Positions 1 to 64,000 of a stretch of 64,000 nt of DNA are shown piece by piece; positions within the stretch are counted from its first letter, which is position 1; the number at the start of each line of letters is the position of its first letter. The notes beneath the pieces were generated by a model. That model saw only the letters and a program-made list of their open reading frames with translations, did not search any database and had not been told where the DNA came from. This stretch comes from Candidatus Omnitrophota bacterium (lineage in GTDB: Bacteria > Omnitrophota > Gorgyraeia > Aquiviventales > Aquiviventaceae). The DNA lies in NCBI GenBank assembly GCA_016193175.1, contig JACPSR010000052.1, forward strand, positions 11,226 to 75,225, given 5' to 3'. The translations under genes and the position numbers were made by a program.

Positions 1-250
1 TGCACCACGTCCTGGACAAGCGTTGGGAAGTTCTGGGGGTGCACACCCGGTATGGCCTCATCCACCTGGCGCTCAACCTCGACCGTCACCGCGACATCGC
101 TCCCTGGAATGTTCGGCCGTGCGACCTCCAGATCTAACAAGGTGAGTCTCGGGGCCCCACTCTTCTCAGCCTGCTCCCTGGCCCAGTCGAGTTGCACCTG
201 CAGCGCGTTGAGGTCCACCAACGCCAGCGGTGTTGCGGCAGGCTCGCGTG
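1..250 (-). repeat. Internal coding repeat (pairs with 3990..4240, ~92% identical; spacing ~3990 bp), encoding PLALxDLxALQVQLDWAREQAEKSGAPRxTLLDLEVARPNIPGSDV...VDEAIPGVHPQNF.TLVQDVV.
   Basis: + strand 1-250 against 3990-4240, aligned by eye. The shadow ORFs 52..579 and 4039..4452 start with near-identical peptides. Confidence 0.9.
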
Positions 251-3200
251 TGGGCGTAGCCGTAGTCTTCGCGCCAGCCTCGGCGACGGCGGCCTGCAAT
301 CGCGTAAAGAGCTCGCCTTGTGGCAGGAGGGAGAGGGTCTCTCCCCCCTCCATCCTGGGCCCTGAAAGCGCAGGGATCGATAGCTGCTTTGCGAGAGCGG
401 CCAGCTCCCGCACGCGCCCATCCAGCGAGCCATCTCTTGGGCCGACGAAAAGGACGATCCCGCCGCGCTCCGTTTGTATCGACGTCATGAGCGCCCCATC
501 CGCCTCTTTCGCCTTGATCTGGAGCGCAAGGTTCTTAACGAGATTGACGAGCGCGGTGTCCCCTTGCACCTGCTGCTGATCGAACGCCAGGCCGCCGTCG
601 GGCGCTTCGGCCCTCGCCGGGAATGCGGGTGCTGGCCGGTCTCCTTTGACGATGACTGTGGCATCGTCTTTCAGGTACACCCGGTAGAGGCTGGCTTGCA
701 TAGCCGGTTCGCCAATCCGCTGCCGGAGGTGTTGCTCGACTTGATCGGTCAGCCGCTCGCGGTCCACTAGCCAGTCGCCACGCTGTCTCCATACCTCTTG
801 TCCGTTGACCAGCACAACAAGATCCATCACACGCCCGGCGATGCGATCAGTCGCATCCTGCGCCGCTTCGATGAGCGCCGAACGGAGTTCTGCAAACGTC
901 CTCCAGGCCTGGGCCTGTCGAATCTGCTTGATGGAGCGATCCACGATGTACCGCCGCATTTCCTCGTCCACGTGCGGGCGCAAGCCCTCAAGGGCACCGA
1001 GGATGCGTTGCTGGTCCTCGCCGGGAGCCTCCACACCGATCTGTCCGAGGGCCACCACCACCTTCGCCTTCTCGTAGACGACCGGGTCGTTGAGCAGCTC
1101 GAGGAGCGGCGGAATGGCCTCAACCGGGCGCGGCTCGATTTGACCGAGGACATACGCCAGGGCGCCGCGGTGTTTCCGACGGATGCTGGTGAATCTTCGA
1201 AGCAGCGTGGGGATGACCTCTGGCGCCTCGTTGGCAATGGCAATCAACACTTTTTCTGCGTGATAGACCACAAATGGATCGTCGTCCCCCAGGGCCCGGC
1301 GTAACAGAGGAACCGCGTCTTGTGCCTCCCTCCCGTACGCTTCGAGGGCATCACCGGCACCAGCCCGGAGCGACGCCGGGTCCTGACGCAGCTGCCCGAC
1401 CAACGCGGGAACGGCCAACTGAGCGGGAGGCTTGAAGCGTCCCACCAGATGCATGCTAATGGAGCGGATGAACGGATCATCGTGATCCACGAGCGCGACC
1501 AATTCGCGCAGGTCCGCTGCCTCCGTTACCCCAATCCGCTCGAGCGTCCTCGACACCTCCCCGGCAACTTCGCGGAACTCGAGCTCCTCCGACGCGTGAG
1601 GTCCCTGCTCCACCAGGAACGCCAGCAATGGCTCAACGGCTGCGGTCGGTTTTGGCTCAATGCGGCCGAGCGCATTGGCTGAACGGAGGCGAACGGCGTG
1701 GTGGTGATGCCCGAGGGCATAGAGAAGATGTGGCACAGCCGGCGAACCGATCTGAACAATGACGCGTCCATAGATGTCCCCCACCTCTTCCGGGAACTGG
1801 CTCAACCCTGGGAGCGGCACAGAGGCGAGCGCATTGATGAGCGCCGGAACCGCCTGCTCCCCGAGCTGAATCAAGCCGGTCACGGCCGCTTCACGCACAG
1901 ATGGCTCCTGGGCTTTCAGATTTCCGACCAAGGTTTCGATCTCCTGATTCGCGCCGCCGGCTCGTTGATCATTCGGAGCAGGATCGCCTTCGGGTTCGGC
2001 AAGCCAATCCAGGCCGCGGCCTCGGGCACCGACATCCTCCTGAGTGGTGGTGGCTCGGCGCAGAGGTCGGTTGTCCACGAACCACGCGGCTGGAGTCGGC
2101 CAGACCCCTGCCGAGGTGAGTTGCGCGATCGCTTCCTCTCTATCTCGTGGCGACATCGCGCGGCCGCCTCGTCGAAGCCGTGGAAACTGTTGATCGACTC
2201 TGACCAACGCCTCCCTCACCTCCCGGCGCAGCTCGAAGGTGACGGAAGCTCCTGGTGGCCCGACCGCTTCCAGTCCGTATCCTGCCGCGATGGCTCGCAG
2301 TTTTTCCTCCCCGCCTACCCGACTCATGGCATCCTGATGCACCTCAATGCGATGATCCGCTCGGGCATGTTGTTGGAGGAGGGACCGAACGTTGGCTTCA
2401 GGATTGGTGGTCCCCCGAACGACATCATCCCAAGTCATCACGAAGAGCGGCAACTGTTGACGCGCGGGGGCCGACGGCGGAGCGGGTCGGTCTTCTTCTA
2501 CACTCACCAGCCAGTCCTCAAGCCACTGGATCGCTTGGATCTCCGCTCGCAGCTTCTGGTAAGACATCACCTGCCTGACCTCTGTGGGATTACGTGTGTT
2601 GAGGGCGTCAATCCACGATGAGACCGTGTGAGGAAGCCAGCCCACCCGATAGGCGGGGCTGATGAACAGTTGGCGGAAGAAGCGATGCAGCGATGGGACG
2701 CCTGTGGACTGCGCATCTCGTCCAGCTTGTTCAAAGGCCATCGAGAACGCTCGCCACTGATGCTCCCATTCCCCTTGGGTGGAGATTTCATTTGTGAGCT
2801 GGTCGAGTCGCTTCCAATCAAGCTGGCCACCGGCCAACTCGCGCATGAGCGCCTCCACGTGCCCCCGAGCCCACGCAAGAACGGGGTGCACCTTGGCACG
2901 GAGTCTCCGCACAATCACTTGGCTCGCCTCCATCTTGTCAGGCGGGATGGTCGGTACCTCGGGAACCCCTGACTCCGCCGGCGCGCCGCCGGCCACAGGG
3001 GGCAGACTGCCTTGGAAGCTGCGCAGCAGACGGCTAAGGTCCTGCTCATCGGTTAGGGTAATGCGCGCTTCCGCTAGAGCCTGCCGCAACTGAACCTCAG
3101 TGGGCGCGGTGTGCTCCACACGCAGATGCGCCAGCACTGGCAACAGTAAGGGATGGGCCTGCAGGAGCGCTGGGTCGACATTGGCCGTGACAAACGCCTC

Positions 3201-6200
3201 GGCGCGGTCATACGCTGCCAGTCGCGACACGGCGGTGATTGCCTCATGAGCCGCACGATCAACCGCACCCGCACTCTCAGGAATGACGATTCCCTGCTGG
3301 GCGGCTACCTCGAGCAGTTGCTGATGGGCTTCGCGCTCGTTGAGCTGATCTCGATAGAGGCGGGCAAGTACGTTCAGCGCCGGCAGGTTCAGTTGACGCG
3401 GTGGGCGGGGATCGATCAGCCACGGATGTCCAACCACCCTCTTGATGTGTAGTTGCGTATCCGTCGGCAGCTCCTCGAACGGCCCTCCTAACGTTGCGAA
3501 CGCGCCTCGAAAGTCGGCAGGCAAATCAGCGTTCCGGAGGATCGCGCGAACGATGTCGTCAGGCGTGGCGTCGGCATCGATCCTAATCGAGATGGACACA
3601 ATGTTCCCCTGAACATCTCTTTTGTCCAGAGGGGGTGGGAACCAGACACCCGAGCCCAATTGCGTTGAACGATACAGCCGCACTGTCAGTGGTGCGCCCT
3701 CTCCTCCTCGACGCCAGACCTCAAGAGGCCCAACCGGTCGCTCTCTCGTGAGGTTGAGCGCTGTGGTGAACACGCGCTCGATATCAGCCGATGTCAAGCC
3801 CTGCGGGGCCGGCACTTCCCTCGGCGCGCCGCCGGCCACCGGGACAAGATGCGGGGCTTTGGCTCTCGCGAGTGTGAGGAAGGCGTCTCGAACATCTCCC
3901 GGGAGGCCTGGTTTCGCCAGGACGGTACGGACGATCGCTGTGGCGATCGCTTCGTCGGTTGCGTCGACGTTGGCGGTGGCGCGAACGCGCACCACGTCCT
4001 GAACAAGCGTTAGGAAGTTCTGGGGATGCACACCCGGTATGGCCTCATCCACCTGGCGCTTAACCTCAACCCTCACCGTGACATCGCTCCCTGGAATGTT
4101 CGGCCGCGCGACCTCCAGATCTAACAAGGTGGGTCTCGGGGCCCCACTCTTCTCAGCCTGCTCCCTGGCCCAGTCGAGTTGCACCTGCAGCGCGTCGAGG
4201 TCCGCCAACGCCAGTGGACGCTGCGGAACAGATGGTGTCGACCTGCCCGCCACTGGAATGGGCCGATTCAGGAGCAACTGCTGCACGGCAAGTGAGGTGA
4301 GCCACTCTTCACCTCGGGCAGGCACGGTGTGCCATCCTAATCTGGTGGGATACGCAAGGTTCTCCGCCGTATCATCGACAAACAAGATTTCACTCATCAA
4401 CCTAACGCCACTGGGCTGTTCCTGTCTGAGAATCGTCAGCGCCCGTGCGTAGAATGCTTCGGGGTTGTCTTTCAGGACTCCGACTTCTCCTGAGGTAATG
4501 ATGCGAAGACCACCCAGAAATGGAAAACGGCCTTGGAGGTGCCGGGCACGCTCTTGGTCCATATTGGTGAGGACCGCAAGACGATACCCGCGTTCCATCA
4601 ACGCCTGAACCAGTTTCGCCACGCCAGGGATTTCCTCATAGCTCTCGTAGAGCCAGCGCCGGAGCTGCTCGCGCTGCTGGGCTTCAGGCAGGGCGAAAAA
4701 TGTCCGTGCCTCGGTAGTGGCTGTTTCTTTCCCAGCAGTGATCCGTGTCAGCTCTCCAAGGACGTAACCCCAGTACGCATCAGCATCCAAGGTCCCCAAC
4801 CTGAGTTGCTTGGCCGGCTCACCTGTTTCAAGCCACTCTCTCACCGTCTCAGGCTCGACACTGAATGTCCGGCTGATCTGGTCAGCCGCCTTGCTCAGTC
4901 CGTTGGTGAGCAGCGTGCCTGTCAAATCGAACAGCACAGTCTGTACCGTCAGGAGCTGCCCGGCGGCTAACCGTTGCTGAAAGGCCTCCAGGCGTTCAAT
5001 CGCGTCTCGCACCTCAGGCCCTCCCTCTCTCACACCGTCCAGAGACCGAGCTTCGACCGTTTCACGTAACCTTGATGCCAGCGAAGGAATCCAGCCCACC
5101 ATGTTTCCAAAGACATCGCTCATGGAATGAAACAGCAAGAGCAAGCCCGATGCTTGGGCAGCGCGGAGGGCCTGATTGATCGCCCCGTCAAATGCCTCCC
5201 AGTTGCCTTGGAACTGACGCATAAGCGCTCCGAGCCGATCCCAATCAAGCTCCGCATCAGGCCGTTCGATCTCACGCGCCACTTCACCCAACCGTTCCTG
5301 AACTTGCTGAAGAGAGGGTTGCGTGAAGGGGTGGAATGTTGCCATGATCGCCTCGGCAATTCCCGCCTTGGCAGCGTGAAGGACCGCATCGGGCGTGGCG
5401 TCCGCATCGGCATAGAGGGCCACGATGTTCCCCGGGGCGTCCGCATGTCCCGGAAGGACTCGCACCCGCACCTCGGAACCCGAACGCTGTGAGCGATGCG
5501 CCCACACCGTCAGCGGCGGACCCTCTGTGCTCCGCCACACCTGCACCGTCGGACCGCTCTTGTCTTCCTGTCGTGTGAACTTCAGCTCTGTGGTTAACAC
5601 CTGATCAACGCTGCCCCAATCCTGTGGTGGTACCTCGGGAACCCCTGTCTCCGTCGGCGCGCCGGCGGCCGGCAGGCCGCCGCGGGCGGAGTCGGCCATG
5701 GAAGTGAGCAAGGGGACTTGCCGGACGTAGGCCTCGGCCATGTCTCGCTTGATGCCCAGACCAACCAAATGGTCGACAGCCGTCGCTCGATCGAGATCGC
5801 CGAGATAGACGAGCGCTAAGACTTCACGAACCGCTCGGTCGCTGTGGATCCTCGTGATCGTCCGACGGTCGTTCGCGGCCAGCGCATTGACCGGAGACGC
5901 CTGTGATACGTACGGTTCTGCTTCCCGCGCAGTGATCCCGAGGCCCTTGAGCTGTCCAATCGCGCCTGCTGGTGTCAGCTCGAGAAGGTAGCGTCGCGCC
6001 AGCACCTCGCGCACCGCGGGGTCCTTGTGGATGTTGCCGATGAACGCCCGGCGAGCGTTCGTCAAGCGCTCATACGCTGGCGCTACGATGGTAGGACTCG
6101 GCCCACGAGTGGCGGCTGAAGGAAGCACCTCGTCTGCAGTAGCACGCGGAAGGGTTTGGAGATTCGCATATCTTGGCTGGTTGATCGAAGATTCCGTCGC

Positions 6201-9200
6201 GTCGACAAGCGCGATATCGCCGCGTGCCGAAATCAAGAAAAAGCCATGCCCGCCTTCAGTGATTTCTCTCCGGCCTTCGAAGGGACCGAGAATGTTCCCT
6301 TCTGACGTCACGATGCTGACTCGGCCCTGCTCATTGACAATGAGGAGCTCTGCGCTGGCATCAGCTGAGGTGTCTGCGAGCACGATTGAATCAATGTAAC
6401 GGCGCTCCCCTTCTCCCAATAAGCGCGACAGCAGCTTCTTGCCTTCAGCAACACTCAAACGCGCTGCGCCCCTCTGATACGCTGGAACTCTCAAGTGCGG
6501 TTCCACCAGCGCGCCGCCGGCAGCGGGGAGGAGATGCAGAGCGTTCTTCTCTCTTACTAAGTTTGTGAAAGCGCCTCGAAAGTCGGCAGGCAAATCAGCG
6601 TTCCGGAGGATCGCGCGAACGATGTCGTCAGGCGTGGCGTCGGCATCGATCCTAATCGAGATGGACACAATATTCCCCATCACATCTTTTGCGTCCAGAG
6701 GGCGTGGGAACCAGACACCCGAGCCTAATCGCGTTGAACGATGCAGCCGCACTGTCAGTGGTGCGCCCTCTCCTCCTCGACGCCAGACCTCAAGAGGCCC
6801 AACCGGTCGCTCTCTCGTGAGGTTGAGTGCTGTGGTGAACACGCGCTCGATATCAGCCGATGTCAAGCCCTGCGGGGCCGGCACTTCCCTCGGCGCGGCG
6901 CCGGCCGGCGCAGGAGGAATCCATTGCACCGCCGCTGAGCCGACCGATAAATCGGGTACTTCAACCTGAGCATGCGACTTCGCAGCGACCAGACTATAAA
7001 AGCCTTTCGTCGTCTGCCCCGCCATCGCCCCGCGATTGCCCTCGCCCATGACGAGGATCACGTCGGCCGCTTCCCACGCCGCAAGGAACTCCGGCGCAGG
7101 CCGATACGGGTCAAGCGCTCGTGTCTGCGAGCCGGTTGAAATGACACGCAGGCGCGATCCGCCTCCACCCAAGAAGCCGCGCACCGGGTCTGCGTCCAAC
7201 CGCGCGCGCTCATCCGTCACCGTGCTGTCCACATCAGCCTCGACGGCTTTGGCCGCAATGGTGACTGTATGGCCCTGCTCCGTCAACCGCCGCTCCATCG
7301 CCGTGCGACCCACGCCCTCCACGATGTCGTTATCGACGAGAATCAAGACGTTCTTGGGACCTTCGCTCAGTTCCTGACTGAGCTGAGTGCGGTCATCGAT
7401 TGCCAGCGCCCTTGCCTCCTGCTGCTGCAAGAACGCCAGCATCTTGCGAGCGTACTCCCCCAACGCTGTCTCGCCGCCTGCCGCAGACCTCAGCAGATCG
7501 CTAGAGCCCGCGCTGTTCGCCAACGCGGCAATCCCCAGCACCCAGCGATCGCGCTGATCGGGAGCCAGTTCGTCATAGCGTTGCGCCAGCCACGGCATCA
7601 TCACGGCCACAGCCGTTTGCCGGGCTGAGGATTTGAACTGGGCGAGCGGCTCCCCCATGATCTCGCGGAGCGCGGCGTACCACAGCCCTTCAACTTCGCG
7701 TACCGTCCGTTGCTGGAGACGCCCCAGACGAGCCACGAGGGCACCTCTTGCCTGTTCGGCCGCTGACCGTGATTCTGGTTTGACATGTCCGATGGTTTCG
7801 ACGTAGAGATCGAGGTGGCGGAGCAATTGGTCGCGAATGGCCGGCTCGCTCACGGGTCCAGGCCCAAAGACGTAGGTGGCGGGATTCGCGATAATCCGTC
7901 CATCCGCCGGCCCGCGCGCCTCGAGTTGTACCACCAGCCGCTCCACGACAGCTTCAGGGGTAGCGGCCGGCTGAGACCGATCATCTCTCGGGGTGTAGCC
8001 GGCTTCGGGCTCGCCAAGCCCATCGTGACCTTTGCCCTCCACACCCTGCCGCTCCTGGAAGTACGGGGACTCGCCCGTCGGGGCAACGCCGTAGAGGTTC
8101 CTGAGGGCACGGAATTCAGGATCCGCATCTTGCCGGCGGATGAAGTCGGCGGCCTCGTCAAGATTGGAGAGCTCCTTGAAGTCGTGGAGCTCTTCTCCTT
8201 CGACCATGAAGAAACCGGTGTTCAGCTCGGGATACTGCGTGACATCCCCCGTCACGTACTGGGGGAGGAGGTAGCGGGTCAGCTCCTTCCCCTCTGCGTC
8301 CTTCACCACCCTCAGCTCAAGGTTGACATCGGCGCCTCGCTGCTGGAGGACCTCCCCGACCTCTTTGATCTTGGACAGACCGGAGAACTTGTTGTACGGG
8401 ATTCCTCCTTTGGCGGCGAGCTCCCTCTCCACCATGTCCTTGGTGGTAGGATCTGAGGTTGAGATGGTCTCGCCTAAGAATTTCGGCGCCAGCCGGGGAT
8501 CGGGTTTGGTGGTGATGAGCTTCTCCGGGTTCTCCGAATCCGGTCGTCCCTTATTCTCAACGAGCTCCACCAGGTAGCGGTGGCCCTTATTCAGCAGGCG
8601 CAGGCCAAGCGCCAACCAATCCACATCCACGGTGGCGCTGGTGAGCTTCGTCAGATCATTGATGCGGTACTGCTGGATGACCTCTCCGCCGCGCGCGAGG
8701 AGGGTCTCGGCGAGCAGGCCAGGGACGAGCATACGCTGTTTGTTGAGGAGCCGGTAGCCGCTATCCTCCTGCACAAAGACATGCATGGCGGGGTAGAGAT
8801 GCCCAGGCATCACAGGGTCGACGTCGATCGCCTGGACGATGACTCCCTCCTCCAACCGATAGGGGTGAAAGACCGGTACCGGCACGATGTAGAACCGCTC
8901 CGGGGAGAAACCATAGAATTGATTCGCGATGAGATCCTGGACGATCTCCCGCTCCATCCGGGCGCTCACATGGAAGATGATCTGTTGGTTCGCGACCGCT
9001 TGTTCCGGGGAGATCCCAAGCTCCAGATGCGCGCGGGCCAGCCGTTCAATCTCCAGCCGAAGCTGGAGCAACTGCCTGGGACCCCAGGGCAGCGTGTAGG
9101 GGCTACCGGCGAGATGCCCGACGTCCAGGAAGTATATGGCCCCCACCTCGCGATCAGTCACGTCTTTCCCATGCTTCCTGAGGTCCTCGCGCATCCGCCA

Positions 9201-12200
9201 GGCATCTCCGGCAGCTATGATCTGCCGCACGATCGCGCCCCGCAGTTGTTTCTGGATCGCGGCGGCCCGTTCTTCCGTGGTGAGATCGCGCTGGGAGCGC
9301 TCCCTGGGCAAGACGACGTCTGGCCCGGCCAACTCTAAATCCGTCGTGGGATTCAGGCCATATCGGCGAGCTAACGAGGAGATGAGCTTGAGGTCCGCGT
9401 CGGTCAAGTCCGCCATCGTCCGAATGGTTCGGCCGGTCTGGCGGGCGTACTCGGCAATCAGCTGGCCAACCCGCTGGCGCGTGAACGCCTCGGAACGGAC
9501 CGGGGTCCTGAAGGCTTCGGCCTCCGGGATGAGCGGCGCAGGCGGTTGGACGACTCCCACGCGCCCGATGAAGTCGCGCAAGGCGCCGGCCGCCTCCTCC
9601 GGCGTTCGGGTCCCAAGATATTTGACGGTCAGGGCGCCCGCGATAAATTGCTCAAGCACTTCCTCTAAGGACTCGCGCTCTGGGAAGCCGCCTCGAGCCA
9701 GCCGACGATGCACCGCCTGTAGCAGGATCTCTTGATTCGCCGGGGTGATCGTCGTGACGCTCAAGGTATCGATCAACCTCCAGAGGCTCGTGGCCTGTTC
9801 AATCTCGGTGACGGTCGCCTGGTCGAGGCGGTTGGCCGCCTCCTCACGCAACCGCTGGAGCATGACCTGATCCTGTGCGCGATCGCCAGTCCCCTCCACC
9901 TCAAAGTAGACCCGATTGAGCGGTTCGGTCCCTGAGGCTCGAATCTTATAGCTGATGAGCTTGCCCGTCTGTGGGTTGCGAAAGACAAAGAGGAGTTTAT
10001 CGAAATAGGTCCCTCCGAATTCCGGCCGAATGGCCACCAGTGGAAATCCCGCGATCGCAGTCAGCCGCCCCTGGGCGTAGTCATCCAGGTATCCACTGAT
10101 CAACTGCTTCTTGGCCCAGGGGCTGGCGGTCACATCGTCTCGCGCGGCTTCGACATAGCCCAGCTCTTGCTCGATATCCCGGATGATCTGGGTGATGCTC
10201 TTGCGTTCTTTAGCCTGGATGGCTGCAATGAGCAGGCCGGTCAGCAAGCCGTCTTTATCCGGCATCAAAAGCGGTCGCGTCGGGCCAGGCACCTTGACCC
10301 CGATGCTGAACCCGCCGCTCTCTTCATAGCCGATGGCCACGTCGGCGCCTTTGGCCAGCGCGTCCATCATCGGAGGGCCAACGTACTTAAACCCCACGTC
10401 CACCTGGTAGTCCACCTGGTCACGCGTCACGGCATCAAGAGCCTCGTTGGCGATGAGCCGACGGTAAAAGGGATGCAGGAGTTCATCGTTCGTGCCTGAG
10501 GGCGCAACATCCCGCGGACGCAGAATCCGATCGCGATAGCGAGGATCTCGCAACAAGCCCTGGAGGACGACCTCGGTCCACAGGGTTGACGGACCGCTTT
10601 TCACGACAGCTACGCGCCTGCCGCGCTGTTGTTCGGAGCGAATCACCCGATCAATGAGCGCGGTCATGAATCGGTTCGGCGTCTCATACCGATAGTCGTT
10701 GCTGGCGGGGTCCCACCCAAAGACCCCAATCCGATCACCGTCGGTATCATTGCCTTGAATCGAGATGGGTCGGGAGGGCCTGGCCAGCTCCAGGCTCCCC
10801 GCCTTGCGCATAAACGGCTCCTCGGAATTCGAGGGGATCGTCCCCAAGAGATCAGGGTTCGTGTCTCGTCGCAGTTCAACCACTCCCTCAGGCAATCCGA
10901 TGAGGTTCTTAAACAGCGCGACCATCTCTCCATGGGCTGAGCCGTAGAGATCGTCATGGGCATACCGATGTTGACGGTAAAACTCGCGCATCTGATCCGT
11001 GATGTCAGGCCCAAAGAGCGCCGTGAGCACCCCCCGGAGGTAGGCGGCATACGCCTGACGGTATTCCTCGGTGCGGACCAGCCTGAAGGAGGGGTGGCTT
11101 GCCAAACTTCTTTGGATCGTCGCATCATCCGCCTCGGCTTCTGGGAGAGGTGCTCTCAGGACTTTCAGGTCATTCAAGATCTGCCCGATGCGGTCCGTGA
11201 CCGACGTGGGGGCGGGCGCGCCGGAGGGTGGCGAGTAGCGGATCCCATACCACGGCAGTGGATTGTGGCTCGGGGTGATGTTGATCACGCCGGCGAGATC
11301 CTCTCCTACTTGGGACAACGCCCAGTAGACGGCGGGTCCCGTTGCGGTCGCTTTGTCAAAGAGGTGGACCCGGAATCCGGCACGGAGCAGAACCGCCGCC
11401 GTTAACCGTGCGACCGCATCCCCATCGCGACGGGTGTCATACGTGACGACCATTGTCTGCTTGATGGGAGAGGCCTCCTTGGCATAGCGCGCGATCGCCT
11501 CAACGGTGTAGGCGGCCTCGCGGCGGTTGAAGTCGATTCCCCACCTCGCCCGCACCCCGCTTGTGCCAAACCGCTGATACTTTTGGGCGTAGACGGCGTC
11601 AATGAGCCGGCGAACACCCGCTTCCGTCGTCCGGAACTTCAGTTCATAGAGCGCATCGTAGACCTGACCAGCCAGCAGGGCTCGGAAGGGGAGGTAGTTG
11701 TTCGGCTCCTTCGGATCCAGTGTCCCGCGCACCGCCTCCCAGACCAACGGCATGACCTCATCGCGGAGGTACCCGCGCTCCCTCAGCACGCCAAACTCCG
11801 GCCTCTGGAAGAGACCCTCCAGGGTTCGCCCAATCGCTTCCCGCAGGCCACGCATCTGCTGGAAGATCTCACGCCGCTCTTCTTCAGAGACCTTCGGCTT
11901 TTCGCCTCGAGCCTCGTAACGATACGGGCCCGCTTCCACGAGCCACAGCAAGAGGCCGGCAGCCAATTCCGTGATCAGCTCGTGCGACAGGTGCCCTGCG
12001 GCGAGGCGCTGATGCACTTCACTGAGGAAGCTATGGGCATTGTCCAAGGCGCGTGCCCGCGTGGCTGGATCTGACGCGTCCACGAACGCTCGCTTCCCCG
12101 TGATGAAGCGGTTGGCGAACTCCGATGCTGGAACTGCGCCTGCGCCGGCCGCGACACCACTCTGAGCGTCGCGGAGGCGACCCACGACGAGGCGGTCACC

Positions 12201-15200
12201 CGCTTGACGGATTGAGATGCGAGGCTCCTTCGCCTTCGCCACGGCCCACAGGTCGCGCACACTCTCGCCAATCCGTTTCCTCACATCTTTCCGGATATCC
12301 TCATGCAGCGCTTCGCGTTTCGCCTTGCGCTGCTCATTCTCGGCAGGCGACAGTTCAGGATCCGGCAAACTTGCAAGGATCTCGCGGACGCGCTTGCGCT
12401 CATGGTCGGAGACGATGGCCCCACCGGCGCTCGCCACCGAGTCGTGAAAGACGATCACGCCACGCTCGAAGAGCGTCTTGTCGGCCGCTTCTTCGATAGG
12501 ACCGTTGGCCTCCTCGACAATGAGGGTGGCCTGGACAGCCCCGACGTTCTTGGTGGTGATCGTGTTCTCCAGCGCCGCAAGAATCAAGATATCGGTCTTG
12601 CGTGAGAGGACCGCCTCGTTCCCTGCCTGCGTTCCCTCAACGACGACACTCCCGGGAATGCGCGATGCCGCCGTGATCACAGAACGCCGTTCGTCTTTGG
12701 CTTGCTTGATGAGTTCGACCTCTTCTCTCGTGAAGCCACCGACCTTGATCAGGGCGCCTCCTGTGTCGTTGATGGCCTCGACCCTTCGCTCGCGCTCCAC
12801 ATTTTCGATCAGTGCAAAGCGGGCGGCATTCCCCGCCCCGATGATCACGACGGTTGGCACATCGGGGTTGCCCCCCCGGTCCCTGATGGCTTGGCGAATG
12901 TCTTCAATCTTCAGCGCCGCATCAATGGCGTAGGTGCCACCCAGGCCTGTGGCTTCGGTGCGGACGGCAATACCACCAAGCTCGATGGGTTTGGTTGAGA
13001 AGGTGCCCAGGGCTTTGACGATATCCGGCAGATCACGCTGTTCACGAATCGCCTTCTGCCCTTCGCGGATGACGGCCCGGACGTAGGGCAGCGGGCCGAG
13101 GGAGATCTCTTCTTCATTGCGCTTGATGATGACAGGCTCACTGAACTCTGCCTGGGTGGGTTGGACGGTCGGACGGCCCGCAGCGGTCTCACGCTGGGTG
13201 AAGGTGTGCAGGTAGCCTTCGGTGAGCCAGATCATTTCTTGCTCGCCGGTGTTGACGTCTGGGGCGGGGCCGTCGATGCCGATGCCGACGATGGGGGCAG
13301 GATCCCTCTCACGCGTGATGGTGCTGGGTGCGCCCCAGGCTGAACCGATCGCGAGAAAGAGCTCTCGTTGAGCCTCGCGTGGGAATTCTGGTCGAGGATC
13401 AGACGCGCTCGTTTTCTTCAAGACCCATGTCTTGACGGCAACGACATTCCCGCCGGCATCCTTCTGGTAGCCCAGCAGCGCAACGGTTCCCTTGCCGCCA
13501 CCGGTATCTAGACCCACAGAAGCCAGCTTCAGCGTCATCCCCTTCGCGAGGCCCTGCGCTTCTTCTCTCATCCACTGCCGAAGATCGCGCACGAGCTTGG
13601 TCAGCTCCTCCTTTGGTGGAGAATGTTCTAGACGTGAGAGAGCGGCCAAGCGCGACTTCAGCGTTTCGCCCCATGCATCGGAGCCCGCATCGAGCTCACG
13701 GATGCCGCCCTGGAACGGGCCGATGCGGTTGTTATCCTGGGCGCGGACGTGTGGGAAGAACCAGGTTTGGCCATCCACTGGGAGACTCACTTCACCCTCA
13801 TGGATGGCTTGCGTGCCAACGAGCTGCTGGATCAGCTCTGGCGGGAGTTCCTCCGCTTGGGCTGCCGCTTGGGCTGCCGCGCGCATCCGCTCCTGCATCT
13901 TCGTCAGCAGCGGGTTCTGCGATGGCTCGGCAGCCCCTCGCGCGAGCGCCAGGTCCTTGATGAGGGTGATCGCCGAGGCGGCTCGCTGCCACTGGTCATC
14001 CGCCAAGACGATGAGGATCGCGTCCTGGCCATCAATCACCATCGTCCGAGAGGTATCAAATACCGCCTGTCTGCGACCCCGGACTGCAGCCGTCACGAAC
14101 GCTTCACCGGTTTCAAGGTGCGGCAGGCCGCGCACGGCATCCTGCACGACCTGATTCACCTCAGCGCTATCTTTCATCGGCTTGCCGGTCGAGATCAAAA
14201 GGGCGTAGACATCTCCTGAAGTGACAGGAACGCTGACGGCTTCCACCTCGGAATGAGGTGAATCAGGAGTTCCTGCAGGGCTTGGGATGTCTTGCTCAGC
14301 TAATACTTGTTCGAAGGTAGCTGAGAGGGCTACCCCCCTGCGCTTCAAGTCCTCCTGTGTCAACGGCACGATGTTCTGTACCGCAGACTCTTTTCGGTAG
14401 GTGTCGAGCGCCGGCTGATCACGGTTAATCGCCAGATTCAGAGCAAGCGTGACGTGTTTCGTCCCATACTTCTGGTGGATGGCCTGTAGAACCGGCAAGA
14501 GGCTGGCCTCGAGCGGCGACGCAGGGGTGTAGAGGCTTCGTTCGTCATCCACGGGGCGGGTCGGGAGCGTCCGAACAGCTTCCTTCGGCTGCTGCTGACG
14601 CAGATCGATGGTCGTGACGCCTTCCTTCTGATAGAACGGGACGTCTTTGTTGTAGCCAAGGTCAATGACAAAGTCGACCTCAGGCAGTGTGGAGAGATCT
14701 GTTTCATTGCGCACGCTGAAGTTCAGTTGGTCTCCAAGACTCACGACGTAGTCGCCCGCCGTGGTCTTCCCGTGATTGATCGGGACGTCCAAGTGCCCAT
14801 AGTCGGAGTGGGTCTTCAAGCCCTCCGCATACGCGCCTGCCGCAGATGCCGGCATCCCATTGACCCACACCAGCTCGATATCCTGATCCCGCATGCGGGT
14901 CAGGTCATAGAAGATGAGCTGATCGAGTCGGCCGGCATTCTCGGCAATGCCGTTGATCCCCACCCGGACCTTGCGGGTCAGGCGATGCGCGTGGGCTTGA
15001 CGCTTTGCCTTAAGGGCTTGGGCCAACTGACGCGCCGTGCGGACGATCTCCTCGGCTGGGACAGGCGGGGCGGCCGCTGCGGCCGCTCGTCCCCTGCGAC
15101 GCCTGCCGCCTCCACCAACCGCCTCGGGGGGCGCTGTAGGCTGCTGGAGCTTCCCGGCAGCTTCCAAGATATGCAGACTTTCAGCCAGGTCATTGACCCG

Positions 15201-18200
15201 CGCCACATACCCCCATTCGTTGTCATACCAGGGAGAGACGACGACGTACTTCCCGACCGGCCGATCATCGGTGTCGGTGAGCTCGCGCCCGCGCTCATCG
15301 AAGACGCGGATGCGGTCTTCATCAATGATGCTGCTGATTTCACTCTGTTTGACCAAGCCCATGGTCACGTTCTTGGTGACTTGAAGCATCCGGGGATCCT
15401 TCGCGGCCTTGTCTTTGAAGGCCTGGACGACCGCCTTTCTCGTCGCCGGGATTCGCAATGTGGCCCGATACACCAGCATAGACACCGTCGCGGTGGGCAC
15501 GCGGATCGCCAGCCCATTGTGCGGACCGGGGGCGCTCCCGTCGATCGTCTCGATCATCTGCATGGTCGAGATCGACGAAGCCGCTCCGGTCGTGGTCAAG
15601 CCGCTCTCGCGCGTCGCTGGAAAGGCCCGGCTCGGATCCCCCGAGGCGAAGCTCTGCACCGGCGACTGCGTGTTCGTCACGGAGTGGATGGTGATCATCT
15701 CCCCTCGCTCCACCCCAAAGGCGTGATTCAGCGCGGCGACAACCGTTGCCAGCCCGTTGGTGGTGCAGGACGCCACGGAGTGAATGCGCGGATCGATGAG
15801 CTCCATGAGGTCATCCACCGTGGCCCCCAGCACCACCATGGGGGTCTGCGCATCGCCGGGTGGGTTGGTCATCTGCACCTTGGCCGCGCCGTTGTTGATG
15901 TGCTTCTTGATCGCCCCGGCCATGGTATAGGCTTCGCGATCCCCCGAGGAGTCAACGATGTACAGCCGGTTGTGGCCGCCGGGACCCTTGACGTGGGGGG
16001 CGTCCTCCCATTTCTTCCAGGGGAGGACCTGACGCTCGTTATCCACCAGCATGATCCACCCGCCGATCGAGACCCAGTCTTGTCGATAGCGTGTGCCGTT
16101 GATCTTGAGAAAGTGGCCGTACTTGATCTCAAGGCCTTCAAACAAGCGGCCATACGTTGAGTCGCTCTCCGCCATCTTTTGGGCAAGGCGCGCCAACGGT
16201 TCTGAGCCGACCCCGTTCAGATGGATCACGTTCATCCCTCCGCGCCGCAAGGCTTGCGCCAGGTCAAGGAATCCAACGCGTCCCAGGCCGTTAATGGCCG
16301 TCGGGATGGGGTTGGCCAGCACCCGATTCACAAACGCTTCCTGCTCCGCTCGCGTCGTGAACGAGAGACGCCCCGACTTGACCAACCGCTCAACCAACTG
16401 CTCGGTGGGTTTCCGGCGTTCTTCATTCGGAACGAACTGTTCCACTGTCCCGCCAGCTTGCACGGGGATCGCATCCACGAGGTTAGCCTCGGTCAAGGGA
16501 GCGGTCAACGCCGTCAGAGGCGGCGCCTGAAGCTGCGGGCCGGCGACGGTCCCCGACAGCTCCTCGATGCGGCGTTTGAGCTCCGGGGAGGTGGGCGCGG
16601 CTTCTTGCGCAATCGTCAGGTAATGCTGCGCCGTGAACGGGTCATCCTTGCCCTCGGTCCTGGCCAGGTGGAGGGCCAGCTCTGCCGCCTGGTTGCGCGT
16701 GTCAGGATGCAGCTCGTGCGCGTTGTAGGTGTTGAGGAGGAAGCGCAGGAGTTGCAACGCATTCCGATCGTCGTTGTCCGATGGCACCGTGATGGCATCC
16801 TGTTCGAGCTCACTCAGCTCAACCGCTTGCAGACCGTCTTGCTGGATGCGGCGGGCACGGAAGTACCCTCGCGCCGCCTCCACGCGCCGACGGTGTGTCG
16901 GATGGCGGTTGTAGGCCAGCGCATCCGCGAAGGCTTCTTCGGCTTGCTCAAAGAGCCCCAGGTCTCCATACGCCACACCGAGCCGATACGCGGCGTAGGC
17001 CCGCTCGCCGTCCGACCGAGCCGCGCGCACCTGGGCGCGCCAGACGCTGATGTCGGTCTCGATAGTGAACCGGTAGGTTCGGTGGAGGCCGGAGGAGGAC
17101 ACCTGCAGTTGCTCGAGGGTCAGCTCGCCGGTCTTGGGGTTGACCTCGGGCGCGGCCATCGCCCGGCCATCGACGTCCACCCACGGCACCGGACTGACCG
17201 CGGTGAACCACGTCGCAGCAGGGCCTCGCACGAGGTGCTTGGCCTCGTCCGACGAGTCAGAGTCGTACTCGGTCTCCCACGAGACCGCCTTCGTCCGACG
17301 CGCCAGCATGGCGGCAAGCAGCGCGATCTTCCGGCGGTCCTCTTGAAACAGCGCATCGGACAACCCGCGACGGGTCAGGGACGCCCGATGCTCCTGAAGA
17401 AGCGCGGTGAGCGCCGCGGCGATCTCCTGCTCTTTCTGAGCCACTGCGTGCTGTGGGTGTTGCATGATCGCCACGACCCGAGGATGGGTCCACACCGTCT
17501 CATCCTGCGCCAGCTCGATCATCTCATCGAGCGTGTAGCGCTGATAGTCGGAGGGTTCGAAGGAACCTTTCTGGGCCTCGCTCCAGACCCTGGCGGCGGC
17601 CAGGCGCGCCTTATACGACACCTCCAGCCCTGCGGCCATCGCCGCCTTGATGGCCATCTCGGGCGAGGCGCCGATCCCCCACAGGAGATGCAGCCGGTTT
17701 CCGTTCGATGTCACATCCTTCGCCGCCACGGAGAGCACCGGAAGGACGTCGCCGTCTCGGAACGTGTAGAGACCGCCGATCTCAAGAAGGCGTCGGCCGA
17801 GGAACCTGATCGGCGGTAGTTTCTTCAATTTCAGCGGCTGGCCGGTCTCGATGGCCGCCGCGACGGCCTCCTGCAGCCCGGTCCATGCCTGCTCGTCGAT
17901 CGCCCGGCCCCACAGTTGCTCGAGGCCGGCTCTCAGTTGAACGCGATCCTCTTGCACCAAGCCGCCCAGCGCCTTCCACACCGCGTCAAACTGCTTCTCC
18001 CTTCCGAACTTGGCTTCCCATGCGGCCTGCAAGAACGGGCGGTTGCGGTCTCGGTAGAGCGCCGCGCTGCGGAGGTTCTTTGCGCTCACGCCCACCGCCT
18101 TGGCGACGGATTCCAAGTTCTTCGCAGGCGGCGCGTTCAAGTCGACCCTGCGCGTCGCTCCCTTCGGCGCGAAGACATACTGGCCGTAGATATCGACGGC

Positions 18201-21200
18201 GCGCAGCGCCCCGCTCGGCGTCGTCACCGACGCCACGGAGTTGGCCCCCGGCACCCCTGGCGCTCCGATCCGGGCGGTCACCTCGAGCGGGTCGACCGAT
18301 AACGACACGCTGAGCCTGGTGATGGCGAATCGATTGAGGCTCCGGCTGGCTCGCCCCAGATGGCGGTCACGGCCCAGGGTGGGCGCTTCATCCCGCCGTC
18401 CTTCCGCGTTGTCGACCCGGGCGTCCACATCGATGGCGCCAAGGCCCGCGGCGATCCCCTCGGTGGTGCGCCGATCTGCGCCCCGCTTCACTGATTCACG
18501 ATTCGCATCGTGGGAGAGATCCGGCAGGATGCTCATGACGGCGGCGGCTGTGGGCGCTCCCATGCCGGCGAGCGTCTCGAACCGGCTCGGCGCGGCGGCG
18601 CGCGACGGGCCAGCAAGGTTCGTCTCGGCCGCCTCCACGCGCCTGATCCCGACGACGCGCGGATTGACGTGGCGCATGACCCGCTCGGTCCCCAGGCGCA
18701 CTTTTTCACGCTCAGCCTCATCCAACGCGCCGCTTTGCCTGAGGGCTTCGACCACAAGGAGTGTAAAGTCAACCTCAAAGGCGCCTGCCATCTGCCTGAG
18801 CAACCCTCGGGGATTTTCCTTGATCGCCGATTCCAACTCGTCGCTCGGCAAAAGCTGTGCGAAGACTGCCGGGTAGTTGCGCGGTTCGATCGCTCCATTG
18901 GCCACTCGTTGGACCAAGGCCTTCGCAGGAGCGGCCAGCCACCGAAGGCGACTCTCCGAGGTCAGTCGATTGACTCTCGTGCGGGTCAAGTAGTCTGAAA
19001 CGTTCAGGGGGCGGGAAGGAACAGGCAGGAGCTGCTCAAGTAGGATCAGCGCCTCGTGCTTCACCAAGTCGCTGTTCGCGTATAAGGCGAACCACACCAG
19101 CTCCGCCCGGACCCTCGGAAGAACGTCGCTGCCAGCTGGCGCTCTGGAGGCAGCCGCGGCGATGATCCGCAAGAGGCGCGCTTGATCTTCCCAGGATGGC
19201 GCGCCCAACGCCCTGGCTCGAAGCGTCTCGATCGTCTTCGTCGTCACCCGATCGAACTGAGCAAGCAGCCCCACCATGATGTCCAGAACGCCCGGATCCG
19301 ACTCCGTCCCGAGCCGTTGCTCAACACGGCCTTGCACCTCCTGCGCGAGCGGTTGATCCTTCAGGAGCACGGCGATCTCAGCCAAAAGCGCGACGGCCAC
19401 CCGTCGGACGCGCGGGTGGCCATGGGTCAATCCGGCCTGATCGTTGGAGGAGGCCAATAACGCCCGCGCGAGGTTCTCGATCCGTTCTCTGGGAAGACCC
19501 TTGACCGCAGCCAGCAGGACATCGAACCGATCGTTGTACTGGTCATCGGACGCGATCACCAACAGCGCATCGTCAAGGGCGGCACGCCATCCGTTCTCTC
19601 GTAACGCGGCGGCCAATCCGTTCGCTTCGACAAGCGGTTGGACCTCCGGCTGGGGGGAAGGGTATGCCGCCAGCGCAGCGGCTCTGCCTGCCTCGCTCAG
19701 TGCAGGCTTCACAGCCAGGATGGCGCTGGTCAACGCTCCGGTCCGGAGGCTCGTGGAGCCGAACATCAGCACGGACAGCTCAGGGAGCCTCGCGTAGTCG
19801 TAGACGTTCTTGGCATCCATCGCCCCGCCGTAGCCGAGCTCGATCGCTTGCGCGACGTCCGAGCCGAACTGCTCCGCGAGCAGGCGGCGGATGGCGCCGA
19901 GCACGTCATTGACGTCGGCCGGGGAGAGGCCCTTCTTCTTTTCTGGGGCTTTGTTGGGGTCTGCCGCATTGGAGAGCTCAAAGACGATCTTGATCTTCTG
20001 GAGAGCAGACGGGGAGAGGCCGGCGAGACGCGAGAGGAGCTGCCGGCGGAGCACGGTTTCGCGCTGGTCCCAGTCGGCGTCATTGACGTAGACCACGAGG
20101 ATGGGAGCGCGGCCGGAATCGAGGATGACGGTGAGACGTTCACGCACTTGGGAATCGCTTTCTCGGAGCTCTTGATGACCAACGACGACGTACGGCGGAT
20201 CCCTGCCGGCTGGAAGCAGGTGGGGATTCTGCAAACCGAGCTGAACCCCCTGAGGTGCTGCGAGCGGCCGGCCCGCGCCAAGGTCGGCCACGGACGGCAT
20301 CGGCGGCACCACCACGATCGGGCCAGGCGCGCCACGTTGGACGTCCGTCAATGCGCTCAGGTAGGCTCTGGGCTCGCCGGGAAGCTCGAACCGGTTCTCG
20401 CGCTGCCAGAGGTGCACGATGATCGCACTTGGATGCTGCCGGCGGATGCGGCGCACCTGCTCCAGGGCGGCGGCGTCGGTTCCAGCCGCCACGACCCCAG
20501 GGGTCGCTCCGGCCCACGCGCCGCTCAAACCGGCACCGGCCTCCGTCTCTGGAAGCGCCACGATGACGCGCCCCAGGTTGTCGTCGCTGACGCCATCGAG
20601 CAAGCCGGCGCTCGGCATCGCTCCGGACGAGGCGAGCACAATCGGCCGAATCCCGTTGTCGAGGCTGGCCTTGATCCGGGCGTTGCCCTGGCTCACATCC
20701 GCCCCATCGACCAGCGCGTACTGCACGCCGGCGTCTTTCAACATCCTGGCTGACACCGTGCCGGTGAACCGGCCGGACTCCTGCCGAACCTCTGGAGCGC
20801 CGACCGCGATTCCGACGCGGGCCCATGCCTCGCGCTGCAGGGCGGCCTCAGGCGTCTCGGCCAACAGGTGCGCCCCCGGCAACACGATCACCTCCACCGG
20901 CAGCCCTGCGACGGCCACGCCGAGGCGCTCGAGCTGCCGCTGAACAGGTTGATCCGCCGAATTGGCTTTATGGTTGGCGATGAACGTCAGGCGCTTGCGC
21001 GGAAGCGGCGGGATGCCCAATGCCGTTGCCGCCTGGTCACCCAACGCATCGACCACGACCGGCGGGAGCGGCGTGTTGCCCAATCGCCCGCCCGGCATGG
21101 CGTTGATCGTCTCTTCCACGAGGTCGGAGACCCTGCGGCCCCCCACCTCGGTCGTGGGAGCCAGGGCCCGACGGTAGCGCCTCATGCTCCAGGTGCGGTT

Positions 21201-24200
21201 TGTGTCCTGCTCGCTGTCCGTCCCAAAGCCAAGCTGGATCACGCTGATGAGGTGCTCGCGATCCGCTTCCGACAATGTCCCAAAGGCCCCCTCACGGAAC
21301 GGGAGGGCAAAATTCTTCATGTTGTCCTTGAACGCCTTCACGACCTCCTCCGTTGTCGCCTTCAGCGATTCGTCCACCGCCGTGAACGCCCGGAGATGAG
21401 CGAAGATGGCTTCCTGCGTAGCGGGAGGCAACGCCTTGAATTTCTCAAAGACCGCCTTGTTCTGGGCGAGCACCCAGCCGAAGATCCTCCGCTGTATCGC
21501 GTCCGGCAGCCCGAGGAACAGGAGCCACTGCCACTGGGTAGCGATGTTGGCTTTGGCGAACAACTGCCACAGCGCGCGCCCATGGGGATCCTCTTCGATT
21601 GGCGCTTCAATGTCCCGGGGATCTTCCCCTGAGGTGCCGTGCTTCATGAGCTCTGTTCTGATGGGCATCTGGGAGCCGTTGACCGAGATCGTCGTGCCTT
21701 CCAGCGCGGTAAAGATCTTCGCGGCGGAGGTTGCGACCATGTTGTAGTACGCTCGCGCATCAGCCGCAAGGCCTCGCGGGGCGCTGGCAACAGCGAGGAA
21801 ATCAGGCTGAGCCAATCTGAGGATTTCCTCTTCACTCAGGTGCGCATACCGCGGATCCGTGTTCCATCGGTCGGCCCGACGTCTTGCCACTTCCTCGATA
21901 AACAGGCGCGCTTCAATCGGCGTCGTCGCACGCTTCTTTCCATCCTCCATGACCCCGGCCTCGCCGACATCCGTCTCCAGCGATGCCCAAGGCGGCAACA
22001 GGGCGCTCAACTCCCCGACAACTTCCACGACGCGCTTGTAGCCGGCGGCCGCGATCTCTGGTTGGAGGGCTTGTGCCTCAGTGTCTTTCGACCTCCCCTG
22101 GAGCGCCATTTCCACAATCAAGTCGCTCTCCGCTTGAGTGAGGGGTGGCTTGCTGAGCATGCGGCGTAACTCGTTGGATGATCTGATCACTGTCTCCTCA
22201 ATCAGCGCTCGTGCCGCAGCCTCGTCATACAACTGGGTCGCATAGATCGCGAAGGAGGTGTAGCCGGCCCGCAGCAACCGTGGGATGAGCTGCTGCATTC
22301 GCTGAATTTCCAGCTCCTGCTCGGCTTCGGTCTTCTTCTTCTCGACCCGCAGGTTGTCCGCATGGAGCGCCCACAGGATGGCGCGATTGGCCCTGGCAAA
22401 TTCCTCCGCGGCGATCCGCCTGGCGGTTTCGGCAAACTCCTCGTACGCGTTCCAGGCATAGCCGGTCAGCGCGCCGGATTTCTCCGCGTCGCCTTCCGTC
22501 CCGGCAATCTGGAGGATGAGCGGTTGGTTCGCCTCCAGCGCATCCCGGAACGCGGCCCGAATGATCTCTTCGGTGCGCCCGGTATTCGTCACCGTCGTGG
22601 AGACGATCTGATGCGCGCGCAAGCCCTCCCGGATCAGCCGGGCGCTGACCGGAAGCACGGCCAGACGCTGCGTGATTTTTTCTCCCAACCCCGGCAGCCG
22701 TCCCAATCGCTCAAGGAGGCGCTGCTGGACGTTCGGGTCGGTGTTCGTTTTTAGCAACTCAAGAAATCGTGGGAGCTCCTGCCGCAGCGTGTCATCGTCC
22801 CAGCGTTCAGGACTGGGGGTCAGTGGGGCGGCGGGAGGCGTGGGAACCAGCGCGCTTCGCTCACGCCGGTGGATCTCGCCCAGGCGAGCCAACAGGCCGT
22901 TTGCCTCCGCCACGTTCGTCACGGACGTCCGGATGACATACCCCTGAGGCCGAGCCTCCGGCGCCAGCGCGGCCAGCTCCATTATCTGCTCGGCGCTTGC
23001 GCTGACCCCGTAGACGCTCACAAAAGAGGCAAGGCGCTCGCCATAGTCGCCCCTGAGCGCGTGACGGATGATGCTGATTCCCTCACCGACTTGCTCGGCC
23101 GTAGCGCCAGGGCTCGGGTCATAGACCGGGACCGTCAGCAACACCTCGTCATCGCGCAACCCCCGCAGGAGGCTGCGCAGTTGAAACTGAACCAGCTCAG
23201 GTGTCAGGCCGGCGCGTCGCTGCTCCTCGGTGACACCGAGCATGAGGAGCGGATGCCTGCCCCGCTCCACCACGGCCTTCACGATCCGATTGGCCGCGTC
23301 AAGATCGCCACCGAGGTCGGCGGGGTTCACCACCGCATCCCGAAGCTCATCCGGCAGACTCGTCACAGCCTTCGGATCCCTGAGATGTTGCCATCCGACA
23401 CGAATGCCACGAGGCAGTTGAGCGAATGACCCTCCGAATAAGGGGCGGTTGAGATTGATCAAGACCCGGCGATGCCCAAGCGCTCGAAGCTCCTCAGCCA
23501 ATCGGAGAAACTGCTCAGGGGGCACCGGATGGGGCGACTCGACAAGCACGGTCTTTCCAGCGTTTCCCTGGAAGAGGCGACGGTACGCGGCCTGGCCGAC
23601 CTGCTGCGGAGTCATGACGATTCCATCAAACGTCTTCAAGAGCCCAGCGAGGGTGTCCGTCTCAAGCGAACCGTAGGCCGATCCGTCAACGATCACGGGG
23701 ATGTCTGAGATCTTCAGTGTTCGTCGGACCCACAAGCCATGCGTCGTTCTCCAGGCCTCCAGCGCATCGGCGATCATCCCCCGCCTGCTCGTGAGTCGTT
23801 CTTCATCGGCATCGGGGGGAATCCGTGATTCGTCGCGGATGACAATCCGCGAGAGCTCCTCAGGCCTGACGCCGGCCAGCAACCCGGCCACCTCCTGCTT
23901 GAGGCCAATCTCCTGTTCGTCGCCGTTCAACGTGACGGCGCGAAGCCCCACCACGACGCTCGCTTGGCGATCCAAGGCCACGCGGATGGCCTGGTGTCTG
24001 GAGGGAAGCGAATCCGACGGATCCGCGCTGACGACTACCGGAGCTTCGAGGGCCCCACCCGAGAAGCCCTCGATAGCCTCCTTAACTCGCTGTGAAGCGA
24101 TCTCTTCCGTCGTCGGCGCCACAATCACCGTCACATGGTCCGGGGCGCCCAGCCTGGCAAGTTCTGATGCCAACAGCCCCCCTCCAGTGAAGACCACCGT

Positions 24201-27200
24201 CGCGCCTTGAGCGATCCCCCCTCCGGCGAAGAGCTCGGCATCCGCCCGGCGCGCATCTTCCGCCGTCAGGAAATCGACGCGCGGGGTCACGCCGTGGCGC
24301 GTCACCAAGTGGTTTGCGAGGATCGTCTCGAGCCGAGCCGCTACGTCGCGAGCTACACGTTGATCCGTCAGATCCTCAACCGGCTGACCAAGGGCCGCGG
24401 AGGACTGCGCCGCCAACTCCTCATCGCTCACGATCCAGGGGCGCAGCGCGTCCCAGATCGAGGCCCTGATCGCCGGATCATCATGCGTCACTAAGGTGCC
24501 CAGGAGACTTGGCAGTTCATGCATCAAGGCTTGGGGATCTCGCAACTCCACGGGAGGCTGCTGAGCCGAGGGTGTAGGGCTCATCATCTTGACCGGCCTG
24601 ATCACGCTCTCACGCAGGGTGCGCGCTGACTGCAACACCAGCACAGCCAGATCCGCAAAGGCCGCCAATCGGATGGCGTTGAGCTGGATCAGTTGCCGAT
24701 CGTCTAAGCGCGCATCTCCTTCGGTCTTCAGGTCCATCGCGTCGGCCAACAGAGCCGGAACGCGCATGACCGCTGCAGCCACATGGCCCACGAAGTCACC
24801 GACCGATTCAGCCGCTCCCTTCACGGAGCTGGGGGCCTGTGCGGCCACCTGCTCTTTAACCTTGGCAGCGGTTTCCCCGATACGGCGTGCGAGATGGCCG
24901 AGCTCCTCCTTAAACGGGACCATCTGTGCAAGAAAGTCTTTGGTATCCTTAACGGCTGCGGGCAGATTGAGGTCTGGGAGTCCAAAGGTCCTCAGCTCCA
25001 GCCGTATCCACTCCACATAGCTCTGCAGGCGTTGGAGCGTGTCGGAGAAACGCTCCAACTGCACCGCCAACTCGTCGAGATTGAACCGGCTGGTGGCGAT
25101 GTCCGAGAGCGGTCCGCTGATCTCCTCAGCCTGCCTGCGCAACTGTTCAAGCAGCTCCTTCGCTCGCCCACTTTCTCCGACCCCATAATCAACCGCCGAC
25201 CCTGCCTGCTCGGCTTTGTCTGCAGCCGTCTGAAGCAAGGCGGCCAGTTGACGGATCCACTGGGGCGGTTGGGCGCCGAACAACGGGATGGTGAATACTT
25301 TTCCGCTTACTTTGAGGTTGAGCTTGCCATCGACGATCTTGAGCAGGTCCTTCGCCACGTCGCGCAGTTTGGCGGGATGATAGGTCTTGGCCATCCCTTC
25401 GACCCACTCCAGCACGCGCTCCCCCCGTTCTGGCAGTTCGAGTGCCTTTGCCGCTTCTGGCTGCCATCGGCTCTTGAGCGTGTTGAGCGCATCCACCACC
25501 ACACTGGCCGCCTCGAGCACGACAATGACATTCGTGAGGTCTAGCTGGAGGGCGTCGATGCGCCGATCAAACTCATTCGGGCGGTCTCGCGTGATCAGGA
25601 CCTTCTTGGCGATCCCGCTGACGGTGTTGCGAATCGGCTCCGGCACCAGGGGCAGGTACTGGGCGATCAGCTCCTGGACGTGAACCTTGGCGTCCTCGTA
25701 CATCCGCTGATAGTTGTCCACCCTTTTCTGCACGGTCTCCGCCGGCAACATTCGTTCGGCAAGCCATCTCCCTGCCCTCGTCCCCATCGAGAGCGCTGCC
25801 ACGGCCACGGCAACGTGATGGAGGAATGACGACGCGCCTTCGAGTCCTGCTTCAAGCCGACTCCGATCCGGTTCAATCGCCTCGTCGAATGCTTGTTGAT
25901 AGCGCGACTTCCAGCCGGTCCGCTCAGGGTCCTTCAGGAACAGCAGGTGTTCCGGGTCCGGGTCCCGGATCAGTTCATACATCGGCTTGCCGCGCGCAAG
26001 GCCAAACAGCGGCACCGACGCCGCCGGCCTGGCCCATTCGATGCGGGTGAGGCGTCCCCACTGCGAATTGAGCTTGAGCTTCACCCCTCGCTCTCCGACT
26101 TTGAGCGCGAACACCGGACCGCCTCCAAGCTCCTTGACGGTTTCGTAGATCGACTCGAAGTCGTTCGCGACCCAATTGGTCATCACGAGCGGCTCATCGC
26201 TCAGTTTCACCGTGATGTGCGACCAGCCGGGTGGAATGACCAGATGATCTCCGGCCTGCACGCGCACGACTGTCACGTCCGTCACCAGAGCCCGAAGTCG
26301 AGGCTGCCACAGGATCGCCAGCCCTTCCCCGGCTTGGTACTCATACAGTTCTGGATATTTTGATCTTCGCCCAAACACGAGCGGATGCTCGTGCCCGAAC
26401 GTCTTGATGTACTCGACAAGACCGCTGGGATCGGTGATCGGCTCGCCAATAAGCATTGTGACGTCGTGCCGTAAGCCCCACGCCTCCGCCCTCATGCGGT
26501 CTTTCTGACTGGCGTAGACGCCTCGATACATCCGGTAGGCGACCCGCTTGCCTTCCTCACCTGCGGTCACGGCGTCTTTCTGAGTCGTGGCGAGAACTGG
26601 TTTCAGGTTTTGCACCGTCCGGTCTTGCACGTTGGTAACGACCGTGCCAGGACCGAAGTCCAGGCCGGTTCCTTCCCGATTCACGCTCATCTCGAGGCCG
26701 GCCGCTTCATCGAGCTCCTGTCCTGGCCGACGGACGAACAGCCGGTCCAGCAGCTCCTGCACCTGGCTGGCGTCCTCATACCCCACAATCGCCGGGAGCT
26801 CCACGTGCCTCGGTTGCGCGCCAGGCTTCTTTCCTTCAAGCAGGAGCCGCTGCTTGGTCACCTGCGCCTCCAGCAAGGCTACGATCGCATCCGTGCCGTC
26901 CAGACCCCGCGCCAGCAAGTTGAGCGACGCGCCGCCTCCGCTGGAGACATGTTTGAGCGCAACACTGCTGGTAAATTGATCGATCAGCCCGAATTGCTCG
27001 ATGGCCGCCGCAGAATCGCCACCACCAATGACCGATTGCTCGGCTAACAACATCGCCTGCGCAAGAGCCCTGGTCCCCTCCTGGAATCGCGGATCCTCAA
27101 ATTGCCCCATCGGACCGTTCCAAACCGCCAGCGTGGCATGCGTGAGATGTTCTGCGAAGAGCTTCCGCGTCTCCGGCCCGATGTCACGAAGATCATCGGT

Positions 27201-30200
27201 GGGGAGAATCTGATCGGCGCCCCGCACCGCGGTTTGCGTCCTCTCCGAATCGGTGAAGACGACGAAATCGACCGGTTGCACCAAGCGAATCTTCCCTTCG
27301 CGATGCAACCGCAGCACGTCCGTGGCGCTCTGCAGGGCGTCCTGCTCCTTCTCGCTCAGCGACCGGCCGACCTCTTTGCCTTCCGCCACTCTCAGCGTGT
27401 TGGCCAGGCCGCCGCCGACCAGAATCGTCAGGGGGCGTCCTTCCGCGATGGCCCGCTGCGCGATCGCGTTCATCACGCCGATCTTGTCCCCGATCTTCGC
27501 CCCGCCCATCACGACGACATCCGCCTCGGTGCGCGCCGCGCTCAGGGCGAGGATCTCCTTCTCCATCAAGAACCCTAACAAGGTGGTCTTGACCATCTGC
27601 TGGGCCATCTCGATGGCCACCTTCCCCACCGAGGCATGCGCGCCCCGATGGGCCGCCCCGAAGGCGTCGTTCACGTAGATGTCGGCGAGGTCCGCGAATC
27701 CCTTCGCATAGTTCTGGCTGCCGCCTGATTCCTCTGCGCTGCGAAAGCGCGTGTTCTCAAGCATCAGAACTTGCCCAGACTGCATCTTGCGGACGGCCAG
27801 CCGCGTCGGCTCGCCGACAACCTGCGCATCATCAGACAGCATGACGCGCTGACCGAGGAGATCTTCCAGCCGCTGGGCCTGAGCCTTCATGCTCCAGGAG
27901 CTGCCGTCCTGCTCCTGATGGCTGGCGATGATCACCTTGGCGCCGGCCTGGACGAGCCGCCAGATCACCGGCACGGAGGCCACGATCCTGGCGTCGTCGC
28001 TGATCGTCTTCCCGGCGTCGCTGAAGGGCACGTTATAGTCGACCCGCACCAGGACGCGCTTGCCCGCGACGGCGGCGTCGTCGTAGCGCTCCAGATACCC
28101 GTACAGCGACAGCGCGTCGAGCTCAGGATACCGCGCGATGAAGGCCTGATGCTCTTCCTCCGTCAATCCGACGGATATCCGCGAGGGCTGCGTGGTGGAA
28201 ACCGTCGAGGGGTTGAAGGAGAGGACCGACCCCATGACCAGGGCGGCCCCCATCCCTTCGGGCACGGCCGGCGGCCCCACCTGCAACGCCTGGATGGCAT
28301 CAGCGCCAGGGAGAGGGATCGCGACGTTCCTGGTCGCATCGGCGGCGCTGTCAAAGATGTTGAGGAAATCAGGAAGGTGTGGGCTGACGAGGGGGAACAA
28401 CCACAGGTACAGCAGATAGAGGCCGAAGGCGCCAGCTATGATCGCGATGCTGATGATGGCGATCGTTTTCGCTTCGCGAAGAACCTGGACCCGCCATGGA
28501 ACCGCAGGTTGTGCAGCAGGCTGCGCAGCTTGTGGTGCCGCTGGAGGAGCGGTCACCGTTGGGGCTTGCGCGGAAGAAGGCTGACCCGCCCACCATCGAT
28601 CCAGCGCCATATCGGTCCGGCGAACCGCGCTGTTCCACCGTCTGACGATAGGCCGTGACATCCGTAGGAAGAGCCCGGCTTGGAGGATCACCGCCGAGAT
28701 GAGAAGAATCGTCCCCGCAGCGGAGTGTGTGTACGTGGGGACGAGTTGGCTCCCTGTGAGATAGGTGGTGTAGGCGAGGAGGAGCGAGAGGCCAAGGTAG
28801 AGGAGTTTGAGCGTGGCGTCGACGAACCAGGCGGGCTTTCGCGCGTGTTGAACGAGCACCTCAGAAAGCTCCTGCTTGACGTGATGTTGAGCGACGATCC
28901 TGCCCACAAGGCTCGGGGTGGCATTCTGGAAGGCGCGCGCGGGGCTCACCTGGAAATGGAGCGGATCAGCCAGGGCTTCACGGGCCAGACCAAACTCCGC
29001 CAGCCCGCGGAAGAGCTCCGCATCCCGTGGATCGAGCACCAGGTGCACGTCGCCCCGGGAGAGATACTCCTTCTCAATCCACTCATAGAGCGCCGCCATT
29101 CTGATGAGGCGCACGACATCTCCTGTTCGCTCCTCAGGGGCCTTCAACAGGTAATCGCTCAACCCCCCCAAGATCGTGCCGTCATCCAACCGTCCGTCGC
29201 GGTAGAGGCTGACCATTCGACGCAGGTCGGTGTAGAGGTCTGAATCCGTCAGGGCGGCCTGGGCCATGAACCACGCCGGCAGCGCGATAATCACTCGTCC
29301 GCCGCTGAGCTGAAAGGCTGGCGCCCCAGGCTCTGGATTGATCTGAAGGGTGATGGGGATTTCCTGACCGACTCGTTGCGCCTGCCCGAGGAATCCCTGG
29401 AAGTTGCCGAGAAACTGTCGCCAGATTGGAGCGTCTTCGCCTTCTTCCGGCAACGGCTGGGACGCGGCGGCCTCCTGATAGAGGCGCCGCATGCGATCCA
29501 GCAACTCATCGCTGAGGCGCGATTGGGCCTTCAGGGCCTCCGACACGAGCAGGCCGAGAAACGGCTCGAGCCGATCATAGGCTCGTCGGTAGTCGCTCCA
29601 CAGTCGCCGGCCATCCACGCCCTTGAGATCCAGGACTGCCTGTTGGGCTGTTGGCAAGGTATCGACGCGGGTCACCGCAGGCCCCAAGTCCCGCTCCCGG
29701 AACAACGTGTCTGAGATGAGCAGCCCCGGTGCAGGCTGTTGCGCAGGTTTTCTCCCTTCCGCTTGCGCTCTTGCCCGCTCGTCCGCCGCCCGCCTCTCCC
29801 CTTCGGCCTTCAGGGGTCTCGCTAGGACACCGATCTGCTCAGGTGCTTCTCGCTGAAAACTGCCTGCCGTATAGAGATGAATCTTGTGTTCGTTCCTGGC
29901 AGGCTGGATCTCACGGTGGTTGAGCGCTTGTGGCCCTTGCGCAGGCGCCCTCACCGCCTTCAGCTCCTGCTCCAGTTGCGCTTTGAGCATGCGGGTGATC
30001 CGATACAGCCGCTGGGGCTGGGTCGCCAGCTCATTCAGCTCGCGAAACGGATCGCCACCTTGGGAAAGCAGCAGCTTATCCGTCGCCAGGATCTGGCGGA
30101 TGTGGTCGGCCCCAAACACCCCTCGCCGAAGCTCATCCAGCAGCCGCTGCCGGTACGTCGCTCCCACGAGCTCAGCGTCGCTGGCATGGATGAGAATCCG

Positions 30201-33200
30201 CGCGACGATCATCGCGTCATCCGCCACCTGCTTGCGATCCACGCCCAGCATCCCTTCGGCAAGCTGCATCGCCGACGTCGCGCCCCCGGCCGTCCGCTCG
30301 GCCAGATTCCTGATCCCCTCTGGGATGATGCCCCCTGGAAGCGCCGCCAACACCGAAGCCCTGCGCTCATCCCACTCGCTCAAAATCTCAGCCGCCACGC
30401 GCTCGGCGCTGAGCTCAAAGTCGGCGGCGTGTTTGGGATTGCGATCGCGCCGGCGAGACGCCGACGATACCTCTCTATTGCGCAAGATCCATGTCACATC
30501 GCCCGGAAGCCGCCTCAGATGATCGGCCATCTGCCCCATGGCTTCAGGCGGGACCACCACGCACAAGCGGGGAGCCGCCACCCTGCCGTTCTCGGCGCGC
30601 TGGAGCAGGCCGATGTGCCGCTGGACGAGGTAGCCGTACATGGCGGTCGCCGTCGTCTCGAGGGGATAGGTTCGCTGGAGGGCCTCCTCGACGCCGTCGC
30701 GCCGGGCTTCATCCGCTCCGTCAATCCCTCCGTAGATGAAGCGAGGCAGGGTGGAGGCAACTGTCCAGGGCAGCAGATCGCCGGCGGCGGGGTTGGTGTT
30801 CTGCAACGTCGCTTCAATGTGCCGAACGAAGTCCCAGGCGAAGAGGATCTGCTGGAAGCTTGGCCGCCGGTCGCGCGGGACGGCCAGCCACAGATACAGG
30901 CGGGCCATCAGCCTGGTGAAAAAGAAGTCTTCATAGGTGAGGTCATCGGTCGGATGGAGGCCGCGCTCCACCGCCATATTGACGAACGGCCAGCGCGGAC
31001 CGGCAAAGAAGAGCGCCCGCGGCCGCAGGATCGGCATGAGATTGTGCACCACAACGCCGTACATCCGATGCCGGGTCAGCCATCGGCGAAACGCCGACAG
31101 GCTGTCGAGCGCATTCCCCAGCGCCTGCCGCGAGGGGACATCCACATAGTGGGAGAGCACGAGAGACTCCGGAACCTCCATGCCGAACTGCTCGGCCAGG
31201 GCGGTGAAATGGTTCAGCTCAACCAGGCGATCGCCGGCATCCATCCCAAAGAGGTCCCTGAGGGCATCAGCGATGGGCTTTGCGTACCCTTCAGGCACCA
31301 CCACCGTGTGGCCGCTGTCGAGATGGTCGCGGATCGCCGCCAATTGCTCAGGGGATTGCCGCACGATCCCCAGCGCGACCGGAACGATCGCTGACACGGC
31401 ACCCTGAGTGGATTGCACGGTGAGTTCCGCCGTGCGGCTGGTGTTCGGATTATAGACATCGCCCTTCGGCAGGTACTCCCGTGACATCCGGAAGCCCCTT
31501 GCCACAGCTCGCACCAGGAGCTCGCGGCCTGTGCGCAGATGGAAGCGATACTGGCGAATCTCGCGATCCTTGTTAAAGAGATACAGTTTGAGCTCGGTCC
31601 AGACCTCGGTCATCGAGGGGGCGTTGCGGATGATTCCCGCAAGCCCCGCCAGCCACCGCTCCGCCTTGGCGCCGTCGTAGTTGCCGTGCGTATCGGCCAC
31701 TTCGGTTTCGCCACGACCCATCATGCGGCTTGCGCGAAGTCTCCAGTTGACCTCGAAGAGGTTCGTCAGCTCGAAATCCGGCATGGCCTGGTTCTGGGGA
31801 TGCCAGCGCAACTGGGTGAACGGCTCGTTAAACCACCACATCACGCCGTATTTCTGCGGATGCTCGCCGGCGAGGACGTCTGCCAACCAGAGCCGCTTGT
31901 TCGGGTCTCGCTGCGCCTGCGTCCTGAGTGGCTGTTGGGCGCCGTAGAAAAACGCGGCGAACTGCCAATCCGGGGTCGCCGCGACAACCGGGCCTGCGGC
32001 CATGTGGGCCTGGCCGCCGCCGCGCTCCACCCGCCGGCGGTAGATCGTGCCGGCCTGTGATTCCTTGACCATCTCAATCGGCATCGGCTCCCCGTACAAC
32101 TCCGCCCGGGCGCTTGCCTCAAGCATCGCCGGCAACCGCGTGGACCAGCCCGGCCGCTGGCGGTAGAACTCATCGAGCAGCGTGCCGATCTTGATCGCCG
32201 CCTCCGTATCCGACAATGCCTTGGTGAGGATCGTCGCCGCAAACCCCTGCGGCCCCCCGGCGGCTTCGCCCAGCCTGACCTGGACCCCTTCGTCCGTCAT
32301 GTCAATCCCAGGCACCAACCCGGACAGGCGGCTCAGCAGGTCGTAGAACGCCGAATCAGGCAGGATCGTGAAGCCTTCAGTCAACACGGTCTTGCGCACG
32401 AACTTGGCGGCCTCGATTCCGGTTTGCACGCCTTCGGCCACTTGCTGCCCGACCAACTCACGGGCTTGCTTGAGCGCTTCCTCGGTCAGGCCTTGAGCGC
32501 CTTGGCGAACCGAAGCAAGCTGATCACGGACAACCTCAAACGCCTGGGCTAAGGCGGGCTCGACCACCTCGCGGCGCACCCAGTACTGGCTCCAGGCCTC
32601 TGGGGAAAGGGGGTTATCGACGATCGCGTAGCGGCCGGCCACCCCCTCCTGATCCAGCCGCACCTCCTCGCCATTGGCCAGCGCCAGAAGCTGCTCGCGG
32701 TCCATCCCCTCCAGCACCGACTTGGCCCGCGCCCGCTCAAGGACTTCCCCGGTGTCACGATTGACGATGGTGACCGGGAACTGTGTGGTCCATTGCGTCA
32801 CCACGGACACTGGCTCGCGGCTGATGGCGATGACCCGGTCTGGCTCGAGGTCCGGCTTCGTCGAGAGACGCATCCCGCTGATCGTCACGTACTCGCCGTC
32901 AACCAACCGGGCGCGCTGAGCCCGATCGGCGGTAGCGAGGTTGATGCCCATCTGCACGGTGAAACGCGTATCGGTATGAGACACCGACCGGCCGGTGAGC
33001 AATTCCCAGAGCTGATCCTGCGTGATCGGCTCAATATCTTGCCGGCGACTGACGACTCCGCTGTCCGCGTCATACCATGTGAGAGGGACCGATGGCCGTT
33101 CCCCTCTCAACAGCGCAAGCGCCTCCTGGCGCGTCATCCGGCCTTCCAGTTCCACCAGCGGCGAGCGCGAATCCTGTTCCCGCCGTCGGTATGTGGCCCG

Positions 33201-36200
33201 CAACGAAACCCCCGACGGCAGCACGTCCAGCACCTGGAGCGTCACCTCCGTCCGCCGGTCGACCCATCGATGGTTCAACAGGACGCGGAGCTCATCGTCT
33301 GACAGCCGGTCCAGCGCCATCGATTCGCCAAGCTCGTTGACGGCCTGCACCGCTTCGGGCTGCTGCAAGCGCTCCTGGAGGTACGTGAACGGAATCATCA
33401 TCGGGGTGGTAGCGGCGTCAAACCCCAGCGCCTGGTACCGCGCCTCGCTCATTTGATCGAGGTAGAGGGGAATCTTCAGCCGCGCTCGAATCGTCATCCC
33501 GCCGACCGCCACCTCCTCCCCGCGGATGAGCCGGGCGAGCTGCGCCGCTGAGAGCGACCGGACCAGCGCCGAGCGAGCCCCCCCTTCCACCGGCCGTGTC
33601 GCATCGTCCTGAAGCAGCTCGATCGGGTAGTTGAGCCGGTACCGCACCCAGTGGAGCCCCAGCCCCTCCCGACGCACCAGCGCGATCACGCCGCCGAGGA
33701 GAAGGGTGCGAAGCGTATGGATCCATCGGCGATCGAGGTTCACGGCGTCTCGCGTCCCCGGCTCGGCAAACGGGTTGAGCGTCCTCCCTGCTCCGTCCGT
33801 CAGCCGCAACCGCCCCTGGAAGTCATGCGAAACCCAGCGCTGGAAGCTGCGCAGCTCCCCGGCCAGCGAGGGGGTGAGCGGCGTGTGGCCGACGAGCAGG
33901 ATTGTCGAGTTCTCCGCCGGCACTTCGAGCACGCGGAAGTGTCGAGCGAATGGCTCAGGGATCTGGATCTCATGCGGATGCGGCGCGAGGTCCCCGTGCT
34001 TGCGCCAGAGGATCGTGAGCACTCTCACGAAGCGCCGGCGCCCCTCCAGCGAGCTGAAGAGGTCCTCCACGTCCTCTTTCGAGAGGTATTTCAGAAACAC
34101 AAAGCGGGTGGCGGCTTCCTGATATTGGAGGGAGTCCCTGATCGCCGTGGCGATTCCCCGGCCGGCCGCTTGCAGATCCTCAGGGGTTGGATCGCCGGCG
34201 CGGCTGAGGCGTTCCTGATAGAGCGCGTTGAACTCGATCTGCGAGGCAAGCCAAAACTCCTGACGAGCCTCCTCTGAATCGCGTAGGGGAACCAAGGAGC
34301 CGCTGAGGATCCCGCCCATGACCTCGTGCATGGCCCGTCGGAGCAGGCCTGGATGCTCACGCACCTCCCGGGAGCGCAGCAGGTTCTGAAGCGACTCGGG
34401 CAGGAGCCGCCAGTACCCTTCAATTTCCGTCGTGAAGGCCGCCGTAGGAGACCCCGGATGGCGGCGAACGAACTCTGCACCGCTTCTGGCCGCCTTCGAG
34501 AGACCCTGCAGCACGTTGAGCAGTCCCTCCCCGGCAGCAGTCCCTGAGAGCGAGGAAACGAGGGCGGTCAGCCCGGGATGCTCTCTGAGCGCACCATCCA
34601 GGCCAGCCAACTGCCCGGCGATGGCGCCCGTCACGCTCTCGAGGGCCCCAAATTTCTCTGCGGTTGAGAAATCCCAGTCGGGGGGGGTCGTGCGTCGCCG
34701 CTGGAATTCATCCAAATCCGGCCGATAGTCGGCGTTGCGGAGAAACTCGAGGGCGAGACGATGATTGCCCTGCGAGGTCAAGAAGTGAAAGAGGGAGAAC
34801 TCATCCACGCCCTCAGCGCTGAACACCCGCAACGCGAGATTCTCACGAGGGAGCAGGGGTTGTGGGATCTCACCTGCCGCCGCTCGCAGGTTGAGTGGGA
34901 CCTCAATGCCATACAGATATTCGACCAGCGAGGGGAGGAGCCGCAGCTCATACGGATCGCGGCCGGTCCGCAGCCTGACCTGCTGCGCCTTGAGGAGCGG
35001 AGGGCCCATCACCCCAAGGGCGATGCTCTTGCGATTCCCTTCGCTGGGATCTTCGTACGCAAGGTCGTACTGGAGCGCCGTCCAATCGGCCACCGCGACC
35101 CGCACAGCGTCCCGCACAAAGGGAAGGGCTGCCAGCGCTTGCACAAGCGAAAGGAGGCGAAGCCGCTTCAGGATCGCGTAGCCGAGATCCACCCACAGCA
35201 TCCGGGTCCTGACGTCCCGCTGCTGCCGGTACCATGCCGAGTGGAAATCGTTCTGATAATCGATCAGGCCGCGGAGGGTCTCGTATCGTTCCTCGCCCAT
35301 CCCCAGATTGGGGATCTCCCCTCCGCGACTCAAACCTTGGAGCCCTCCCGTCGGTTCGCCGATGAGAGGCCGGGTGACCGCGTCACGGAACAGCCCTTCA
35401 GAAGAACGCAGGCGCCCACGCTTCGCTTCCACATCCCTGAGGCCCTTGACGCTTCCCTCCAGCGGTCCGAATGACCCATACACGTTGAATCGCCCGTCTG
35501 GACTGGCAAAGTCCGGCACATGCTCAAACGGTTTCACCTGCTCGGCGAACTGGACGTTTCCAGCAGCCGCAACACGCACCTCCTGCCACACACTGAGGAT
35601 GGCCGTGAGGAACCCGTCCAGATCCCGCTGCAAGTCTCCATGCAGCTCATCGCTAATCACCCGGCCCGTGCGCAGCATATTCAGGAGCCGCACGGCGTCG
35701 TCCTGATTCTCGTAGATGAGCCGGCCAAGCTCCGCTTCCCAGTTGCCTCTCAACTGCGCCTCGGCGCCCAACAGAATCTGCCGACGGATCGAACCGAGCC
35801 TGAGCGTCCGCAAGATCGGTGGCGCCAGGACGACGCCTGCAAAGACCGCCAGGCCAACCGTCGCGCCGATCCACATAGCACTCACACCTGCGCCGATTGC
35901 GCCGATCCAGAGCGAGACGATCCCAAAGACCGTCACTCCACTCACCACGCCGGCAGCAAGACCCGCAAGCACGCGAGGAAGCAGCCGCCTGGGAGCCGGG
36001 GCGCTCGGTGTCGGAGCAGGTGGAACGGGTTGACCGACTGCAGGAATGTGGCCTTTCGTCGCTTTGAGCTCGTTCCAGAAACCGGTCTGGACCTCGTACG
36101 CCGCGAAGCGGAATGGCTGCTCAAGGAGGGCCGTGGCGACTCCCGCCACAAGACCCAGGTCGACCTTCTTCACGCGAGGTGACTCAGCGCGCGCATCCTC

Positions 36201-38798: not shown

Positions 38799-38802
38799 CC
38801 TC

Positions 38803-40395
38803 TTAATCGGCTTGGCCACGGCGCGCAGAAACCCTCCACTGCGCATACTTGGCCTTGAGGATCGTGGCATAGCGGGTCTTGTCGGCTTCGTCAGGGCCGC
38901 CCTGCCCCGTCAACGGCGTGACCACCACAAGCTGCGCCTGCTGCTTCGTCAGCCGCTCGATCAGGTCGCCGGTATGGAATCCCCCGGCAATCAGCGCGGC
39001 CATCCGCTCTCCGTCGGCCTCCATCTTCGAAAGCGCGCGTCGAGCCAGCTCGGCGTCGCGCGCGTGGGCGATGGTATAGAAGCGCACCGCGCGCGCCAGA
39101 TGCGCCTCAAGCGCCGTGCCGTCGCCCGCCCAGTCAAACGCCACCCCCACCCGCGCGGCGTGCCCTCGCAGCGCCGGCAGCCACTGGGTGACCCGAATCT
39201 GATCCGGTTGCTCCCGGTAGGCCTGGTAGTCCGCCGGGGTCCACTCCAACGCCGCCAATCGCTCACAGAACGCGACCCGGTCAGCCAGCGAGGTGAGCGC
39301 CGCCTCGCTCGCGGAACTCGCCAGCCGCCACTTGAGCTGCCGCTGCACCTCGCCCAACTCAAACCACAACGGCCTCGGCTCAAGGTCAGCCTTGAGCCGC
39401 AGGTAGCGAATATAGTGAACGAGGTGCGGGAAATCGGCGAGGGCAAGGTGGGCCTGCTGCGCGAGCGCCTCCAGTTGCGTGTAGAAGGTGACGGATCCGA
39501 TCTCCCCGGCGCGCAGTTTGTCCGCGGTAGCCCTGAGGGTGGCCCACTCCTGCTCGGTGGCTTGCGGGCGCAGGCGTTCCATGATCTGACGCTGCTCCTC
39601 CTCCACCTGCTTCACATCCATCTGCGCTTCCCATTCCGAAGCGGTCACCAAGCGCTGAAGATTCGGATAGGTGGCAATCGCCACGCCAAGTCGCTTGCTC
39701 TCGCCAAGCAGGGAGTCCAGGTACTCGCCAAACCCCAGCTTCCCGGCGTCGAACCGGGCCTGGATCGTTTCAAACCTCCGCAGGGCCTCATTGGGCGCCT
39801 GCGCCCGAACGCGCTCAAGCATCTGGCGAAGCTGACCGAGATCGCGCCCGACCGCTTCGGGTACCCGCTCCACGTCGAGAAACACCTTCAGATGCGCGTC
39901 GTAGAGGGTGGGGTCATCAACGCCCCAGAGGATCAGGGGATCGTCTGAGACGATGTCCAGATACTCCTCCCCGGAGAGGAAGCCGGAACGCAGACGCTCC
40001 TCCGCCACCTGCTGCCGCACCGCTCGAGAGCCTCGGCTACGCAGGTGGGAGAGGCTGACGTCTCCTTCTCCTCCCTCCACAAGGATGAGCCGGATGCCGT
40101 AGCGCGAGACGAGCCAGTCGAGGATATCGGCAAGATGCTTCTGCGCCTCATAGTTCACGTGGGTATCTTGGATCACGATCAGGAGTTTGGCGGAGGGATC
40201 CGCGGTGGGCGCTTCGTAGACTTGCGCGATGCTTCCGATCTCTGGAGGGATAAACACATCAGCGGCTCGAAGGGAAGGCACCGAGGAGGAAGATGAGGGG
40301 GACGGGGCAGGAAGCGCTACCTTCGCGAGGCTGAAAAAAAGGAGGGCGTATAGCCCGATGCCAAGAGGCCCGCCCGTCTTTTTCACGATGTTCAT
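38803..40395 (-). CDS. Secreted hypothetical protein of ~530 aa. The ORF track gives 557 aa starting at 40476, but that N-terminal extension overlaps the promoter-like AT-rich island, so the start is more likely the ATG at 40395 (MNIVKKTGGPLGIGLYALLFFSLAKVALPAPSP).
   Basis: Track ORF 38803..40476. It has a signal-peptide-like N-terminus, then a Ser/Pro-rich linker and a mostly alpha-helical body. There is only a weak resemblance (IQDTHVNYEAQKHL...IRLILVEGGEG) to the TraB/GumN/ChaN-type N-terminal segment, not enough to assign a family. TAA stop at 38803-38805. Confidence 0.7.
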   Translation of the reverse strand: MNIVKKTGGPLGIGLYALLFFSLAKVALPAPSPSSSSSVPSLRAADVFIPPEIGSIAQVYEAPTADPSAKLLIVIQDTHVNYEAQKHLADILDWLVSRYGIRLILVEGGEGDVSLSHLRSRGSRAVRQQVAEERLRSGFLSGEEYLDIVSDDPLILWGVDDPTLYDAHLKVFLDVERVPEAVGRDLGQLRQMLERVRAQAPNEALRRFETIQARFDAGKLGFGEYLDSLLGESKRLGVAIATYPNLQRLVTASEWEAQMDVKQVEEEQRQIMERLRPQATEQEWATLRATADKLRAGEIGSVTFYTQLEALAQQAHLALADFPHLVHYIRYLRLKADLEPRPLWFELGEVQRQLKWRLASSASEAALTSLADRVAFCERLAALEWTPADYQAYREQPDQIRVTQWLPALRGHAARVGVAFDWAGDGTALEAHLARAVRFYTIAHARDAELARRALSKMEADGERMAALIAGGFHTGDLIERLTKQQAQLVVVTPLTGQGGPDEADKTRYATILKAKYAQWRVSARRGQAD

Positions 40396-40447
40396 GGCTT
40401 GCTGCCTGCTACGGTTACCGCGCCACGACCATCCTAATATTAAACAC

Positions 40448-40476
40448 ATAATAATAGATTTCAAAAACATTGTCAA
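40448..40476 (-). promoter_or_regulatory. Sigma70-like promoter TTGACA-N17-TATTAT, in the only AT-rich island of the window. It would drive the 530-aa gene and the downstream megaprotein gene.
   Basis: Minus strand reads ...aattgcTTGACAatgtttttgaaatctatTATTATgtgtttaatattaggatgg. The -35 sits at 40476..40471 and the -10 at 40453..40448 with a 17-nt spacer. It lies between the stop of the 5401-aa gene (40504) and the ATG at 40395, in an otherwise >60% GC window. Confidence 0.5.
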
Positions 40477-40486
40477 GCAATTTTTT

Positions 40487-40502
40487 ATTAGTGGCTTAGT
40501 GG
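40487..40502 (-). repeat. Tandem direct 8-mer GCCACTAA x2 immediately 3' of the 5401-aa gene stop.
   Basis: + strand ttagtggc ttagtggc at 40487-40502. The TAA stop at 40504-40506 is the start of the first copy on the minus strand. No clear hairpin terminator accompanies it. Confidence 0.6.
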
Positions 40503-40503
40503 C

Positions 40504-43500
40504 TTAGTTGAAGCGTTCCGCAACATGATTCGACTTTATGCCAGGCTCCACGTCCTCGATGGTGCGACCCGCTGGGGGTCGGGGCCAGGACGGCTCAGCC
40601 TGGGGTCGATCCATCAACGCGTTCCCCGGCCCATGGAATTTTGCCGTTGGTAATGTTCCGCGTGGAGCTCCAGGAAAGGAGCCGCCGCTTGGCGGGATGG
40701 TCGGAGGCGTGTCCTTCCAAATCTTCCGGATGGCACGCTCGATGTCGTAACCGTTCCCAAGCAGGGCCAGGAACTTCACCGCGTTTTCCGGATCTCCAGT
40801 CCAATGCCCCAGTTGCCACGCGGCTCCTGCGTAGACGCTCCCTTTCAGCTCTCCGAAGGTATGCGATTCGCCATGAATCTCGACGCGCCATCCCTCGCTA
40901 CGGTACAACATTCTCACGCCACGGACCAAGTCGCGAGAGGCGAGGGCTGTGCGTTTCATCAGGCGCGCCCCTTCCTGAAAATAGCGGTCAAACCCCATCA
41001 GGTTGCTTTGGCCATAGGCCCCTTGAGAACCCCACAGGAAGACAAACGCCCAGGCCAACGCCCCCCCAGCCTTCAACCAGGGACTTGGCTTCAGATCGCC
41101 TCGCCTGATCAGGAGCTGGATGAGGTTCAAGTCCAGCGCGCGCCATCGCTCTTGTTGAGGCAATGAAGAGTAACGCATGTCTCTGAAGCGACCCCGGAAG
41201 AACTGGCGTCCCGACAACAGGTCGGCAAGGAACCGCCGGAAGGTGCGCTTGTCCGTCACCCAGGCCTTGAGCTCTTGCGCAAGAGCGGCTTTGGTCTCAG
41301 GCGGCCGATCGGCCAGCGCCCCCACCACGAATTGGATGCGCGCATCCAATTCCTTGGCCAAGAGCTCGCGCAGCAAGATCTCGATCCATCCCCGGATCCG
41401 ATACCCACCCTTTTGATCCCTGAGGAACTCAATGAGCGTGGAGCGAATCCACCGATGCAACTCTGGATAGGTTTGAAGAAGACGGCTCACGCCATCCACC
41501 AGCAAGGAACCTCGCTTGTCCGAACGACTCCCAAGGTCCTGGATGAGTTCGAGGAGGAGCTCCCGCGATTCCTCAATGCGGCCTTGGATCAATCGGGCAT
41601 GAACGTCTTGAACCCACCGCTCGCCTATCGAAGGTTGCTCGCTCCGTAGCCACCGAGCCACACGCCGTGACGGCTGACCTCCTAAGCGAGAGAGGGCGTA
41701 GAGCACGCGGGGCGTCGGGGTGGGAGGCACGAGCCCTGCGCGGAGCAAGAGATACGCCATGAGCAAGAACGCGATGCGATGGTTGTGGTCCACCAACCAC
41801 TGACCCTTCACGAGCCCGCGATACGCCCGCGCCGCCAACTGAATCGACGGCCCCTGTCGCTGCCAGGCGCGGGAGAGGCGTTCAAAAAAGACCTCAATGT
41901 CTCCCCAGTACACGCCCCTTGCCCGCTGTTGCGTCATCAGGGCCAGCTTGTCGTGCCACGCGAGGACCATGTCCTGCAGCTCTTTCGCTGAGGAGGCGGT
42001 CGTTCGGCGCGCGGCCTCCTGCAACATCATCCGCGCCGCCGCCAGAAACGCCTGCCGTTCCACCACGGCGAAGGACCCCTGCGGATCATCAAACTGATCC
42101 AGCGCGCGGTCCCAATCCTCCAGATTGACCTGATCAACGGGGGCAACGAGCTGCGGCGTCTCGCCGTCTCTGAGCGACGAGGATCGTCCCCAACGGTGTC
42201 GCCGCAGCCACCAGGGCCAGGCGAGGCCGACGGCGACCATGAGGAGCGAGAGGGTCACCCAATCCGGCGCGAGGCTAAGCGCGGCGTGGCGAACGGCGGC
42301 CTCCACCGGTACAGCGGCGAGCAGGATCATGCCGACGGCGACCGCGAGCGCAAGCGGGAGCGCCTTGACAGCTGATTGCTTTTTCGCACGCGGCTGGGTA
42401 GAATTGAGGAGGAAGGAGCTTGAGCGATGGACATCACGTTTGATGAGCACGCTGACGCCCTCTACATTCGGTTTCAACCCGGCAAGCGCGTCAGGAAGAC
42501 GGTGAAGTTGCAGGACGGGTTGCTGGTCGATCTCGACCGATCCGGTAGGATCTTCGGAATTGAGATTCTCGACGTGAGCCATCGCATGCCCATCGCGCAG
42601 CTCGGACACGTGAATATCAACCTTCCCGTCCACGCGTAGCCGCTCCACTGCGCGTTCCGCCAACGCACCCACCACCAAGACGCTAGTGATCGGCTCCGGC
42701 CCCCCGCCCATTGAACCGGCGGTGAATTTGATACGGGGCAGCTTGTCATGGGTATCCTCGGGAGAATCGCTCGTACCACCGTTGCCGCCGACCACGGCAA
42801 TCATTATCGTTGTGCCGAGGCCGACCAGGAATGCGAGGGCGCCCGTCAAGTCCGGTGCAAGCAACCAGACCAGAAAGCCGCCGAGGATGGGCGCCGCCTG
42901 CACCGTCGAGCCACCGAGGGTGAACTTCTCCACGAGACTATCGATCGTCTCCTGATAGGACTCAGCCGATCGGAACGTTGCCGGTCGCGCGATCACACCA
43001 GGGAAGTACGGAGCCATGAGCGCCTCAAGCTGTCCTTCCACTGGATGCAACTGCGCTCGTAACCGCACCGCTTTGCGCGCGCGAAAGATCTCAAGAAGCC
43101 AACCCAGCGAAGTGGCTGTCTGTGTGGCCTTCTCTTCGTTCCCGCTGACGTCGTCCAAGAGGACGGAGGCGTTCGTTTGCTTCAACGCGCTCTGGACCCG
43201 ACCGTAAGGCGCAGCGGTCCTGAAGCGCCTTGCCGCATATCGCAAGCGGTTTCTCAAGCCGGCCGCCACTTCGTTCGTCTTCGTCTTGGCGGGCAAGTCG
43301 GCAAACCGTTGCAGGGCTTTCTCTGCTGAGACGAGAAATCGCTCTGGGGTCATCTGGCGCCTTCCAGATGTTGTTCCGCGGATCAGGTGCTTGATCCCAG
43401 CGGGAATGACCTTGCGCAGTGGGTCGGAAACCAGTTCGATTTGTTGAGCCGGCGCCGGCTTGGAAGGTTCGGGAGCAGGCGTGCCGACCGCCCATCCCCC

Positions 43501-46500
43501 GCCGCCTCCGCGGCGACCAGCGGAGCGGTGGTGGTGATCGGCCCACGGAAGGTTTTCCCACGCGCCACGGAATCGATCCCCATGCCGATCCCGCTCCCCA
43601 TGGTCCCGCTCGCCATCACCCGATGGCGTTCGAGGATCCCCCTGCCATGGCTTCGCCCGTTCAAAATCCAGGAGCCGCTGAACTACTTCCTGCAATCTGT
43701 CCGGGAGAAATTCAACGCCCACCGCATAGGCGCCGAAGGTATTGGGGGCGTCCTCATGGGTATGATCAAACCATTCAGCGAACAGCCGAAGGGAGGGGAC
43801 CTCAGCGCCGCTGGCTCGGAGATACTCAACGAAACGTTGGACTTGGCGTTTCGCCTGTTCCGCTTCCTGGCGAATGGGTTCAAGAAATCTCTGGTACGCC
43901 TGGCCCAGCGGCGGGAGCTGATGGGTCTCTAACTCCGCAGGGGTGAGATAGCTCCTATAGGAGCGGCTGTCAAAATCCCACTCCTTCCCCCAGAACTGAA
44001 TCACAAACTTCCCCCACGCTGGATTCAGAGAGGGACGGAAGTCTCTGGTCAATAACCGATAGGGGGTAGAACGCAGCTCCGGCAGGCGCTGCAAGTCTTT
44101 CGCCTGCTCCACGATCTCGAGCCCGACTTGACGCGCGGACTTCCCAAGCTGACTCCCCTTCTCCAGGAGCAGCTCATACAGGAAATGGGCGGAGAGCCCA
44201 TGCGCAATCGTGTTCCTGCCAGCCGTTACGATCTCCTCGACCGCCTGTGGTCGGTGCGTTCGAAGCCAACGCCAGGTTCGGTCAGCAGTCAGGGCGGCGG
44301 ACAAGGACCGGTCATGAGCTTGAAGAACGGTCTGATAGTCCGTCCCGCCGTACGCTTGCGTCACGCTGTCCTTGAGCGCCTGGAGATCAAAACCTGGAGC
44401 CGCCGGCATCTCGCGCAACGCGTGCCACTCTTCAGGGATGAATGCCACCACGACCTTTTCCGCACCATCCATAGCGACGAGGGAGCCTTCTGGAACTCGA
44501 CGCTCAACCCTCGCGCCGCGCCCCCACTCCCACACATGACGGACAAGGGCTCCCTCATCAATCTCGGTCGGATAGGACTGGTTGAAGGCGACGACTGGAA
44601 CGTCGAAGTATTGGAGCAGTTGTCGCGTATGGGTCCCTGGAGCAACGCCCTCTGACAGGATAACGCCGCTCAAGCGGTTGGCCGAGAGCAACTCCTTGAG
44701 CAGGTCCTGTTGGCCCTCTTGGGCCACGAAGATGATCGGTTCGCCCGAGCGGATCGCCGCCAACGCGCGCTCCCTCGTGAACACCAGATGCCCCACCACC
44801 ATGTCGGTGCCACTGAGCCGGGAGGGATCCCCCACGATGACTCGACGTTTCGCGGTGTCCATGTCGCGGAACCGGCCAACCATCGTCTTCCGCGGTGGGG
44901 ATGAGTACTGGAGCCGCTCAAGGACCGTGGGGATCAGATCAATTGTGGAAGCACCCGCCTCCCTCGCCTGACGCTCGATCAGAGGGAGGAGGGCTGCCGG
45001 CATCAAGACCTGGGGTTGCGCCTGTGTGATGAGCACCCGCCCATGCGCGAAGGCAAACTCAATATCCTGGGGAACGTGATGGCGAGCTTGGACGATCCGT
45101 TCCCTGAGCGCTGAGAGCTGCTCGAAAACTGCGGGGAACCGGCTTCGAAGTTCTTGCACGGGAACTAAGGACCTTCCCTGAACCAATTCGTCACCGGAGG
45201 CGGTCACACGGAAAGACCCAAAGAGACCCGGTTCTCCGGTTTGAGAATCATGGGTTGAGAACATTCCAACGCCCGAATCCTCATCCAGCGTGTTGAGCAT
45301 TGGGCTCAGGATGACCGCCACAGGCGCTGGTCCTGTCTGTCCATGTATCACGCGGAAATTCTTGACGGCGTCAGCGCGACCTGACTGGACGACAGCTTCA
45401 ATCGCCGCCACGAGTTGGTCGTGCGGGTCCTCGGGAATGCGGAAGCCGGATTCGGCGATGATGCGCTCGAACGCGTTGGCGACTTCCTCAGGGCTACTGG
45501 GTTTGTTGAGTGCCCGGTCAAACGACTGTGCAGGCATCTTCAAGACCCCCACGGCCCAACTCCGCAACCAGGCCGCGTACGTCCGGAAAGCCACCGGCTC
45601 TCCCCTGGAACGCTTCAGACCTTCCAAGACATCCCTGGTCATGCCCACGAACAGCACCGAGGTCAACAGCCCTGGGTATGCTTGGTCGGCTGAACTTCTC
45701 ACTGCCAAGAGGAGCGGTGCTTCTGCATCACCAAGTTTGGTGCCGGTCCGTTGCTCGAGCTGGCGGAGCCCCTCTTGGAGCTGCTGTTGGTAGGACCGGA
45801 CGTGAGCGGCTGCCTGAACGGTGAGGACGAGCGCATCAGGCGTCGGGATGCCAAGCTGCCGGAGCTCGGCAAGCGCTTTGGCCTTTTCGCCGATTTCATC
45901 CACCGAGAGGGTCGCCGCGTCATCGAGCATCACCGTCGGCGGCTGAAGCGGCTTGCTCGAACCTGTTTCCACGCGCCCGGGCCCTTGGCTATGGAACCGG
46001 CGGTCCTGATGTCCAAACATCCGCTCCAACGGACTCTGCCTGAGTTCGGGCGGCAGATAGTGCTCTTTCTCTTCTGGTGGCCCGCGCCGCCCCGTGCGTC
46101 GTCCTCGCCCGCGCGGTTCCTTCGGTGGTGCGGCTTGCGGTTGAGCCGCCTGCAGCGACCGGATGAGCTCGTCGATTGCCGCGTTCATTGCCTCATCGAT
46201 CCTACTCTTCGTTTTGACCGCTTCATCCAGGTGCGTCCTGACGGCCCCATCGCTGATCATCGTCGCCAGTGCCTCGAGGCGATTTCCTTTCAGCTCTGCC
46301 GCCTCGGCCTTTCTCGTCATGGACTCGATCGTCTGAAGGGAGAGCTTGGCGTGAGATTCTGCCGCGGCCTTCGCCAGCCGCTCAACCAGGAGCTTCGGCG
46401 CCGGCGTTTCCGCTTGCAAGACCAGGGCCAATGCCCACGCGCGCCCGGTCGCCCAGCCTTCCGGAGGCGTGACGCGGCCGGTCTCCTCCGCTTGGTGAAC

Positions 46501-49500
46501 CACCGCCTCGGCTTGCTGGCGAAGCTCGGCATCAAGCTCAGAGCGCTTCAGAATTTCAGGCAACGCCTCTGCAAGCTCTCTTGCGAGCCCATCAGCCCCA
46601 AGCGCAGAGGTCCGTTGCTCCATGACGAGTTGAGCGTGAACTCGCCGATCCTCCTCAGCCTGCTCGCGCGTACGCGCCAGTTTCGCTTCGAGCGATGGCC
46701 TGACGGCGTCAAGCTGCGCTCGCTGCTCGGCCGAGAGATCCAGCGCATCGAGCCATCCGATCAATTCAACAGCAGCCGTCAGCTCAGCCTCATCGCTGGA
46801 CGAGCGCTTGATGAGGCTCACGGCCAGCCCCTCGCCTCCCTCAACGAGGTAGTTGACGATGCGCGGCGTGAGGGTCTGGAGTCCTCTCGTCATCTGGAGA
46901 AGCTCTGCCAGCGTCGGGGGTGCGGGCTCTTGAGCGATCGCGCCATACCCGTGGAGCGTCTCGATGAGCGCTTGATGCAACGTCTGTGCGGCCTCGTTCC
47001 ATTCCGCCTTTTTGAGGTGCAGGCGACCGCTCAGGAAGAGCAGATCCACGTAGGTCCATCCGACCACTGGCCTGATCGATTGAGCCAAGCTGAGCGCCTC
47101 GCCGATCTCTCGCCTGGCGCCGTCGAGATCGCCGAGGCGGAGCAACGCCTCTGCCAGGTATCGTTTGATCGCGACGGTCCCCGCAGGGGTGAACCACCCC
47201 TTCGTTTGGTCCTGCGCCAAATCGCTGACTCCTAGCTCAAGCTGCCCGCTCTGTCCGCTGAACAATCGGATCGAGCCGCGAGTCACGAGCGCACGCGCCT
47301 GGGCCTGTTCCAGCTCCCTGCGCCTGCGCGTCAACTCGGCTTCATGTGGCGCGTTGGCTGCTGATCCCGCCTCCCGCGCCAGCCGTTTCAATCCCTCGTT
47401 GGCTGCCCTCAACTCGGCCTCGATCTTCCGCACCACGTCTTCCATCTTGTTCGTCGCCGGCTCATACCGCTTCAGTCCCCAGAGGGCGAGCGCTTCGGAT
47501 CGGAGGACCGCCCGGTCCATCCCCTCTTTCCGTTGTCGATCCTCCACCCCATACACGCTGCGGGCACGACGCCCCAACTCCAACACCTTCTCATAGGCCT
47601 GGGGCTCCTCAGTGTCCAACGCATGCTGGAGCTGCGCGGCGGCCATCTGGGTCAAGAGGTATTTCTCCTGGACTGGCGGATCATTCAGGAACGCGGTGTA
47701 CGCCGCCCAGTCGAGCGGCTCGGTCCTGATCGACTGGAGCAGCGTCAACGCCTCCGTCAGCGCCTCCAGGCTCTCCAGCGCTCGCGGACGGTCAAGCTCC
47801 AGGAGGCTGACGCCGAGCACCCGTGAGATATCCATGAGCAAACGGCGGTCGCCTGGCCGCATCCGCTTCGCCGTATCCCGCGCGGTGGTCAGCCACTGGA
47901 CCGCCTCGTCATAACGACCGCGCAGATACGCCACGCGGCCCGCTGCGAAGCGGCTCACGATGTCCTCCGCATTGACGTCAAGGGCCCGCGCATATTCCTG
48001 TCGCGCAGCCTCGATCTGCCCCGCCTGTTCCAGATGGAAGGCGCGCAGAGAGGCCTCGGCAGCGAGCAGCCGATTCGAGGCCGTTTCTGGATTGATGCGG
48101 CTGCGGATCGCTTCAAAGAGCTGCTGGATCGTCGAGGACGATGGCCCTGCGACTTCTTTGAGGCGCATGACCGCTTCCAACACGAGAAACGCCAACAGCT
48201 GGCGCTCCGGCTCCGGCTGCTTGGCATACACACGGCCCAACGCGCGCAGGGCCTCTCCCAGCGGAGGATGATAGGCGATCAGGAGTTGCCGTCCTCGCAC
48301 AACGCTCACGCCTCGTTTCTCGAGCTCTCGGACGCGCGCCTTCCCCGCCTGCTTGAGGGCCGCCACCAAGATCGGCACATCCGATTCGGTGTCCCGAAGG
48401 GGCAGCGTCGGACCCAAGAAGCTGCACCCATGGGCCAGCACCCGACGAAATCGCGTGATGGCCTCCTCGACATTGTTCGCTTGCTCCGCGACCCGCCCCT
48501 TCACGACGTCCAGCGCGTCATCGATTGTCGGATGCGGATCGGCCCCATGCGCCCGCTCATAGAGCCGGCGAGCCCCTTGGAGGTCGCCTTCGGCATAGGC
48601 CAGGTGGCCCTGGAGCATGAGCGCGTAGGCCAGCACCGAGGGCTGCCGCTCAGCGAGGATGGCGGAGTAGCGTCTCAGCTCCTGGATGGACGCCCGCGCC
48701 TCGTTGTGGCGATCCAAGCTGTAATAGGTTTGGGCCTTCGTGATGCCCACGATCGCAGCGAACCGCTGGATCTCTCTCAGCTCGGCAGGGCGTTTCGTGC
48801 GTTTCGCAAGCGCCTCAAGCGCCTCGATGGTCTCGTCAAACAACCGAAGCCCCTCGTCGGGCCGCCCCAATTCCACCAGGGCATCTGCCAACTTGTAGAG
48901 CAGCTCCGCTCTGATCATCGAGGGGTCCGGCGCGAGCACGAGCGCCTCGCGCGCAGACTCTTCAACCTCTTCGTATCTGTTCAGGCGGAGTGCCTCTTCG
49001 AGACGGCCAGCCTGCTCATGCCCTTCTCCCTGCTGGAACTGCTTGTGCGCCTCGGCCTTCCGCTGCTGCTGCGCCTTCGAATCGCCTGTCGCAACGGTGG
49101 GATCGATCCCAACTTTCAGTGGAGGGGAGTCCCCTGGCCTCGTGGCGGCTTGAGGCGTTGGCTCAGCAGGCTGGGACGATCGGGGAGGCTCAGGCGGTGC
49201 CGGTGGGGGCGCCGGCGTAATCGGTGGAGGAGGGATTTTGGCCGACTCCTTCGGCGCTGCGTCCCCCTCGACAGCCTGGCCTTGCAGTTCTTGCGGAAGT
49301 CCGTTGACTTCCGCGCCCAATTGCTCGATCTCAGCCCGCAACTTGCCTGCTTCGTCTTGGTTCACCTCACCTGGCTTGAGGGCCCGCTCGGAACGATCTT
49401 TGAGCGTCTTGATCCGCTGTTGCAATTGGTCCAAGAGCTTCCAATCGTCGATGACAGCCAGCCGTCGCCGCTCACTGTCGGGGACGAGGGTGCCGCCGCT

Positions 49501-52500
49501 CGCGTAATCATATGCGTTCCACGGTGCCTCAAGCTCCAGCTCCTCATCGCCAATCACGTTGCGATGCCCGCCCCTTCGATGCGCGCGATCCGATCGCTCC
49601 GTTCGGTTCACCCTCGCCCCGCCATTTCCCATGTTGCCCGGCGCGGCAGGGCCAAGGCGTCGCTGGGTCTCGTAGCGCTCAACAAGGAATTCGATGTCGG
49701 ATTCGTTAAAGGCCGGATCAGCGCGCGTTAGCGACTGCTTCAATGGGTTGCGGAGATCTTCCGCTGTAACCTTATGATCAACAACCTTGACGATCAGGTC
49801 GAACAGTTGCTGGGCTTCCTCGTAATCGCCCCGCATCTGGGCCAGCTGAACCAAGCGCCTCACCGCCTTCACGGTGAACGAGGGATCAGCAAAGTCAGGG
49901 AATTCCTTGGCCTCCGTAAACAGTTGAAAATACTTCTGCAAGACCATGTGCCGATGCTCGCTCGCATTGGCGCTCACGGCTGCTTGCAGCGCGGCGAGGG
50001 CCTTAGGGGTCGCGAAGTACCACTTATCAGGATGGTAGGGAAACTCGGGGAACAGCGGGTATAAGAGCTTCCTGACCGGCATGGGTCTGAGACACACATC
50101 CACGTGAAGGTGTACTCCGACCAGCTCGAATTTCTTCGCAATGGCCGATGTGAGGGTCTGGGATCTTTGGCGTCGATTCAGGTCTATCACGCCAAACTCG
50201 CTAAAGAAGTCATCTGACCACTCGTCAGGGAGGTAGAGGACAATGTCTAACTCAGGCTCTCCGTTCACGTGTCCAATACCTGGCCAGTAGATCTTCCCCT
50301 CGCGATCACGCAGGTAGGCGACGCTCCCCCCAATTTCGATGATGATGCGGTCAGGCTGAAAATCCTCGGGTGTTTTGACAAGCTGTCGCTTAATCGCTGG
50401 CCAGACTTCCCTGATGGCCTCGTCAATCAGATCGACAACGTTCACTCGTGTGTGGCGGATTGCTGAGTCAAGAGACGCGGGTGGGAGGTCGAGCAAGTGT
50501 TTATCTTTTGGCTGGTACGGCTGCTCCGCGTTGGCTTGGTCGAGGATCGCCGTGACTTGAGCGGTTTGCTTCACCGCAGGCGACTCCTCAGACGGCACCT
50601 TGGCGGCGTCGGGGTTGGGCGGCTCGTTGACGCTGATCCCATCAAGCCCCTCTGTGGCGATCTCGCGAGGAGTCGGCTCAAGGTTTCTGGACGGGGATAT
50701 CGCCGCCGATCCCTGAGCTTCCTCCTTAAGGACCTGCTGGAACTGGGCGAGCAGGGGGTCGTGAACGAGCGGATCAAGTCGCTTCACCCACGCCCTGGTC
50801 AGTGTGAGCCCGCCCTCCCATGCCATCGGCTCTGGAAGGTCCTCCTGGTGATAGCCTAACCCTGGCATGTCCTGATCATAGACGATATCCGCCAATGCCC
50901 TCGCGATGCCTGGCGATTCCACGTCTGATTGAACGTCTGGGGGCCACCGCTGTTGAATCTGCTCACTGGTGGGGCTGACGATTTGTTCAACCCCCACCCC
51001 CCGCGCATACGCTTCAAGACCCAACCGCATCTCCTTCTGCCAGTCCCTGTAGCGCGATTTGGTCGTTCCCTCCTGACGCAAGGCTCTGTAGACATCGCTT
51101 TGGATCGCGCCGATGACGAGGGTCTTGCCGCGGAGATAGAAGTGGACATACGCCAGGGCCCCAGGCACGTGTCCCCCCGGCAATGAGAGCGGCTGGGCTT
51201 CCAGCACGCGAAGCTCCTGATCATCTGGGAAGAGGGCGAGCACGCGGGCCTCAAGAGGCACTCCGTCCACGCGGGCGGTCGCGAGATACGGAACGGTCCG
51301 CAGGCGGCCTCCAAAGAGTCTGACGGTTACTCCGTTGGCTTTCAGGGTCGCTCCACCAGGTGGGGGTCGAATGGAGGCCTGAAACGTCGGGACACCAAAC
51401 AGCACATCGCCAATGACCAGTCGTTGCGCATAGGGGATCGATCCGAGATGTTGACCCAACTCGGCCATGATCCCGTATCGTTTCACCTCAGGAAGCTGCG
51501 CCAGGGCCCACGCAAGATGCCGTGGGCCGATCGCTCCCTCGCGCAGGCTTGACGAGAGCGCCTGGGCGGCGTGGGCATATTGTTCTGACTCTTCTTCGCT
51601 CAGGAACTGAGGCGCGCGCGGCACCTTCAAGGATCCTAAGATCGGCGTGACAGACTCGATCTTCGCTGCGTCGCCAAGCCGGTCGTGTGGGGGAGACGCT
51701 CGCTGGCTCACCTCGCCCGGCGCGGGCGGCTGGGCATCGGTGTCGGCGGCTGGATTTGATGCGGGCGGCGCGGCGGCGGGGGGCGTCTTTCCGTTCTCAA
51801 TCGCGGGGTGTGGCGCGGCTCCCGGCGTCCGAGTCGCGATGAGGATGCCGGAGGTCGACCGACCGATGGCGTACTCGTACGGCTGCACGTGGAACCCTCG
51901 GTCCTCGAGCATGCCTCGAATGCGGTGAAACGCGCGGACATGCCGATGGTTGACCTGCCCAAATTGTGAAAGGAAATACCCTGAGTTAATGAGCAGTTGA
52001 ATCTTCGGTCGCCGGCTTAGGAAGTCAACCGCCATCTCATTAGCACGGCGATAGTTGTTCCAAGGCCCAATGCTCACAAGGGCGCTGGTCGCCTGTTCGA
52101 GAGGCGAGGAAGGCTCCGCGAGTGCAGCGAGATCAATCGGGTCGGTCAAATCGGCGTGCCGGATCGTGAACTGGCCGCCCTGCCCCGCACCCTCACGCCA
52201 CCCGTCGGCCAGCAGCAGCGCTCGGGCCAACTCCAGGACAGGCCGCTTCTTGTCAATCAGCACCGCGTGGCGAGCGCCAAGCCGCAAGCCACCCCGAGAG
52301 TGGATCCCCGATTCCGCCCCCGCATCGACGACCGTCGCGCCTGGGAAGTAGTCCGCATACCCGAGCATGGAGGCGAATGTTCCTACGGTGTAGTCATTGA
52401 AGGGATGGTCCGTCGCGTATGAGGGCGCGACGAAGAGGAAATTGCCTGCGGTGCTGGGGTAACGATCCTTCAGGTGCGCTGCGAGGCGCGCCCGGAACTG

Positions 52501-55500
52501 CTCAATGGTCTGTCCAATTCGCCGCTGGAGCGTGGGAGGATCATGGTGAAAGCGCTTTTCATCTCCTTTTGCGCTCCGGAAGATGAGGAAGATGAACGGC
52601 CCGATCCGGTACAAAGCCGGTAGACCTGGTCCGTAGGCGCGCTCGAACCCGACGCGGTGACCGTTGATCTCAAACTCGTAATCCGTCGTTAAGGCCCCGA
52701 CGGGTGCAAAGGCATGGATCGACGATTCAGCCAAGTCCACGGCGTCATCCTCGCTGAGCCATTGCATGGCCCTCTGACCGGCCTCACCGTCATGGCGCTC
52801 CTCCGGGGCCGGGGGAACGCCGGGTGGCTGATGCACCATCGTGAACGCGGCGGTGAGGGCGGCGCCGACGGCGAGGCTGAGTCGCGCGAAGCCAGCGCGG
52901 CTGAGGAGGGGTGCAGCCTCGGCGCCGGCGAGATACGCGACCGCGGCGAGGAGGCCGGCGACGAGCCATGCCGCGCTGAGGAGGAGCAGGAGCTTGGGGA
53001 GCTTCTCCCTGAACCGGACCAGGGTTGCCTCGATCCCTGCAAAATAGCTGGGCAGGGCTTTCCCTAATTGGCTTCGATACACTTCCGCCTCTCGGCGGAT
53101 CTGCTCCGCAAGCGCGGGCTGGGTGGGTTCCGCTTGTTGGGCGAGCTGCTCGAATTGTTCCAGGGTGATGAGGATGGGGTCGCGCGTAAGTGTTCGTGGC
53201 GCTTGCCCCGCCGTCAGTTCTTGGGGAGAAGCGGGCGGCGCGCGGCCGGCCGCCCGGCGCGCGAACCAGGCGCTGAGTTGTTGAGCTCCGCGCGCTACTC
53301 GCCGGAGGACCCACAGGCCGGCAGCAACCCCGCCGAGCGCCAGGGCGTATGGCAGCAGATGAAGGGCCCGGGTCAGGGAGAACACCATGACAGGACCAAT
53401 GATTGCCGTCTCGGGCGGGAGGGTCTCCACAACCCACGTGGCCAGCGTCAGCCCGAGGGTCATCGCGAGCCCGAGCGTGCCAACCCGCAGCCAGCGCCGG
53501 CCTCTCGCGCCAGGCCCCGCGCTCGTTCCGAGGAGCGCCAGGGCCACGAGGGCGGCAAGTCCGCTCAGAACGGGGAGGGCGGCGCCAAGGCTGGCCCAAT
53601 CAACCGACGGGCCTCGAGCGAGGTCCACCACCCCCTCCGCGGAGGTGCCGGCCAGGAGCGCGCCGAGGCCCACGATCCAGGCCGCCAGCCGGCCGGAACC
53701 AGAACCCCGTACCCTTCTTCTCACGACGGTTTCAACCCGCTTCCCCTGAGCCTGAGACGCTGACTCCAGGAGGGTTTCCGCTTGCTTGACGTGCTCCACG
53801 ATGTCCTTCAGGATCTGCGTGGCCTGACGATAGTCGGTTTCCTGTTTCGGCCACTGCTCCACGCGGTGATCGATGCGATTCTGCACCGTCTCTACGTCAT
53901 GCCTGATGGCCTGAAGGGTAGCCACGAGACGTTTCTGCAAATCCTTCAGCGGCCTCTGCTCGCCCAAGGAGCGACGGATACGCTCCAGCAGACGCGCAGT
54001 CGTCTGCGTGGCCTTGCCTAACCGCTCTTCCAGGATCCGCGGCGATCCGATTTCATTCTTCGCAACCTTGAGGGGGTAGGTGCGCACGTCCTGCCAGTCT
54101 TGGAGCAACTGTCGCCAGGCGATGACAGTGTCTTCGTCAAAAACCCTCATGGATGCGGCGAAAAACACAGTCGTCTCGAGGGGACTCCATGTCGGCGTTA
54201 ACCCGGCCCACAGCGCGGCAAGCTGGGCCGCTGCCGCCAGCGCCAGGACGAGCCAGGCGATCGTGATGAGCGGGATCACGCCGTCCTCACGGGGCGAGGC
54301 ATCCTCGGCTGGCTCCTCACGTACCGGCCTGGCGAGATCGATGAGGTCGGCGTAGATCCCCTCCAGGTAGCTTCGGAATCCTTGGAGTCTCTTGGTCGCA
54401 TCTTCGGGTGTGACGAGTGACGGGTCCGCTCGCGGGTCAAGGATCAAGGCCCGAGTCACCCCCTCAAACTCGCGCGCCAGCTCGTCAAGGTGAGGGCTGG
54501 GGGCGCCGGCCTTCGACCACAAGGACAGAAAACCTTCCCTAATCTGCCGAATCAACGTGTGCGCTTCGCCGAACTCCCGACGCTGACGCTCCGTCTGCTC
54601 CACAAGCGTCTGCAGCACCAGACGGCTTCGTTGTAGCCTAAGGAGGAGGATGAATCGCCTCAGATTCGGACGGCTGAAGAGATCGGTGGTACTCGTCAGC
54701 GCCTCCTCGGTCAGCGTCCACGCTTGCTCGACATGAGCGAGCCGATCCCGCTGGTCCATCTCCTGAAGATTGCCATCCAGAAGGCGCACGGCCTCATCGA
54801 CATCCACGGCGGCCGTCTCAACGATCAGATGCACCGGATACATCCCTGACGCGCGGTTGCCATCCTGTGGCCCGGGCGGCTCGGTGGGCGTGAGATCCTT
54901 CGCCCTCAACGCGGCTCGGATCGCCCTGATCATCGCCCATGGCCGATCACTAAAGCCAAGTCGAACAAGCTCAGCCTCATCTGAGGGTATTTCGCGGATT
55001 GAGAGCAGCGGGGGGGTCTTGGCCAAAAAGGTCTCTTTGATCCACTGATCAGTCTCGGGTCTCTTTGAAAAGCGCACATTCACGATGAAGTCCGGATCTT
55101 CTTGGAACCGGATCCTGCGAGCGGCCAAGGCGCGTGTCAAGTCCTTGAACTGCGCCAAGTGCGACCAGACCGAGCGATCAGGGGACTCGGCTTGGATCAG
55201 CCGGAAGACCTCGAAATCGGTCTTGGAGAGCAACTCGAAGATCGTGTGACCTAGCAGGATGATCTCCTGATCGGTGAGGATCGGGCGCTGGCCGCCATGT
55301 GCAGAAAAGAGTGCGTTCTTAACGAAGCCATCGCGACGCCATCCTGGAAATGTCCGGTTCTCAAGAAAGTTCGGATTCTCCCGAAGCCTGATGCCGTACG
55401 TGGCCAGGGTGTGCTTCAGGTCGTAGAACCGCTTGCGATACCACCAGCCTGGAGCGACTGGGAAGTGCTCGATGAGCAGGCGGAATACCTCCAAGTCAGT

Positions 55501-56709
55501 GATGGCTTCGAGAGCTGCAACTGTGCGGACCCCTGCAGCTTCCAAGATCTCTAAGATCTCCCGCACGTCTTTCCGTTGAATCATCAGGTCGCGAAGGAGA
55601 AGGCTCGGAGCGATGAGGCGCTCCGTCTCAAGCCTCGGTAACACTTTGGCGAGTGCCTGTTGCTCAATTTGCCGGACCCGCTCGCGAGTCAGCCTGAGAC
55701 GAGCGCCGATCTGTTCAAGCGTCTGCGAGCTCAGGCGCGATTCCAAAATCGTCCGTTCACGCTCGGAGAGATCCATAAAGATTGTGGGACCAGTGCGCGC
55801 AAACTCCCGTTGAACCTGTTGCAGCAGTGGTGAAAGCCAGGCCCTTCTCGCTCGCCGCAGAACCGTGGCAAGGCCAGCGACACCGAGCGCCCCCACGAGC
55901 GGTCCAAGCCATCCCCCAAGCGCCGCGAGTTCTGCAGCCAAACCGCCACTAGGGATCTCCACCGCCGACCAGCCGAGGGCCGGGACGCCGGCCAGGGCGA
56001 GCCCGAGGAAGAGGCCGAGCTTCTGACCGCGGCGCAGGGAACGATCCGTTCTATCGGGAGTCGACGGAGCCGGTTTCGGAATCCATCCCTCGATGATCAA
56101 CAGGCCCGCGGCGAGGATCGCAGCGACCCCGCTGACGACGAGATAGGACGTCAACGGAGACGAAACCGCCTTCGTGGTCCGGAAGAGCGAGAGGAACGGC
56201 GCGAGCACGACGGCATTGAAGAGGAACAGGAAGAACACCCCGGCAGTGAATTGCGAGATGTCCACCCTCCAACCCCGCGACCTCGCCCACCAGAGGCCGA
56301 GGGACGCCAAGGCCCAGATCCCGACAATCCCAGCCGCTGTCATCCACAACGCCGCAGACAGGGCATCTGTAAGCCCCAGGAAGGGGATGAGCGCGGGGAG
56401 AACGGCAGAGCCATTCGTTTCGGTTCGCCGACGCGCATCCGTGGCGCGCTCCTGCTTGGGCCTGCGTGCCCAGACGACCATGTCATCGGATCCGTGCACG
56501 AGCTCGAAGGCCTCCGTCCATCCCTCCTGCTGACGCAGCGCCTCGCTGTCCTTCCGCCCGGCGAAGAGCACCCCTCCTACTACTCCGCCATGTTCGGACA
56601 TCAGGGCGGCGCTGAGCGTTTTCAACTGCTCCTCAGTCAGTGGCGCGGTGACCCCTTCGATCAGGATCAGGTCGGCTGACCGAAGACCTCCCAGGGTGGC
56701 ATCGCTCAT
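40504..56709 (-). CDS. Giant multi-pass membrane protein of ~5401 aa. It carries a sigma70 region-4 HTH, two alpha-CTD-like HhH repeats, a class-I SAM-MTase-like segment, an NTase-fold core, a TPR array and a PEP-synthase/RPH-like ATP-grasp plus phosphohistidine swivel module.
   Basis: Track ORF 40504..56826 (5440 aa). The likely true start is Met40 (ATG 56709..56707), whose ATG overlaps the TGA of the upstream gene (ATGA at 56706-56709). The first 39 track codons overlap the upstream gene in another frame. Domain motifs are read directly from the track translation. Confidence 0.85.
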   Translation of the reverse strand: MSDATLGGLRSADLILIEGVTAPLTEEQLKTLSAALMSEHGGVVGGVLFAGRKDSEALRQQEGWTEAFELVHGSDDMVVWARRPKQERATDARRRTETNGSAVLPALIPFLGLTDALSAALWMTAAGIVGIWALASLGLWWARSRGWRVDISQFTAGVFFLFLFNAVVLAPFLSLFRTTKAVSSPLTSYLVVSGVAAILAAGLLIIEGWIPKPAPSTPDRTDRSLRRGQKLGLFLGLALAGVPALGWSAVEIPSGGLAAELAALGGWLGPLVGALGVAGLATVLRRARRAWLSPLLQQVQREFARTGPTIFMDLSERERTILESRLSSQTLEQIGARLRLTRERVRQIEQQALAKVLPRLETERLIAPSLLLRDLMIQRKDVREILEILEAAGVRTVAALEAITDLEVFRLLIEHFPVAPGWWYRKRFYDLKHTLATYGIRLRENPNFLENRTFPGWRRDGFVKNALFSAHGGQRPILTDQEIILLGHTIFELLSKTDFEVFRLIQAESPDRSVWSHLAQFKDLTRALAARRIRFQEDPDFIVNVRFSKRPETDQWIKETFLAKTPPLLSIREIPSDEAELVRLGFSDRPWAMIRAIRAALRAKDLTPTEPPGPQDGNRASGMYPVHLIVETAAVDVDEAVRLLDGNLQEMDQRDRLAHVEQAWTLTEEALTSTTDLFSRPNLRRFILLLRLQRSRLVLQTLVEQTERQRREFGEAHTLIRQIREGFLSLWSKAGAPSPHLDELAREFEGVTRALILDPRADPSLVTPEDATKRLQGFRSYLEGIYADLIDLARPVREEPAEDASPREDGVIPLITIAWLVLALAAAAQLAALWAGLTPTWSPLETTVFFAASMRVFDEDTVIAWRQLLQDWQDVRTYPLKVAKNEIGSPRILEERLGKATQTTARLLERIRRSLGEQRPLKDLQKRLVATLQAIRHDVETVQNRIDHRVEQWPKQETDYRQATQILKDIVEHVKQAETLLESASQAQGKRVETVVRRRVRGSGSGRLAAWIVGLGALLAGTSAEGVVDLARGPSVDWASLGAALPVLSGLAALVALALLGTSAGPGARGRRWLRVGTLGLAMTLGLTLATWVVETLPPETAIIGPVMVFSLTRALHLLPYALALGGVAAGLWVLRRVARGAQQLSAWFARRAAGRAPPASPQELTAGQAPRTLTRDPILITLEQFEQLAQQAEPTQPALAEQIRREAEVYRSQLGKALPSYFAGIEATLVRFREKLPKLLLLLSAAWLVAGLLAAVAYLAGAEAAPLLSRAGFARLSLAVGAALTAAFTMVHQPPGVPPAPEERHDGEAGQRAMQWLSEDDAVDLAESSIHAFAPVGALTTDYEFEINGHRVGFERAYGPGLPALYRIGPFIFLIFRSAKGDEKRFHHDPPTLQRRIGQTIEQFRARLAAHLKDRYPSTAGNFLFVAPSYATDHPFNDYTVGTFASMLGYADYFPGATVVDAGAESGIHSRGGLRLGARHAVLIDKKRPVLELARALLLADGWREGAGQGGQFTIRHADLTDPIDLAALAEPSSPLEQATSALVSIGPWNNYRRANEMAVDFLSRRPKIQLLINSGYFLSQFGQVNHRHVRAFHRIRGMLEDRGFHVQPYEYAIGRSTSGILIATRTPGAAPHPAIENGKTPPAAAPPASNPAADTDAQPPAPGEVSQRASPPHDRLGDAAKIESVTPILGSLKVPRAPQFLSEEESEQYAHAAQALSSSLREGAIGPRHLAWALAQLPEVKRYGIMAELGQHLGSIPYAQRLVIGDVLFGVPTFQASIRPPPGGATLKANGVTVRLFGGRLRTVPYLATARVDGVPLEARVLALFPDDQELRVLEAQPLSLPGGHVPGALAYVHFYLRGKTLVIGAIQSDVYRALRQEGTTKSRYRDWQKEMRLGLEAYARGVGVEQIVSPTSEQIQQRWPPDVQSDVESPGIARALADIVYDQDMPGLGYHQEDLPEPMAWEGGLTLTRAWVKRLDPLVHDPLLAQFQQVLKEEAQGSAAISPSRNLEPTPREIATEGLDGISVNEPPNPDAAKVPSEESPAVKQTAQVTAILDQANAEQPYQPKDKHLLDLPPASLDSAIRHTRVNVVDLIDEAIREVWPAIKRQLVKTPEDFQPDRIIIEIGGSVAYLRDREGKIYWPGIGHVNGEPELDIVLYLPDEWSDDFFSEFGVIDLNRRQRSQTLTSAIAKKFELVGVHLHVDVCLRPMPVRKLLYPLFPEFPYHPDKWYFATPKALAALQAAVSANASEHRHMVLQKYFQLFTEAKEFPDFADPSFTVKAVRRLVQLAQMRGDYEEAQQLFDLIVKVVDHKVTAEDLRNPLKQSLTRADPAFNESDIEFLVERYETQRRLGPAAPGNMGNGGARVNRTERSDRAHRRGGHRNVIGDEELELEAPWNAYDYASGGTLVPDSERRRLAVIDDWKLLDQLQQRIKTLKDRSERALKPGEVNQDEAGKLRAEIEQLGAEVNGLPQELQGQAVEGDAAPKESAKIPPPPITPAPPPAPPEPPRSSQPAEPTPQAATRPGDSPPLKVGIDPTVATGDSKAQQQRKAEAHKQFQQGEGHEQAGRLEEALRLNRYEEVEESAREALVLAPDPSMIRAELLYKLADALVELGRPDEGLRLFDETIEALEALAKRTKRPAELREIQRFAAIVGITKAQTYYSLDRHNEARASIQELRRYSAILAERQPSVLAYALMLQGHLAYAEGDLQGARRLYERAHGADPHPTIDDALDVVKGRVAEQANNVEEAITRFRRVLAHGCSFLGPTLPLRDTESDVPILVAALKQAGKARVRELEKRGVSVVRGRQLLIAYHPPLGEALRALGRVYAKQPEPERQLLAFLVLEAVMRLKEVAGPSSSTIQQLFEAIRSRINPETASNRLLAAEASLRAFHLEQAGQIEAARQEYARALDVNAEDIVSRFAAGRVAYLRGRYDEAVQWLTTARDTAKRMRPGDRRLLMDISRVLGVSLLELDRPRALESLEALTEALTLLQSIRTEPLDWAAYTAFLNDPPVQEKYLLTQMAAAQLQHALDTEEPQAYEKVLELGRRARSVYGVEDRQRKEGMDRAVLRSEALALWGLKRYEPATNKMEDVVRKIEAELRAANEGLKRLAREAGSAANAPHEAELTRRRRELEQAQARALVTRGSIRLFSGQSGQLELGVSDLAQDQTKGWFTPAGTVAIKRYLAEALLRLGDLDGARREIGEALSLAQSIRPVVGWTYVDLLFLSGRLHLKKAEWNEAAQTLHQALIETLHGYGAIAQEPAPPTLAELLQMTRGLQTLTPRIVNYLVEGGEGLAVSLIKRSSSDEAELTAAVELIGWLDALDLSAEQRAQLDAVRPSLEAKLARTREQAEEDRRVHAQLVMEQRTSALGADGLARELAEALPEILKRSELDAELRQQAEAVVHQAEETGRVTPPEGWATGRAWALALVLQAETPAPKLLVERLAKAAAESHAKLSLQTIESMTRKAEAAELKGNRLEALATMISDGAVRTHLDEAVKTKSRIDEAMNAAIDELIRSLQAAQPQAAPPKEPRGRGRRTGRRGPPEEKEHYLPPELRQSPLERMFGHQDRRFHSQGPGRVETGSSKPLQPPTVMLDDAATLSVDEIGEKAKALAELRQLGIPTPDALVLTVQAAAHVRSYQQQLQEGLRQLEQRTGTKLGDAEAPLLLAVRSSADQAYPGLLTSVLFVGMTRDVLEGLKRSRGEPVAFRTYAAWLRSWAVGVLKMPAQSFDRALNKPSSPEEVANAFERIIAESGFRIPEDPHDQLVAAIEAVVQSGRADAVKNFRVIHGQTGPAPVAVILSPMLNTLDEDSGVGMFSTHDSQTGEPGLFGSFRVTASGDELVQGRSLVPVQELRSRFPAVFEQLSALRERIVQARHHVPQDIEFAFAHGRVLITQAQPQVLMPAALLPLIERQAREAGASTIDLIPTVLERLQYSSPPRKTMVGRFRDMDTAKRRVIVGDPSRLSGTDMVVGHLVFTRERALAAIRSGEPIIFVAQEGQQDLLKELLSANRLSGVILSEGVAPGTHTRQLLQYFDVPVVAFNQSYPTEIDEGALVRHVWEWGRGARVERRVPEGSLVAMDGAEKVVVAFIPEEWHALREMPAAPGFDLQALKDSVTQAYGGTDYQTVLQAHDRSLSAALTADRTWRWLRTHRPQAVEEIVTAGRNTIAHGLSAHFLYELLLEKGSQLGKSARQVGLEIVEQAKDLQRLPELRSTPYRLLTRDFRPSLNPAWGKFVIQFWGKEWDFDSRSYRSYLTPAELETHQLPPLGQAYQRFLEPIRQEAEQAKRQVQRFVEYLRASGAEVPSLRLFAEWFDHTHEDAPNTFGAYAVGVEFLPDRLQEVVQRLLDFERAKPWQGDPRTPSGDGERDHGERDRHGDRFRGAWENLPWADHHHRSAGRRGGGGGWAVGTPAPEPSKPAPAQQIELVSDPLRKVIPAGIKHLIRGTTSGRRQMTPERFLVSAEKALQRFADLPAKTKTNEVAAGLRNRLRYAARRFRTAAPYGRVQSALKQTNASVLLDDVSGNEEKATQTATSLGWLLEIFRARKAVRLRAQLHPVEGQLEALMAPYFPGVIARPATFRSAESYQETIDSLVEKFTLGGSTVQAAPILGGFLVWLLAPDLTGALAFLVGLGTTIMIAVVGGNGGTSDSPEDTHDKLPRIKFTAGSMGGGPEPITSVLVVGALAERAVERLRVDGKVDIHVSELRDGHAMAHVENLNSEDPTGSVEIDQQPVLQLHRLPDALAGLKPNVEGVSVLIKRDVHRSSSFLLNSTQPRAKKQSAVKALPLALAVAVGMILLAAVPVEAAVRHAALSLAPDWVTLSLLMVAVGLAWPWWLRRHRWGRSSSLRDGETPQLVAPVDQVNLEDWDRALDQFDDPQGSFAVVERQAFLAAARMMLQEAARRTTASSAKELQDMVLAWHDKLALMTQQRARGVYWGDIEVFFERLSRAWQRQGPSIQLAARAYRGLVKGQWLVDHNHRIAFLLMAYLLLRAGLVPPTPTPRVLYALSRLGGQPSRRVARWLRSEQPSIGERWVQDVHARLIQGRIEESRELLLELIQDLGSRSDKRGSLLVDGVSRLLQTYPELHRWIRSTLIEFLRDQKGGYRIRGWIEILLRELLAKELDARIQFVVGALADRPPETKAALAQELKAWVTDKRTFRRFLADLLSGRQFFRGRFRDMRYSSLPQQERWRALDLNLIQLLIRRGDLKPSPWLKAGGALAWAFVFLWGSQGAYGQSNLMGFDRYFQEGARLMKRTALASRDLVRGVRMLYRSEGWRVEIHGESHTFGELKGSVYAGAAWQLGHWTGDPENAVKFLALLGNGYDIERAIRKIWKDTPPTIPPSGGSFPGAPRGTLPTAKFHGPGNALMDRPQAEPSWPRPPAGRTIEDVEPGIKSNHVAERFN
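42230..42850 (-). other. C-terminal TM helix clusters of the 5401-aa protein.
   Basis: AAPILGGFLVWLLAPDLTGALAFLVGLGTTIMIAVVGGNGG (~42700-42850) and ALPLALAVAVGMILLAAVPVEAAVRHAALSLAPDWVTLSLLMVAVGLAWPWWL (~42230-42400). Confidence 0.65.
44400..44950 (-). other. PEP-utilizing-enzyme mobile (phosphohistidine swivel) domain.
   Basis: DMVVGHLVFTRERALAAIRSGEPIIFVAQEGQQDLLKELLSANRLSGVILSEGVAPGTHTRQLLQYFDVPVVAF (verified 44581-44640) parallels G.VV...........ILV...T.P.......A.GIVT..GG.TSHAAIVARE.GIP.VVG. The catalytic-His position is retained (GTHTRQ). No PEP/pyruvate TIM-barrel domain follows. Confidence 0.65.
45000..45970 (-). other. PPDK_N-type ATP-grasp domain (PEP synthase / pyruvate-phosphate dikinase / rifampin-phosphotransferase N-terminal nucleotide-binding domain).
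   Basis: KPLQPPTVMLDDAATLSVDEIGEKAKALAELRQLGIPTPDALVLTVQA (~45900-45960), LLLAVRSSADQAYPGLLTSVLFVG (compare VAVRSSATAED...SFAGQ), GVGMFSTHDSQTGEPGLFGSF, PQDIEFAFAHGRVLITQAQP (verified 45010-45070; compare PQDIEWAI..G.LYILQSRP). Confidence 0.7.
46700..49150 (-). other. Long TPR-like repeat array (about 800 aa) preceded by a Pro-rich linker.
   Basis: Linker IPPPPITPAPPPAPPEPPRSSQPAEPTPQ (~49150-49300), then repeated patterns such as LAYALMLQGHLAYAEGDLQGARRLYERA, FAAGRVAYLRGRYDEAVQWLTTA and IKRYLAEALLRLGDLDGARREIGEALSLA. Confidence 0.6.
49900..50500 (-). other. Nucleotidyltransferase-fold (Pol-beta-like NTase) core.
   Basis: Verified at 50225-50340: IEIGGSVAYLRDREGKIYWPGIGHVNGEPELDIVLYLPDE, which fits hG[GS]x9-13[DE]h[DE]h. 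A third acidic residue may lie in VHLHVDV downstream. Confidence 0.5.
51900..52480 (-). other. Class-I SAM-dependent methyltransferase-like segment (PrmA/HemK-like motif I), tentative.
   Basis: YADYFPGATVVDAGAESGIHSRGGLRLGARHAVLIDKKRPVLELARALLLADGW...FTIRHADLTD parallels G..VLDVGCGSGILAIAA.KLGA..V.GVDID..AV..A..NA..NG. Motif I was verified at 52291-52330. Confidence 0.4.
55050..55620 (-). other. Two ~90-aa repeats resembling the RNA-polymerase alpha-CTD helix-hairpin-helix fold (tentative).
   Basis: ILEILEAAGVRTVAALEAITDLEVFRLLIEHFPVAPGWWYRKRFYDLKHTLATYGIRLRENPNF and LGHTIFELLSKTDFEVFRLIQAESPDRSVWSHLAQFKDLTRALAARRIRFQEDPDF. Compare alpha-CTD LKRAGIHTVGDLV..TE.ELL...NLGKKSL.EIK..L...GL. Confidence 0.3.
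55620..55775 (-). other. Sigma-70 region 4-type HTH domain.
   Basis: Verified by reverse complement of 55681-55780: FMDLSERERTILESRLSSQTLEQIGARLRLTRERVRQIEQQALAKVLPRL, matching the region-4 signature L.ERE..IL..R.....TLEEIG..LG.SRERVRQIE..AL.KLR. Confidence 0.7.
55790..56380 (-). other. N-terminal TM helix cluster (about 6 helices) of the 5401-aa protein.
   Basis: Track translation: AVLPALIPFLGLTDALSAALWMTAAGIVGIWALASLGLWW...FTAGVFFLFLFNAVVLAPFLSLF...LVVSGVAAILAAGLLIIEGW...LGLFLGLALAGVPALGW...LGPLVGALGVAGLATVL. Confidence 0.7.
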
Positions 56710-59700
56710 GAGTTCTGTGGTCCTTTGTCCGCCAGCCCCACGTAGTGCACGGCGATGTTGCGCGCGCCCCCTTGGGTCAGGCGTTGCAAGGTCGGCAGGG
56801 TCGAGGGCTCGGATGGGTTGGACCACAACGTCTGCACCCGAGCAGCCGCAGGCACTCCAAGGCTCCAGATGTTCAGGAGTTTGGACGCCCTGTTCGCCTC
56901 CAAGGCGCGTTCGACCGCCGGCTGCTTCAACAACGCCTCAAAGGACATCGCAGGTGGCCGGTCAGCTTGAGCCTCCGGCTGCGGCAGCGGCAGGATCCCT
57001 TGACGAGGATTGACCGGCGCCCTTCCTCTTCTTCTTGTTCTTGAGCGGAACGACGACACCGAGAGCCCCACGAGCCCAGCCCCGTACTCGGGATGCGTCT
57101 TCACCCAGGCCCAGGCCGGCCAGTCGGCCATGAGCGAGTCCACAAAACCCGTCGGGATGAGCCAGGCCGCCGCCGCAATCCCGAGCGCGAGGCCAGCGTA
57201 GACGAGGATGCCGAGTTGCAAGAAGCGAGGGTTCCCTTTTAGGGTGTCGGTCGGTTTCTCAGGACGACGGGCACTGGCCTCGTCTTGGATCACTCGCCAA
57301 TCGGGCCGGGAAGCGGCGAAGAACCCATTGAGAAGGGAGGCGGGCCACAGGAGATCCGCGTGCTCGGGGAGCAAGAGCGCAAAGACGGCAGCGGCAAGGG
57401 CCAGTGAGAGGCTCGTGATGATCCCAGCCAGGGCGATGCGAGCGGCGGCACCTCTATCAGCCTGATGCCTCACGCCCAGGCCTGCGCTGAAGAGGCCTCC
57501 GCGGATGCGGCCAAATGTCGGAGCAGCCTTCAACCGCTTGGCAACGAACCCGTGAGCCGACTCGTGGATCAGGAACGAGAAGAGGTAGATCAGGCTCAGC
57601 GGCAACAACCGGACGAGGTTGACGCCCGGCTCAACCCCCAGAAGCGACGGCAGCATCCCTCCCAGCCCCACGACCAGCGCCGCCACCCCGAGGTTCACCC
57701 ACGGCAGGGCCGATGAGGATGAGGCTGATGGGGGCGTCGGTGCCGCCTCATCCACCCCCTCCCTCGCCACGCCGCTGGTGCCCGCTGATGGGCCGATCGA
57801 GCCTGTGGGCCCGCGAGGTGTTTGGGTGTAAGGAGCAATGAGGGACGGTTCTATGTTCCTGGCGAAGAACGGCGAAAAATCCTCGATGTTAGCCCACAGC
57901 CAGATCGCGCCGCGCCACGCCGCGAGACTCCCGACGAGGGCAAGCCCACCGAATGCCCATCCATAGGCGCCGGTGATCGCGAGCCACGCCAGCACCGGGC
58001 TGATGGAGAACCCGTACACGAGCCAGTGGATTGCTGCCTCGCGGCCGGTGCGGCGGCCCCGGCTCGCCCAGTGGATCGCCGCATGGCCAAGCTCATGGCC
58101 AAGGAGGAAGGCCTGCACGTAGGCGCGGTAGCGACGGAGTTGAGGATGCGCATGGATCGCGCGATCGTCGGGATTGTAGTGGAGGAGAGCCGGGATATTG
58201 CCTTCGCTCAAGCCAGGCAGCAGAGCCCCTCGGGTGGATCGGACAATCGAAAACCACAGGAGCCGCTTGAGCCAACCCTGAGGAACATCTCCCGGCCCTG
58301 CACGCTCGGGATGAATCGTGGCAATCATCTGCTGATCAACGACCATCCGGCTCCCGAGCACTGCGAGCCATGCGGAAATTAAGACGCCGAGCCACGAAAG
58401 GAGAAAGAGCCGCCCCGCGATCGCCGGATCGCCTCCTGTGAACCAACTGACCCCGCTGGCTGCCATGAGAAGCCAGAGCAGCCCGCTGATCACCCCCGCA
58501 CTCGCCAGCAGCCCCCCGCCCCGCACCGGCGCTGCCTTGCCTTTGGGTGTTGAGCTTGCCTCCGATGATGGCGGGGCTGTCCCTCCTGCGGCATGCCGCT
58601 TTTCGAGCAAGCGCACGAGCGCTTCGGCATGATCAGCGAGCGTCACGAGCGTTGCCACGTTGCGCTGCATTTCCGGAATGCGCGTGTGGAACGACCCAAG
58701 CTCAAGGCGGTAGTCATCGGCGGCCTGACGAAGGAGGTCCCCCGCCTTTTCGGCAATCTCTGGTAGCGGCCGGTGCTGAGCCAAGCCTGCCTGAATCATC
58801 TGCCCCACTTGCTGAACTCGACGTAACCCTGCCGCGGCAAACGCTCGATCCTCCTCGAGTTGGCGAACTTGCGCTTCAAACCGGGAAGGCTCAGCGGTCT
58901 CCGTGACCGCCCACACGCCCCGGCCGGACCAAAGCTTGAAGGCGCGCAGGAACCGCGCCCGGGCATCCGAAGGCAGCCCGGCCAGCGCCTCTTGGGTGAC
59001 CAGACGTTTCCTCGGCACGACAGGGACCGGAAACATCCGTTGGAGCTCGGCGTCGCGGAGGCCGCCGGGTCCTGACACGCCCAGCTCGAACACGGGCCGG
59101 CCTACGTCGTCCAGCCCAATGCTGATCGCCTTGCCCGCGCTTTTGCCCATTATCCGTTTCCATATGGTCGGCTCGAATCGCCGCAAGACCAACCGCAGCG
59201 GCTTGTCCGGAGCATTCAGATACACCTTGTCGGCTGATGCAGGATTGAGCGGATCCGTCGGCACAAACGTCACCAGCAGCGCCTGCCCATTCGCGTGATT
59301 GATGAGGTACAGCACCCGGCCCTGCTCGGAGACGGCGTAGCTGATCATTGGGGCTGGCGCTCGTTGCGCGAGGCGCACGACGATCTGGCTGGAGGGACCC
59401 TGGCCTTCCGCGGCCAGCGCGCCGAGCACGACGCTCGTGTGGGGCGTCATGAGCATAAGCCGCTCCGGCAGATGCTGCATCAAGCGCCGCGCTTCTTCTT
59501 GCAAGGCGATCCTGGAGGCAACGTCTAATTCATCGGAAGGACGACGGGCACGGGCGTCTGACCCAACCCAGACTTTGAGATACCTCTGAAGCTCAGGCGA
59601 TACCCCGGACGCAGCGTCCTCGATCCATTCCATGAGCCGGAATCTCATATAGAAGGGGCGCGGCTGAGACCGACCCATCGCCCGCGCTTGATCCCCCGGC

Positions 59701-62700
59701 GTGGCGCCTTCGAGCGCCAAGGCCAACAGTTCGAGTTCCCCGAGCGCATCGTCATAGGTCAGCGTGTCGCTGCGACCTTCAACCCATTGCGTGAAGCCCT
59801 GAACCTCATGCCGCTGATCGATCCATCGCATCAACTCGCCGGCGAGCGCCTCGACCCGCGCCAGCTCAGCACCGCTCAGCACCAAGCCGTGCTGCGCCGC
59901 GGCCTGGATGCGCTGGCGGATCTCCACAAGGCGGGCTCGCCAGACCTGCTGCAACTGGCGATAGAGGTCCGCATCCTGAAAGAGTCGGGTGAGCACAGAA
60001 TCGCCTCGTTTGAGACGGAGGGCGTGAGCCATGGCATAGAGATTTCCGTCGCTGCGTTCCAAGAGTTCGGCAAGGCGTGCCTTTTCTCCGGGATCCATTG
60101 CTGGCGGCGCTTCGGCAGCCTTCGGTGGCCGTGTCTCCAGCACAAGCTGTCCCCGCGCGAACTCATCCAGCGCCCGGTCGAGCGCGCCTCCGGATCCCAG
60201 CGTGTCGAGATCAAACCACCTCGGCCGCGCTCCGGGGCGAGCCAGACAGAATCGATCGGATGTCTCTGCACGCTTGGGGTCGGCGGGGAGGAAGGTGATC
60301 AGCAACTGCTCCCCGGTCCAGTCGTTGACGAGGAGGGCGAGGCGGCCTTGGCCCGAAACGGCGTAGCGGATCTCGGCGCCGCGCGCGGGATCTGATCTCA
60401 AGCGAAAGACCAGTTGGATCGCTGGCGCGCCAAGCACCACATCGCTCTCTGGAGTGAGAGGTTGAAGTGGCTCCGAAGCGCGCGCTCGGACGAGCGTAGA
60501 CGCCTCTTCTTGCAGGGCGATCCGGCTGGCCATGTCCAACTGATCATCGGACCGACGTCTAACTGTCAACCACTCCCTCAAGTAGTCCGTGAGCGGCCGG
60601 GATAACTCGGAGCCGCGGACGCTGACCGTAGCCTGTAAATCAGAGAGTAGCCCGGCCGCAGAAGCCGCAGGTCGACCCATGGTCCTGGCCTGGGCTGACA
60701 GGCTGGCTCCTTCGAGCGCCAGGGCAAGGAGCTCGAGCTGCGCCAGCGTCCGAGGCGAGGGAAGCCGACCGGCGCCTCCCTCGAGCCACTGCCGGAGCTC
60801 CTCCACGTCAGGAAGCCCCTTGAGCCATTGCATGAGTTCTTCGACGAGCGATTCCGTCAGGTAGCCGCCGTGGCGGAGGAAAAGACTGCGTTCCGCCGCG
60901 CGCCGGATTCGCTGCTCGACTGCATTCAGTCTCCTGCGCCAGACGCTGCGCAACTGCCGCCGAAGCCTGACGTCCCCTAAGAGCCGCTTGAGGAGCCGCC
61001 GGGAGTTCATGCGCCGTTCTTCGGCCATCTGGTAGAGATCGCCATCGGTCTGCTTCATGAGTTCCTTCAGACGGGCTCGTTCGGCTGGGTGCATGGCTCG
61101 GACGGCCTTTTGGGGTCGAGCGGGACGAGGACGTCGAGCCTGAGGTTCGCGAAGACTCGGTGGTGGGGCAGGCCGCTCAGAGGCCGGCCTCGCCTGCGCC
61201 GGCTGCTCTTCAGGACCACGCACGGCTGGTTGAGGTTTCCGCCACCACCATTGAGCTCTGGATGGCTGACGCAAGCGCCCTAATGCCCTCTGTGCAATTG
61301 CCCCCACGTCTTGCCTGGAAACCCCCCAGGCGGCGCCGATGGCTTCAAAGCTCCTCTCGTCCTGGCTGTATCGAGCTCGGATAACCCGCTCCTCCCTTGT
61401 AGACAGCGTTGCAAGCACGCGATCTTTTATGGACCTGAGGAGCCCCTGCTCGGCTCGTCGCTCTCCTAACGCTTCCTCGGGATCAGCGACCTTCGCTTCG
61501 ATGCGCGCGGTGGCTGGGACGGCTGACATGATCCTGAGAGCCTGCTCAAACCGTTCGCTGAGCGAGGGGTCCTTCCATCTCATCCACTCGCGCAACCCGG
61601 CGCGGTCCGTGGGGCTCAAAGCCTTGAGGCCAGGATCCCCGTAGGACGGCCATTGGCGCAGCAGCTCCAACGCCAAGCTCAGATTTGTTGGAGCCTCCAG
61701 CCCAAGTGCCTCGGCTATGTGGAAAACGAGGTCCCATTCAATTCGGTTCCACATCGTACCTAACGGTACCCTGATCCCTGGCCGCCCCTGTAGCCAGCTC
61801 ACCACAGCAACATGCATCTCAGCCCAGAACTCCTCCTCATCGATGGCTGACGCGGGCCCGCCAAACAATTCGATTAGGAAGCTCAGGTCATCAAACAGCC
61901 GCTGGGCAGAGCGATGCACGTCCTCAGGACGTAGCGCAATGCCATAAGTCCTGGGCCGCCTGTTCGTCAACGCCAGGTAGACCTTCAGCCACTGGCCGAA
62001 CCCGCCTGGGAGGCGGGCCATCGCGTCGAGGAGCGCTTCGCGCATCCACTTGGCGTGCGGCCTGCGCTGGCTCATCGCCTCCTCCAAGGCCGGTCCTTCC
62101 CGCGTGGCAAGATTGCTGATCTCTTCGCCGAGGCGGCGCAGGCGCTTGGCGGCGCCTGGGCTCTCTCGATAGACCACCTGCGCCAGCGCGGTCACTAGTA
62201 CCTGTAAGTCGCGGAGTCGTCTAACGTAGTGGTCGCTGCGCGTCGTCGCCTGCAATGACGCGATGTGGCGCTGCATCTCAGATACCAACCAGGGGACGCG
62301 CGCGCGCGGAAGGCGTTGACCGCTCACCATCCATACCGAGACGCCCGCCGCCAGCAAGAGGAGGCCGCCGACCGTCACCCAGGCTGGGATTCCCGCAGTC
62401 CCGCCGGGGAGCGGCGCCATCGCGAGCGAGCCCAAGCCGAAGACAACGATGCTGAGGTGCATCAGCCGTTGACTTATGCTTGGGGTCAGACCCCAAGCAC
62501 GAAGTTCCCCGATTGGGGTCTGACCCCTACGCAGACGCCAGGCTATCCCCACCACCACCCCGGCCAGACCGAGGAGGCCGCCGCCGAGGAGCCAGGCCGC
62601 CAAGCCGCCGTGCGTCCCGAGCCAGGAGCCGAGCCCGCCCCACGAGGGCCCGTGCGCCGCGGCCCAGGTGGCGAGGGCCGCCAGTCCTGCGCTCGCGCCG

Positions 62701-63998
62701 ACCGTCTCCAGGGCGAGGAACCCGCGCGGGCCGGTTGGCTTGACACGTCCGTCGACGGGTGCTACACTTGCGGCAGTGGAGGCACGTAATGGGAAAAGTC
62801 TATCCAACGTTGCTACGGTGCTATGCGCGTCCTGAAGGCGATCATTACCTCGCCTTCTGCCTCGAGGTAGGCCTGTGCGATCGGGGCGAGACGCTGGACG
62901 CTGCGAAGGCGTCGCTTGAGGAAGATCTCGTCGGGTATTTAGAATCCTTAACCCCTGAGAATCTCGCCGACCTGTTCCCCCGCCCTGCTTCGTGGGAGGT
63001 GTATCTGGACTACTACCGGGTGTGGTGCCTGGTAGCCCTCGCGCGACGTTTCCGTCAGCTCGCCCACCACTGGCTTGTCTTCGTCGAGCCCCTCGTGCTA
63101 ACGCCTCGTCTGGCGCATGGGGCGTTTCGTCCTTAGCCAGCGGGACCTTGTCCGCGTCCTGCACTCCCACGGCTTCAGGCAGATCTCCCAACGCGGCTCC
63201 CACCAATACTGGGAGCGGCCTGGCTACAAAGTGACGGTTGACGTCAAGTATCCGGAGTACAGCGGGTGGTTGCTCCGCATGATGATTGAGCAATCCGGTC
63301 TGCCGAAGTCCGTGTTTCGTCCCACCAGCCACTAAGAGCGCCACCGTCACCGCACCGATCCCGCCCCACCGTCGCACGAAGGTCACCCCCACCCAGACCG
63401 CTAGCCCTAGCAGAAGGCCGCCGAACGTCACCCACGAGGAGATGCCGAAGGTTGTGAGCCATGCCGCGAGCGCGGAAATCCCGATCCCGACGCCCGCCGC
63501 GAACGGGACAACAGTGAGGGGCGTGTTGGGGCTCGGGCCGCTGGACGAACCAACTGAGCCATTCGATTCCGCTGGTTCTGGGAAGAAGGTGCGGACTTCA
63601 GATTCGTAGTAGTCCTGCAAACGCCGGAAGAGCGCGCGGGCAGTGCGATCTTCAGGGGAGTCCGTAGGAGTTGGCTCACCGGTAAAGGTGCGCGAATCCC
63701 AGATGATACTAAGGTTTTCTTGTGCGCGAGAGAGGCCCACGTTGAGGCGACGCAAATCCTTCACAAAGCCGATTCGCCGATCCGCGTTACTGCGCACGAA
63801 GTCAAAGATGATCGCCCGGTTCTCCCCACCCTGGTAGCTATCGATTGTGGTCACGAATGGCCAGCGAGTGGCCTGTGGGTAGGCTTCCTGGAGCAGCTGG
63901 CGAATGAGCTCGACTTGGTCGTTGTATGGCGTGATGACGGTAATCTGGTCTAACGGAATGCTCCGAGCCTCATAGAGCCTGATGAGTTGTAGAACTTG
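56706..63998 (-). CDS. Giant protein, 5'-truncated (N-terminus lies beyond the window end; at least 2430 codons in window). It has an SF1 Upf1/AAA_12-like helicase domain at the N-terminal side, then multi-pass TM segments, a sigma70-r4-like HTH, two tandem ~330-aa repeats and two HExxH M50/site-2-protease-like motifs.
   Basis: Track ORF 56706..63854 begins at a GTG within helicase motif V. Manual translation of 63855..63998 in the same frame is stop-free (...SMRLGIPLDQITVITPYNDQVELIRQLLQEAYPQATRWPFVTTIDSYQGGENRAIIFDFVRSNADRRIGFVKDLRRLNVGLSRAQENLSII), so the gene continues off the window. TGA stop at 56706-56708. Confidence 0.85.
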   Translation of the reverse strand, partial: QVLQLIRLYEARSIPLDQITVITPYNDQVELIRQLLQEAYPQATRWPFVTTIDSYQGGENRAIIFDFVRSNADRRIGFVKDLRRLNVGLSRAQENLSIIWDSRTFTGEPTPTDSPEDRTARALFRRLQDYYESEVRTFFPEPAESNGSVGSSSGPSPNTPLTVVPFAAGVGIGISALAAWLTTFGISSWVTFGGLLLGLAVWVGVTFVRRWGGIGAVTVALLVAGGTKHGLRQTGLLNHHAEQPPAVLRILDVNRHFVARPLPVLVGAALGDLPEAVGVQDADKVPLAKDETPHAPDEALARGARRRQASGGRADGNVARGLPGTTPGSSPDTPPTKQGGGTGRRDSQGLRILNTRRDLPQATPSQRPASRPDRTGLPRGRRRGNDRLQDAHSTVATLDRLFPLRASTAASVAPVDGRVKPTGPRGFLALETVGASAGLAALATWAAAHGPSWGGLGSWLGTHGGLAAWLLGGGLLGLAGVVVGIAWRLRRGQTPIGELRAWGLTPSISQRLMHLSIVVFGLGSLAMAPLPGGTAGIPAWVTVGGLLLLAAGVSVWMVSGQRLPRARVPWLVSEMQRHIASLQATTRSDHYVRRLRDLQVLVTALAQVVYRESPGAAKRLRRLGEEISNLATREGPALEEAMSQRRPHAKWMREALLDAMARLPGGFGQWLKVYLALTNRRPRTYGIALRPEDVHRSAQRLFDDLSFLIELFGGPASAIDEEEFWAEMHVAVVSWLQGRPGIRVPLGTMWNRIEWDLVFHIAEALGLEAPTNLSLALELLRQWPSYGDPGLKALSPTDRAGLREWMRWKDPSLSERFEQALRIMSAVPATARIEAKVADPEEALGERRAEQGLLRSIKDRVLATLSTREERVIRARYSQDERSFEAIGAAWGVSRQDVGAIAQRALGRLRQPSRAQWWWRKPQPAVRGPEEQPAQARPASERPAPPPSLREPQARRPRPARPQKAVRAMHPAERARLKELMKQTDGDLYQMAEERRMNSRRLLKRLLGDVRLRRQLRSVWRRRLNAVEQRIRRAAERSLFLRHGGYLTESLVEELMQWLKGLPDVEELRQWLEGGAGRLPSPRTLAQLELLALALEGASLSAQARTMGRPAASAAGLLSDLQATVSVRGSELSRPLTDYLREWLTVRRRSDDQLDMASRIALQEEASTLVRARASEPLQPLTPESDVVLGAPAIQLVFRLRSDPARGAEIRYAVSGQGRLALLVNDWTGEQLLITFLPADPKRAETSDRFCLARPGARPRWFDLDTLGSGGALDRALDEFARGQLVLETRPPKAAEAPPAMDPGEKARLAELLERSDGNLYAMAHALRLKRGDSVLTRLFQDADLYRQLQQVWRARLVEIRQRIQAAAQHGLVLSGAELARVEALAGELMRWIDQRHEVQGFTQWVEGRSDTLTYDDALGELELLALALEGATPGDQARAMGRSQPRPFYMRFRLMEWIEDAASGVSPELQRYLKVWVGSDARARRPSDELDVASRIALQEEARRLMQHLPERLMLMTPHTSVVLGALAAEGQGPSSQIVVRLAQRAPAPMISYAVSEQGRVLYLINHANGQALLVTFVPTDPLNPASADKVYLNAPDKPLRLVLRRFEPTIWKRIMGKSAGKAISIGLDDVGRPVFELGVSGPGGLRDAELQRMFPVPVVPRKRLVTQEALAGLPSDARARFLRAFKLWSGRGVWAVTETAEPSRFEAQVRQLEEDRAFAAAGLRRVQQVGQMIQAGLAQHRPLPEIAEKAGDLLRQAADDYRLELGSFHTRIPEMQRNVATLVTLADHAEALVRLLEKRHAAGGTAPPSSEASSTPKGKAAPVRGGGLLASAGVISGLLWLLMAASGVSWFTGGDPAIAGRLFLLSWLGVLISAWLAVLGSRMVVDQQMIATIHPERAGPGDVPQGWLKRLLWFSIVRSTRGALLPGLSEGNIPALLHYNPDDRAIHAHPQLRRYRAYVQAFLLGHELGHAAIHWASRGRRTGREAAIHWLVYGFSISPVLAWLAITGAYGWAFGGLALVGSLAAWRGAIWLWANIEDFSPFFARNIEPSLIAPYTQTPRGPTGSIGPSAGTSGVAREGVDEAAPTPPSASSSSALPWVNLGVAALVVGLGGMLPSLLGVEPGVNLVRLLPLSLIYLFSFLIHESAHGFVAKRLKAAPTFGRIRGGLFSAGLGVRHQADRGAAARIALAGIITSLSLALAAAVFALLLPEHADLLWPASLLNGFFAASRPDWRVIQDEASARRPEKPTDTLKGNPRFLQLGILVYAGLALGIAAAAWLIPTGFVDSLMADWPAWAWVKTHPEYGAGLVGLSVSSFRSRTRRRGRAPVNPRQGILPLPQPEAQADRPPAMSFEALLKQPAVERALEANRASKLLNIWSLGVPAAARVQTLWSNPSEPSTLPTLQRLTQGGARNIAVHYVGLADKGPQNS
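57400..58400 (-). other. Polytopic membrane region with two HExxH motifs resembling the M50 (site-2 protease/RseP/SpoIVFB) intramembrane metalloprotease core.
   Basis: QAFLLGHELGHAAIHWASRGRR (verified 58061-58110) and LFSFLIHESAHGFVAKRLKAAP (verified 57541-57590). Both sit inside predicted TM helices, as in M50 (LHELGHAL.A). Confidence 0.5.
59100..61100 (-). repeat. Two tandem, diverged ~330-aa (~990-nt) protein repeats.
   Basis: Unit A starts MHPAERARLKELMKQTDGDLYQMAEERR (~61095). Unit B starts MDPGEKARLAELLERSDGNLYAMAHALR (~60105, verified). They share ...ELELLALALEGA..GDQARAMGR..., ...ELDVASRIALQEEA..L..., ...IRYAVSGQGRLALLVN.../...ISYAVSEQGRVLYLIN.... Confidence 0.75.
61290..61420 (-). 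other. Sigma-70 region 4-like HTH in the helicase-linked giant protein.
   Basis: Verified at 61330-61440: LATLSTREERVIRARYSQDERSFEAIGAAWGVSRQDVGAIAQRALGRLRQ. Confidence 0.55.
62300..63560 (-). other. TM helix clusters following the helicase domain.
   Basis: LTVVPFAAGVGIGISALAAWLTTFGISSWVTFGGLLLGLAVWVGVTFV...GIGAVTVALLVAGG (~63300-63520) and LAALATWAAAHGPSWGGLGSWLGTHGGLAAWLLGGGLLGLAGVVVGIAW...IVVFGLGSLAMAPL...VTVGGLLLLAAGVSVWMV (~62300-62750). Confidence 0.65.
63690..63998 (-). other. SF1 helicase C-terminal RecA-like domain (Upf1/DNA2/AAA_12 type), motifs IV-VI. The domain continues beyond the window end.
   Basis: ITVITPYNDQVELIRQLL (motif IV-like), VTTIDSYQGGENRAIIFDFVRSN (motif V; compare TVDSFQGREKDVIIFSCVRSN), IGFVKDLRRLNVGLSRAQENLSIIWD (motif VI; compare IGFL.D.RRLNVALTRAK..L.IVG). 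Confidence 0.8.
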
Positions 63999-64000
63999 TT

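Follow-up and report, generated by a model that had tools for sequence, protein, structure and literature searches.

A giant multi-enzyme chain from a Candidatus Omnitrophota bacterium with an altered aldolase-like module and a split, partially duplicated TPI module

In the 64,000-nucleotide stretch of Candidatus Omnitrophota DNA analysed here (the window), the minus strand of positions 1 to 38909 forms one stop-free frame of 12,969 codons that continues past the left window edge, and its predicted product is a membrane-anchored, multi-enzyme chain of about 13,000 or more residues. On balance, we consider it probable from the sequence that this chain is mostly enzymatic and that its aldolase and TPI modules are without canonical active sites. 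The chain, from an uncultivated groundwater bacterium, carries recognisable forms of almost all enzymes of the route that leads from 3-phosphoglycerate to glucose-1-phosphate (PGK, GAPDH, TPI, aldolase, GlpX FBPase, cupin PGI and PGM). Since most domains have intact catalytic motifs, most of the chain looks capable of catalysis, whereas the two modules at the triose/aldolase node look degenerate or repurposed.

The coordinates of the features are given in Table 1; residue numbers (G) refer to the translation of window 3..38909, and the start ATG at 38846 is the one called on identical Logan contigs. Translation of the minus strand of window 19500-23000 gave a single stop-free frame, and all of the motifs quoted in the first-pass annotation, which had placed them at 19740-22640 and had not recognised a giant protein, can be read in this orientation within the one open frame. 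From the N to the C terminus, Pfam matches, hydrophobic segments and the evidence given below for the aldolase-like domain give a J-domain, transmembrane segments, PGK, cupin PGI, the aldolase-like domain, the TPI module and GlpX FBPase, followed by TPR, GAPDH, a Glu-DH-like domain, PGM/PMM, an ARMT1-like phosphatase, HAD and HEAT. The content is spread over at least three ORFs and one 530-aa gene, with PPDK_N in a neighbouring 5,440-aa ORF.

Table 1. Features of the giant frame (window positions; G, residue of the translated frame)
Feature	Position	Strand	Residues	Remarks
Giant gene	38846 to below 1	minus		At least 12,948 codons; cut by left window edge
PGK domain	26913..28082	minus		Pfam E 7e-101; alignment to 1php; outside 19740-22640
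SHQEQD in PGK	27906-27926 (~27923)	minus	G3663	SHLGRP to SHQEQD, Arg65 to Gln; ~5 kb outside 19740-22640
Class-II-aldolase-fold domain	21360..22655	minus	G5419-5850	Intermediates, alignments, AF2 and Foldseek
ALHADNL	22352-22370	minus	G5514	In-frame translation
Asn in WALHADNL	22353..22355	minus	G5519	First zinc-ligand His position (second His of LHxDH); His in 47/47 homologues
Tyr in FAIYAT	22242..22244	minus	G5556	Invariant Asp of AIDAS; Asp in 47/47 homologues
Arg in LAVASAPRGLA	21774..21776	minus	G5712	Second zinc-ligand His position (family motif NGSxHG); His in 47/47 homologues
His in KHGTSG	21639..21641	minus	G5757	Third zinc-ligand His, invariant column; retained
TPI module A	20436..20993	minus	G5973-6158	beta1-alpha6; HMM domain 1 and hhalign
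VDGAD	~20711	minus	G6067	In-frame translation
TPI module B	19704..20435	minus	G6159-6402	beta1-alpha8; HMM domain 2, hhalign and AF2
GHQELRE	~20180	minus	G6244	In-frame translation
ELGYGGAMD		minus	G6357	In-frame translation
FGSTSLRTG		minus	G6383	In-frame translation

Along the chain, the J-domain has an intact HPD, GAPDH retains the SCTTN Cys, His176, RVPT and WYDNEWGY, GlpX retains EGxRDEAP, DPxExT, DGDV and GIGAxPE, PGM retains TPSHNP, DTDGDR, GYEESGG and RASGTEP, cupin PGI retains GHEH...E...H, and the Glu-DH-like domain retains GGGKG as well as the Rossmann motif; in motif I of the HAD domain, Thr takes the place of the second Asp. The loss of SHLGRP in PGK was confirmed as Arg65 to Gln (for the role of this residue, see PMC7729029), but by alignment to 1php it is a peripheral change and the sole motif loss, all other substrate and nucleotide motifs being intact in a domain ~44% identical to Bacillus PGK. 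The mixed retention and loss of catalytic residues that had been proposed for the chain was thus borne out, with the aldolase and TPI modules altered and the other domains retaining their motifs. The accompanying suggestion of pseudoenzymes or repurposed folds probably holds for those two modules, but the catalytic motifs of cupin PGI, GlpX, GAPDH and PGM are intact, and reuse of the folds as mere structure along the whole chain is therefore not the best reading.

The aldolase-like domain is, as judged by intermediates, full-length alignment and predicted fold, a true class II aldolase fold, although it has diverged strongly. Pfam PF01116 matched it with an E of 0.068 and 13.1 bits, below the cut-off of 25.5, and it had no sequence match in the PDB. 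In a search of 1.84 billion proteins, the segment was matched by the free-standing proteins P0073 and P0098 (E 8e-8 and 3e-7), themselves Pfam F_bP_aldolase members (E 1e-27 to 1e-30), and it could be aligned over its full length with the free-standing homologues. The AF2 model (pLDDT 69.3, pTM 0.70) had tagatose 4-epimerase 9kcs, class II FBAs and the GatZ-like 2fiq and 3txv as top Foldseek matches (E ~1e-5); several proteins with a class II aldolase fold, 9kcs among them, act as epimerases. The expected loss of a zinc-ligand His at ALHADNL was found, and further changes to Arg and Tyr came with it. In addition, the invariant Asn, Gly and Ser beside the second zinc His position are altered or deleted, and the NTR Arg, invariant in all 47 homologues, is Gly. 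Half of the highly conserved columns are retained (61 of the 122 with at least 90% conservation), as are the LHxD catalytic Asp, the third His, the Glu residues and the Lys/Asn. The His to Asn change in LHADNL is common to the relative P0001, which is 44-49% identical. With two of the three zinc histidines and other invariant residues lost, it is very unlikely that this module acts as a canonical Zn-dependent fructose-bisphosphate aldolase, while the Asn together with Arg/Asp might in principle allow a different metal or chemistry.

The nearest free-standing proteins are a class II fructose-bisphosphate aldolase subfamily of ~380 aa from methanogens, DPANN archaea, Planctomycetota and Brocadiales (e.g., P0098, P0152 and P0213), which align with the domain along their whole length (26-32% identity) and share the motifs WALHAD, AGYTSFAI, LExxVGExG, HGxxG and KxNxxTxW. 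In contrast to this subfamily, the giant-protein domain is without two zinc histidines, the AIDAS Asp and the NTR Arg, has two insertions of ~55 and ~27 residues, and falls under the Pfam PF01116 threshold. GatZ and KbaZ (PF08013) are tagatose-bisphosphate aldolase subunits with a class II aldolase fold that are described as non-catalytic. They share with the domain this fold and an incomplete metal site, and the free-standing homologues also match PF08013; the domain itself gave no match to PF08013 at E up to 10, and no GatY-like catalytic partner was identified within the window.

Homology of the next region to TPI is clear (Pfam TIM E 1e-25; PDB TPIs E down to 2e-14). By profile alignment, it consists of a (beta1-alpha6) copy and then a (beta1-alpha8) copy, a partial tandem duplication that is not seen by self-alignment and is visible only against TPI profiles; the duplication that had been proposed therefore stands as two profile domains, overlapping at profile positions 89-125, but is only partial. 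Module A (profile 3-125, 43.5 bits; hhalign probability 99.0, template positions 5-211 of 269) retains the Asn/Lys in FIANHKAN and loop 3 (GRFTGTVSARMLKDAG), has a loop-6 relic, AWAGAT, and is without strands beta7 and beta8; as the first-pass annotation had it, VDGAD (in YALVDGAD) replaces His95, in both the HMM and hhalign alignments. Module B (profile 89-248, 91 bits; probability 99.8 across beta1-alpha8 in hhalign of G together with locus L006 of an Elusimicrobiota MAG) retains His95 in VVVGHQELRE and Glu165 in IVFELS, with YGGA and FGSTSL as phosphate loops. This module had been described as a core that keeps GHQELRE and the ELGYGGAMD...FGSTSLRTG C-terminus, which is correct, but it is not fully intact: in its own beta1, IIVHLWQRE, Asn10 has become Leu and Lys12 has become Gln, a deletion has removed loop 3/alpha3, and loop 6 is replaced by LSNAADPNKAPEKKKG. 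In these alignments the catalytic residues are thus split, with Asn/Lys and loop 3 in A and His95, Glu165 and the phosphate loops in B, and the canonical loop-6 lid is swapped for a different, conserved loop. The AF2 model of module B (pLDDT 75) matched TPIs in Foldseek at TM 0.70-0.77 normalised to target length, but the underlying MSA imposed yet another register, so modelling, which gave the fold of the aldolase-like domain, did not decide the TPI topology. Canonical TPI shares the TIM-barrel homology, and its Asn, Lys, His and Glu all occur somewhere in the region, but it differs in having no partial tandem duplication, split residues, replaced lid or deleted loop 3 in the His/Glu-bearing copy. 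The best NCBIfam match was the PGK/TPI fusion model of the Thermotoga type (NF010569), with scores far under the equivalog cut-offs.

Relatives are very rare in public data: two or three were found in all, including one Elusimicrobiota MAG and one Omnitrophota MAG, and the GC of this DNA is 63% versus 52-54% in two relatives. Module B is 42% identical to L006, with WQ, VVVGHQEL, FEL..DPxKAP and LGYGGAMDAK in common. The Omnitrophota MAG locus L007 has the same order TIM...ARMT1...HAD...HEAT, although identity of the Omnitrophota fragments to this protein is only ~30%, in two domains. The Omnitrophota TIM domain has in common with the one here a deletion of 4 residues after GHxE and a longer loop 6, and its Glu165 is changed to Leu, indicating that TIM modules of this protein class can be catalytically dead. 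The 'Archaeovorin' or 'multi-enzyme metabolic' giant proteins of Candidatus Omnitrophota (West-Roberts et al. 2023, bioRxiv 10.1101/2023.11.21.568195; 2026 preprint 10.64898/2026.06.07.730766) likewise exceed 10,000 aa, have several transmembrane segments, carry many different enzyme domains with TPR/HEAT scaffolding along one chain, and include TPI, PGI, FBPase, PGM/PMM and FBA, with a PPDK domain nearby (here in the adjacent ORF). In contrast, Pfam at E<0.01 gave no match in the window to SecA_DEAD, glycosyltransferase, glycoside hydrolase, NUDIX, methyltransferase or C39/S8 peptidase domains, the content here is split over several genes, and PGK, GAPDH and the Glu-DH-like domain are missing from the list of West-Roberts et al.

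It is conceivable, though rather unlikely, that the chain is a fully working metabolon with all sugar-phosphate domains active, the aldolase having an altered metal site (Asn, Asp/Arg, His) and the TPI being a nested hybrid barrel. In such a barrel, module A would supply its N-terminal third and module B its C-terminal five-eighths to form the site, and the degenerate middle (A beta4-alpha6 and B beta1-beta3) would loop out as an inserted domain. The complementary retention (Asn/Lys and loop 3 only in A; His95, Glu165 and the YGG/GxxSL loops only in B) is the pattern that selection on one composite active site would give. Moreover, a chimera of A(beta1-alpha3) and B(beta4-alpha8), with G6065-6237 deleted, was the best full-length profile match (140.5 bits versus 95 for B alone) and has all four catalytic residues, so an active site that is complete within a nested hybrid barrel is possible; the residues retained in the aldolase-like domain and the intact look of the other pathway domains also agree with full activity. 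However, even this most favourable chimeric reading has 13 of 32 near-invariant TPI columns altered (genuine TPIs have a mean of 0.95 changes and a maximum of 7), and the loop-6 lid is gone together with its partner positions Glu129/Trp168. Within module B, beta1-beta3 is as conserved between relatives as beta4-alpha8 (40% vs 45% identity) and colinear with the TPI profile, which fits B as a self-contained barrel, and the losses in the aldolase module (two of three invariant zinc histidines, the invariant Asp and Arg) speak against its activity.

We consider structural reuse throughout, in which the modules would be ligand-binding, sensing or scaffolding units or decoys in a giant envelope-associated attachment or predation protein and not enzymes, to be improbable. 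By a simple hydropathy count, hydrophobic segments occur only at about G58, 980, 3397 and 3482, and the three strong transmembrane segments after the J-domain would place the domains that depend on ATP and NAD outside the cell, which is hard to square with enzymatic function; everything beyond G3482 would be non-cytoplasmic if the J-domain is cytoplasmic. West-Roberts et al. also predict such domains to be extracellular and link the giant proteins to prey attachment, and the absence of Glu165 from the TIM module of the Omnitrophota relative and the degeneracy of the aldolase and TPI modules here point the same way. Nevertheless, PGK, GAPDH, GlpX, PGM and cupin PGI retain catalytic, metal or cofactor motifs at ~25-45% identity to free enzymes, which is unexpected under purely structural reuse. 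Hardly any weight falls on a misassembly or a decaying, non-functional relic with substitutions fixed by neutral decay, for which the rarity of relatives is the sole supporting point. This reading is effectively refuted by the length of the open frame, by codon-position GC typical of coding in every segment (GC1/2/3 ~0.64-0.75/0.45-0.52/0.77-0.84 in the aldolase-like and TPI domains), by the 100% identical assembly of window 28803-42597 in five independent runs, and by conservation of the altered motifs in relatives of 42-49% overall identity, based on two or three relatives.

In our preferred reading of a mostly enzymatic chain with two non-canonical modules, the protein would be a tethered sugar-phosphate-converting assembly with most steps enzymatic, in which the ARMT1-like and HAD phosphatases, the N-terminal J-domain and the TPR/HEAT scaffolding accompany the sugar enzymes. 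By analogy with GatZ/KbaZ, the aldolase-like module would serve for ligand binding or as scaffolding, without catalysis or with altered chemistry, and the TPI module would be a slow or altered isomerase at best and may be a binding module. The giant protein belongs to a recently described class from Omnitrophota, to which the active-site analysis and the split TPI add new details.

The window has a GC content of 63%, and a frame scan showed a minus-strand frame of 12,969 codons that runs without a stop from window 38909 off the left edge, with open frames of 5,477 and 2,430 codons ahead of it on the same strand; plus-strand ORFs across the finding are short and non-coding in appearance. What the first-pass annotation had called a chain is a giant protein of at least 12,948 codons; the translation of window 3..38909 is referred to here as G. 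The minus-strand translation of window 19500-23000 contained the motif strings quoted in that annotation, all of them real and in one frame; the phosphoglycerate kinase (PGK) string SHQEQD is equally real but lies outside the range it had been assigned, in the PGK domain at ~27923. Pseudogene formation or misassembly was considered and rejected on the basis of the open frame, the identical independent assemblies and the GC content by codon position, which was typical of coding DNA in each segment tested. The giant gene was called from the ATG at 38846 on contigs of five runs (SRR12113385 to SRR12113422), and a 530-aa gene was 100% identical on these contigs; SRR12113421, a neighbouring run in the series, is groundwater from Modesto, California. 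On the minus strand, three consecutive giant ORFs (at least 12,948, 5,440 and more than 2,382 codons) fill nearly all of window 1-63998, with slight overlaps between adjacent ORFs (38803-38846 and 56709-56826). The 530-aa gene, which has an N-terminal hydrophobic segment and no Pfam match, sits between the first two.

Pfam identified in G a J-domain (HPD present), PGK (E 7e-101), a cupin-type PGI, triosephosphate isomerase (TIM, or TPI) in two pieces, a GlpX FBPase, TPR, GAPDH, a Glu/Leu/Phe/Val-dehydrogenase, PGM/PMM domains I, III and IV, an ARMT1-like damage-control phosphatase, a HAD hydrolase and HEAT repeats. The PGK domain scored 338 bits against PF00162, shares ~44% identity with the PGK of B. 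stearothermophilus and has the motifs RVDxNVP, DDxRI, LENxRF, NDAFGAAHR, GGAKxxDK, NGPMGxFE, GGGDS and GGGASL. Yeast PGK mutants at R65 are still active. In G the change of SHLGRP to SHQEQD, to which the first-pass annotation had drawn attention, replaces Arg65 by Gln and leaves the basic patch incomplete, Arg65 contributing, with two other arginines, to binding of the 3-phosphate and helping the domains to close (PMC7729029); the change is real but minor, with His62, Arg122, Arg170 and all other motifs kept. The best matches in a PGK homologue search were generic Firmicutes proteins (41-46% identity), and the search returned no giant relatives and no taxonomic signal. Marker genes are absent from the window. 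The other sugar-phosphate domains likewise keep their motifs: SCTTN, His176, RVPT and WYDNEWGY in GAPDH, the metal and substrate motifs in GlpX, all four signature loops in PGM, and GHEH, Glu and His in the cupin PGI; the Glu-DH-like domain retains GGGKG as well as its Rossmann motif. Both GAPDH and GlpX carry insertions with their catalytic motifs kept. The dehydrogenase is embedded amid sugar-phosphate enzymes and is at odds with the gluconeogenic theme. The HAD domain has Thr for the second Asp of motif I, which resembles P-type ATPases (DKTGT), unlike the phosphatase DxDxT, and its motifs II-IV are apparently intact. Judged from these motifs, retention of catalytic residues is the rule in the chain and the aldolase/TPI node is the exception, and the overall impression is of an enzymatic chain rather than a purely structural one.

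Features of G and of the adjacent 5,440-aa ORF. Residue r of G begins at window coordinate 38909-3(r-1); modules A and B are the two TPI-derived stretches of G, and L006 is a relative locus in a metagenome-assembled genome (MAG).
Feature	Residues of G	Window	Strand	Evidence or state
Hydrophobic segments	~58, 980, 3397, 3482	~38735, 35970, 28720, 28465	-	hydropathy scan
Aldolase-like domain	5419-5850	22655-21360	-	homology via intermediates and predicted fold
NTR Arg to Gly	5444			Arg in 47/47 homologues
LHADH second His to Asn	5519			His in 47/47 homologues
AIDAS Asp to Tyr	5556			Asp in 47/47 homologues
NGSxHG His to Arg; Asn, Gly, Ser lost too	5712			His in 47/47 homologues
TPI region	5973-6402	20993-19704	-	TPI profiles
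TPI domain 1, profile 3-125	5973-6091			43.5 bits, profile of 46 TPIs
TPI domain 2, profile 89-248	6239-6398			91 bits, profile of 46 TPIs
Module A, beta1 to alpha6	5965-6165			probability 99.0, profile-profile alignment with TPI
Module B (with L006), beta1 to alpha8	6156-6405			probability 99.8, profile-profile alignment with TPI
TPI Asn10/Lys12				A: kept (FIANHKAN); B: Leu/Gln in beta1 IIVHLWQRE, WQ also in L006
TPI loop 3				A: kept (GRFTGTVSARMLKDAG); B: loop 3/alpha3 deleted
TPI His95				A: lost (YALVDGAD); B: kept (VVVGHQELRE)
TPI Glu165				A: retention not clear; B: kept (IVFELS)
TPI loop 6				A: relic AWAGAT; B: LSNAADPNKAPEKKKG instead, FEL..DPxKAP conserved in L006
TPI phosphate loops				A: without beta7, beta8; B: LGYGGAMDAK (identical in L006), FGSTSL
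GlpX domain		17514-18488	-	~87 residues inserted between profile positions 171 and 182
GAPDH domain		15297-16298	-	~50-residue insertion in NAD-binding domain
Glu/Leu/Phe/Val dehydrogenase	~8447-8840	12400-13570	-	Rossmann motif GAGNAA; dimerisation domain matched only partly
HAD motif I	~11325	~4940-5060	-	FDLTGTL
5,440-aa ORF, Sigma70_r4 matches		40504-56826 (ORF)	-	helix-turn-helix
PPDK_N in 5,440-aa ORF		44035-46074	-	divergent; E 6e-11, segment scanned alone

The aldolase-like domain matched PF01116 below threshold (13.1 bits against a gathering cut-off of 25.5, E 0.068) and at profile positions 26-70 only; a direct sequence search against the PDB and NCBIfam gave no aldolase match, and PF08013 (GatZ/KbaZ) gave no match at E values up to 10. 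Searched exhaustively with HMMER, a set of 1.84 billion representative proteins yielded three useful matches: P0001, a 345-aa fragment from a 1.2-kb JGI contig that is 44-49% identical to the domain, varying with the alignment, and P0073 (E 8e-8) and P0098 (E 3e-7), both free-standing and clear PF01116 members. The domain and these three proteins were alignable end to end, and a profile search led to a family of ~380-aa 'class II fructose-bisphosphate aldolases' from methanogens, DPANN archaea, Planctomycetota and Brocadiales. In an alignment with 47 members of this family, 61 of the 122 columns with at least 90% conservation are kept in the domain. An AF2 model built on the 47-sequence alignment (pLDDT 69.3, pTM 0.70) found as its best Foldseek matches in the PDB the tagatose 4-epimerase 9kcs and the class II FBAs of H. 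pylori, Giardia and Thermus, as well as the TBP aldolase 1gvf and the GatZ-like 2fiq and 3txv (E ~1e-5, probability 1.0); with GatZ/KbaZ the similarity is at the level of the fold only.

The zinc ligands of class II FBAs are the His of LHxDH, the His of an NGxxHG-type motif and the His of HGxSG, which we take to be E. coli His110, His226 and His264; the assignment is one of motif knowledge, a comparison of P0098 with the PDB having given no class II FBA chain for the transfer of residue numbers. The first-pass annotation had reported a zinc His lost from the first of these motifs, and the loss was confirmed (Asn at G5519), together with that of a second (Arg at G5712). All 47 homologues have both histidines. 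Two of the three zinc ligands are gone from the domain, and only the third is retained (His G5757, in KHGTSG). Also kept are the catalytic D5518 of LHAD, Glu5645, Glu5650, and K5786, N5788 and T5791 of the KxNxxT motif. The string LHADNL is found in P0001 as well, indicating that the His-to-Asn change is conserved and is not a private lesion. The class II aldolase fold is genuine, but the domain is not a canonical Zn-aldolase, and on its residues it is very probably not a working one. The suggestion that the segment comprises pseudoenzymes or repurposed folds probably holds for the aldolase-like module, which is without its zinc site, but does not seem to extend to the chain overall, where the motifs are mostly kept.

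When the whole 997-aa segment was used as the query in a word-indexed homologue search there was no match, and two metagenome-contig scans and a first genome-contig scan also gave none. A second genome-contig scan gave two relatives. L006, on contig JBBQYF010000055.1 of a MAG labelled Elusimicrobiota, is 42% identical over G6138-6400 and has GlpX after TIM, as in G. It is the closest relative found (5-811 and 1712-2251), with TIM module B and then GlpX in an order collinear with that of the window, and the motifs WQ, VVVGHQEL and LGYGGAMDAK are common to both; its contig begins inside module A, so that the comparison covers module B and GlpX. L007 (JAGOOP010000005.1, 3-16355, an Omnitrophota MAG) is a more distant relative, an ORF fragment of more than 5,451 aa with glucoamylase, GH94, TPR, TIM (Glu165 to Leu), HATPase_c, ARMT1, signal peptidase II-like, HAD and HEAT domains. 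It shares with G the order TIM...ARMT1...HAD...HEAT, and G is ~30% identical to the Omnitrophota fragments in the TIM and ARMT1 domains. The TIM module of Omnitrophota giant proteins (L007 and the matched proteins P0056 and P0270) has Leu for Glu165 and YGRG, indicating that dead TIM modules occur in giants of the Omnitrophota type.

In the TPI region of G, TIM homology is above the gathering score (PF00121, 90.9 bits against 20.1, in two stretches), whereas TIGR00419 (41 bits against 130.6) and PRK00042 (37.5 against 293) indicate no contiguous barrel at the equivalog level. The TPIs of the PDB also aligned in two pieces, and the two profile domains, ~150 residues apart, overlap in the profile, so that beta4-alpha4-beta5 is matched twice. 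Aligned with each other, the two halves scored 35, no better than the mean of 37 for shuffled sequences, the duplication being invisible to direct similarity. The duplication proposed in the first-pass annotation was right in substance, there being two profile modules, but only partial, with the catalytic residues split between the modules in a complementary manner. A loop-6 lid (PVWAIGTG) with its Glu129/Trp168 partners was not found, CVGE reads VVYV, and the phosphate loops read YGGA and FGSTSL against the canonical YGGS and GGASL. Even the chimera that gives the most favourable reading departs from TPIs at 13 of 32 near-invariant columns, including the loop-6 hinge and lid and the Glu of CVGE; genuine TPIs show a mean of 0.95 such changes and a maximum of 7. 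An AF2 model of the region (pLDDT 75) matched TPIs in Foldseek at E ~1e-15 with a TM of 0.70-0.77 (target-length normalised). The MAFFT alignment underlying the model forced a third register, in which only beta1 of module A was aligned with TPIs, and the model is therefore undiagnostic of the TPI topology.

The explanation that the region is one TIM barrel carrying a simple insertion was weakened, because hhalign gives module B a beta1-beta3 of its own that is equally conserved in L006. The topology may be read in two ways. The region may consist of two separate modules, each without a full catalytic set, as suggested by the colinear alignment of module B as a whole barrel and by its beta1-beta3, which are as conserved as its C-terminal part (40% vs 45% identity to L006). 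Alternatively, beta1-alpha3 of module A and beta4-alpha8 of module B may form a nested hybrid barrel, which would hold Asn10, Lys12, His95 and Glu165; as a full-length TPI match this chimera scores best (140.5 bits vs 95 for module B alone), and complementary retention is the outcome expected of selection on one composite site. On either reading the TPI module is, by its sequence, an unusual split duplicate, the competence of which would hinge on the topology. We would give a rather small chance to the more far-reaching proposal that the region is a natural evolutionary intermediate, in which a partial tandem duplication left the outer segments to form a working site while the inner ones degenerated into an inserted alpha/beta domain, a nested hybrid barrel between duplication and permutation or fission, within a single tethered polypeptide running the whole route from 3-phosphoglycerate to glucose-1-phosphate.

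A crude hydropathy scan found hydrophobic segments in all three of the giant ORFs, those of G that are strong and follow the J-domain being limited to ~980, 3397 and 3482, all ahead of PGK. Taken at face value, the scan would leave ~9,400 residues of enzyme domains that depend on ATP and NAD outside the cytoplasm. Sections of the preprint of West-Roberts et al. note the same paradox of extracellular enzymes (10.1101/2023.11.21.568195). The 5,440-aa ORF upstream of the giant gene has ~13 hydrophobic segments, Sigma70_r4, TPR and PPDK_N (pyruvate phosphate dikinase, ATP-binding), the last of which escaped detection when a 3,000-aa piece was the query.

Giant multi-enzyme proteins of uncultivated bacteria have recently been described, and in the published text available to us are characterised by Pfam domain lists alone (10.1101/2023.11.21.568195; 10.64898/2026.06.07.730766). 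As described in parts of the 2023 preprint, the Archaeovorins, giant proteins of Omnitrophota, have many transmembrane helices, TPR and PPDK and, less commonly, TPI, PGI, FBPase, PGM/PMM and FBA, and their enzyme domains are predicted to be extracellular, which the authors call puzzling (10.1101/2023.11.21.568195). The window also has a very long ORF with several hydrophobic segments, and TPI, PGI, FBPase, PGM/PMM, FBA, TPR and PPDK were all found in it, PPDK_N in the adjacent ORF and thus on another chain. The Archaeovorin SecA_DEAD, glycosyltransferase, methyltransferase, glycosyl hydrolase, peptidase and NUDIX domains gave no Pfam match at E<0.01 in the 64-kb window, the genes of which run past both edges, leaving their absence unproven. 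A 2026 preprint sets apart a 'multi-enzyme metabolic' class among the Omnitrophota giants, with PGM, HAD and HEAT content, and a term search of it found no mention of active-site residues (10.64898/2026.06.07.730766); the sections of the 2023 preprint at hand contain none either (10.1101/2023.11.21.568195). The class of giant protein is already known, and the novelty lies in the description at the level of residues and in a TPI duplication whose copies are complementary.

Overall, the locus provides a residue-level answer for one giant: most of its sugar-phosphate domains keep their catalytic motifs, and the aldolase and TPI modules differ. With one relative labelled Elusimicrobiota, the architecture of this window (63% GC, groundwater) appears to extend past Omnitrophota. 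The retention of complementary TPI catalytic residues over two copies is rare in nature and is relevant to the evolution of TIM barrels by duplication, and the question of whether such a chain is a metabolon or a scaffold becomes a testable one with defined constructs.

Follow-up and report, generated by a model that had tools for sequence, protein, structure and literature searches.

A PPDK-like unit with a lineage-specific domain in place of the PEP/pyruvate barrel, inside a giant protein of an Omnitrophota bacterium

The stretch of DNA that we analysed (64,000 nucleotides, called the window below) encodes a membrane protein of 5,401 amino acids, ORF-B, and within this protein there is a unit of three parts: a PPDK-type ATP-grasp domain, a divergent phosphohistidine domain that retains the catalytic histidine (His4027), and a lineage-specific C-terminal extension. 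The PEP/pyruvate TIM barrel is absent, and the same three-part unit occurs in a few other proteins. Since the barrel is lacking and a domain of about 260 residues takes its place, the unit is probably an ATP-driven histidine autokinase and not a PEP-making enzyme; we hold this reading, a phosphorelay unit derived from PPDK with His4027 as the phospho-His carrier, with middling confidence.

Results

The unit and its host protein

The host protein and the parts of the unit are located as follows.

40504-56709, minus strand: ORF-B, the host protein of 5,401 aa (ATG at 56709; the full ORF is 40504-56826)
45004-45942, minus strand: PPDK-type ATP-grasp nucleotide-binding domain, aa 3590-3902 in the ATG numbering (Pfam, NCBIfam, PDB, AF2, Foldseek)
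44806-45003, minus strand: linker from the ATP-grasp to the His domain, aa 3903-3968, partly helical and partly of low confidence (AF2 and alignments)
44428-44805, minus strand: divergent phosphohistidine swivel (central) domain, aa 3969-4094 (MAFFT, hhalign, Foldseek)
44629-44631, minus strand: codon of His4027 in the motif GTH, aligned to the catalytic His of PPDK (TSH, His455 in C. symbiosum)
43651-44427, minus strand: lineage-specific C-terminal extension of about 260 aa in the position of the barrel, aa 4095-4353 (blastp, MAFFT, extension HMM)

ORF-B has a multi-TM N-terminus, a Sigma70_r4 HTH (aa 313-356) and a TPR block (about aa 2574-3248). After these comes the PPDK-like unit itself, aa 3603-4353 (window 43651-45903, minus strand), then further TM segments and, at the C-terminus, a degenerate Fic-like domain that lacks the catalytic His. 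Read by the positive-inside rule, the TM segments give weak evidence that the loop which holds the unit (aa 1293-4607) would be cytoplasmic, with ATP at hand.

A first-pass annotation of the window had described positions 44400-45970 as an ATP-grasp and phosphohistidine module. That span, aa 3580-4104 of ORF-B, does take in ATP-grasp domain, linker and His domain within a single minus-strand ORF, but the conserved unit runs about 780 nt further 3', to 43651. The motifs quoted there are found in ORF-B (VRSSAD at aa 3670, PQDIEFAF at aa 3880, VLITQAQP at aa 3892 and GVAPGTHTRQLL at aa 4021, ATG numbering), except that the supposedly SFAGQ-like motif is the PPDK-type AYPGLLTS, which aligns to SMPGMMDT.

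Tiles of 600-1,000 aa were needed for the Pfam search, because pieces of ORF-B of 2,700-4,400 aa missed PPDK_N entirely and the tiles found it. No second PPDK-like copy and no internal paralogy was seen among ORF-A, ORF-B and ORF-C, and PDB searches with the parts of ORF-B that are MTase-like or NTase-like brought no significant match. A weak match to PEP-utilisers_N (Enzyme I N-terminal; E=0.0015; 19 bits, cut-off 24.4) that borders the module on its upstream side was discarded as probable helical noise, since the homology to the relatives P0151 and P0152 stops at aa 3642 (GTG numbering), with none upstream.

The ATP-grasp domain groups with PPDK

The ATP-grasp domain is matched by Pfam PPDK_N (PF01326) with E=3.4e-12 (46.7 bits, cut-off 27), by the NCBIfam models PRK05878 (E=1e-39) and TIGR01828 (E=1e-38), and by PPDK in the PDB (1dik/2dik, E=1e-31, chain residues 18-433 aligned). 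A homologue search with the module returned canonical PPDKs only, at no more than 33% identity. In the AF2 model of the module (pLDDT 78.9, pTM 0.73) the pLDDT is mostly above 90 across the ATP-grasp domain and 46-51 in the linker region (module residues 371-410). The top Foldseek match of this model is PPDK 1kbl (E=1e-32, TM 0.74, 536 columns), and the PPDK central domain 2fm4 reaches a TMt of 0.73, although the PPDK-like shape is partly there by construction because the input alignment consisted of canonical PPDKs.

In the first-pass annotation the module had been assigned to the branch of PEP synthase and the rifampin phosphotransferase RPH, that is, to kinases that phosphorylate an antibiotic-like or other small molecule. 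The general logic is indeed common to them: RPH, PEP synthase and the water dikinases (GWD) share the ATP-grasp domain and the swivelling phospho-His with our unit, and both RPH and GWD use an acceptor other than pyruvate and pass the gamma-phosphate to water. There are also weak NCBIfam matches to PEP synthase (8e-6), RedH/PigC (2e-4 and 4e-3) and RPH (0.023), and Foldseek matches to RPH 5hv1 and PEPS 2ols at about 1e-7. However, these scores are at least 20 orders of magnitude weaker than those for PPDK (E=1e-31 to 1e-39) and far under the family cut-offs: 13 bits against 999 for RPH (NF041857), and at best 24 bits against 883 for the PEP synthase models (PpsA; PRK06241/PRK06464), all others being worse than E=8e-6. 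The structural comparison agrees, with a TM of about 0.3 for PEPS and RPH (5hv1: E=7e-8, TM 0.33) against 0.74 for PPDK. The pattern of scores indicates that the ATP-grasp domain lies inside the PPDK clade.

The proposed RPH architecture does not fit either. The order here is ATP-grasp, His domain, lineage-specific extension, with the extra domain after the His domain, whereas in RPH the acceptor-binding domain is inserted before a C-terminal His domain. Neither a rifampin-binding nor a carbohydrate-binding module was detected, and the barrel of PEP synthase is missing from the unit. Membership in the RPH/PEP-synthase branch is thus very improbable.

The catalytic histidine is retained in a divergent domain

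We compared the residues of the unit with those of C. symbiosum PPDK. The equivalents of K22 (K3609), R92 (R3671), G101 (G3680), D321 (D3882), E323 (E3884) and Q335 (Q3896) are kept in ORF-B; the counterparts of R92 and E323 in F. trinervia contact ATP directly (PMC5507339). On the other hand, R134/R135 (A3712/A3713), R259 (H3820) and R337 (Q3898) are replaced, as are the equivalents of T253, Q240 and T453. Mutagenesis of the C. symbiosum enzyme reportedly shows a contribution of R337 to the Pi/gamma-phosphate site, and this residue presumably serves the Pi-dependent step. Of the 141 columns in which PPDKs show at least 90% conservation, the unit retains 54 and has changed 87.

The claim of a retained catalytic His holds. 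In a MAFFT alignment of the module and 29 PPDKs (30 sequences) the histidine of the module (H467, module numbering) falls in an invariant column, and hhalign of the His domain places GTH on TSH (probability 88%, E=2.9e-6, 99 columns). In the AF2 model His4027 sits at the N-terminus of helix 467-474 (module numbering). The surrounding motif has changed from T-S-H in PPDK to G-T-H, with the loss of the Thr453 equivalent. Two Pfam families had been named for the module; PPDK_N is significant, but PEP-utilizers (PF00391) has no match to the His domain, even at E<=10.

A conserved extension stands in the position of the barrel

The absence of a barrel after the His domain was likewise borne out. 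Pfam on the tiled ORF-A, ORF-B and ORF-C gave no match to the PEP/pyruvate TIM barrel (PF02896, PEP-utilizers_C) in the whole 64 kb, and a custom HMM of the PPDK C-domain, run with --max, found nothing.

The extension that follows the His domain instead has conserved motifs (AHFLYELLLEKG, VIQFWGKEW and VGVEFLPDRLQEVV). The blastp homology to P0151 and P0152 continues through it to aa 4390-4392 (GTG numbering), and an HMM of the extension matches only these two and part of P0266 (metagenomic proteins). The AF2 model of the extension has a pLDDT of 58.6 and shows helices and four strands, not a (beta/alpha)8 fold. Foldseek with this low-confidence model gave nothing at E<=0.001, the extension and its flanks had no PDB sequence match, Pfam on the extension returned sub-threshold noise only (e.g. 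HisKA, E=0.009), and a homologue search with the alignment of His domain and extension returned nothing. The barrel is thus replaced by an unrelated, conserved domain of about 260 aa without a recognisable fold; the order of PPDK is preserved, with the barrel swapped out.

Relatives of the unit, and whether it is active

The closest relative, P0151, shares all three parts with the unit (33% identity over 839 columns, E=1.5e-87), and so does P0152 (E=3.7e-67). The catalytic His is kept in both. A moderately close relative, P0160, is annotated as coming from a Candidatus Omnitrophota MAG. Among GTDB representative contigs there was no orthologue, only canonical PPDKs, and viral contigs gave no match. 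The single locus that came up in metagenome contigs was spurious, consisting of a glyS gene and a canonical PPDK.

Lack of the barrel is common among the relatives: it is absent in 119 of the 150 best representative matches. The stand-alone proteins P0151, P0152 and P0301 are without it, and P0155, P0157 and P0168 have PPDK_N and PEP-utilizers only. Several stand-alone relatives start with signal-peptide-like sequences; their export would be hard to square with the use of ATP.

P0151 keeps the equivalents of K22, R92, G101, D321, E323, Q335 and H455. In P0152, D321 is replaced by Gly, and in P0154 the His is replaced by Gly and DIEF by EIRF (that is, both the His and the E323 equivalent are lost), therefore catalysis is not conserved across the subfamily. 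With the phosphate-site residues replaced and the His lost in one relative, a non-catalytic role is plausible: the unit could be a decayed remnant, a pseudo-enzyme or scaffold that serves a structural, nucleotide-sensing or protein-docking function without phosphoryl transfer. The 87 changed columns, including the equivalents of R337, R134/R135, R259 and T453, would fit such a remnant, as would the His domain that PF00391 fails to detect, and the degenerate Fic-like domain of ORF-B hints at decayed enzyme domains in the host. Nevertheless, both ORF-B and P0151 keep every one of the residues most closely tied to ATP/Mg binding, along with the phospho-acceptor His. Furthermore, the PGK domain of the neighbouring ORF-A (E=1e-100, full-length match) looks fully intact, therefore the enzyme domains of the locus are not generally decayed. 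We consider the loss of activity a serious possibility, though on the unlikely side.

A split PPDK in a gluconeogenic locus?

ORF-B is flanked by two further long ORFs, both of which leave the window.

56706-64000, minus strand: ORF-C, at least 2,430 aa, continuing past the right end of the window, translationally coupled to ORF-B
3-38846, minus strand: ORF-A, a megaprotein (at least about 12,950 aa) that continues past the left end of the window (tiled Pfam)

The ATG of ORF-B (56707-56709) overlaps the TGA stop of the upstream ORF-C as ATGA. The visible part of ORF-C starts with the C-terminal portion of an AAA_12 helicase domain; it also has a Sigma70_r4 HTH and 11 hydrophobic segments. The glycolytic or gluconeogenic theme that had been noted for the neighbouring megaprotein is evident in ORF-A, with PGK, cupin-type GPI, TIM, FBPase (glpX), GAPDH and PGM/PMM domains. 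Its other domains are DnaJ, a Glu/Leu/Phe/Val dehydrogenase, an ARMT1-like phosphatase, a HAD hydrolase and HEAT repeats. A homologue search with the PGK domain returned free-standing PGKs only, at no more than 46% identity.

Potentially, the unit could carry out the ATP/Pi half-reactions of a split PPDK, with the TIM barrel supplied in trans from beyond the window or from another gene, and so complete a tethered gluconeogenic line. The domain set of ORF-A (PGK, GAPDH, TIM, GPI, PGM) includes the gluconeogenesis-specific glpX-type FBPase, and PPDK would be the entry step. Since ORF-A and ORF-C leave the window, they have further domains that are not seen here. Against a split enzyme, the roughly 21,000 aa of protein that can be seen gave no match to PEP-utilizers_C, pyruvate kinase or enolase, the position of the barrel is taken by a different conserved domain in the unit, and P0151, P0152 and P0301 are barrel-less too. 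The equivalent of R337, with its presumed role in the Pi step, is lost. Moreover, the swivel of canonical PPDK reportedly acts within one polypeptide or dimer with defined interfaces. In the text searched, West-Roberts et al. do read the PPDK domains of giant proteins as interconverting pyruvate and PEP (10.1101/2023.11.21.568195). All in all, a split PPDK seems improbable to us.

Discussion

Comparison with known systems

Pyruvate, phosphate dikinase (PPDK, EC 2.7.9.1; C. symbiosum 1DIK/1KBL, TIGR01828) is closest to the ATP-grasp domain, linker and central domain in sequence and fold, and the domain order is identical, although the identity amounts to only about 27%. The unit differs from it in having an unrelated domain of about 260 aa instead of the C-terminal TIM barrel, in lying inside a membrane protein of 5,401 aa, and in scoring below the trusted cut-off of TIGR01828 (132.9 bits against 843).

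The closest precedent that has been tested is VadK of M. tuberculosis, a PPDK without barrel that uses ATP and Mg to autophosphorylate on His422; its H422A and R106K mutants are non-functional, and it associates with metabolic enzymes, acting on or with them rather than making PEP (PMC13400623). The VadK/Rv1127c type (NCBIfam PRK05878) likewise has ATP-grasp and His domains without a TIM barrel and is the best NCBIfam match of the unit, which is nevertheless not a member: it scores 136.6 bits against an equivalog cut-off of 456 (NF004531) and matches only profile positions 9-299 of 534. The VadK-like protein P0010 (Nocardia) keeps R337, R135 and R259, whereas the unit has lost all three. VadK is a soluble actinobacterial protein of about 490 aa that ends after the His domain, while the unit has the added extension and a giant host.

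Free-standing proteins such as P0155, P0157 and P0168 (about 725-800 aa) are PPDK-like and not PEPS-like, lack the barrel and have about 260 residues beyond the His domain. However, these C-termini have no match to the extension HMM, and, unlike that of the unit, their His domains are of the canonical type (PF00391, E about 1e-21). VadK and the many free-standing PPDK_N plus PEP-utilizers proteins without a barrel are better precedents than RPH.

With regard to the host, PPDK_N is reported in the searched text of West-Roberts et al. 2023 among the top-20 domains of giant Omnitrophota proteins, which "frequently" contain PPDK domains (10.1101/2023.11.21.568195). As far as the searched texts describe them, the Omnitrophota giants (the "Archaeovorins" of West-Roberts et al. 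2023 and the "multi-enzyme metabolic" class of Nielsen & Lui 2026) are also very long and TM-anchored and, like this locus, mix HEAT/TPR scaffolds with TIM, GPI, FBPase, PGM/PMM, PGK and PPDK_N. Here this content is divided over at least three adjacent ORFs (at least 2,430, 5,401 and at least 12,950 aa) rather than held in one protein of more than 30,000 aa. The lack of the barrel, the conservation of the His and the extension go unmentioned in the searched text of both studies; "PEP-utili" is absent from that of West-Roberts et al., and PF01326 and PF00391 from that of Nielsen & Lui.

How the unit might work

If the unit is a phosphorelay, the ATP-grasp domain would phosphorylate His4027 using Mg-ATP, for which VadK is the precedent, and the swivel domain would carry the phosphoryl group to an acceptor other than pyruvate. 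The binding site for this putative acceptor may lie in the C-terminal extension, or else in a domain or protein nearby in the giant multi-enzyme assembly. As the R337 equivalent is lost, a stoichiometry like that of the water dikinases (AMP + Pi) is conceivable, and the chemistry may be of this kind and not Pi-dependent (AMP + PPi), if R337 does have the role given above. The unit would then be one of the cassettes in a locus that encodes giant multi-enzyme proteins anchored in the membrane.

A bolder idea, which we think unlikely and put forward as speculation, is that the three-part unit represents an unrecognised class of dikinase cassettes. Its non-pyruvate acceptor would be, for example, a nearby enzyme domain of the tethered gluconeogenic assembly or a glycan, and the cassette would move between stand-alone proteins with signal peptides and giant proteins. 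It might even work beyond the cell that makes it, on or inside a prey or host cell; the signal-peptide-like N-termini of stand-alone relatives would suggest such an action.

Barrel-less PPDK-derived kinases and PPDK_N in giant proteins have both been described already, so the phosphorelay reading would extend what is known and not establish a new principle. However, few bacterial gene products are as poorly understood as giant multi-enzyme proteins. If their PPDK_N modules lack the PEP/pyruvate domain and retain the phospho-His relay, as the one here seems to, they are more likely to be histidine (di)kinases akin to VadK, with a regulatory or acceptor-specific role, than enzymes of gluconeogenesis, and the "glycolysis machinery" of giant proteins would have to be reinterpreted. 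The unit would make a compact, expressible fragment of 750 aa.

Other features of the locus

Two features lie between ORF-B and ORF-A.

38803-40395, minus strand: gene of 530 aa downstream of ORF-B; its product has a hydrophobic anchor at the N-terminus and belongs to no assigned family
40448-40476, minus strand: predicted sigma-70-like promoter TTGACA-17-TATTAT (11/12 matches) in an AT-rich region

In P0163/P0301 a homologue of the 530-aa gene is fused N-terminally to a PPDK-like unit of ATP-grasp and His domain, which suggests a possible functional link between this gene and the unit. No RNA genes were found in the window. We also suspected a recoded stop codon or a pseudogene over 1-38 kb, because about 30 plus-strand ORFs share one frame there; this was rejected, as they are shadow ORFs of the stop-free minus-strand ORF-A. 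The GC content of the window is 63%. The predicted promoter follows closely on the ORF-B stop and precedes both the 530-aa gene and ORF-A.

Identity of the ATP-grasp domain

Minus-strand genes fill nearly all 64 kb of the window (GC ~0.63), and three of them are giant:

56706 to beyond 64000, minus: ORF-C, at least 2,430 aa visible
40504-56709, minus: ORF-B, 5,401 aa from ATG
38803-40395, minus: 530-aa gene with an N-terminal hydrophobic anchor
3-38846 (start ~38846), minus: ORF-A, at least ~12,950 aa, leaving the window at its left end

The first-pass annotation had placed a PEP-synthase/RPH-type ATP-grasp domain with a swivelling His domain and no TIM barrel at 44400-45970, that is, at aa 3580-4104 of ORF-B (ATG numbering, used here unless stated otherwise), and all the motifs that it quoted are found there. 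For a 560-aa excerpt (window 44350-46029), Pfam PPDK_N gave E = 2.6e-11 (3.4e-12 with the N-terminal 360 aa), the NCBIfam models PRK05878 (short PPDK) and TIGR01828 (PPDK) gave 1e-39 and 1e-38, and PPDK structures from C. symbiosum and plants gave 1e-31 to 1e-25, which bears out a PPDK_N-type ATP-grasp. On the other hand, the models of PEP synthase, PigC/RedH and RPH scored between 8e-6 and 0.2, all far under their cut-offs. Since the PPDK scores are strong and these are below cut-off, the ATP-grasp domain is real and specifically of the PPDK type. It belongs to the single PPDK-like unit of the whole window.

A phospho-His domain supported by alignment and modelling

The swivelling His domain stood on alignment and modelling and not on Pfam: the putative domain gave no match to Pfam PEP-utilizers even at E <= 10. 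In MAFFT alignments with 9 and with 29 PPDKs, residue H467 of the module (His4027 of ORF-B) falls into an invariant column, with GVAPGTHTRQLL of the unit set against GGMTSHAAVVA of the PPDKs. A profile-profile comparison of the His domains of four subfamily members with 9 canonical central domains gave the same His pairing (probability 88%, E = 2.9e-6, 99 columns).

The AF2 model of the ATP-grasp/His module (pLDDT 78.9, pTM 0.73), in which His4027 is predicted at the start of helix 467-474, matches PPDK 1kbl (E = 1e-32, TM 0.74, rmsd 3.8 Å, 536 columns) and the isolated PPDK phosphoryl-carrier domain 2fm4 (TMt 0.73). Note that this fold match is not fully independent, because the input alignment of the model consisted of canonical PPDKs. 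PEP synthase 2ols and RPH 5hv1 were matched at only ~1e-7 with TM ~0.3. With the sub-threshold model scores, this speaks against the branch originally assigned, and we consider a true RPH/PEPS-type small-molecule kinase very improbable.

A new domain in place of the barrel

That the PEP/pyruvate barrel is missing was confirmed. PF02896 was absent from ORF-B, searched in 600-aa tiles, and from ORF-A and ORF-C, searched in 900-1,000-aa tiles, and an unfiltered search with a custom HMM of the C-terminal barrel of PPDK found nothing in any of the three ORFs.

An exhaustive HMMER search with aa 3441-4640 of ORF-B (GTG numbering) against 1.84 billion representatives yielded a few closer relatives, namely P0151 (1,416 aa, E = 1.4e-77), P0152 (1,553 aa, 9.4e-63) and P0154 (953 aa, 9.8e-42). 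The blastp homology to P0151 and P0152 extends from aa 3642 to 4390-4392 (GTG numbering), ~260 residues beyond the His domain. Because the homology outruns the His domain, the true unit consists of the ATP-grasp, the His domain and a new domain, at 43651-45903 on the minus strand; the new domain stands where PPDK has its barrel. Its conserved motifs are AHFLYELLLEKG, VIQFWGKEW and VGVEFLPDRLQEVV, and in a set of 300 retrieved proteins an HMM of the extension has no matches other than P0151, P0152 and part of P0266. Searches of the extension with Foldseek, PDB phmmer and Pfam returned nothing significant. A poor AF2 model (pLDDT 58.6) predicts a helical bundle with four strands and not a (beta/alpha)8 barrel.

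Kinases derived from PPDK that lack the barrel have already been published, as have PPDK_N domains within giant multi-enzyme proteins; it is new that in this lineage the barrel is exchanged for a conserved domain without recognisable fold, and that the His relay appears to be retained. The three-part unit also makes up a distinct subfamily of few members, some of them stand-alone proteins and others parts of giant ones.

Directly upstream of the unit we observed one further match:

46141-46461, minus: ORF-B aa 3417-3523, Pfam PEP-utilisers_N, sub-threshold (E = 0.0015, 19.1 bits, cut-off 24.4)

This family covers the helical domain with which PTS Enzyme I begins; the match is probably helical noise, though from the same enzyme superfamily.

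Catalytic residues

In the alignment with 1DIK, the unit keeps K22 (K3609), R92 (R3671), G101 (G3680), D321 (D3882), E323 (E3884), Q335 (Q3896) and H455 (H4027). Changed are R134/R135 (Ala-Ala), Q240 (Ser), T253 (Val), R259 (His), E279/D280 (Asp-Glu), R337 (Gln), K340/R341 (Val-Leu) and T453 (Gly). Altogether, the unit retains 54 of the 141 columns for which conservation across 29 PPDKs reaches 90% or more. Mutagenesis of the C. symbiosum enzyme reportedly assigned R337 a role at the Pi/gamma-phosphate site, and the PDB has mutant structures for R337A, K22A and T453A. The loss of R337 and R135 suggests that handling of the gamma-phosphate may be altered. As for the retained residues, in the PPDK of F. 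trinervia the equivalents of R92 and E323 make direct contact with ATP (PMC5507339), and the function of VadK, a barrel-less PPDK derivative of M. tuberculosis, depends on its R92 equivalent (PMC13400623).

Among the relatives, the core set is complete in P0151; in P0152, K, R, E, Q and H are present and D321 is replaced by Gly; in P0154, neither the His (Gly) nor the Mg-binding Glu (EIRF) remains. The many substitutions, and P0154 in particular, would fit a decayed, non-catalytic module. All four proteins are without R337, R135 and R259 and have "THD" for "TRDP/TRNP" throughout, and because these losses are common to all four they are subfamily traits and not random decay. We regard decay as unlikely, although it comes first among the alternatives.

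Possible function of the unit

In PPDK, the ATP-grasp domain pyrophosphorylates the His, with a subsequent Pi-dependent resolution to His-P, and the swivelling domain then delivers the phosphate to pyruvate at the barrel. Having no barrel, the unit is unable to make PEP. VadK shares the ATP-grasp and His domains and likewise lacks the barrel; it autophosphorylates His422 with Mg-ATP, depends in vivo on both His422 and the R92 equivalent, and has enzymes of the methylcitrate cycle among its interaction partners (PMC13400623). The most likely reading, which we hold with medium confidence, is that the unit is an ATP-driven His autokinase or phosphorelay. By analogy with VadK, its His would be autophosphorylated at the expense of ATP, and the new extension or neighbouring domains would determine the acceptor. 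By the positive-inside rule, a heuristic only, the TM segments would put the unit, with the 3,300-aa loop around it, on the cytoplasmic side. The main interest of these results is that they correct how the function of "PPDK" domains is read in giant proteins and supply an expressible test fragment.

Relatives and the 530-aa neighbour

The barrel is missing in 119 of the best 150 representative matches (~45 of them 725-800 aa long), so that barrel-less PPDK derivatives are common; three tested examples have PPDK_N and PEP-utilizers alone. The gene directly upstream of P0151 encodes 3,565 aa or more, those of P0152 and P0154 are of ordinary size and sit amid housekeeping genes, and P0160, a partial protein with several domains, is annotated as coming from a Candidatus Omnitrophota MAG.

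In P0163 (locus L008, 4747-8688) and P0301, a homologue of the 530-aa gene of the window is fused ahead of a PPDK_N and PEP-utilizers unit (in P0301, PF01326 1e-22, PF00391 2.4e-7, barrel absent), and a further PPDK_N-like copy lies in the gene upstream of P0163. This fusion suggests a functional tie between the 530-aa neighbour and the dikinase unit; its product may be a partner of the unit. The gene matches no Pfam family, and the homologous part of P0301 has a weak Tiki/ChaN-superfamily match (E = 0.017).

The stand-alone relatives P0151, P0152, P0154 and P0163 have signal-peptide-like or lipobox-like N-termini (e.g. ...LALALPPSAHA/L; LLVAAC), and ORF-A starts in a similar, signal-peptide-like way (...SPAMAVPSAFA/WGQ, window ~38660-38846). 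Export of ATP-dependent enzyme domains, at which these N-termini hint, would be puzzling, being at odds with the use of ATP. Furthermore, an (A)GLEE motif repeats at apparent domain boundaries of P0152 (L006 787-5448) and occurs once in P0151, where it immediately precedes the dikinase unit; it may act as a linker or in processing, and it is absent from the ORFs of the window.

Domain content of the giant proteins

Pfam domains of ORF-A (E values)
DnaJ: 1e-13
PGK, full length: 1e-100
Cupin-type GPI: 2e-30
TIM: 5e-22
FBPase, glpX type: 3e-24
GAPDH: N-terminal 2.8e-07, C-terminal 2.7e-18
Glu/Leu/Phe/Val dehydrogenase: 3.9e-29
PGM/PMM: domains I 3.8e-23, III 3.8e-10, IV 6.8e-05
ARMT1-like phosphatase: 9.2e-11
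HAD hydrolase: 1.2e-11
HEAT repeats: 2.7e-24 (HEAT_2)

Together with the adjoining PPDK-like unit, these domains come close to a gluconeogenic enzyme set; enolase, PGAM and aldolase were not detected. Such neighbours make a split PPDK with its barrel in trans attractive, but nothing found in the window supports it, and we rate it as improbable, behind decay and ahead of an RPH/PEPS-type kinase. Pfam matched nothing over long stretches of ORF-A (e.g. aa 250-3600 and 4300-6200).

ORF-B further holds a long TPR block, a Sigma70_r4 domain and a degenerate Fic-like domain; ORF-C has a second region-4 HTH:

~61260-61412, minus: Sigma-70 region-4 HTH of ORF-C (E = 2e-8)
55642-55773, minus: Sigma-70 region-4 HTH of ORF-B (E = 5e-10)
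41746-41895, minus: degenerate Fic-like domain, ORF-B aa 4939-4988 (Pfam Fic E = 0.0026, below cut-off)

Compared with HxFx(D/E)GNGRxxR, the Fic-like motif ...QWLVDHNHRIAFLL... has the catalytic His and both Gly replaced. Both HTHs sit soon after a cluster of TM helices, an arrangement that would tether a DNA-binding HTH to the membrane within a giant protein. The inventory of ORF-A and ORF-B agrees with the giant proteins described in Omnitrophota, for which HEAT, TPR, TIM, GPI, FBPase, PGM/PMM and aldolase domains are listed (West-Roberts et al., 10.1101/2023.11.21.568195); giant proteins with PGK/TIM/PGM domains and a "multi-enzyme metabolic" class appear in two 2026 preprints.

Organisation of the locus

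ORF-C must be longer than 2,430 aa, because it enters the window already partway through an AAA_12 helicase domain. The stop of ORF-C and the ATG of ORF-B overlap as ATGA (56706-56709, minus strand), indicating that these two giant genes are translationally coupled. A short AT-rich stretch directly 3' of the ORF-B stop contains a promoter:

40448-40476, minus: near-consensus sigma-70 promoter, TTGACA-17-TATTAT (11/12)

This points to a separate transcription unit for the 530-aa gene and ORF-A; in a 2026 preprint, a region of low GC is described in front of a different giant gene. About 30 plus-strand ORFs (150-530 aa, one frame, 1-38 kb) were considered as a recoded or broken giant gene, a reading we rejected because they only shadow, on the opposite strand, the minus-strand frame of ORF-A, which is free of stops. 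The 64-kb window holds no tRNA genes or Rfam families, and the queried parts of the locus have no close homologues among 5.8 billion proteins or in GTDB representatives. Contigs from several Logan assemblies (L009-L011, from SRR12113419, SRR12113390 and SRR12113401) cover window 28803-42597 with 100% identity; the giant genes are fragmented there, but the public reads allow the source organism to be recovered. At least this part of the locus was therefore assembled independently and reproducibly.

What the first reader, a model, noticed from the sequence alone, without database searches (positions are those of the whole stretch)
49900..56380. The 5401-aa protein couples a multi-pass membrane anchor to nucleic-acid/RNAP-type modules (sigma70-r4 HTH, alpha-CTD-like HhH), an MTase-like segment and an NTase-fold core
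The combination is: TM helices, then a sigma70-r4 HTH (LSERERTILESRL...TLEQIGARLRLTRERVRQIEQQAL), then a tentative class-I MTase-like motif I, then the NTase pattern IGGSVAYL...GEPELDIVLYL, then a TPR array. This is reminiscent of signalling/defence architectures, where NTase-fold enzymes such as cGAS/DncV-like CD-NTases or minimal NTases act, and TPR platforms are common. It is here embedded in a giant membrane protein. A second sigma70-r4-like HTH occurs in the upstream helicase protein, suggesting a shared DNA- or RNAP-contacting function.
Basis: partly seen in the sequence, partly recalled or inferred. Interest (0 to 1): 0.6.

Follow-up and report, generated by a model that had tools for sequence, protein, structure and literature searches.

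The report
Mosaic membrane-anchored giant protein of Omnitrophota
The region is the front 40% of a 5401-residue, membrane-anchored patchwork protein from an uncultured Omnitrophota bacterium, a phylum already known for such giants; its sigma-factor-type DNA-binding module and methyltransferase fold are real, but the proposed nucleotidyltransferase core is unproven and the alpha-CTD resemblance is not supported.

Summary
The ORF is real. It runs from 56709 to 40504 on the minus strand, encodes 5401 aa, and is identical to NCBI MBI3020874.1, a "hypothetical protein" of a Candidatus Omnitrophica MAG.

Confirmed:
- Four clusters of transmembrane helices.
- A Sigma70_r4 HTH in this protein (Pfam E 1e-9) and another in the upstream helicase protein (E 4e-8).
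- A PrmA/PRMT-like class-I methyltransferase fold. This copy has Glu at the near-invariant middle Gly of GxGxG.
- A TPR array, which lies downstream of the stated coordinates.

Not supported: the alpha-CTD-like HhH. That stretch is a tandem ~93-aa helical repeat.

Unresolved: the NTase core. GS and E-x-D are among the few invariant residues in six remote homologues. However, the Pfam, PADLOC, PDB-profile and hhalign tests were all negative. Foldseek gave only sub-threshold NTase hits, and on a poor model.

Context changes the interpretation. The whole window is minus-strand coding for four tandem ORFs. One exceeds 12,900 aa and strings glycolytic enzymes together. This matches the published Omnitrophota "very long, TM-studded, multi-enzyme" proteins, not a defence or signalling system. 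I rate it a new member of a known kind, of modest interest.

The parts
40504..56709 (-). ORF2: the 5401-aa protein of the finding (MBI3020874.1). The ATG start at 56709 overlaps the stop of ORF1 as ATGA.
55858..56412 (-). TM block 1: six hydrophobic helices (aa 100-284). K/R-rich loops alternate in a pattern that fits N-in/C-in.
   Evidence: The topology is inferred from the positive-inside rule.
55642..55773 (-). Sigma-70 region 4 HTH (aa 313-356), about 30 residues after the last TM helix. No region 2 is present.
   Evidence: Pfam PF04545 38.3 bits, E 9.7e-10; NCBIfam sigma models; PDB sigma r4 chains
55348..55527 (-). Copy 1 of a tandem helical repeat, spaced about 93 aa from copy 2 (aa 395-454).
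   Evidence: Smith-Waterman score 97 between the copies; no alpha-CTD match
55069..55248 (-). Copy 2 of the tandem helical repeat (aa 488-547).
54178..54282 (-). TM block 2: a 35-aa hydrophobic stretch (aa 810-844), either one long helix or a hairpin.
53305..53688 (-). TM block 3: four or five helices (aa 1008-1135).
52831..52992 (-). TM block 4: two helices (aa 1240-1293).
51748..52776 (-). Module A: PrmA/PRMT-like class-I SAM-methyltransferase fold (aa ~1312-1654). Motif I is degenerate: D1462-A-G-A-E1466-S-G at window 52306-52326. The family motif NIGPW reads SIGPW here.
50650..51564 (-). Module B: a conserved uncharacterised domain (aa ~1716-2020) with the motifs E-[IV]-Q-S-D and Y-R-D-W. 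No Pfam or PDB relative was found.
49657..50559 (-). Module C: a conserved domain (aa ~2051-2351) and candidate Pol-beta-type NTase. G2128, S2129, Y2132, L2133, W2142, D2155 and P2161 are invariant. Position 2153 is always E or D. D2204 is a possible third carboxylate.
   Evidence: The fold is not established.
46957..48951 (-). TPR array (aa ~2587-3251), downstream of the finding's end coordinate.
   Evidence: Pfam TPR_2 1.4e-16, TPR_19, TPR_12 and others
44683..45942 (-). PPDK-type ATP-grasp/nucleotide-binding module (aa ~3590-4009).
   Evidence: Pfam PPDK_N 9.5e-10; NCBIfam PPDK models 9e-39 and 1e-37
56706..64000 (-). ORF1: more than 2430 aa, running off the window. It contains an SF1 helicase C-terminus, TM helices, a Sigma70_r4 HTH, a ~330-aa tandem duplication and HExxH motifs.
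61266..61418 (-). The second Sigma-70 region 4 HTH, in ORF1.
   Evidence: Pfam PF04545 33.1 bits, E 3.9e-8
3..38798 (-). ORF4: more than 12,900 aa, running off the window. It carries DnaJ, PGK, cupin-type GPI, TIM, GlpX FBPase, GAPDH, Glu/Leu dehydrogenase and PGM/PMM modules.

Best explanation
The finding is the N-terminal ~40% of a 5401-aa inner-membrane-anchored mosaic protein of an Omnitrophota MAG. It is a smaller member of that phylum's published class of very long, TM-studded, multi-enzyme proteins.

It is the second of four tandem, same-strand ORFs that fill the whole 64-kb window. Their lengths are >2430, 5401, 557 and >12,900 aa. ORF1/ORF2 and ORF3/ORF4 each look translationally coupled.

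Shown:
- The polypeptide is a string of independently recognisable modules separated by clusters of TM helices and low-complexity linkers.
- The module order is: 6-TM bundle, sigma-70 region 4 HTH, tandem helical repeats, three more TM clusters, a PrmA/PRMT-like MTase fold, conserved unknown module B, conserved module C (GGS...ELD), TPR array, PPDK-type ATP-grasp module, then more TM helices.
- Modules A, B and C each recur separately in other long metagenomic proteins of 2,000-7,000 aa, and C also in stand-alone proteins. They never recur together, so this architecture arose by domain shuffling.

Inferred:
- K/R-rich loops alternate with short acidic or neutral loops. On that pattern the TM helices form hairpins, and all large soluble modules hang on the cytoplasmic face. 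That is where SAM, NTPs, ATP, DNA and RNAP are available.
- The region 4 HTH lacks region 2, so it cannot be a sigma factor. It most likely acts as a plain DNA-binding (-35-type) or RNAP beta-flap-binding handle held at the membrane.
- The MTase copy, with Glu in the glycine loop, is probably impaired in SAM binding and may serve as a binding module.
- Module C may be a divergent nucleotidyltransferase; I put this at roughly even odds.
- Overall I read ORF2 as a membrane-tethered scaffold of regulatory and protein-modifying modules (methyl, possibly nucleotidyl, and phosphoryl transfer, plus TPR docking). It would work alongside the glycolytic-enzyme giant encoded downstream.
For: Identity and taxon:
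- The protein is an exact match to MBI3020874.1 from a Candidatus Omnitrophica bacterium, on an 87-kb contig.
- Fragments that are 99.4-100% identical occur in a second MAG.

Modules:
- Sigma70_r4.
- MTase family.
- Modules B and C are conserved domains.
- TPR and PPDK-type module.
- TM clusters and charge pattern.

Locus:
- The entire window is one coding strand, including a >12,969-codon open frame.
- That frame carries PGK (1e-100), GPI, TIM, GlpX, GAPDH, GluDH, PGM/PMM and DnaJ.
- An ATGA overlap joins ORF1/ORF2, and TAA-GAGG-ATG joins ORF3/ORF4.

Shuffling:
- Hits to A, B and C never fall in the same hit protein.
- Other carriers are long proteins with HD, CheR, several MTase or radical-SAM domains. 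One carrier is named Omnitrophica and another Planctomycetota.

Literature:
- Omnitrophota long proteins are TM-rich and tile many enzyme Pfams.
- MTase, PPDK_N, TPR and PGM/PMM are among the recurrent domains.
- Most are read as inner-membrane-anchored with cytoplasmic bulk (bioRxiv 10.1101/2023.11.21.568195; bioRxiv 10.64898/2026.06.07.730766).
Against: - Topology rests only on hydropathy and the positive-inside rule. West-Roberts et al. report that TM predictions for such proteins disagree between tools, and they place most domains outside the cell.
- If the hydrophobic stretch at aa 810-844 is a single helix, the following ~160 aa would be periplasmic.
- No function has been tested for any module.
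- At 5401 aa this protein is below the >=10,000-aa threshold used in the 2026 preprint.
- Neither paper mentions sigma domains.
- The 'regulatory hub for the downstream metabolic giant' reading is inference from adjacency alone.
Confidence: 0.62

Rival explanations
1. One reading: an NTase-centred signalling or defence machine. An active Pol-beta/CD-NTase-type enzyme in module C would make a nucleotide signal or modify a target, with TPRs as a sensing platform and the HTH as a nucleic-acid sensor.
For: - GS and [DE]x[DE] are invariant or conserved in all 7 aligned sequences.
- The secondary-structure order of the model is helix, strand-GGS, strand with ELD, helix, strand with D.
- The top PDB Foldseek hit is ANT(9), and BFVD ranks 2-3 are Pol-beta NTase-domain proteins. 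All are sub-threshold (E 0.12-0.23).
- A permissive hhalign puts helix 1, GS, DxD and the third strand in register with AadA.
Against: - There is no Pfam, PADLOC, NCBIfam or PDB-profile hit to any NTase or CD-NTase.
- The hhalign probability is 0.2-0.3%, and the score (13.7) is no better than the unrelated controls (12.1 and 11.7).
- The structural model has pLDDT 47.
- The motif alone is at chance level.
- The third carboxylate is present in only about 4 of 6 homologues.
- Stand-alone homologues have no effector, HEPN or defence neighbours.
- The context is a metabolic giant-gene locus.
Confidence: 0.07
2. Polyprotein precursor: ORF2 and its neighbours are cleaved after membrane insertion into separate membrane-anchored enzymes, so the 'coupling' of modules is only transient.
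For: - The modules are separated by TM clusters and Pro/Ala-rich linkers.
- ORF1 carries two HExxH motifs at or in TM helices, which is reminiscent of site-2 proteases.
- West-Roberts et al. raise self-cleavage by C39/S8 peptidase domains in giant proteins.
Against: - No peptidase Pfam domain was detected in ORF1 or ORF2.
- No cleavage sites are known.
- Modules A and B occur embedded in many other long proteins rather than as free genes.
Confidence: 0.15
3. Membrane-tethered transcription control is the primary function. The region 4 HTHs of ORF1 and ORF2 bind -35-like DNA, or the RNAP beta flap as a sigma-4 mimic or anti-sigma-like decoy. That would hold or regulate transcription of the giant-gene locus at the membrane.
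For: - Two bona fide Sigma70_r4 modules lie in adjacent, translationally coupled membrane proteins.
- An 11/12 consensus TTGACA-N17-TATTAT promoter sits in the only non-coding gap, directly downstream of ORF2.
- The HTH of ORF2 sits about 30 residues from the predicted cytoplasmic end of a TM helix.
Against: - Region 4-type HTHs are generic DNA-binding modules.
- It accounts for about 50 of 5401 residues.
- None of the 109 proteins sharing modules A, B or C has a detectable region 4.
- Nothing ties the HTH to that promoter.
Confidence: 0.1
4. Artefact: a spurious long ORF in GC-rich DNA, or a chimeric assembly.
For: - Stop codons are rarer at 63% GC.
- Many shadow ORFs exist on the opposite strand. 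Ten were tested and all lack Pfam hits.
Against: - At this composition about 2.8% of random codons are stops, so 5400 open codons are not expected by chance (my own estimate).
- There are multiple significant domain hits in one frame.
- Fragments that are 99-100% identical occur in a second MAG and in a Logan assembly.
Confidence: 0.02

Closest known systems
Omnitrophota very long / giant TM-studded multi-enzyme proteins ('Archaeovorin'-type and 'multi-enzyme metabolic cluster' classes; West-Roberts et al. 2023 bioRxiv 10.1101/2023.11.21.568195; Nielsen & Lui 2026 bioRxiv 10.64898/2026.06.07.730766)
   Same: - Same phylum.
- Many TM helices without a signal peptide.
- Unrelated enzyme and scaffold Pfams tiled along one polypeptide. 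MTase, PPDK_N and TPR are here; PGM/PMM and glycolytic enzymes are in the adjacent ORF.
- The domains are highly divergent.
- Long genes are clustered.
   Different: - At 5401 aa it is below the 10,000-30,000-aa thresholds of those studies.
- No SecA_DEAD, dockerin or C39 domain was detected.
- It carries a Sigma70_r4 HTH, as does its neighbour. Neither paper mentions this domain ('sigma' occurs 0 times).
- The helicase in the neighbour is SF1 (AAA_12), not SecA-like.
PrmA (ribosomal protein L11 methyltransferase, PF06325) and protein arginine methyltransferases (PRMT1, CARM1)
   Same: - Class-I Rossmann-type SAM-MTase fold.
- The family consensus V-x-D-x-G-x-G-x-G-x-L-S-x-x-A-x-x-L-G-A-x-x-V-x-x-x-[DE] aligns to PRMT1 motif I and post-I.
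- 16 of 22 family members hit PrmA.
   Different: - The window copy has Glu at the middle Gly of GxGxG and no Pfam hit of its own.
- The family has its own conserved N-terminal extension (R-x-G-P-L-I-F; G-N-I-x-F) and the motifs N-I-G-P-W...Y-G-x-A-N and I-N-G-G-Y.
- The PRMT double-E and THW loops were not identified.
- It is embedded in long membrane proteins.
Pol-beta-type nucleotidyltransferases with a C-terminal helical domain (ANT(9)/ANT(3'') aminoglycoside NTases, KNTase, MNT)
   Same: - The order is: N-terminal helix, strand ending in G-[GS], strand with [DE]-h-[DE]-h, and a later strand with an acidic residue, followed by a helical domain.
- Overall size is about 300 aa.
- The best (sub-threshold) Foldseek matches are of this kind.
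   Different: - No significant sequence, profile or structural match.
- The GS-to-DxD spacing is longer (19-25 residues) with a conserved Y-L-R...W-P insert.
- The third carboxylate is not universal.
- The invariant Y, L, W and P are not NTase hallmarks.
Sigma-70 family factors (region 4.2, -35 recognition / beta-flap binding)
   Same: The HTH matches PF04545 above the gathering threshold and aligns to solved sigma-A/RpoD/RpoS region 4.
   Different: - No region 2 or 3.
- It is fused directly behind a 6-TM bundle in a 5401-aa protein, so it is not a sigma factor.

Membership tests
Sigma70_r4 domain (PF04545) | Match to the Pfam model above the gathering score. | tested here: met
   38.3 bits against 24.1, E 9.7e-10 at aa 313-356. 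ORF1 copy: 33.1 bits, E 3.9e-8.
Sigma-70 family sigma factor | Presence of region 2 (core binding and -10 recognition) together with region 4. | tested here: not met
   No Sigma70_r2 or r3 hit at E<=0.1 in either protein. All NCBIfam sigma models match only their C-terminal ~50 positions, far below their cut-offs. The HTH starts about 30 aa after a TM helix.
RNA polymerase alpha subunit C-terminal domain (PF03118, HhH) | Sequence or profile match to the alpha-CTD. | tested here: not met
   No Pfam hit at E<=0.1. No alpha-subunit chain at E<=10 in the PDB.
Class-I SAM-dependent methyltransferase (PrmA/PRMT-like) | Rossmann-type MTase fold or family-level profile match. | tested here: met
   Homologues at E down to 2e-41. 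16 of 22 family members hit PF06325 PrmA, best 3.1e-8. The family profile hits PRMT1 at 1.3e-9. Foldseek on the window copy's model returns almost only class-I MTases, best E 2.1e-4.
Class-I SAM-dependent methyltransferase (PrmA/PRMT-like) | Intact motif I glycine loop (G-x-G-x-G) for SAM binding. | tested here: not met
   The window copy reads D-A-G-A-E-S-G. 20 of 21 other members have Gly at that position. The window copy alone gets no MTase Pfam hit.
Class-I SAM-dependent methyltransferase (PrmA/PRMT-like) | Acidic residue at the end of strand 2, which binds the SAM ribose. | tested here: met
   In 'HAVLIDKK' the Asp aligns with the family's D/E column and with PRMT1 'VIGVDMS'.
Pol-beta-type nucleotidyltransferase fold | An hG[GS] motif, and [DE]h[DE]h on the next strand, conserved across homologues. 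| tested here: met
   G2128, S2129 and D2155 are invariant. Position 2153 is E or D in all 7 sequences.
Pol-beta-type nucleotidyltransferase fold | Third catalytic carboxylate on strand 3. | tested here: inconclusive
   D2204 aligns with Asp in about 4 of 6 homologues, and the alignment there is gappy.
Pol-beta-type nucleotidyltransferase fold | Significant profile or structural match to a known NTase. | tested here: not met
   Pfam, PADLOC and PDB profile searches were negative. hhalign against an AadA family alignment gave probability 0.2-0.3%, equal to negative controls. Foldseek hits to NTases have E 0.12-0.23 and TM 0.15-0.24, on a pLDDT-47 model.
CD-NTase / CBASS or MNT-HEPN defence systems | A CD-NTase or MNT profile match plus an effector or HEPN partner nearby. 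| tested here: not met
   PADLOC gave no hit in ORF2 apart from the region 4 piece of MzaA (E 0.004). Neighbours of homologues are housekeeping or mobile-element genes.
Omnitrophota very long TM-anchored multi-enzyme proteins | Omnitrophota origin, multiple TM helices without a signal peptide, several unrelated enzyme or scaffold Pfams on one chain, and a giant-gene neighbourhood. | tested here: met
   NCBI source name. TM clusters. Sigma70_r4, MTase fold, TPR and PPDK_N on one chain. A neighbouring >12,900-aa ORF with 8 or more enzyme families. Published descriptions.
Omnitrophota very long TM-anchored multi-enzyme proteins | Length >=10,000 aa, the operational threshold of the 2026 catalogue. 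| tested here: not met
   ORF2 is 5401 aa. Only the adjacent ORF4 (>12,900 aa) passes.

The most novel reading that the evidence does not exclude
Module C would be a previously undescribed Pol-beta-type nucleotidyltransferase family. Together with the PrmA/PRMT-like, PPDK-type phosphotransfer and degenerate Fic-like modules, it would make ORF2 a membrane-tethered protein-modification hub that regulates the glycolytic-enzyme 'metabolon' giant encoded downstream. The Sigma70_r4 modules of ORF1 and ORF2 would dock the assembly to RNAP or to -35-like DNA, such as the near-consensus promoter between ORF2 and ORF3. That would couple transcription of giant genes to the membrane.
Probability: 0.1. Interest if true: 0.65.

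Novelty: new member of a known kind. Interest (0 to 1): 0.35.

Why it matters
Omnitrophota giant proteins are a recognised but functionally opaque phenomenon. This locus adds three concrete handles.

1. Bona fide sigma-70 region 4 HTH modules sit in two adjacent membrane-anchored long proteins. Neither paper read here on these proteins mentions this domain.
2. Three domain families (a PrmA/PRMT-like MTase subfamily, module B and module C) are shuffled among long proteins from metagenomes. Two of them have no Pfam or PDB relative. They are tractable targets of about 300 aa, and module C also exists as a 393-aa stand-alone gene.
3. The operon layout is compact: a 'regulatory' giant lies next to a giant that strings glycolytic enzymes together.

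None of this overturns current views. It is a typical, if well-resolved, example.

Tried and rejected
- Word-indexed homologue search with aa 1301-2281 found only the protein itself. The same search with the module C alignment found nothing.
The results were pLDDT 47 and 41, so no MSA-based model of module C could be made. That was a planning error on my part.
- The genome-contig scan with module C found no relative.
The identity came from the cluster look-up instead.
- hhalign of module C against a 90-sequence AadA alignment gave no signal. That alignment is narrow (Neff ~2.2), so the test was weak.
- I first took the plus-strand ORFs at 1-38,000 for genes, possibly phage-like. Ten of them have no Pfam hit, and they are shadows of a >12,969-codon minus-strand frame that the ORF listing omits because it runs off the window.
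- There is no rRNA, tRNA or Rfam family in the window.
- phmmer with the two region 4 segments found no region 4 in the 109 proteins that share modules A, B or C.
- Pfam scans of ten shorter carriers of modules B or C found no accompanying domain.
Full report
NUMBERING. Residues are numbered on the 5401-aa protein. M1 is the ATG at window 56709, and residue n starts at 56709-3(n-1) on the minus strand. The ORF listing reports the ORF from an upstream in-frame GTG (56826; 5440 aa). My raw tool outputs therefore use numbers that are 39 higher.

1. WHAT IS AT THE COORDINATES.
- One open reading frame runs 56826->40504 on the minus strand.
- Its likely start is the ATG at 56709, which overlaps the TGA of the upstream ORF as ATGA.
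- The resulting 5401-aa product is identical to NCBI MBI3020874.1, [quoted passage not shown], on an 87,084-bp MAG contig.
- Fragments that are 99.4-100% identical occur in a second MAG and in a Logan assembly.
- At 63% G+C roughly 2.8% of random codons are stops (my estimate). A 5400-codon open frame is therefore not a chance event.
- The finding (49900-56380) covers residues ~110-2270.

2. CHECK OF EACH OBSERVED ELEMENT.

(a) TM helices: confirmed by hydropathy.
- Six helices at aa 100-284.
- A 35-residue hydrophobic stretch at 810-844.
- Four or five helices at 1008-1135.
- Two helices at 1240-1293.
- Two more pairs lie near the C-terminus (4605-4642 and 4783-4835).

(b) Sigma-70 region 4: confirmed.
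- Pfam PF04545 scores 38.3 bits against a gathering score of 24.1 (E 9.7e-10) at aa 313-356.
- It aligns to solved SigA/RpoD/RpoS region 4 chains and to the C-terminal ~50 positions of many NCBIfam sigma models.
- No region 2 or 3 is detectable, and the HTH begins about 30 residues after TM6. It is therefore an isolated region 4 HTH, not a sigma factor.
- The upstream protein has its own copy (33.1 bits, E 3.9e-8).
- The two HTHs align to each other with only a modest score.

(c) Alpha-CTD-like HhH: not supported.
- There is no RNA_pol_A_CTD hit at E<=0.1.
- No alpha-subunit chain appears among PDB matches up to E = 10.
- What is there is a tandem duplication of a helical unit, aa 395-454 against 488-547, with an ungapped Smith-Waterman score of 97.

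(d) MTase-like segment: supported at the family level, with a caveat for this copy.
- The exhaustive HMMER search of 1.84 billion representatives with aa 1301-2281 returned 109 proteins. They fall into three non-overlapping domains.
- Module A (aa ~1312-1654) has about 70 relatives, with E down to 2e-41.
- In a 22-sequence alignment, 16 members hit Pfam PrmA (best 3.1e-8), and others hit MTS, Methyltransf_25/31 and Cons_hypoth95.
- The family profile matches PRMT1, CARM1 and PrmA structures (best 1.3e-9). Motif I, post-I and the following helix are in register.
- As an independent check, the single-sequence AlphaFold model of the window copy is poor (pLDDT 41). It still retrieves almost exclusively class-I MTase-fold chains in Foldseek/PDB (best E 2.1e-4, probability 1.0).
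- The window copy reads D-A-G-A-E-S-G where 20 of 21 relatives have G-x-G-x-G. It is also divergent in the following helix (GIHSRGGL against G-[IL]-L-S-x-[VI]-A-L). The family motif N-I-G-P-W reads S-I-G-P-W. It gets no MTase Pfam hit on its own.
- From general knowledge of class-I MTases, a bulky acidic residue in the glycine loop should hinder SAM binding. This copy may therefore be a pseudo-enzyme. That is inference.

(e) NTase pattern: the string exists but its meaning is unresolved.
- As a regular expression (h-G-[GS]-x8-30-[DE]-h-[DE]-h) it occurs once in the protein, against 0.48 expected in shuffles. The single-sequence observation is at chance level.
- Module C (aa ~2051-2351) is nevertheless a real conserved domain, with six relatives at E 1e-36 to 5e-4.
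- The 7-sequence alignment has only seven invariant columns: G2128, S2129, Y2132, L2133, W2142, D2155 and P2161. The first carboxylate position (2153) is E or D in all seven.
This is unlikely if conservation were spread at random, of order 1e-4 by my rough estimate. It indicates a functional site.
- The model's secondary-structure order fits the Pol-beta-type core: helix, strand-GGS, strand-ELD, helix, strand with D2204, then a helical domain.

Evidence against the NTase reading:
- No hit appeared in Pfam, PADLOC or NCBIfam.
- PDB sequences searched with the full or core profile gave nothing.
- hhalign against an ANT(3'')/AadA family alignment gave probability 0.2-0.3%. With permissive settings the alignment is in register (helix 1, GS, DxD, third strand). 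But its score (13.7) is no better than those of modules B and A used as negative controls (12.1 and 11.7).
- Foldseek on the pLDDT-47 model gives ANT(9) as the top PDB hit (E 0.22, TM 0.15). In BFVD, two "polymerase beta nucleotidyltransferase domain" proteins sit at ranks 2-3 (E 0.12 and 0.23).
- The recurrence of the same fold class at the top of two libraries is suggestive. The MTase control shows that poor models can still carry signal. Even so, none of these hits is significant.
- I put the NTase fold at roughly even odds.

(f) TPR array: real (TPR_2 E 1.4e-16 and many others), at aa ~2587-3251. It lies downstream of the finding's end coordinate.

3. WHAT ELSE IS IN THE PROTEIN.
- Module B (aa ~1716-2020) lies between A and C. 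It is a conserved domain with about 40 relatives and the motifs E-[IV]-Q-S-D and Y-R-D-W. It has no Pfam or PDB relative.
- Downstream of the TPRs is a PPDK-type ATP-grasp/nucleotide-binding module (Pfam PPDK_N 9.5e-10; NCBIfam PPDK models 9e-39 and 1e-37).
- That module is followed by a stretch resembling the swivel phospho-histidine domain (…GVAPGTHTRQLLQYFDVPVV…; seen by eye, no profile hit).
- Near the C-terminus there is a weak, degenerate Fic-like motif (E 0.003, below threshold).

4. SURROUNDINGS.
- The window is coding on the minus strand from end to end.
- ORF1 (64000->56706, more than 2430 aa) runs off the window. It begins inside an SF1/Upf1-type helicase C-terminal domain (AAA_12 9e-16). 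Its best PADLOC match is the helicase part of Mokosh MkoA, which I take to reflect generic helicase homology.
- ORF1 also has TM helices, the second region 4 HTH, a 39%-identical ~330-aa tandem duplication, and two HExxH motifs next to or within TM helices.
- After ORF2 comes the only non-coding gap (40396-40503). It is AT-rich and carries a TTGACA-N17-TATTAT promoter-like site that matches 11 of 12 positions.
- Then comes ORF3 (up to 557 aa, no domain hit).
- ORF4 follows four bases after the ORF3 stop (TAA-GAGG-ATG). It is an open frame of more than 12,900 codons that leaves the window. It contains DnaJ, phosphoglycerate kinase (1.3e-100), cupin-type glucose-6-phosphate isomerase, triosephosphate isomerase, GlpX fructose-1,6-bisphosphatase, GAPDH, Glu/Leu dehydrogenase and phosphoglucomutase/phosphomannomutase domains.
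- The plus-strand ORFs listed for 1-38,000 are shadow ORFs. Ten were tested and none has a Pfam hit.
- There are no RNA genes in the window.

5. RELATIVES AND MODULARITY.
- Hits to A, B and C never coincide in one hit protein.
- Many carriers are themselves 2,000-7,100 aa long.
- One module A carrier is a 5410-aa "HAD hydrolase-like protein" of Candidatus Omnitrophica. One module C carrier is a 632-aa Planctomycetota protein.
- A 4252-aa module B carrier has HD, several MTase domains, and a CheR-type MTase immediately before module B. A 4537-aa module A carrier has a radical-SAM domain.
- Module C also exists as an apparently complete 393-aa gene among leuA, aspartate kinase and cstA. It occurs too in a 1302-aa protein next to a 1328-aa aminotransferase fusion. 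No defence-type neighbours were seen.
- The A-B-C combination is therefore one product of domain shuffling among long proteins, not a conserved system.

6. HOW IT MOST LIKELY WORKS.

Shown: a chain of autonomous modules separated by TM clusters.

Inferred from the charge pattern:
- K/R-rich segments precede TM1 and follow TM2, TM4 and TM6.
- K/R-rich segments also precede aa 1008 and follow the helices ending near 1068, 1135 and 1293.
- The alternate loops are short and acidic or neutral.
- By the positive-inside rule the helices form hairpins, and every large soluble module faces the cytoplasm. This fits modules that need DNA or RNAP, SAM, NTPs and ATP.
- West-Roberts et al. predicted mostly extracellular domains and warn that TM predictions for these proteins are unreliable.

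My reading of ORF2: it is a membrane-tethered scaffold of regulatory and protein-modifying modules. These are a protein-MTase fold that may be catalytically dead, a possible NTase, a PPDK-type phosphotransfer module and TPR docking surfaces. A region 4 HTH can hold DNA or the RNAP beta flap close to the membrane. The whole would function next to the glycolytic-enzyme giant. This functional reading is inference from domain content and adjacency.

7. COMPARISON WITH WHAT IS KNOWN.
- The closest known kind is the Omnitrophota very long/giant proteins. These are TM-rich polypeptides tiling many divergent enzyme domains. PPDK_N, TPR, methyltransferase and PGM/PMM are among the recurrent families, and a "multi-enzyme metabolic cluster" class has been described.
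- ORF4 fits that class directly. ORF2 is a shorter relative in style.
- Differences: no SecA_DEAD, dockerin or C39 domain was detected here. The Sigma70_r4 modules are not mentioned in either paper.
- It is not a sigma factor, not an alpha-CTD protein, and not a recognisable CBASS, MNT or other defence system.

8. VERDICT.
- It is a new member of a known kind.
- The useful residue is two or three uncharacterised ~300-aa domain families with sharply conserved putative active sites, plus the region 4 HTHs in adjacent membrane giants.
- Interest 0.35.

Noticed in passing
window 3-38798, minus strand: An open frame of more than 12,900 codons runs off the window, so the ORF listing does not show it. 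It strings together DnaJ, PGK (1e-100), cupin GPI, TIM, GlpX FBPase, GAPDH, Glu/Leu dehydrogenase and PGM/PMM domains. That is most of lower glycolysis/gluconeogenesis on one polypeptide.
   Followed up: partly
window 40436-40476 (minus strand), within the AT-rich gap 40396-40503: A near-consensus sigma-70 promoter-like site, TTGACA-N17-TATTAT (11 of 12 positions), sits in the only non-coding gap of the window, between ORF2 and ORF3. Three promoter-like sites were found there against 0.5 expected in shuffles.
   Followed up: partly
window 56706-56709 and 38796-38805: The gene junctions suggest translational coupling. ORF1 stop and ORF2 start overlap as ATGA. The ORF3 stop TAA is followed by GAGG and then the ATG of ORF4.
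   Followed up: yes
window 59097-61094, minus strand (ORF1): A ~330-aa tandem duplication inside the upstream protein: 133 of 337 positions identical, Smith-Waterman score 481. No Pfam match.
   Followed up: partly
window ~57500-58400, minus strand (C-terminal part of ORF1): Two HExxH motifs (HELGHAAIH and HESAHGFVAKR) lie next to or within hydrophobic helices. This is reminiscent of M50/site-2 proteases, but no Pfam peptidase hit was found.
   Followed up: no
window 63850-64000, minus strand: ORF1 continues beyond the window edge. It starts inside an SF1/Upf1-like helicase C-terminal domain (AAA_12, E 9e-16). Its best PADLOC match is the helicase part of Mokosh MkoA (5e-26), which probably reflects generic helicase homology.
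   Followed up: partly
window 44400-45942, minus strand (ORF2 aa ~3590-4100): A PPDK-type ATP-grasp module is followed by a stretch that looks like the swivel phospho-histidine domain (…GVAPGTHTRQLLQYFDVPVV…). No PEP/pyruvate-binding TIM barrel was detected.
   Followed up: no
window 41746-41892, minus strand (ORF2 aa ~4940-4988): A weak Fic/DOC match (E 0.003, below gathering). The core motif is degenerate, DHNHRIAFLL in place of DGNGRxxRLL, and there is no His at the catalytic position.
   Followed up: no
P0003 (4252-aa metagenomic protein), aa 1058-1600: Module B directly follows a CheR-type methyltransferase domain here, just as it follows the PrmA-like module in the window protein. This hints at a functional link between module B and protein methyltransferases, but from only two cases.
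   Followed up: no
L005 6965-8146 (P0019, 393 aa): Module C occurs as an apparently complete stand-alone gene among leuA, aspartate kinase and cstA. It would be a convenient target for structure determination or biochemistry.
   Followed up: partly
window 1-38000, plus strand: Dozens of plus-strand ORFs of 150-530 aa are shadow ORFs opposite the giant minus-strand frame. Ten were tested and none has a Pfam hit.
   Followed up: yes

Follow-up and report, generated by a model that had tools for sequence, protein, structure and literature searches.

The minus-strand frame between 63998 and 56709 of the window (the whole 64,000-nt stretch of DNA analysed, from a Candidatus Omnitrophota bacterium) is best read as part of a giant mosaic membrane protein from Candidatus Omnitrophica (Omnitrophota), of which it encodes the C-terminal end, at least 2,430 codons. 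In the full explanation, to which a probability of roughly 0.55 is assigned, the protein is headed by a helicase, tolerates a bridge antisense to a toxin-antitoxin (TA) cassette, carries a putative zincin at its second HExxH motif and is coupled to the next open reading frame (ORF). A giant mosaic gene is itself of a known kind; the odd points are the antisense TA cassette that is read through and a rare, weakly M50-like HExxH membrane module.

The open frame and its domains

The features of the giant ORF are as follows.

63699..63995, minus strand: AAA_12, the C-terminal RecA-like domain of a helicase (SF1B, Upf1/IGHMBP2/MkoA-like) truncated at the window edge
63330..63524, minus strand: TM cluster A (aa 159-223), two or three hydrophobic helices in a Kyte-Doolittle scan
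62316..62711, minus strand: TM cluster B (aa 430-561), three or four helices in a Kyte-Doolittle scan
61266..61418, minus strand: sigma-70 region-4 HTH (Sigma70_r4), aa 861-911
60075..61085, minus strand: repeat 1, aa 972-1308, a helical part with a predicted sigma4/LuxR-like HTH, then a beta domain
59049..60083, minus strand: repeat 2, aa 1306-1650
57870..58541, minus strand: HExxH #1 module, aa 1820-2043, two TM helices, a loop with HELGH (58083-58097) and two further TM helices
57129..57725, minus strand: HExxH #2 module, aa 2092-2290, with HESAH at 57552-57566
56706..56709, minus strand: ATGA stop/start overlap (TGA 56706-56708, ATG 56707-56709)

The frame runs for 2,430 sense codons without a stop, from the window edge (63998) to the TGA at 56706-56708, and the first-pass annotation was right about a single open frame cut by that edge. 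The frame is continuous. Sequence across the region agrees with three other assemblies (identity is 99.6-99.9% for the NCBI MAG contig and, over the cassette region, 100% for Logan contigs), and P0014, called as a continuous ORF by NCBI itself, has both AAA_12 and Sigma70_r4. The complete protein is probably ~3.5-4 kaa long, i.e. below the >10 kaa class, although its downstream neighbour is at least 12.9 kaa. The full 64-kb window is a single minus-strand, co-directional chain of giant ORFs, with this ORF as its first visible member. The chain had been overlooked, as had the cassette antisense to codons ~221-420.

The SF1 Upf1/AAA_12-like helicase proposed earlier is borne out by Pfam (AAA_12 at aa 2-100, E 2.9e-26), by NCBIfam (TIGR00376 IGHMBP2, E 4e-26) and by a PADLOC match to MkoA on P0014 (E 2e-43). 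Its N-terminus lies off the window, with a Walker B motif (DEAS) visible in the MAG extension, and no Mokosh partner genes were seen. A family-specific extension of the helicase (TFTG...DSPEDR...EVRTFFPE) reaches ~63581 and is kept in P0001, P0003, P0007 and P0008. The fusion had been regarded as unusual, a view that does not hold because long, unrelated tails are common in this helicase family (100-2,400 aa among the homologues); Omnitrophota, moreover, are known for giant mosaic membrane proteins, as described in two reports (West-Roberts et al., bioRxiv 10.1101/2023.11.21.568195; Nielsen & Lui, bioRxiv 10.64898/2026.06.07.730766).

The tail is lineage-specific, essentially without homologues in sequence searches, and combines two TM clusters and one sigma-70 region-4 HTH with a tandem duplication of 335 aa and a pair of HExxH TM modules. 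The Kyte-Doolittle scan gives ~12-13 TM segments rather than the earlier count of about 15. The helix unit of cluster B is similar to that of cluster A, the two flanking the TA cassette, and members of a 40-nt repeat family (D1) lie at 62345, 62558, 62675 and 63398. The sigma70-r4-like HTH and the tandem repeats noted at first pass both stand: the former scores 32.3 bits against a Pfam cut-off of 24.1 and also matches RpoD/SigB C-termini (NCBIfam, E ~1e-8), with no sigma-70 region 2 detected alongside it in the giant ORF, and the repeats (~335 aa each) are 42% identical over 295 aa (E 5e-46), each with a predicted sigma4/LuxR-like HTH. At the other end, the reported overlap with the next ORF is the ATGA listed above, past which that ORF extends for 5,401 aa (56709 to 40507). 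This arrangement may couple translation of the two; in contig L003, from a sister MAG, an extra 106 nt joins them in frame.

The HExxH modules

The two HExxH motifs lie at aa 1968 (HELGH) and aa 2145 (HESAH), where composition predicts 0.04; two or more arose in 5 of 5,000 shuffles (0.1%). Both had been placed inside TM segments and described as typical of site-2-protease (S2P)/M50 cores. The topology claim holds in part for the second, HESAH directly following TM helix 2126-2144, but not for the first, which lies outside the predicted helices, in a loop of ~100 aa that separates TM 1864-1882 from TM 1990-2008. The family claim was overstated: the first module has no match in Pfam or NCBIfam profile searches and only one homologue (P0015, E 4.5e-19), whereas the second is M50-like at a sub-threshold level. 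When isolated, this second piece matches Peptidase M50 with E 3e-4, alongside weak matches to DUF3267 and a daptide metalloprotease, and M50 gives no Pfam match on the whole protein. The module also has a conserved N-x8-D-W motif (N2224 and D2233), and HExxH and N-x8-D are invariant in 5/5 copies, every one of which comes from a giant protein or an Omnitrophota MAG.

These sequence features suggest that the second module may be a divergent intramembrane zincin of S2P/M50 type, whose role might be intramembrane cleavage of the giant polypeptide or of a partner, for example to free HTH-bearing segments. The helicase and HTH units would face the cytoplasm, forming a membrane-tethered machine that binds nucleic acids. 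A substantial, though not the favoured, possibility is that neither motif is catalytic, both modules being structural membrane anchors or non-protease metal sites, with the M50 likeness a product of hydrophobic composition and a short motif. Consistent with this, the M50 score is 20.7 bits against a gathering score of 27.2, and for this copy only; neither a PDB profile search nor Foldseek returned an S2P fold; the first motif is outside the predicted helices and reads HEVWGH (HExxxH) in its sole homologue; and the second motif canonical in S2P/M50 proteins, NxxPxxxxDG, is replaced by N-x8-D-W.

The antisense cassette and the bridge

Between the two TM clusters, ~190 codons of the giant ORF are antisense to a hicBA-type cassette on the plus strand (codons ~221-420 of the giant frame).

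62740..62768, plus strand: promoter-like sigma-70 site, TTGACA-17-TACACT with a TG extension, 10/12 consensus matches
62789..63136, plus strand: gene for a 115-aa partner that occupies the HicB (antitoxin) position, PHROG 12841 E 4.3e-8
63117..63335, plus strand: HicA-family toxin gene, 72 aa, Pfam HicA_toxin 42 bits (cut-off 27), E 1e-10
62739..63338, minus strand: bridge, aa 221-420, open yet non-coding-like in the giant frame by GC3, codon log-odds and composition

In shuffles, 0.1 such promoter-like sites are expected; the observed one lies 21 nt upstream of the 115-aa gene's ATG start codon, and that gene overlaps hicA by 20 nt. The toxin also matches PHROG 353 'toxin' (E 6e-9). Its partner has positive codon log-odds, albeit from a flawed training set, and is called as a gene on Logan contigs; it has no match in Pfam (HicB models included) or NCBIfam, and a BLASTP comparison with E. 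coli HicB gave E 0.008, which is no more than a lead.

The cassette may have been inserted into, or absorbed by, the giant gene, and would persist there because the strand opposite its genes, by chance or through maintenance, has no stops and preserves the frame; the bridge would hence be translated as a tolerated disordered linker. Its translation is rich in R, A, G, L and P and looks disordered by composition. The earlier description of one polypeptide stands in that the frame has no stop, but ~190 of its codons are the antisense of an independent TA cassette and lack a coding signal.

It is fairly unlikely, but deserves consideration, that helicase and TM/HTH/repeat/HExxH tail belong to two genes, functionally distinct and expressed as separate units, with hicBA between them, the antisense frame being open and in phase by luck and read-through an unselected by-product. 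Giant-frame GC3 falls to 0.40-0.46, with values up to 0.56, in the bridge against 0.7-0.8 elsewhere, and codon log-odds are about -0.2 to -0.4 across the HicB-like gene (with the same flawed training set), in keeping with separate units, as are the family support for both plus-strand genes and their promoter-like site. Gene callers on short Logan contigs likewise prefer the plus-strand genes and call a separate minus-strand tail gene from M513 (62462), and the window holds 12 open antisense runs of at least 116 codons in the bridge's phase. However, the helicase frame contains no stop codon, and ribosomes therefore have nowhere to terminate. Post hoc estimates of the antisense frame being open by chance are ~1% from background stop frequencies and 4.2% of synonymous recoding trials, and a bridge both open and in frame has a joint chance of about 0.3-1.4%. 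Nor is a restart site apparent: there is no in-frame ATG, GTG or TTG between 62800 and 62603, no SD-like sequence precedes any start in 62800-62300, and the first in-frame start codon past the cassette lies within a TM helix. Long tails, finally, are normal among the helicase homologues.

That the locus is a pseudogenising remnant without current function is very improbable: the TA cassette inside the ORF and indels of 86, 106 and 63 nt between two ~99.8% identical assemblies would fit decay, but one strand of the window has just three stops in ~21,000 codons with GC3 uniformly high outside the cassette, and the 86-nt frameshift is confined to the fragmented MAG and falls within a repeat, the kind of sequence that assemblies often collapse.

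Comparison with known systems

The cassette resembles HicAB/HicBA type II modules in its HicA_toxin domain, its small overlapping partner gene and its own promoter-like site, and its antitoxin-first order is known from S. pneumoniae HicBA (PMC6159526). It differs in that the partner is unrecognised by HicB Pfam models and the entire cassette is nested on the opposite strand of a giant ORF. Term searches of the two reports on Omnitrophota giants (bioRxiv 10.1101/2023.11.21.568195; 10.64898/2026.06.07.730766) found no nested antisense TA cassette. The giants described there share the phylum, co-directional giant ORFs, many TM helices, extreme sequence divergence and a patchwork of unrelated domains that includes ATPase/helicase-type and protease-like domains, the latter proposed to cut the polyprotein. 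In those giants, the helicase is SecA_DEAD rather than SF1B AAA_11/AAA_12, the protease-like domain C39 or S8 rather than HExxH/M50-like, and the size class >10 kaa rather than the probable ~3.5-4 kaa of this ORF.

With Upf1/IGHMBP2/MkoA-like SF1B helicases, the giant ORF shares the AAA_12 domain and well conserved motifs V-VI, but it has a ~2,300-aa membrane tail fused on. In the homologues, a repeated beta domain forms arrays at the N-terminus.

The second HExxH module differs from S2P/M50 proteases (RseP, SpoIVFB, M. jannaschii S2P, PDB 3b4r) in its sub-threshold Pfam score, its N-x8-D-W motif, its lack of a PDZ or CBS domain and its embedding in a giant polypeptide, the fold comparison being non-discriminating. 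It is like them in having a multi-helix membrane core, an HExxH where a TM helix ends and, in a later TM helix, another conserved polar motif (Asn, Asp). The presence of a sigma-type domain in the same giant ORF as the HExxH module recalls SpoIVFB/pro-sigma-K and RseP/RseA.

The open frame and its neighbours

The giant gene placed at the right-hand edge of the window by the first-pass annotation is real and correctly located: read from 63998 on the minus strand, the frame is 2,430 sense codons long before its first stop, the TGA at 56706-56708, and in the other direction it runs off the edge of the window unclosed. A near-identical MAG contig (L003, JACPJH010000066.1) matches window 54832-64000 at 99.6-99.9% identity and runs 498 nt past the window edge, and two Logan contigs (SRR12113433 and SRR12113426) are 100% identical to 61777-63867; the sequence is therefore not an assembly error. 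The only database match of the giant ORF's tail is the protein called on L003 (P0014, 'MAG: hypothetical protein HYW10_02020 [Candidatus Omnitrophica bacterium]', GCA_016187645.1), and word-indexed searches for homologues of the tail returned only relatives of the helicase and this self-match. A direct frame scan that included edge-crossing ORFs resolved the whole window into one chain of minus-strand ORFs.

Minus-strand ORF chain of the window
63998 to 56706, minus strand: giant ORF, at least 2,430 aa
56709 to 40507, minus strand: next ORF, 5,401 aa
end at 38806, minus strand: third ORF, about 550 aa
about 38798 to 3, minus strand: left-edge ORF, at least 12,930 aa

The leftmost member lies in an open minus-strand frame (3-38909) of at least 12,969 codons that continues off the left edge, its start probably being the ATG near 38798. 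Plus-strand ORFs of at least 200 aa at 1-38 kb were considered as genes and rejected as shadow ORFs, having 0 Pfam matches. The 5,401-aa ORF (40507-56709) encodes N-terminal TM helices, a Sigma70_r4 domain of its own (E 5e-9) and, further on, TPR repeats; no BLASTP match at E < 1e-3 connects it with the giant ORF as a paralogue. It is followed on the minus strand, at about 40400-40506, by a true AT-rich intergenic region with a near-consensus promoter (TTGACA-17-TATTAT). The TTG at 40476, listed as a start, belongs to its -35 hexamer; translation probably begins at the ATG near 40432.

The stop of the giant ORF had been reported to overlap the start of the next one, and it does so as an ATGA at 56706-56709 (...AAC TCA TGA over ATG AGC...). 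In L003 an extra 106 nt (L003 7694-7799, against window 56716/56717-56720), containing the hairpin GCTCCCC-TCG-GGGGAGC, removes the stop and fuses both ORFs in frame (...ADKGQHTV...PVPTELMSDATLGG...), with no stop over 1,977 aa up to the end of the contig. Coupled through the ATGA in the window and fused in L003, the two ORFs form one coding unit in practice. The boundary between them is fluid, a 106-nt indel between two assemblies of about 99.8% identity sufficing to turn a coupled pair into a single fused ORF. Two further stretches of the window are absent from L003, namely 60712-60797 (86 nt, inside repeat 1), where the resulting frameshift truncates P0014, and 56480-56542 (63 nt, early in the next ORF and without a change of frame). 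These absences may be real alleles or assembly collapses.

Architecture of the giant protein

At the window edge, the AAA_12-like helicase named in the first-pass annotation is borne out by Pfam AAA_12 at aa 2-100 (E 2.9e-26, whole product) and by TIGR00376 (E 4e-26). By profile the helicase is of the SF1B, IGHMBP2/Upf1-like type (E 4e-26), and the nearest defence model is Mokosh MkoA (E 2e-43, on P0014). The Walker A/AAA_11 region is off the window. In the 498 nt of upstream sequence supplied by L003, the frame stays open and a Walker B motif (VIMDEASRE) is visible, but the contig ends there, and exact 60-mer scans of genome contigs and metagenome contigs found no longer upstream contig.

The fusion of a helicase to such a tail had been called unusual, an argument that fails in Omnitrophota. 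The helicase homologues (P0001-P0013, one of them named Candidatus Omnitrophota) align to the first ~140 aa only, at 39-68% identity, and the tails that follow the helicase are some 100-2,400 aa long and unrelated in content; epimerases, HATPase, DnaJ plus glucanotransferase and TM segments are among what they carry. A long, idiosyncratic tail is therefore the norm in this helicase family. In P0001, P0003 and P0008, the N-terminal halves contain 4-6 tandem copies of a ~90-aa unit (for example, VIVKGVKLDRNG.L.LGG..GW..L...PNAPV.V.IEKGKVV.V.ILNE.G), which is probably also present in the off-window N-terminus of the giant ORF.

Across the whole product Pfam matched two families, AAA_12 and Sigma70_r4. 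The latter, at aa 861-911 (32.3 bits against a cut-off of 24.1), upholds the proposed sigma70-r4-like HTH, and RpoD/SigB C-termini match at E ~1e-8 in NCBIfam. In these NCBIfam alignments no more than the C-terminal part of each sigma model is covered, and neither the whole protein nor its pieces matched Sigma70_r2 (region 2) at E <= 1. The element is a sigma4-type HTH and not a sigma factor. The two diverged tandem repeats were likewise recovered (aa 972-1308 against 1306-1650, 42% identity over 295 aa, E 5e-46). The tail is rich in membrane segments, as had been described, but a Kyte-Doolittle profile counts ~12-13 hydrophobic segments instead of about 15 TM helices, in four clusters (aa 159-223, 464-561, 1827-2011 and 2094-2290). 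At 62482-62527 (aa ~491-506), the coding frame contains a perfect 15-nt inverted repeat (GGGGTCAGACCCCAA / TTGGGGTCTGACCCC) with a 16-nt loop, located just upstream of ATG 62462, a start chosen by a gene caller.

Two preprints (bioRxiv 10.1101/2023.11.21.568195; 10.64898/2026.06.07.730766) describe giant, mosaic, TM-rich proteins as a hallmark of Omnitrophota. An Omnitrophota source, ORFs of several thousand codons and ~12-13 TM segments are all found here; the giant ORF is a case of this already known phenomenon, and its basic classification is unchanged. The architecture as described is held with high confidence. Three points stand out: a TA cassette nested antisense, the fluid boundary between ORFs and a small family of conserved HExxH modules.

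A hicBA-type cassette nested antisense

GC3 in the giant frame is 0.7-0.8 almost throughout and drops to 0.40-0.46 at aa ~280-420, the sole deep dip in about 21,000 codons. Opposite this region lies a plus-strand cassette that is absent from the first-pass annotation.

Plus-strand cassette within the giant ORF
62740-62768, plus strand: promoter-like site TTGACA-17-TACACT with TG extension (10/12 matches, 0.1 expected)
62789-63136, plus strand: 115-aa ORF in HicB-like position (PHROG 12841, E 4e-8)
63117-63335, plus strand: 72-aa hicA, overlapping the 115-aa ORF by 20 nt

The 72-aa product is a HicA toxin (Pfam HicA_toxin 42 bits against 27, E 1e-10; PHROG 353 'toxin', E 6e-9). The 115-aa product matches PHROG 12841, which has no assigned function; it had no match in Pfam, NCBIfam or PADLOC, the HicB models included, none in plasmids by tblastn and none among PDB sequences. 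Its N-terminus may resemble E. coli HicB (BLASTP E 0.008), which is a lead and not a test. Codon log-odds, from a training set that included plus-strand shadow ORFs, speak for the plus frame and against the giant one along the HicB-like gene; along hicA, where the two frames are mirror images, they score alike. An antitoxin-first order is known for HicBA (PMC6159526).

The cassette is flanked by a direct repeat of 15 nt with one mismatch (62629-62643 and 63355-63369), whose copies are spaced by 726 nt, exactly 242 codons, and read WGGLG and WGGIG in the giant frame. An insertion footprint is one possible origin, mere similarity of the TM units another. The repeat is the only candidate for a mobile-element footprint, but it was not accepted as a target-site duplication, since what lies between the copies still resembles coding sequence of the giant gene. 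A giant ORF can harbour a foreign TA cassette and yet stay open.

One polypeptide or two

The cassette lies opposite a bridge of ~190 residues (aa 221-420, 62739-63338) that joins the helicase part to the rest of the giant frame. It is R/A/G/L/P-rich with a net charge of +12 and, from this composition, looks like a disordered linker. From antisense stop frequencies derived with the minus-strand genes as training set (0.035 and 0.0105 per codon in the relevant phases), the chance of an open bridge is about 1%, and synonymous recoding of both TA proteins with genome codon usage left the frame open in 209 of 5,000 trials (4.2%). The match in phase to the downstream part adds a further factor of three against chance.

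We favour one continuous polypeptide, with a probability of roughly 0.6-0.7, because the helicase frame lacks any stop, in-frame ATG, GTG or TTG codons number 0 between 62800 and 62603, no SD-like sequence precedes any start in 62800-62300, and the TM helices on both sides of the cassette share a similar unit (repeat family D1). The probability is not set higher because the composition of the bridge is not shaped as that of a protein and short-contig gene callers split the locus. Both of these points would fit two units joined by luck, an explanation that we regard as rather unlikely.

Two readings, together or separately, can be entertained only tentatively. The first is true translation antisense through an active hicBA, which would make a true pair of host and nested gene, with ~190 antisense codons kept free of stops by selection; one route of giant-gene growth would then be the absorption of adjacent DNA. 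In the second, the more C-terminal of the two HExxH modules would found a protease family, a new and giant-protein-specific family of intramembrane zinc proteases that would cut polyproteins from inside the membrane.

The HExxH modules and the M50 question

The tail contains two HExxH motifs, HELGH starting at aa 1968 (module 1, aa 1820-2043) and HESAH starting at aa 2145 (module 2, aa 2092-2290). Composition predicts 0.04, and two or more arose in 5 of 5,000 shuffles. When aa 1820-2430 were compared exhaustively by HMMER with 1.84 billion representatives, three proteins matched. P0015, a 328-aa fragment (E 4.5e-19), spans module 1 with the motif HEVWGH, in which His, Glu, Gly and His are kept and one residue is inserted. 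P0016, a contig-bounded fragment of 1,969 aa from a JGI contig with a C-terminal GT87 domain, spans module 2, and P0017, a mosaic giant protein of 5,918 aa, has two copies of it. A fifth copy lies at a contig end in the Omnitrophota MAG nzgw323 (one locus in the genome scan); a search with the module alignment and a scan of metagenome contigs for the module locus gave no matches.

Three motifs, W-x-N-x-G, IY-x2-SFL[IV]HExxH and N-x2-F-x2-S-x2-D-[WM], are retained in each of the five copies of module 2. In the third motif, the Asn and Asp (N2224 and D2233) are invariant; compared with the S2P/M50 motif NxxPxxxxDG, however, it lacks Pro and Gly and has a spacing longer by one residue. Both HExxH motifs had been placed inside TM segments. 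The second, invariant in the five copies, does stand at the end of a TM helix (2145-2149, directly after TM 2126-2144) and inside an AF2 helix (37-67 of the module), whereas the first is in a loop outside predicted TM helices. Of the 19 differences that separate the ORF from its counterpart in the MAG (86-nt and 106-nt indels excluded), 15 fall within ~100 nt of that loop, upstream of HELGH (58152-58251, aa 1916-1949), a local hypervariable patch amid ~99.9% identical DNA.

The claim that the motifs mark M50 cores is half supported. On the module 2 piece, Peptidase_M50 (PF02163) aligns over profile positions 4-106 of 221 with E 3e-4, but at 20.7 bits stays below the gathering score of 27.2; it has no Pfam match on the whole protein and none for the first HExxH, and module 1 has no match to any family. 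Other weak matches of module 2 are to DUF3267, a 'putative zincin' (E 0.03), and to a daptide intramembrane metalloprotease (E 0.018), and these, like the M50 match, concern the window copy only. The AF2 model of module 2 has a pLDDT of 64, and neither Foldseek against PDB nor a PDB sequence-profile search returned an S2P. With weak family matches and no stronger structural evidence, membership of M50 is therefore not established, although a mode of action like that of an intramembrane zincin is plausible for module 2. Giant proteins that are otherwise unrelated share this small, conserved HExxH membrane module, which could be what cleaves them.

Possible mechanism and parallels

The helicase and HTH units would both be cytoplasmic, which an even number of intervening TM helices would permit, in a membrane-tethered assembly where the zincin-like membrane module may cut the giant chain or a partner. 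This mechanism is a rather doubtful proposal. S2P enzymes act on sigma-related substrates, as in RseP/RseA and SpoIVFB/pro-sigma-K, and the parallel with the present protein is by analogy only. The locus bears on the construction, processing and growth of giant proteins in Omnitrophota. The proposed zincin cleavage would parallel the processing of other Omnitrophota giant proteins, for which C39 and S8 peptidases are proposed in the two preprints on these proteins (bioRxiv 10.1101/2023.11.21.568195; 10.64898/2026.06.07.730766).
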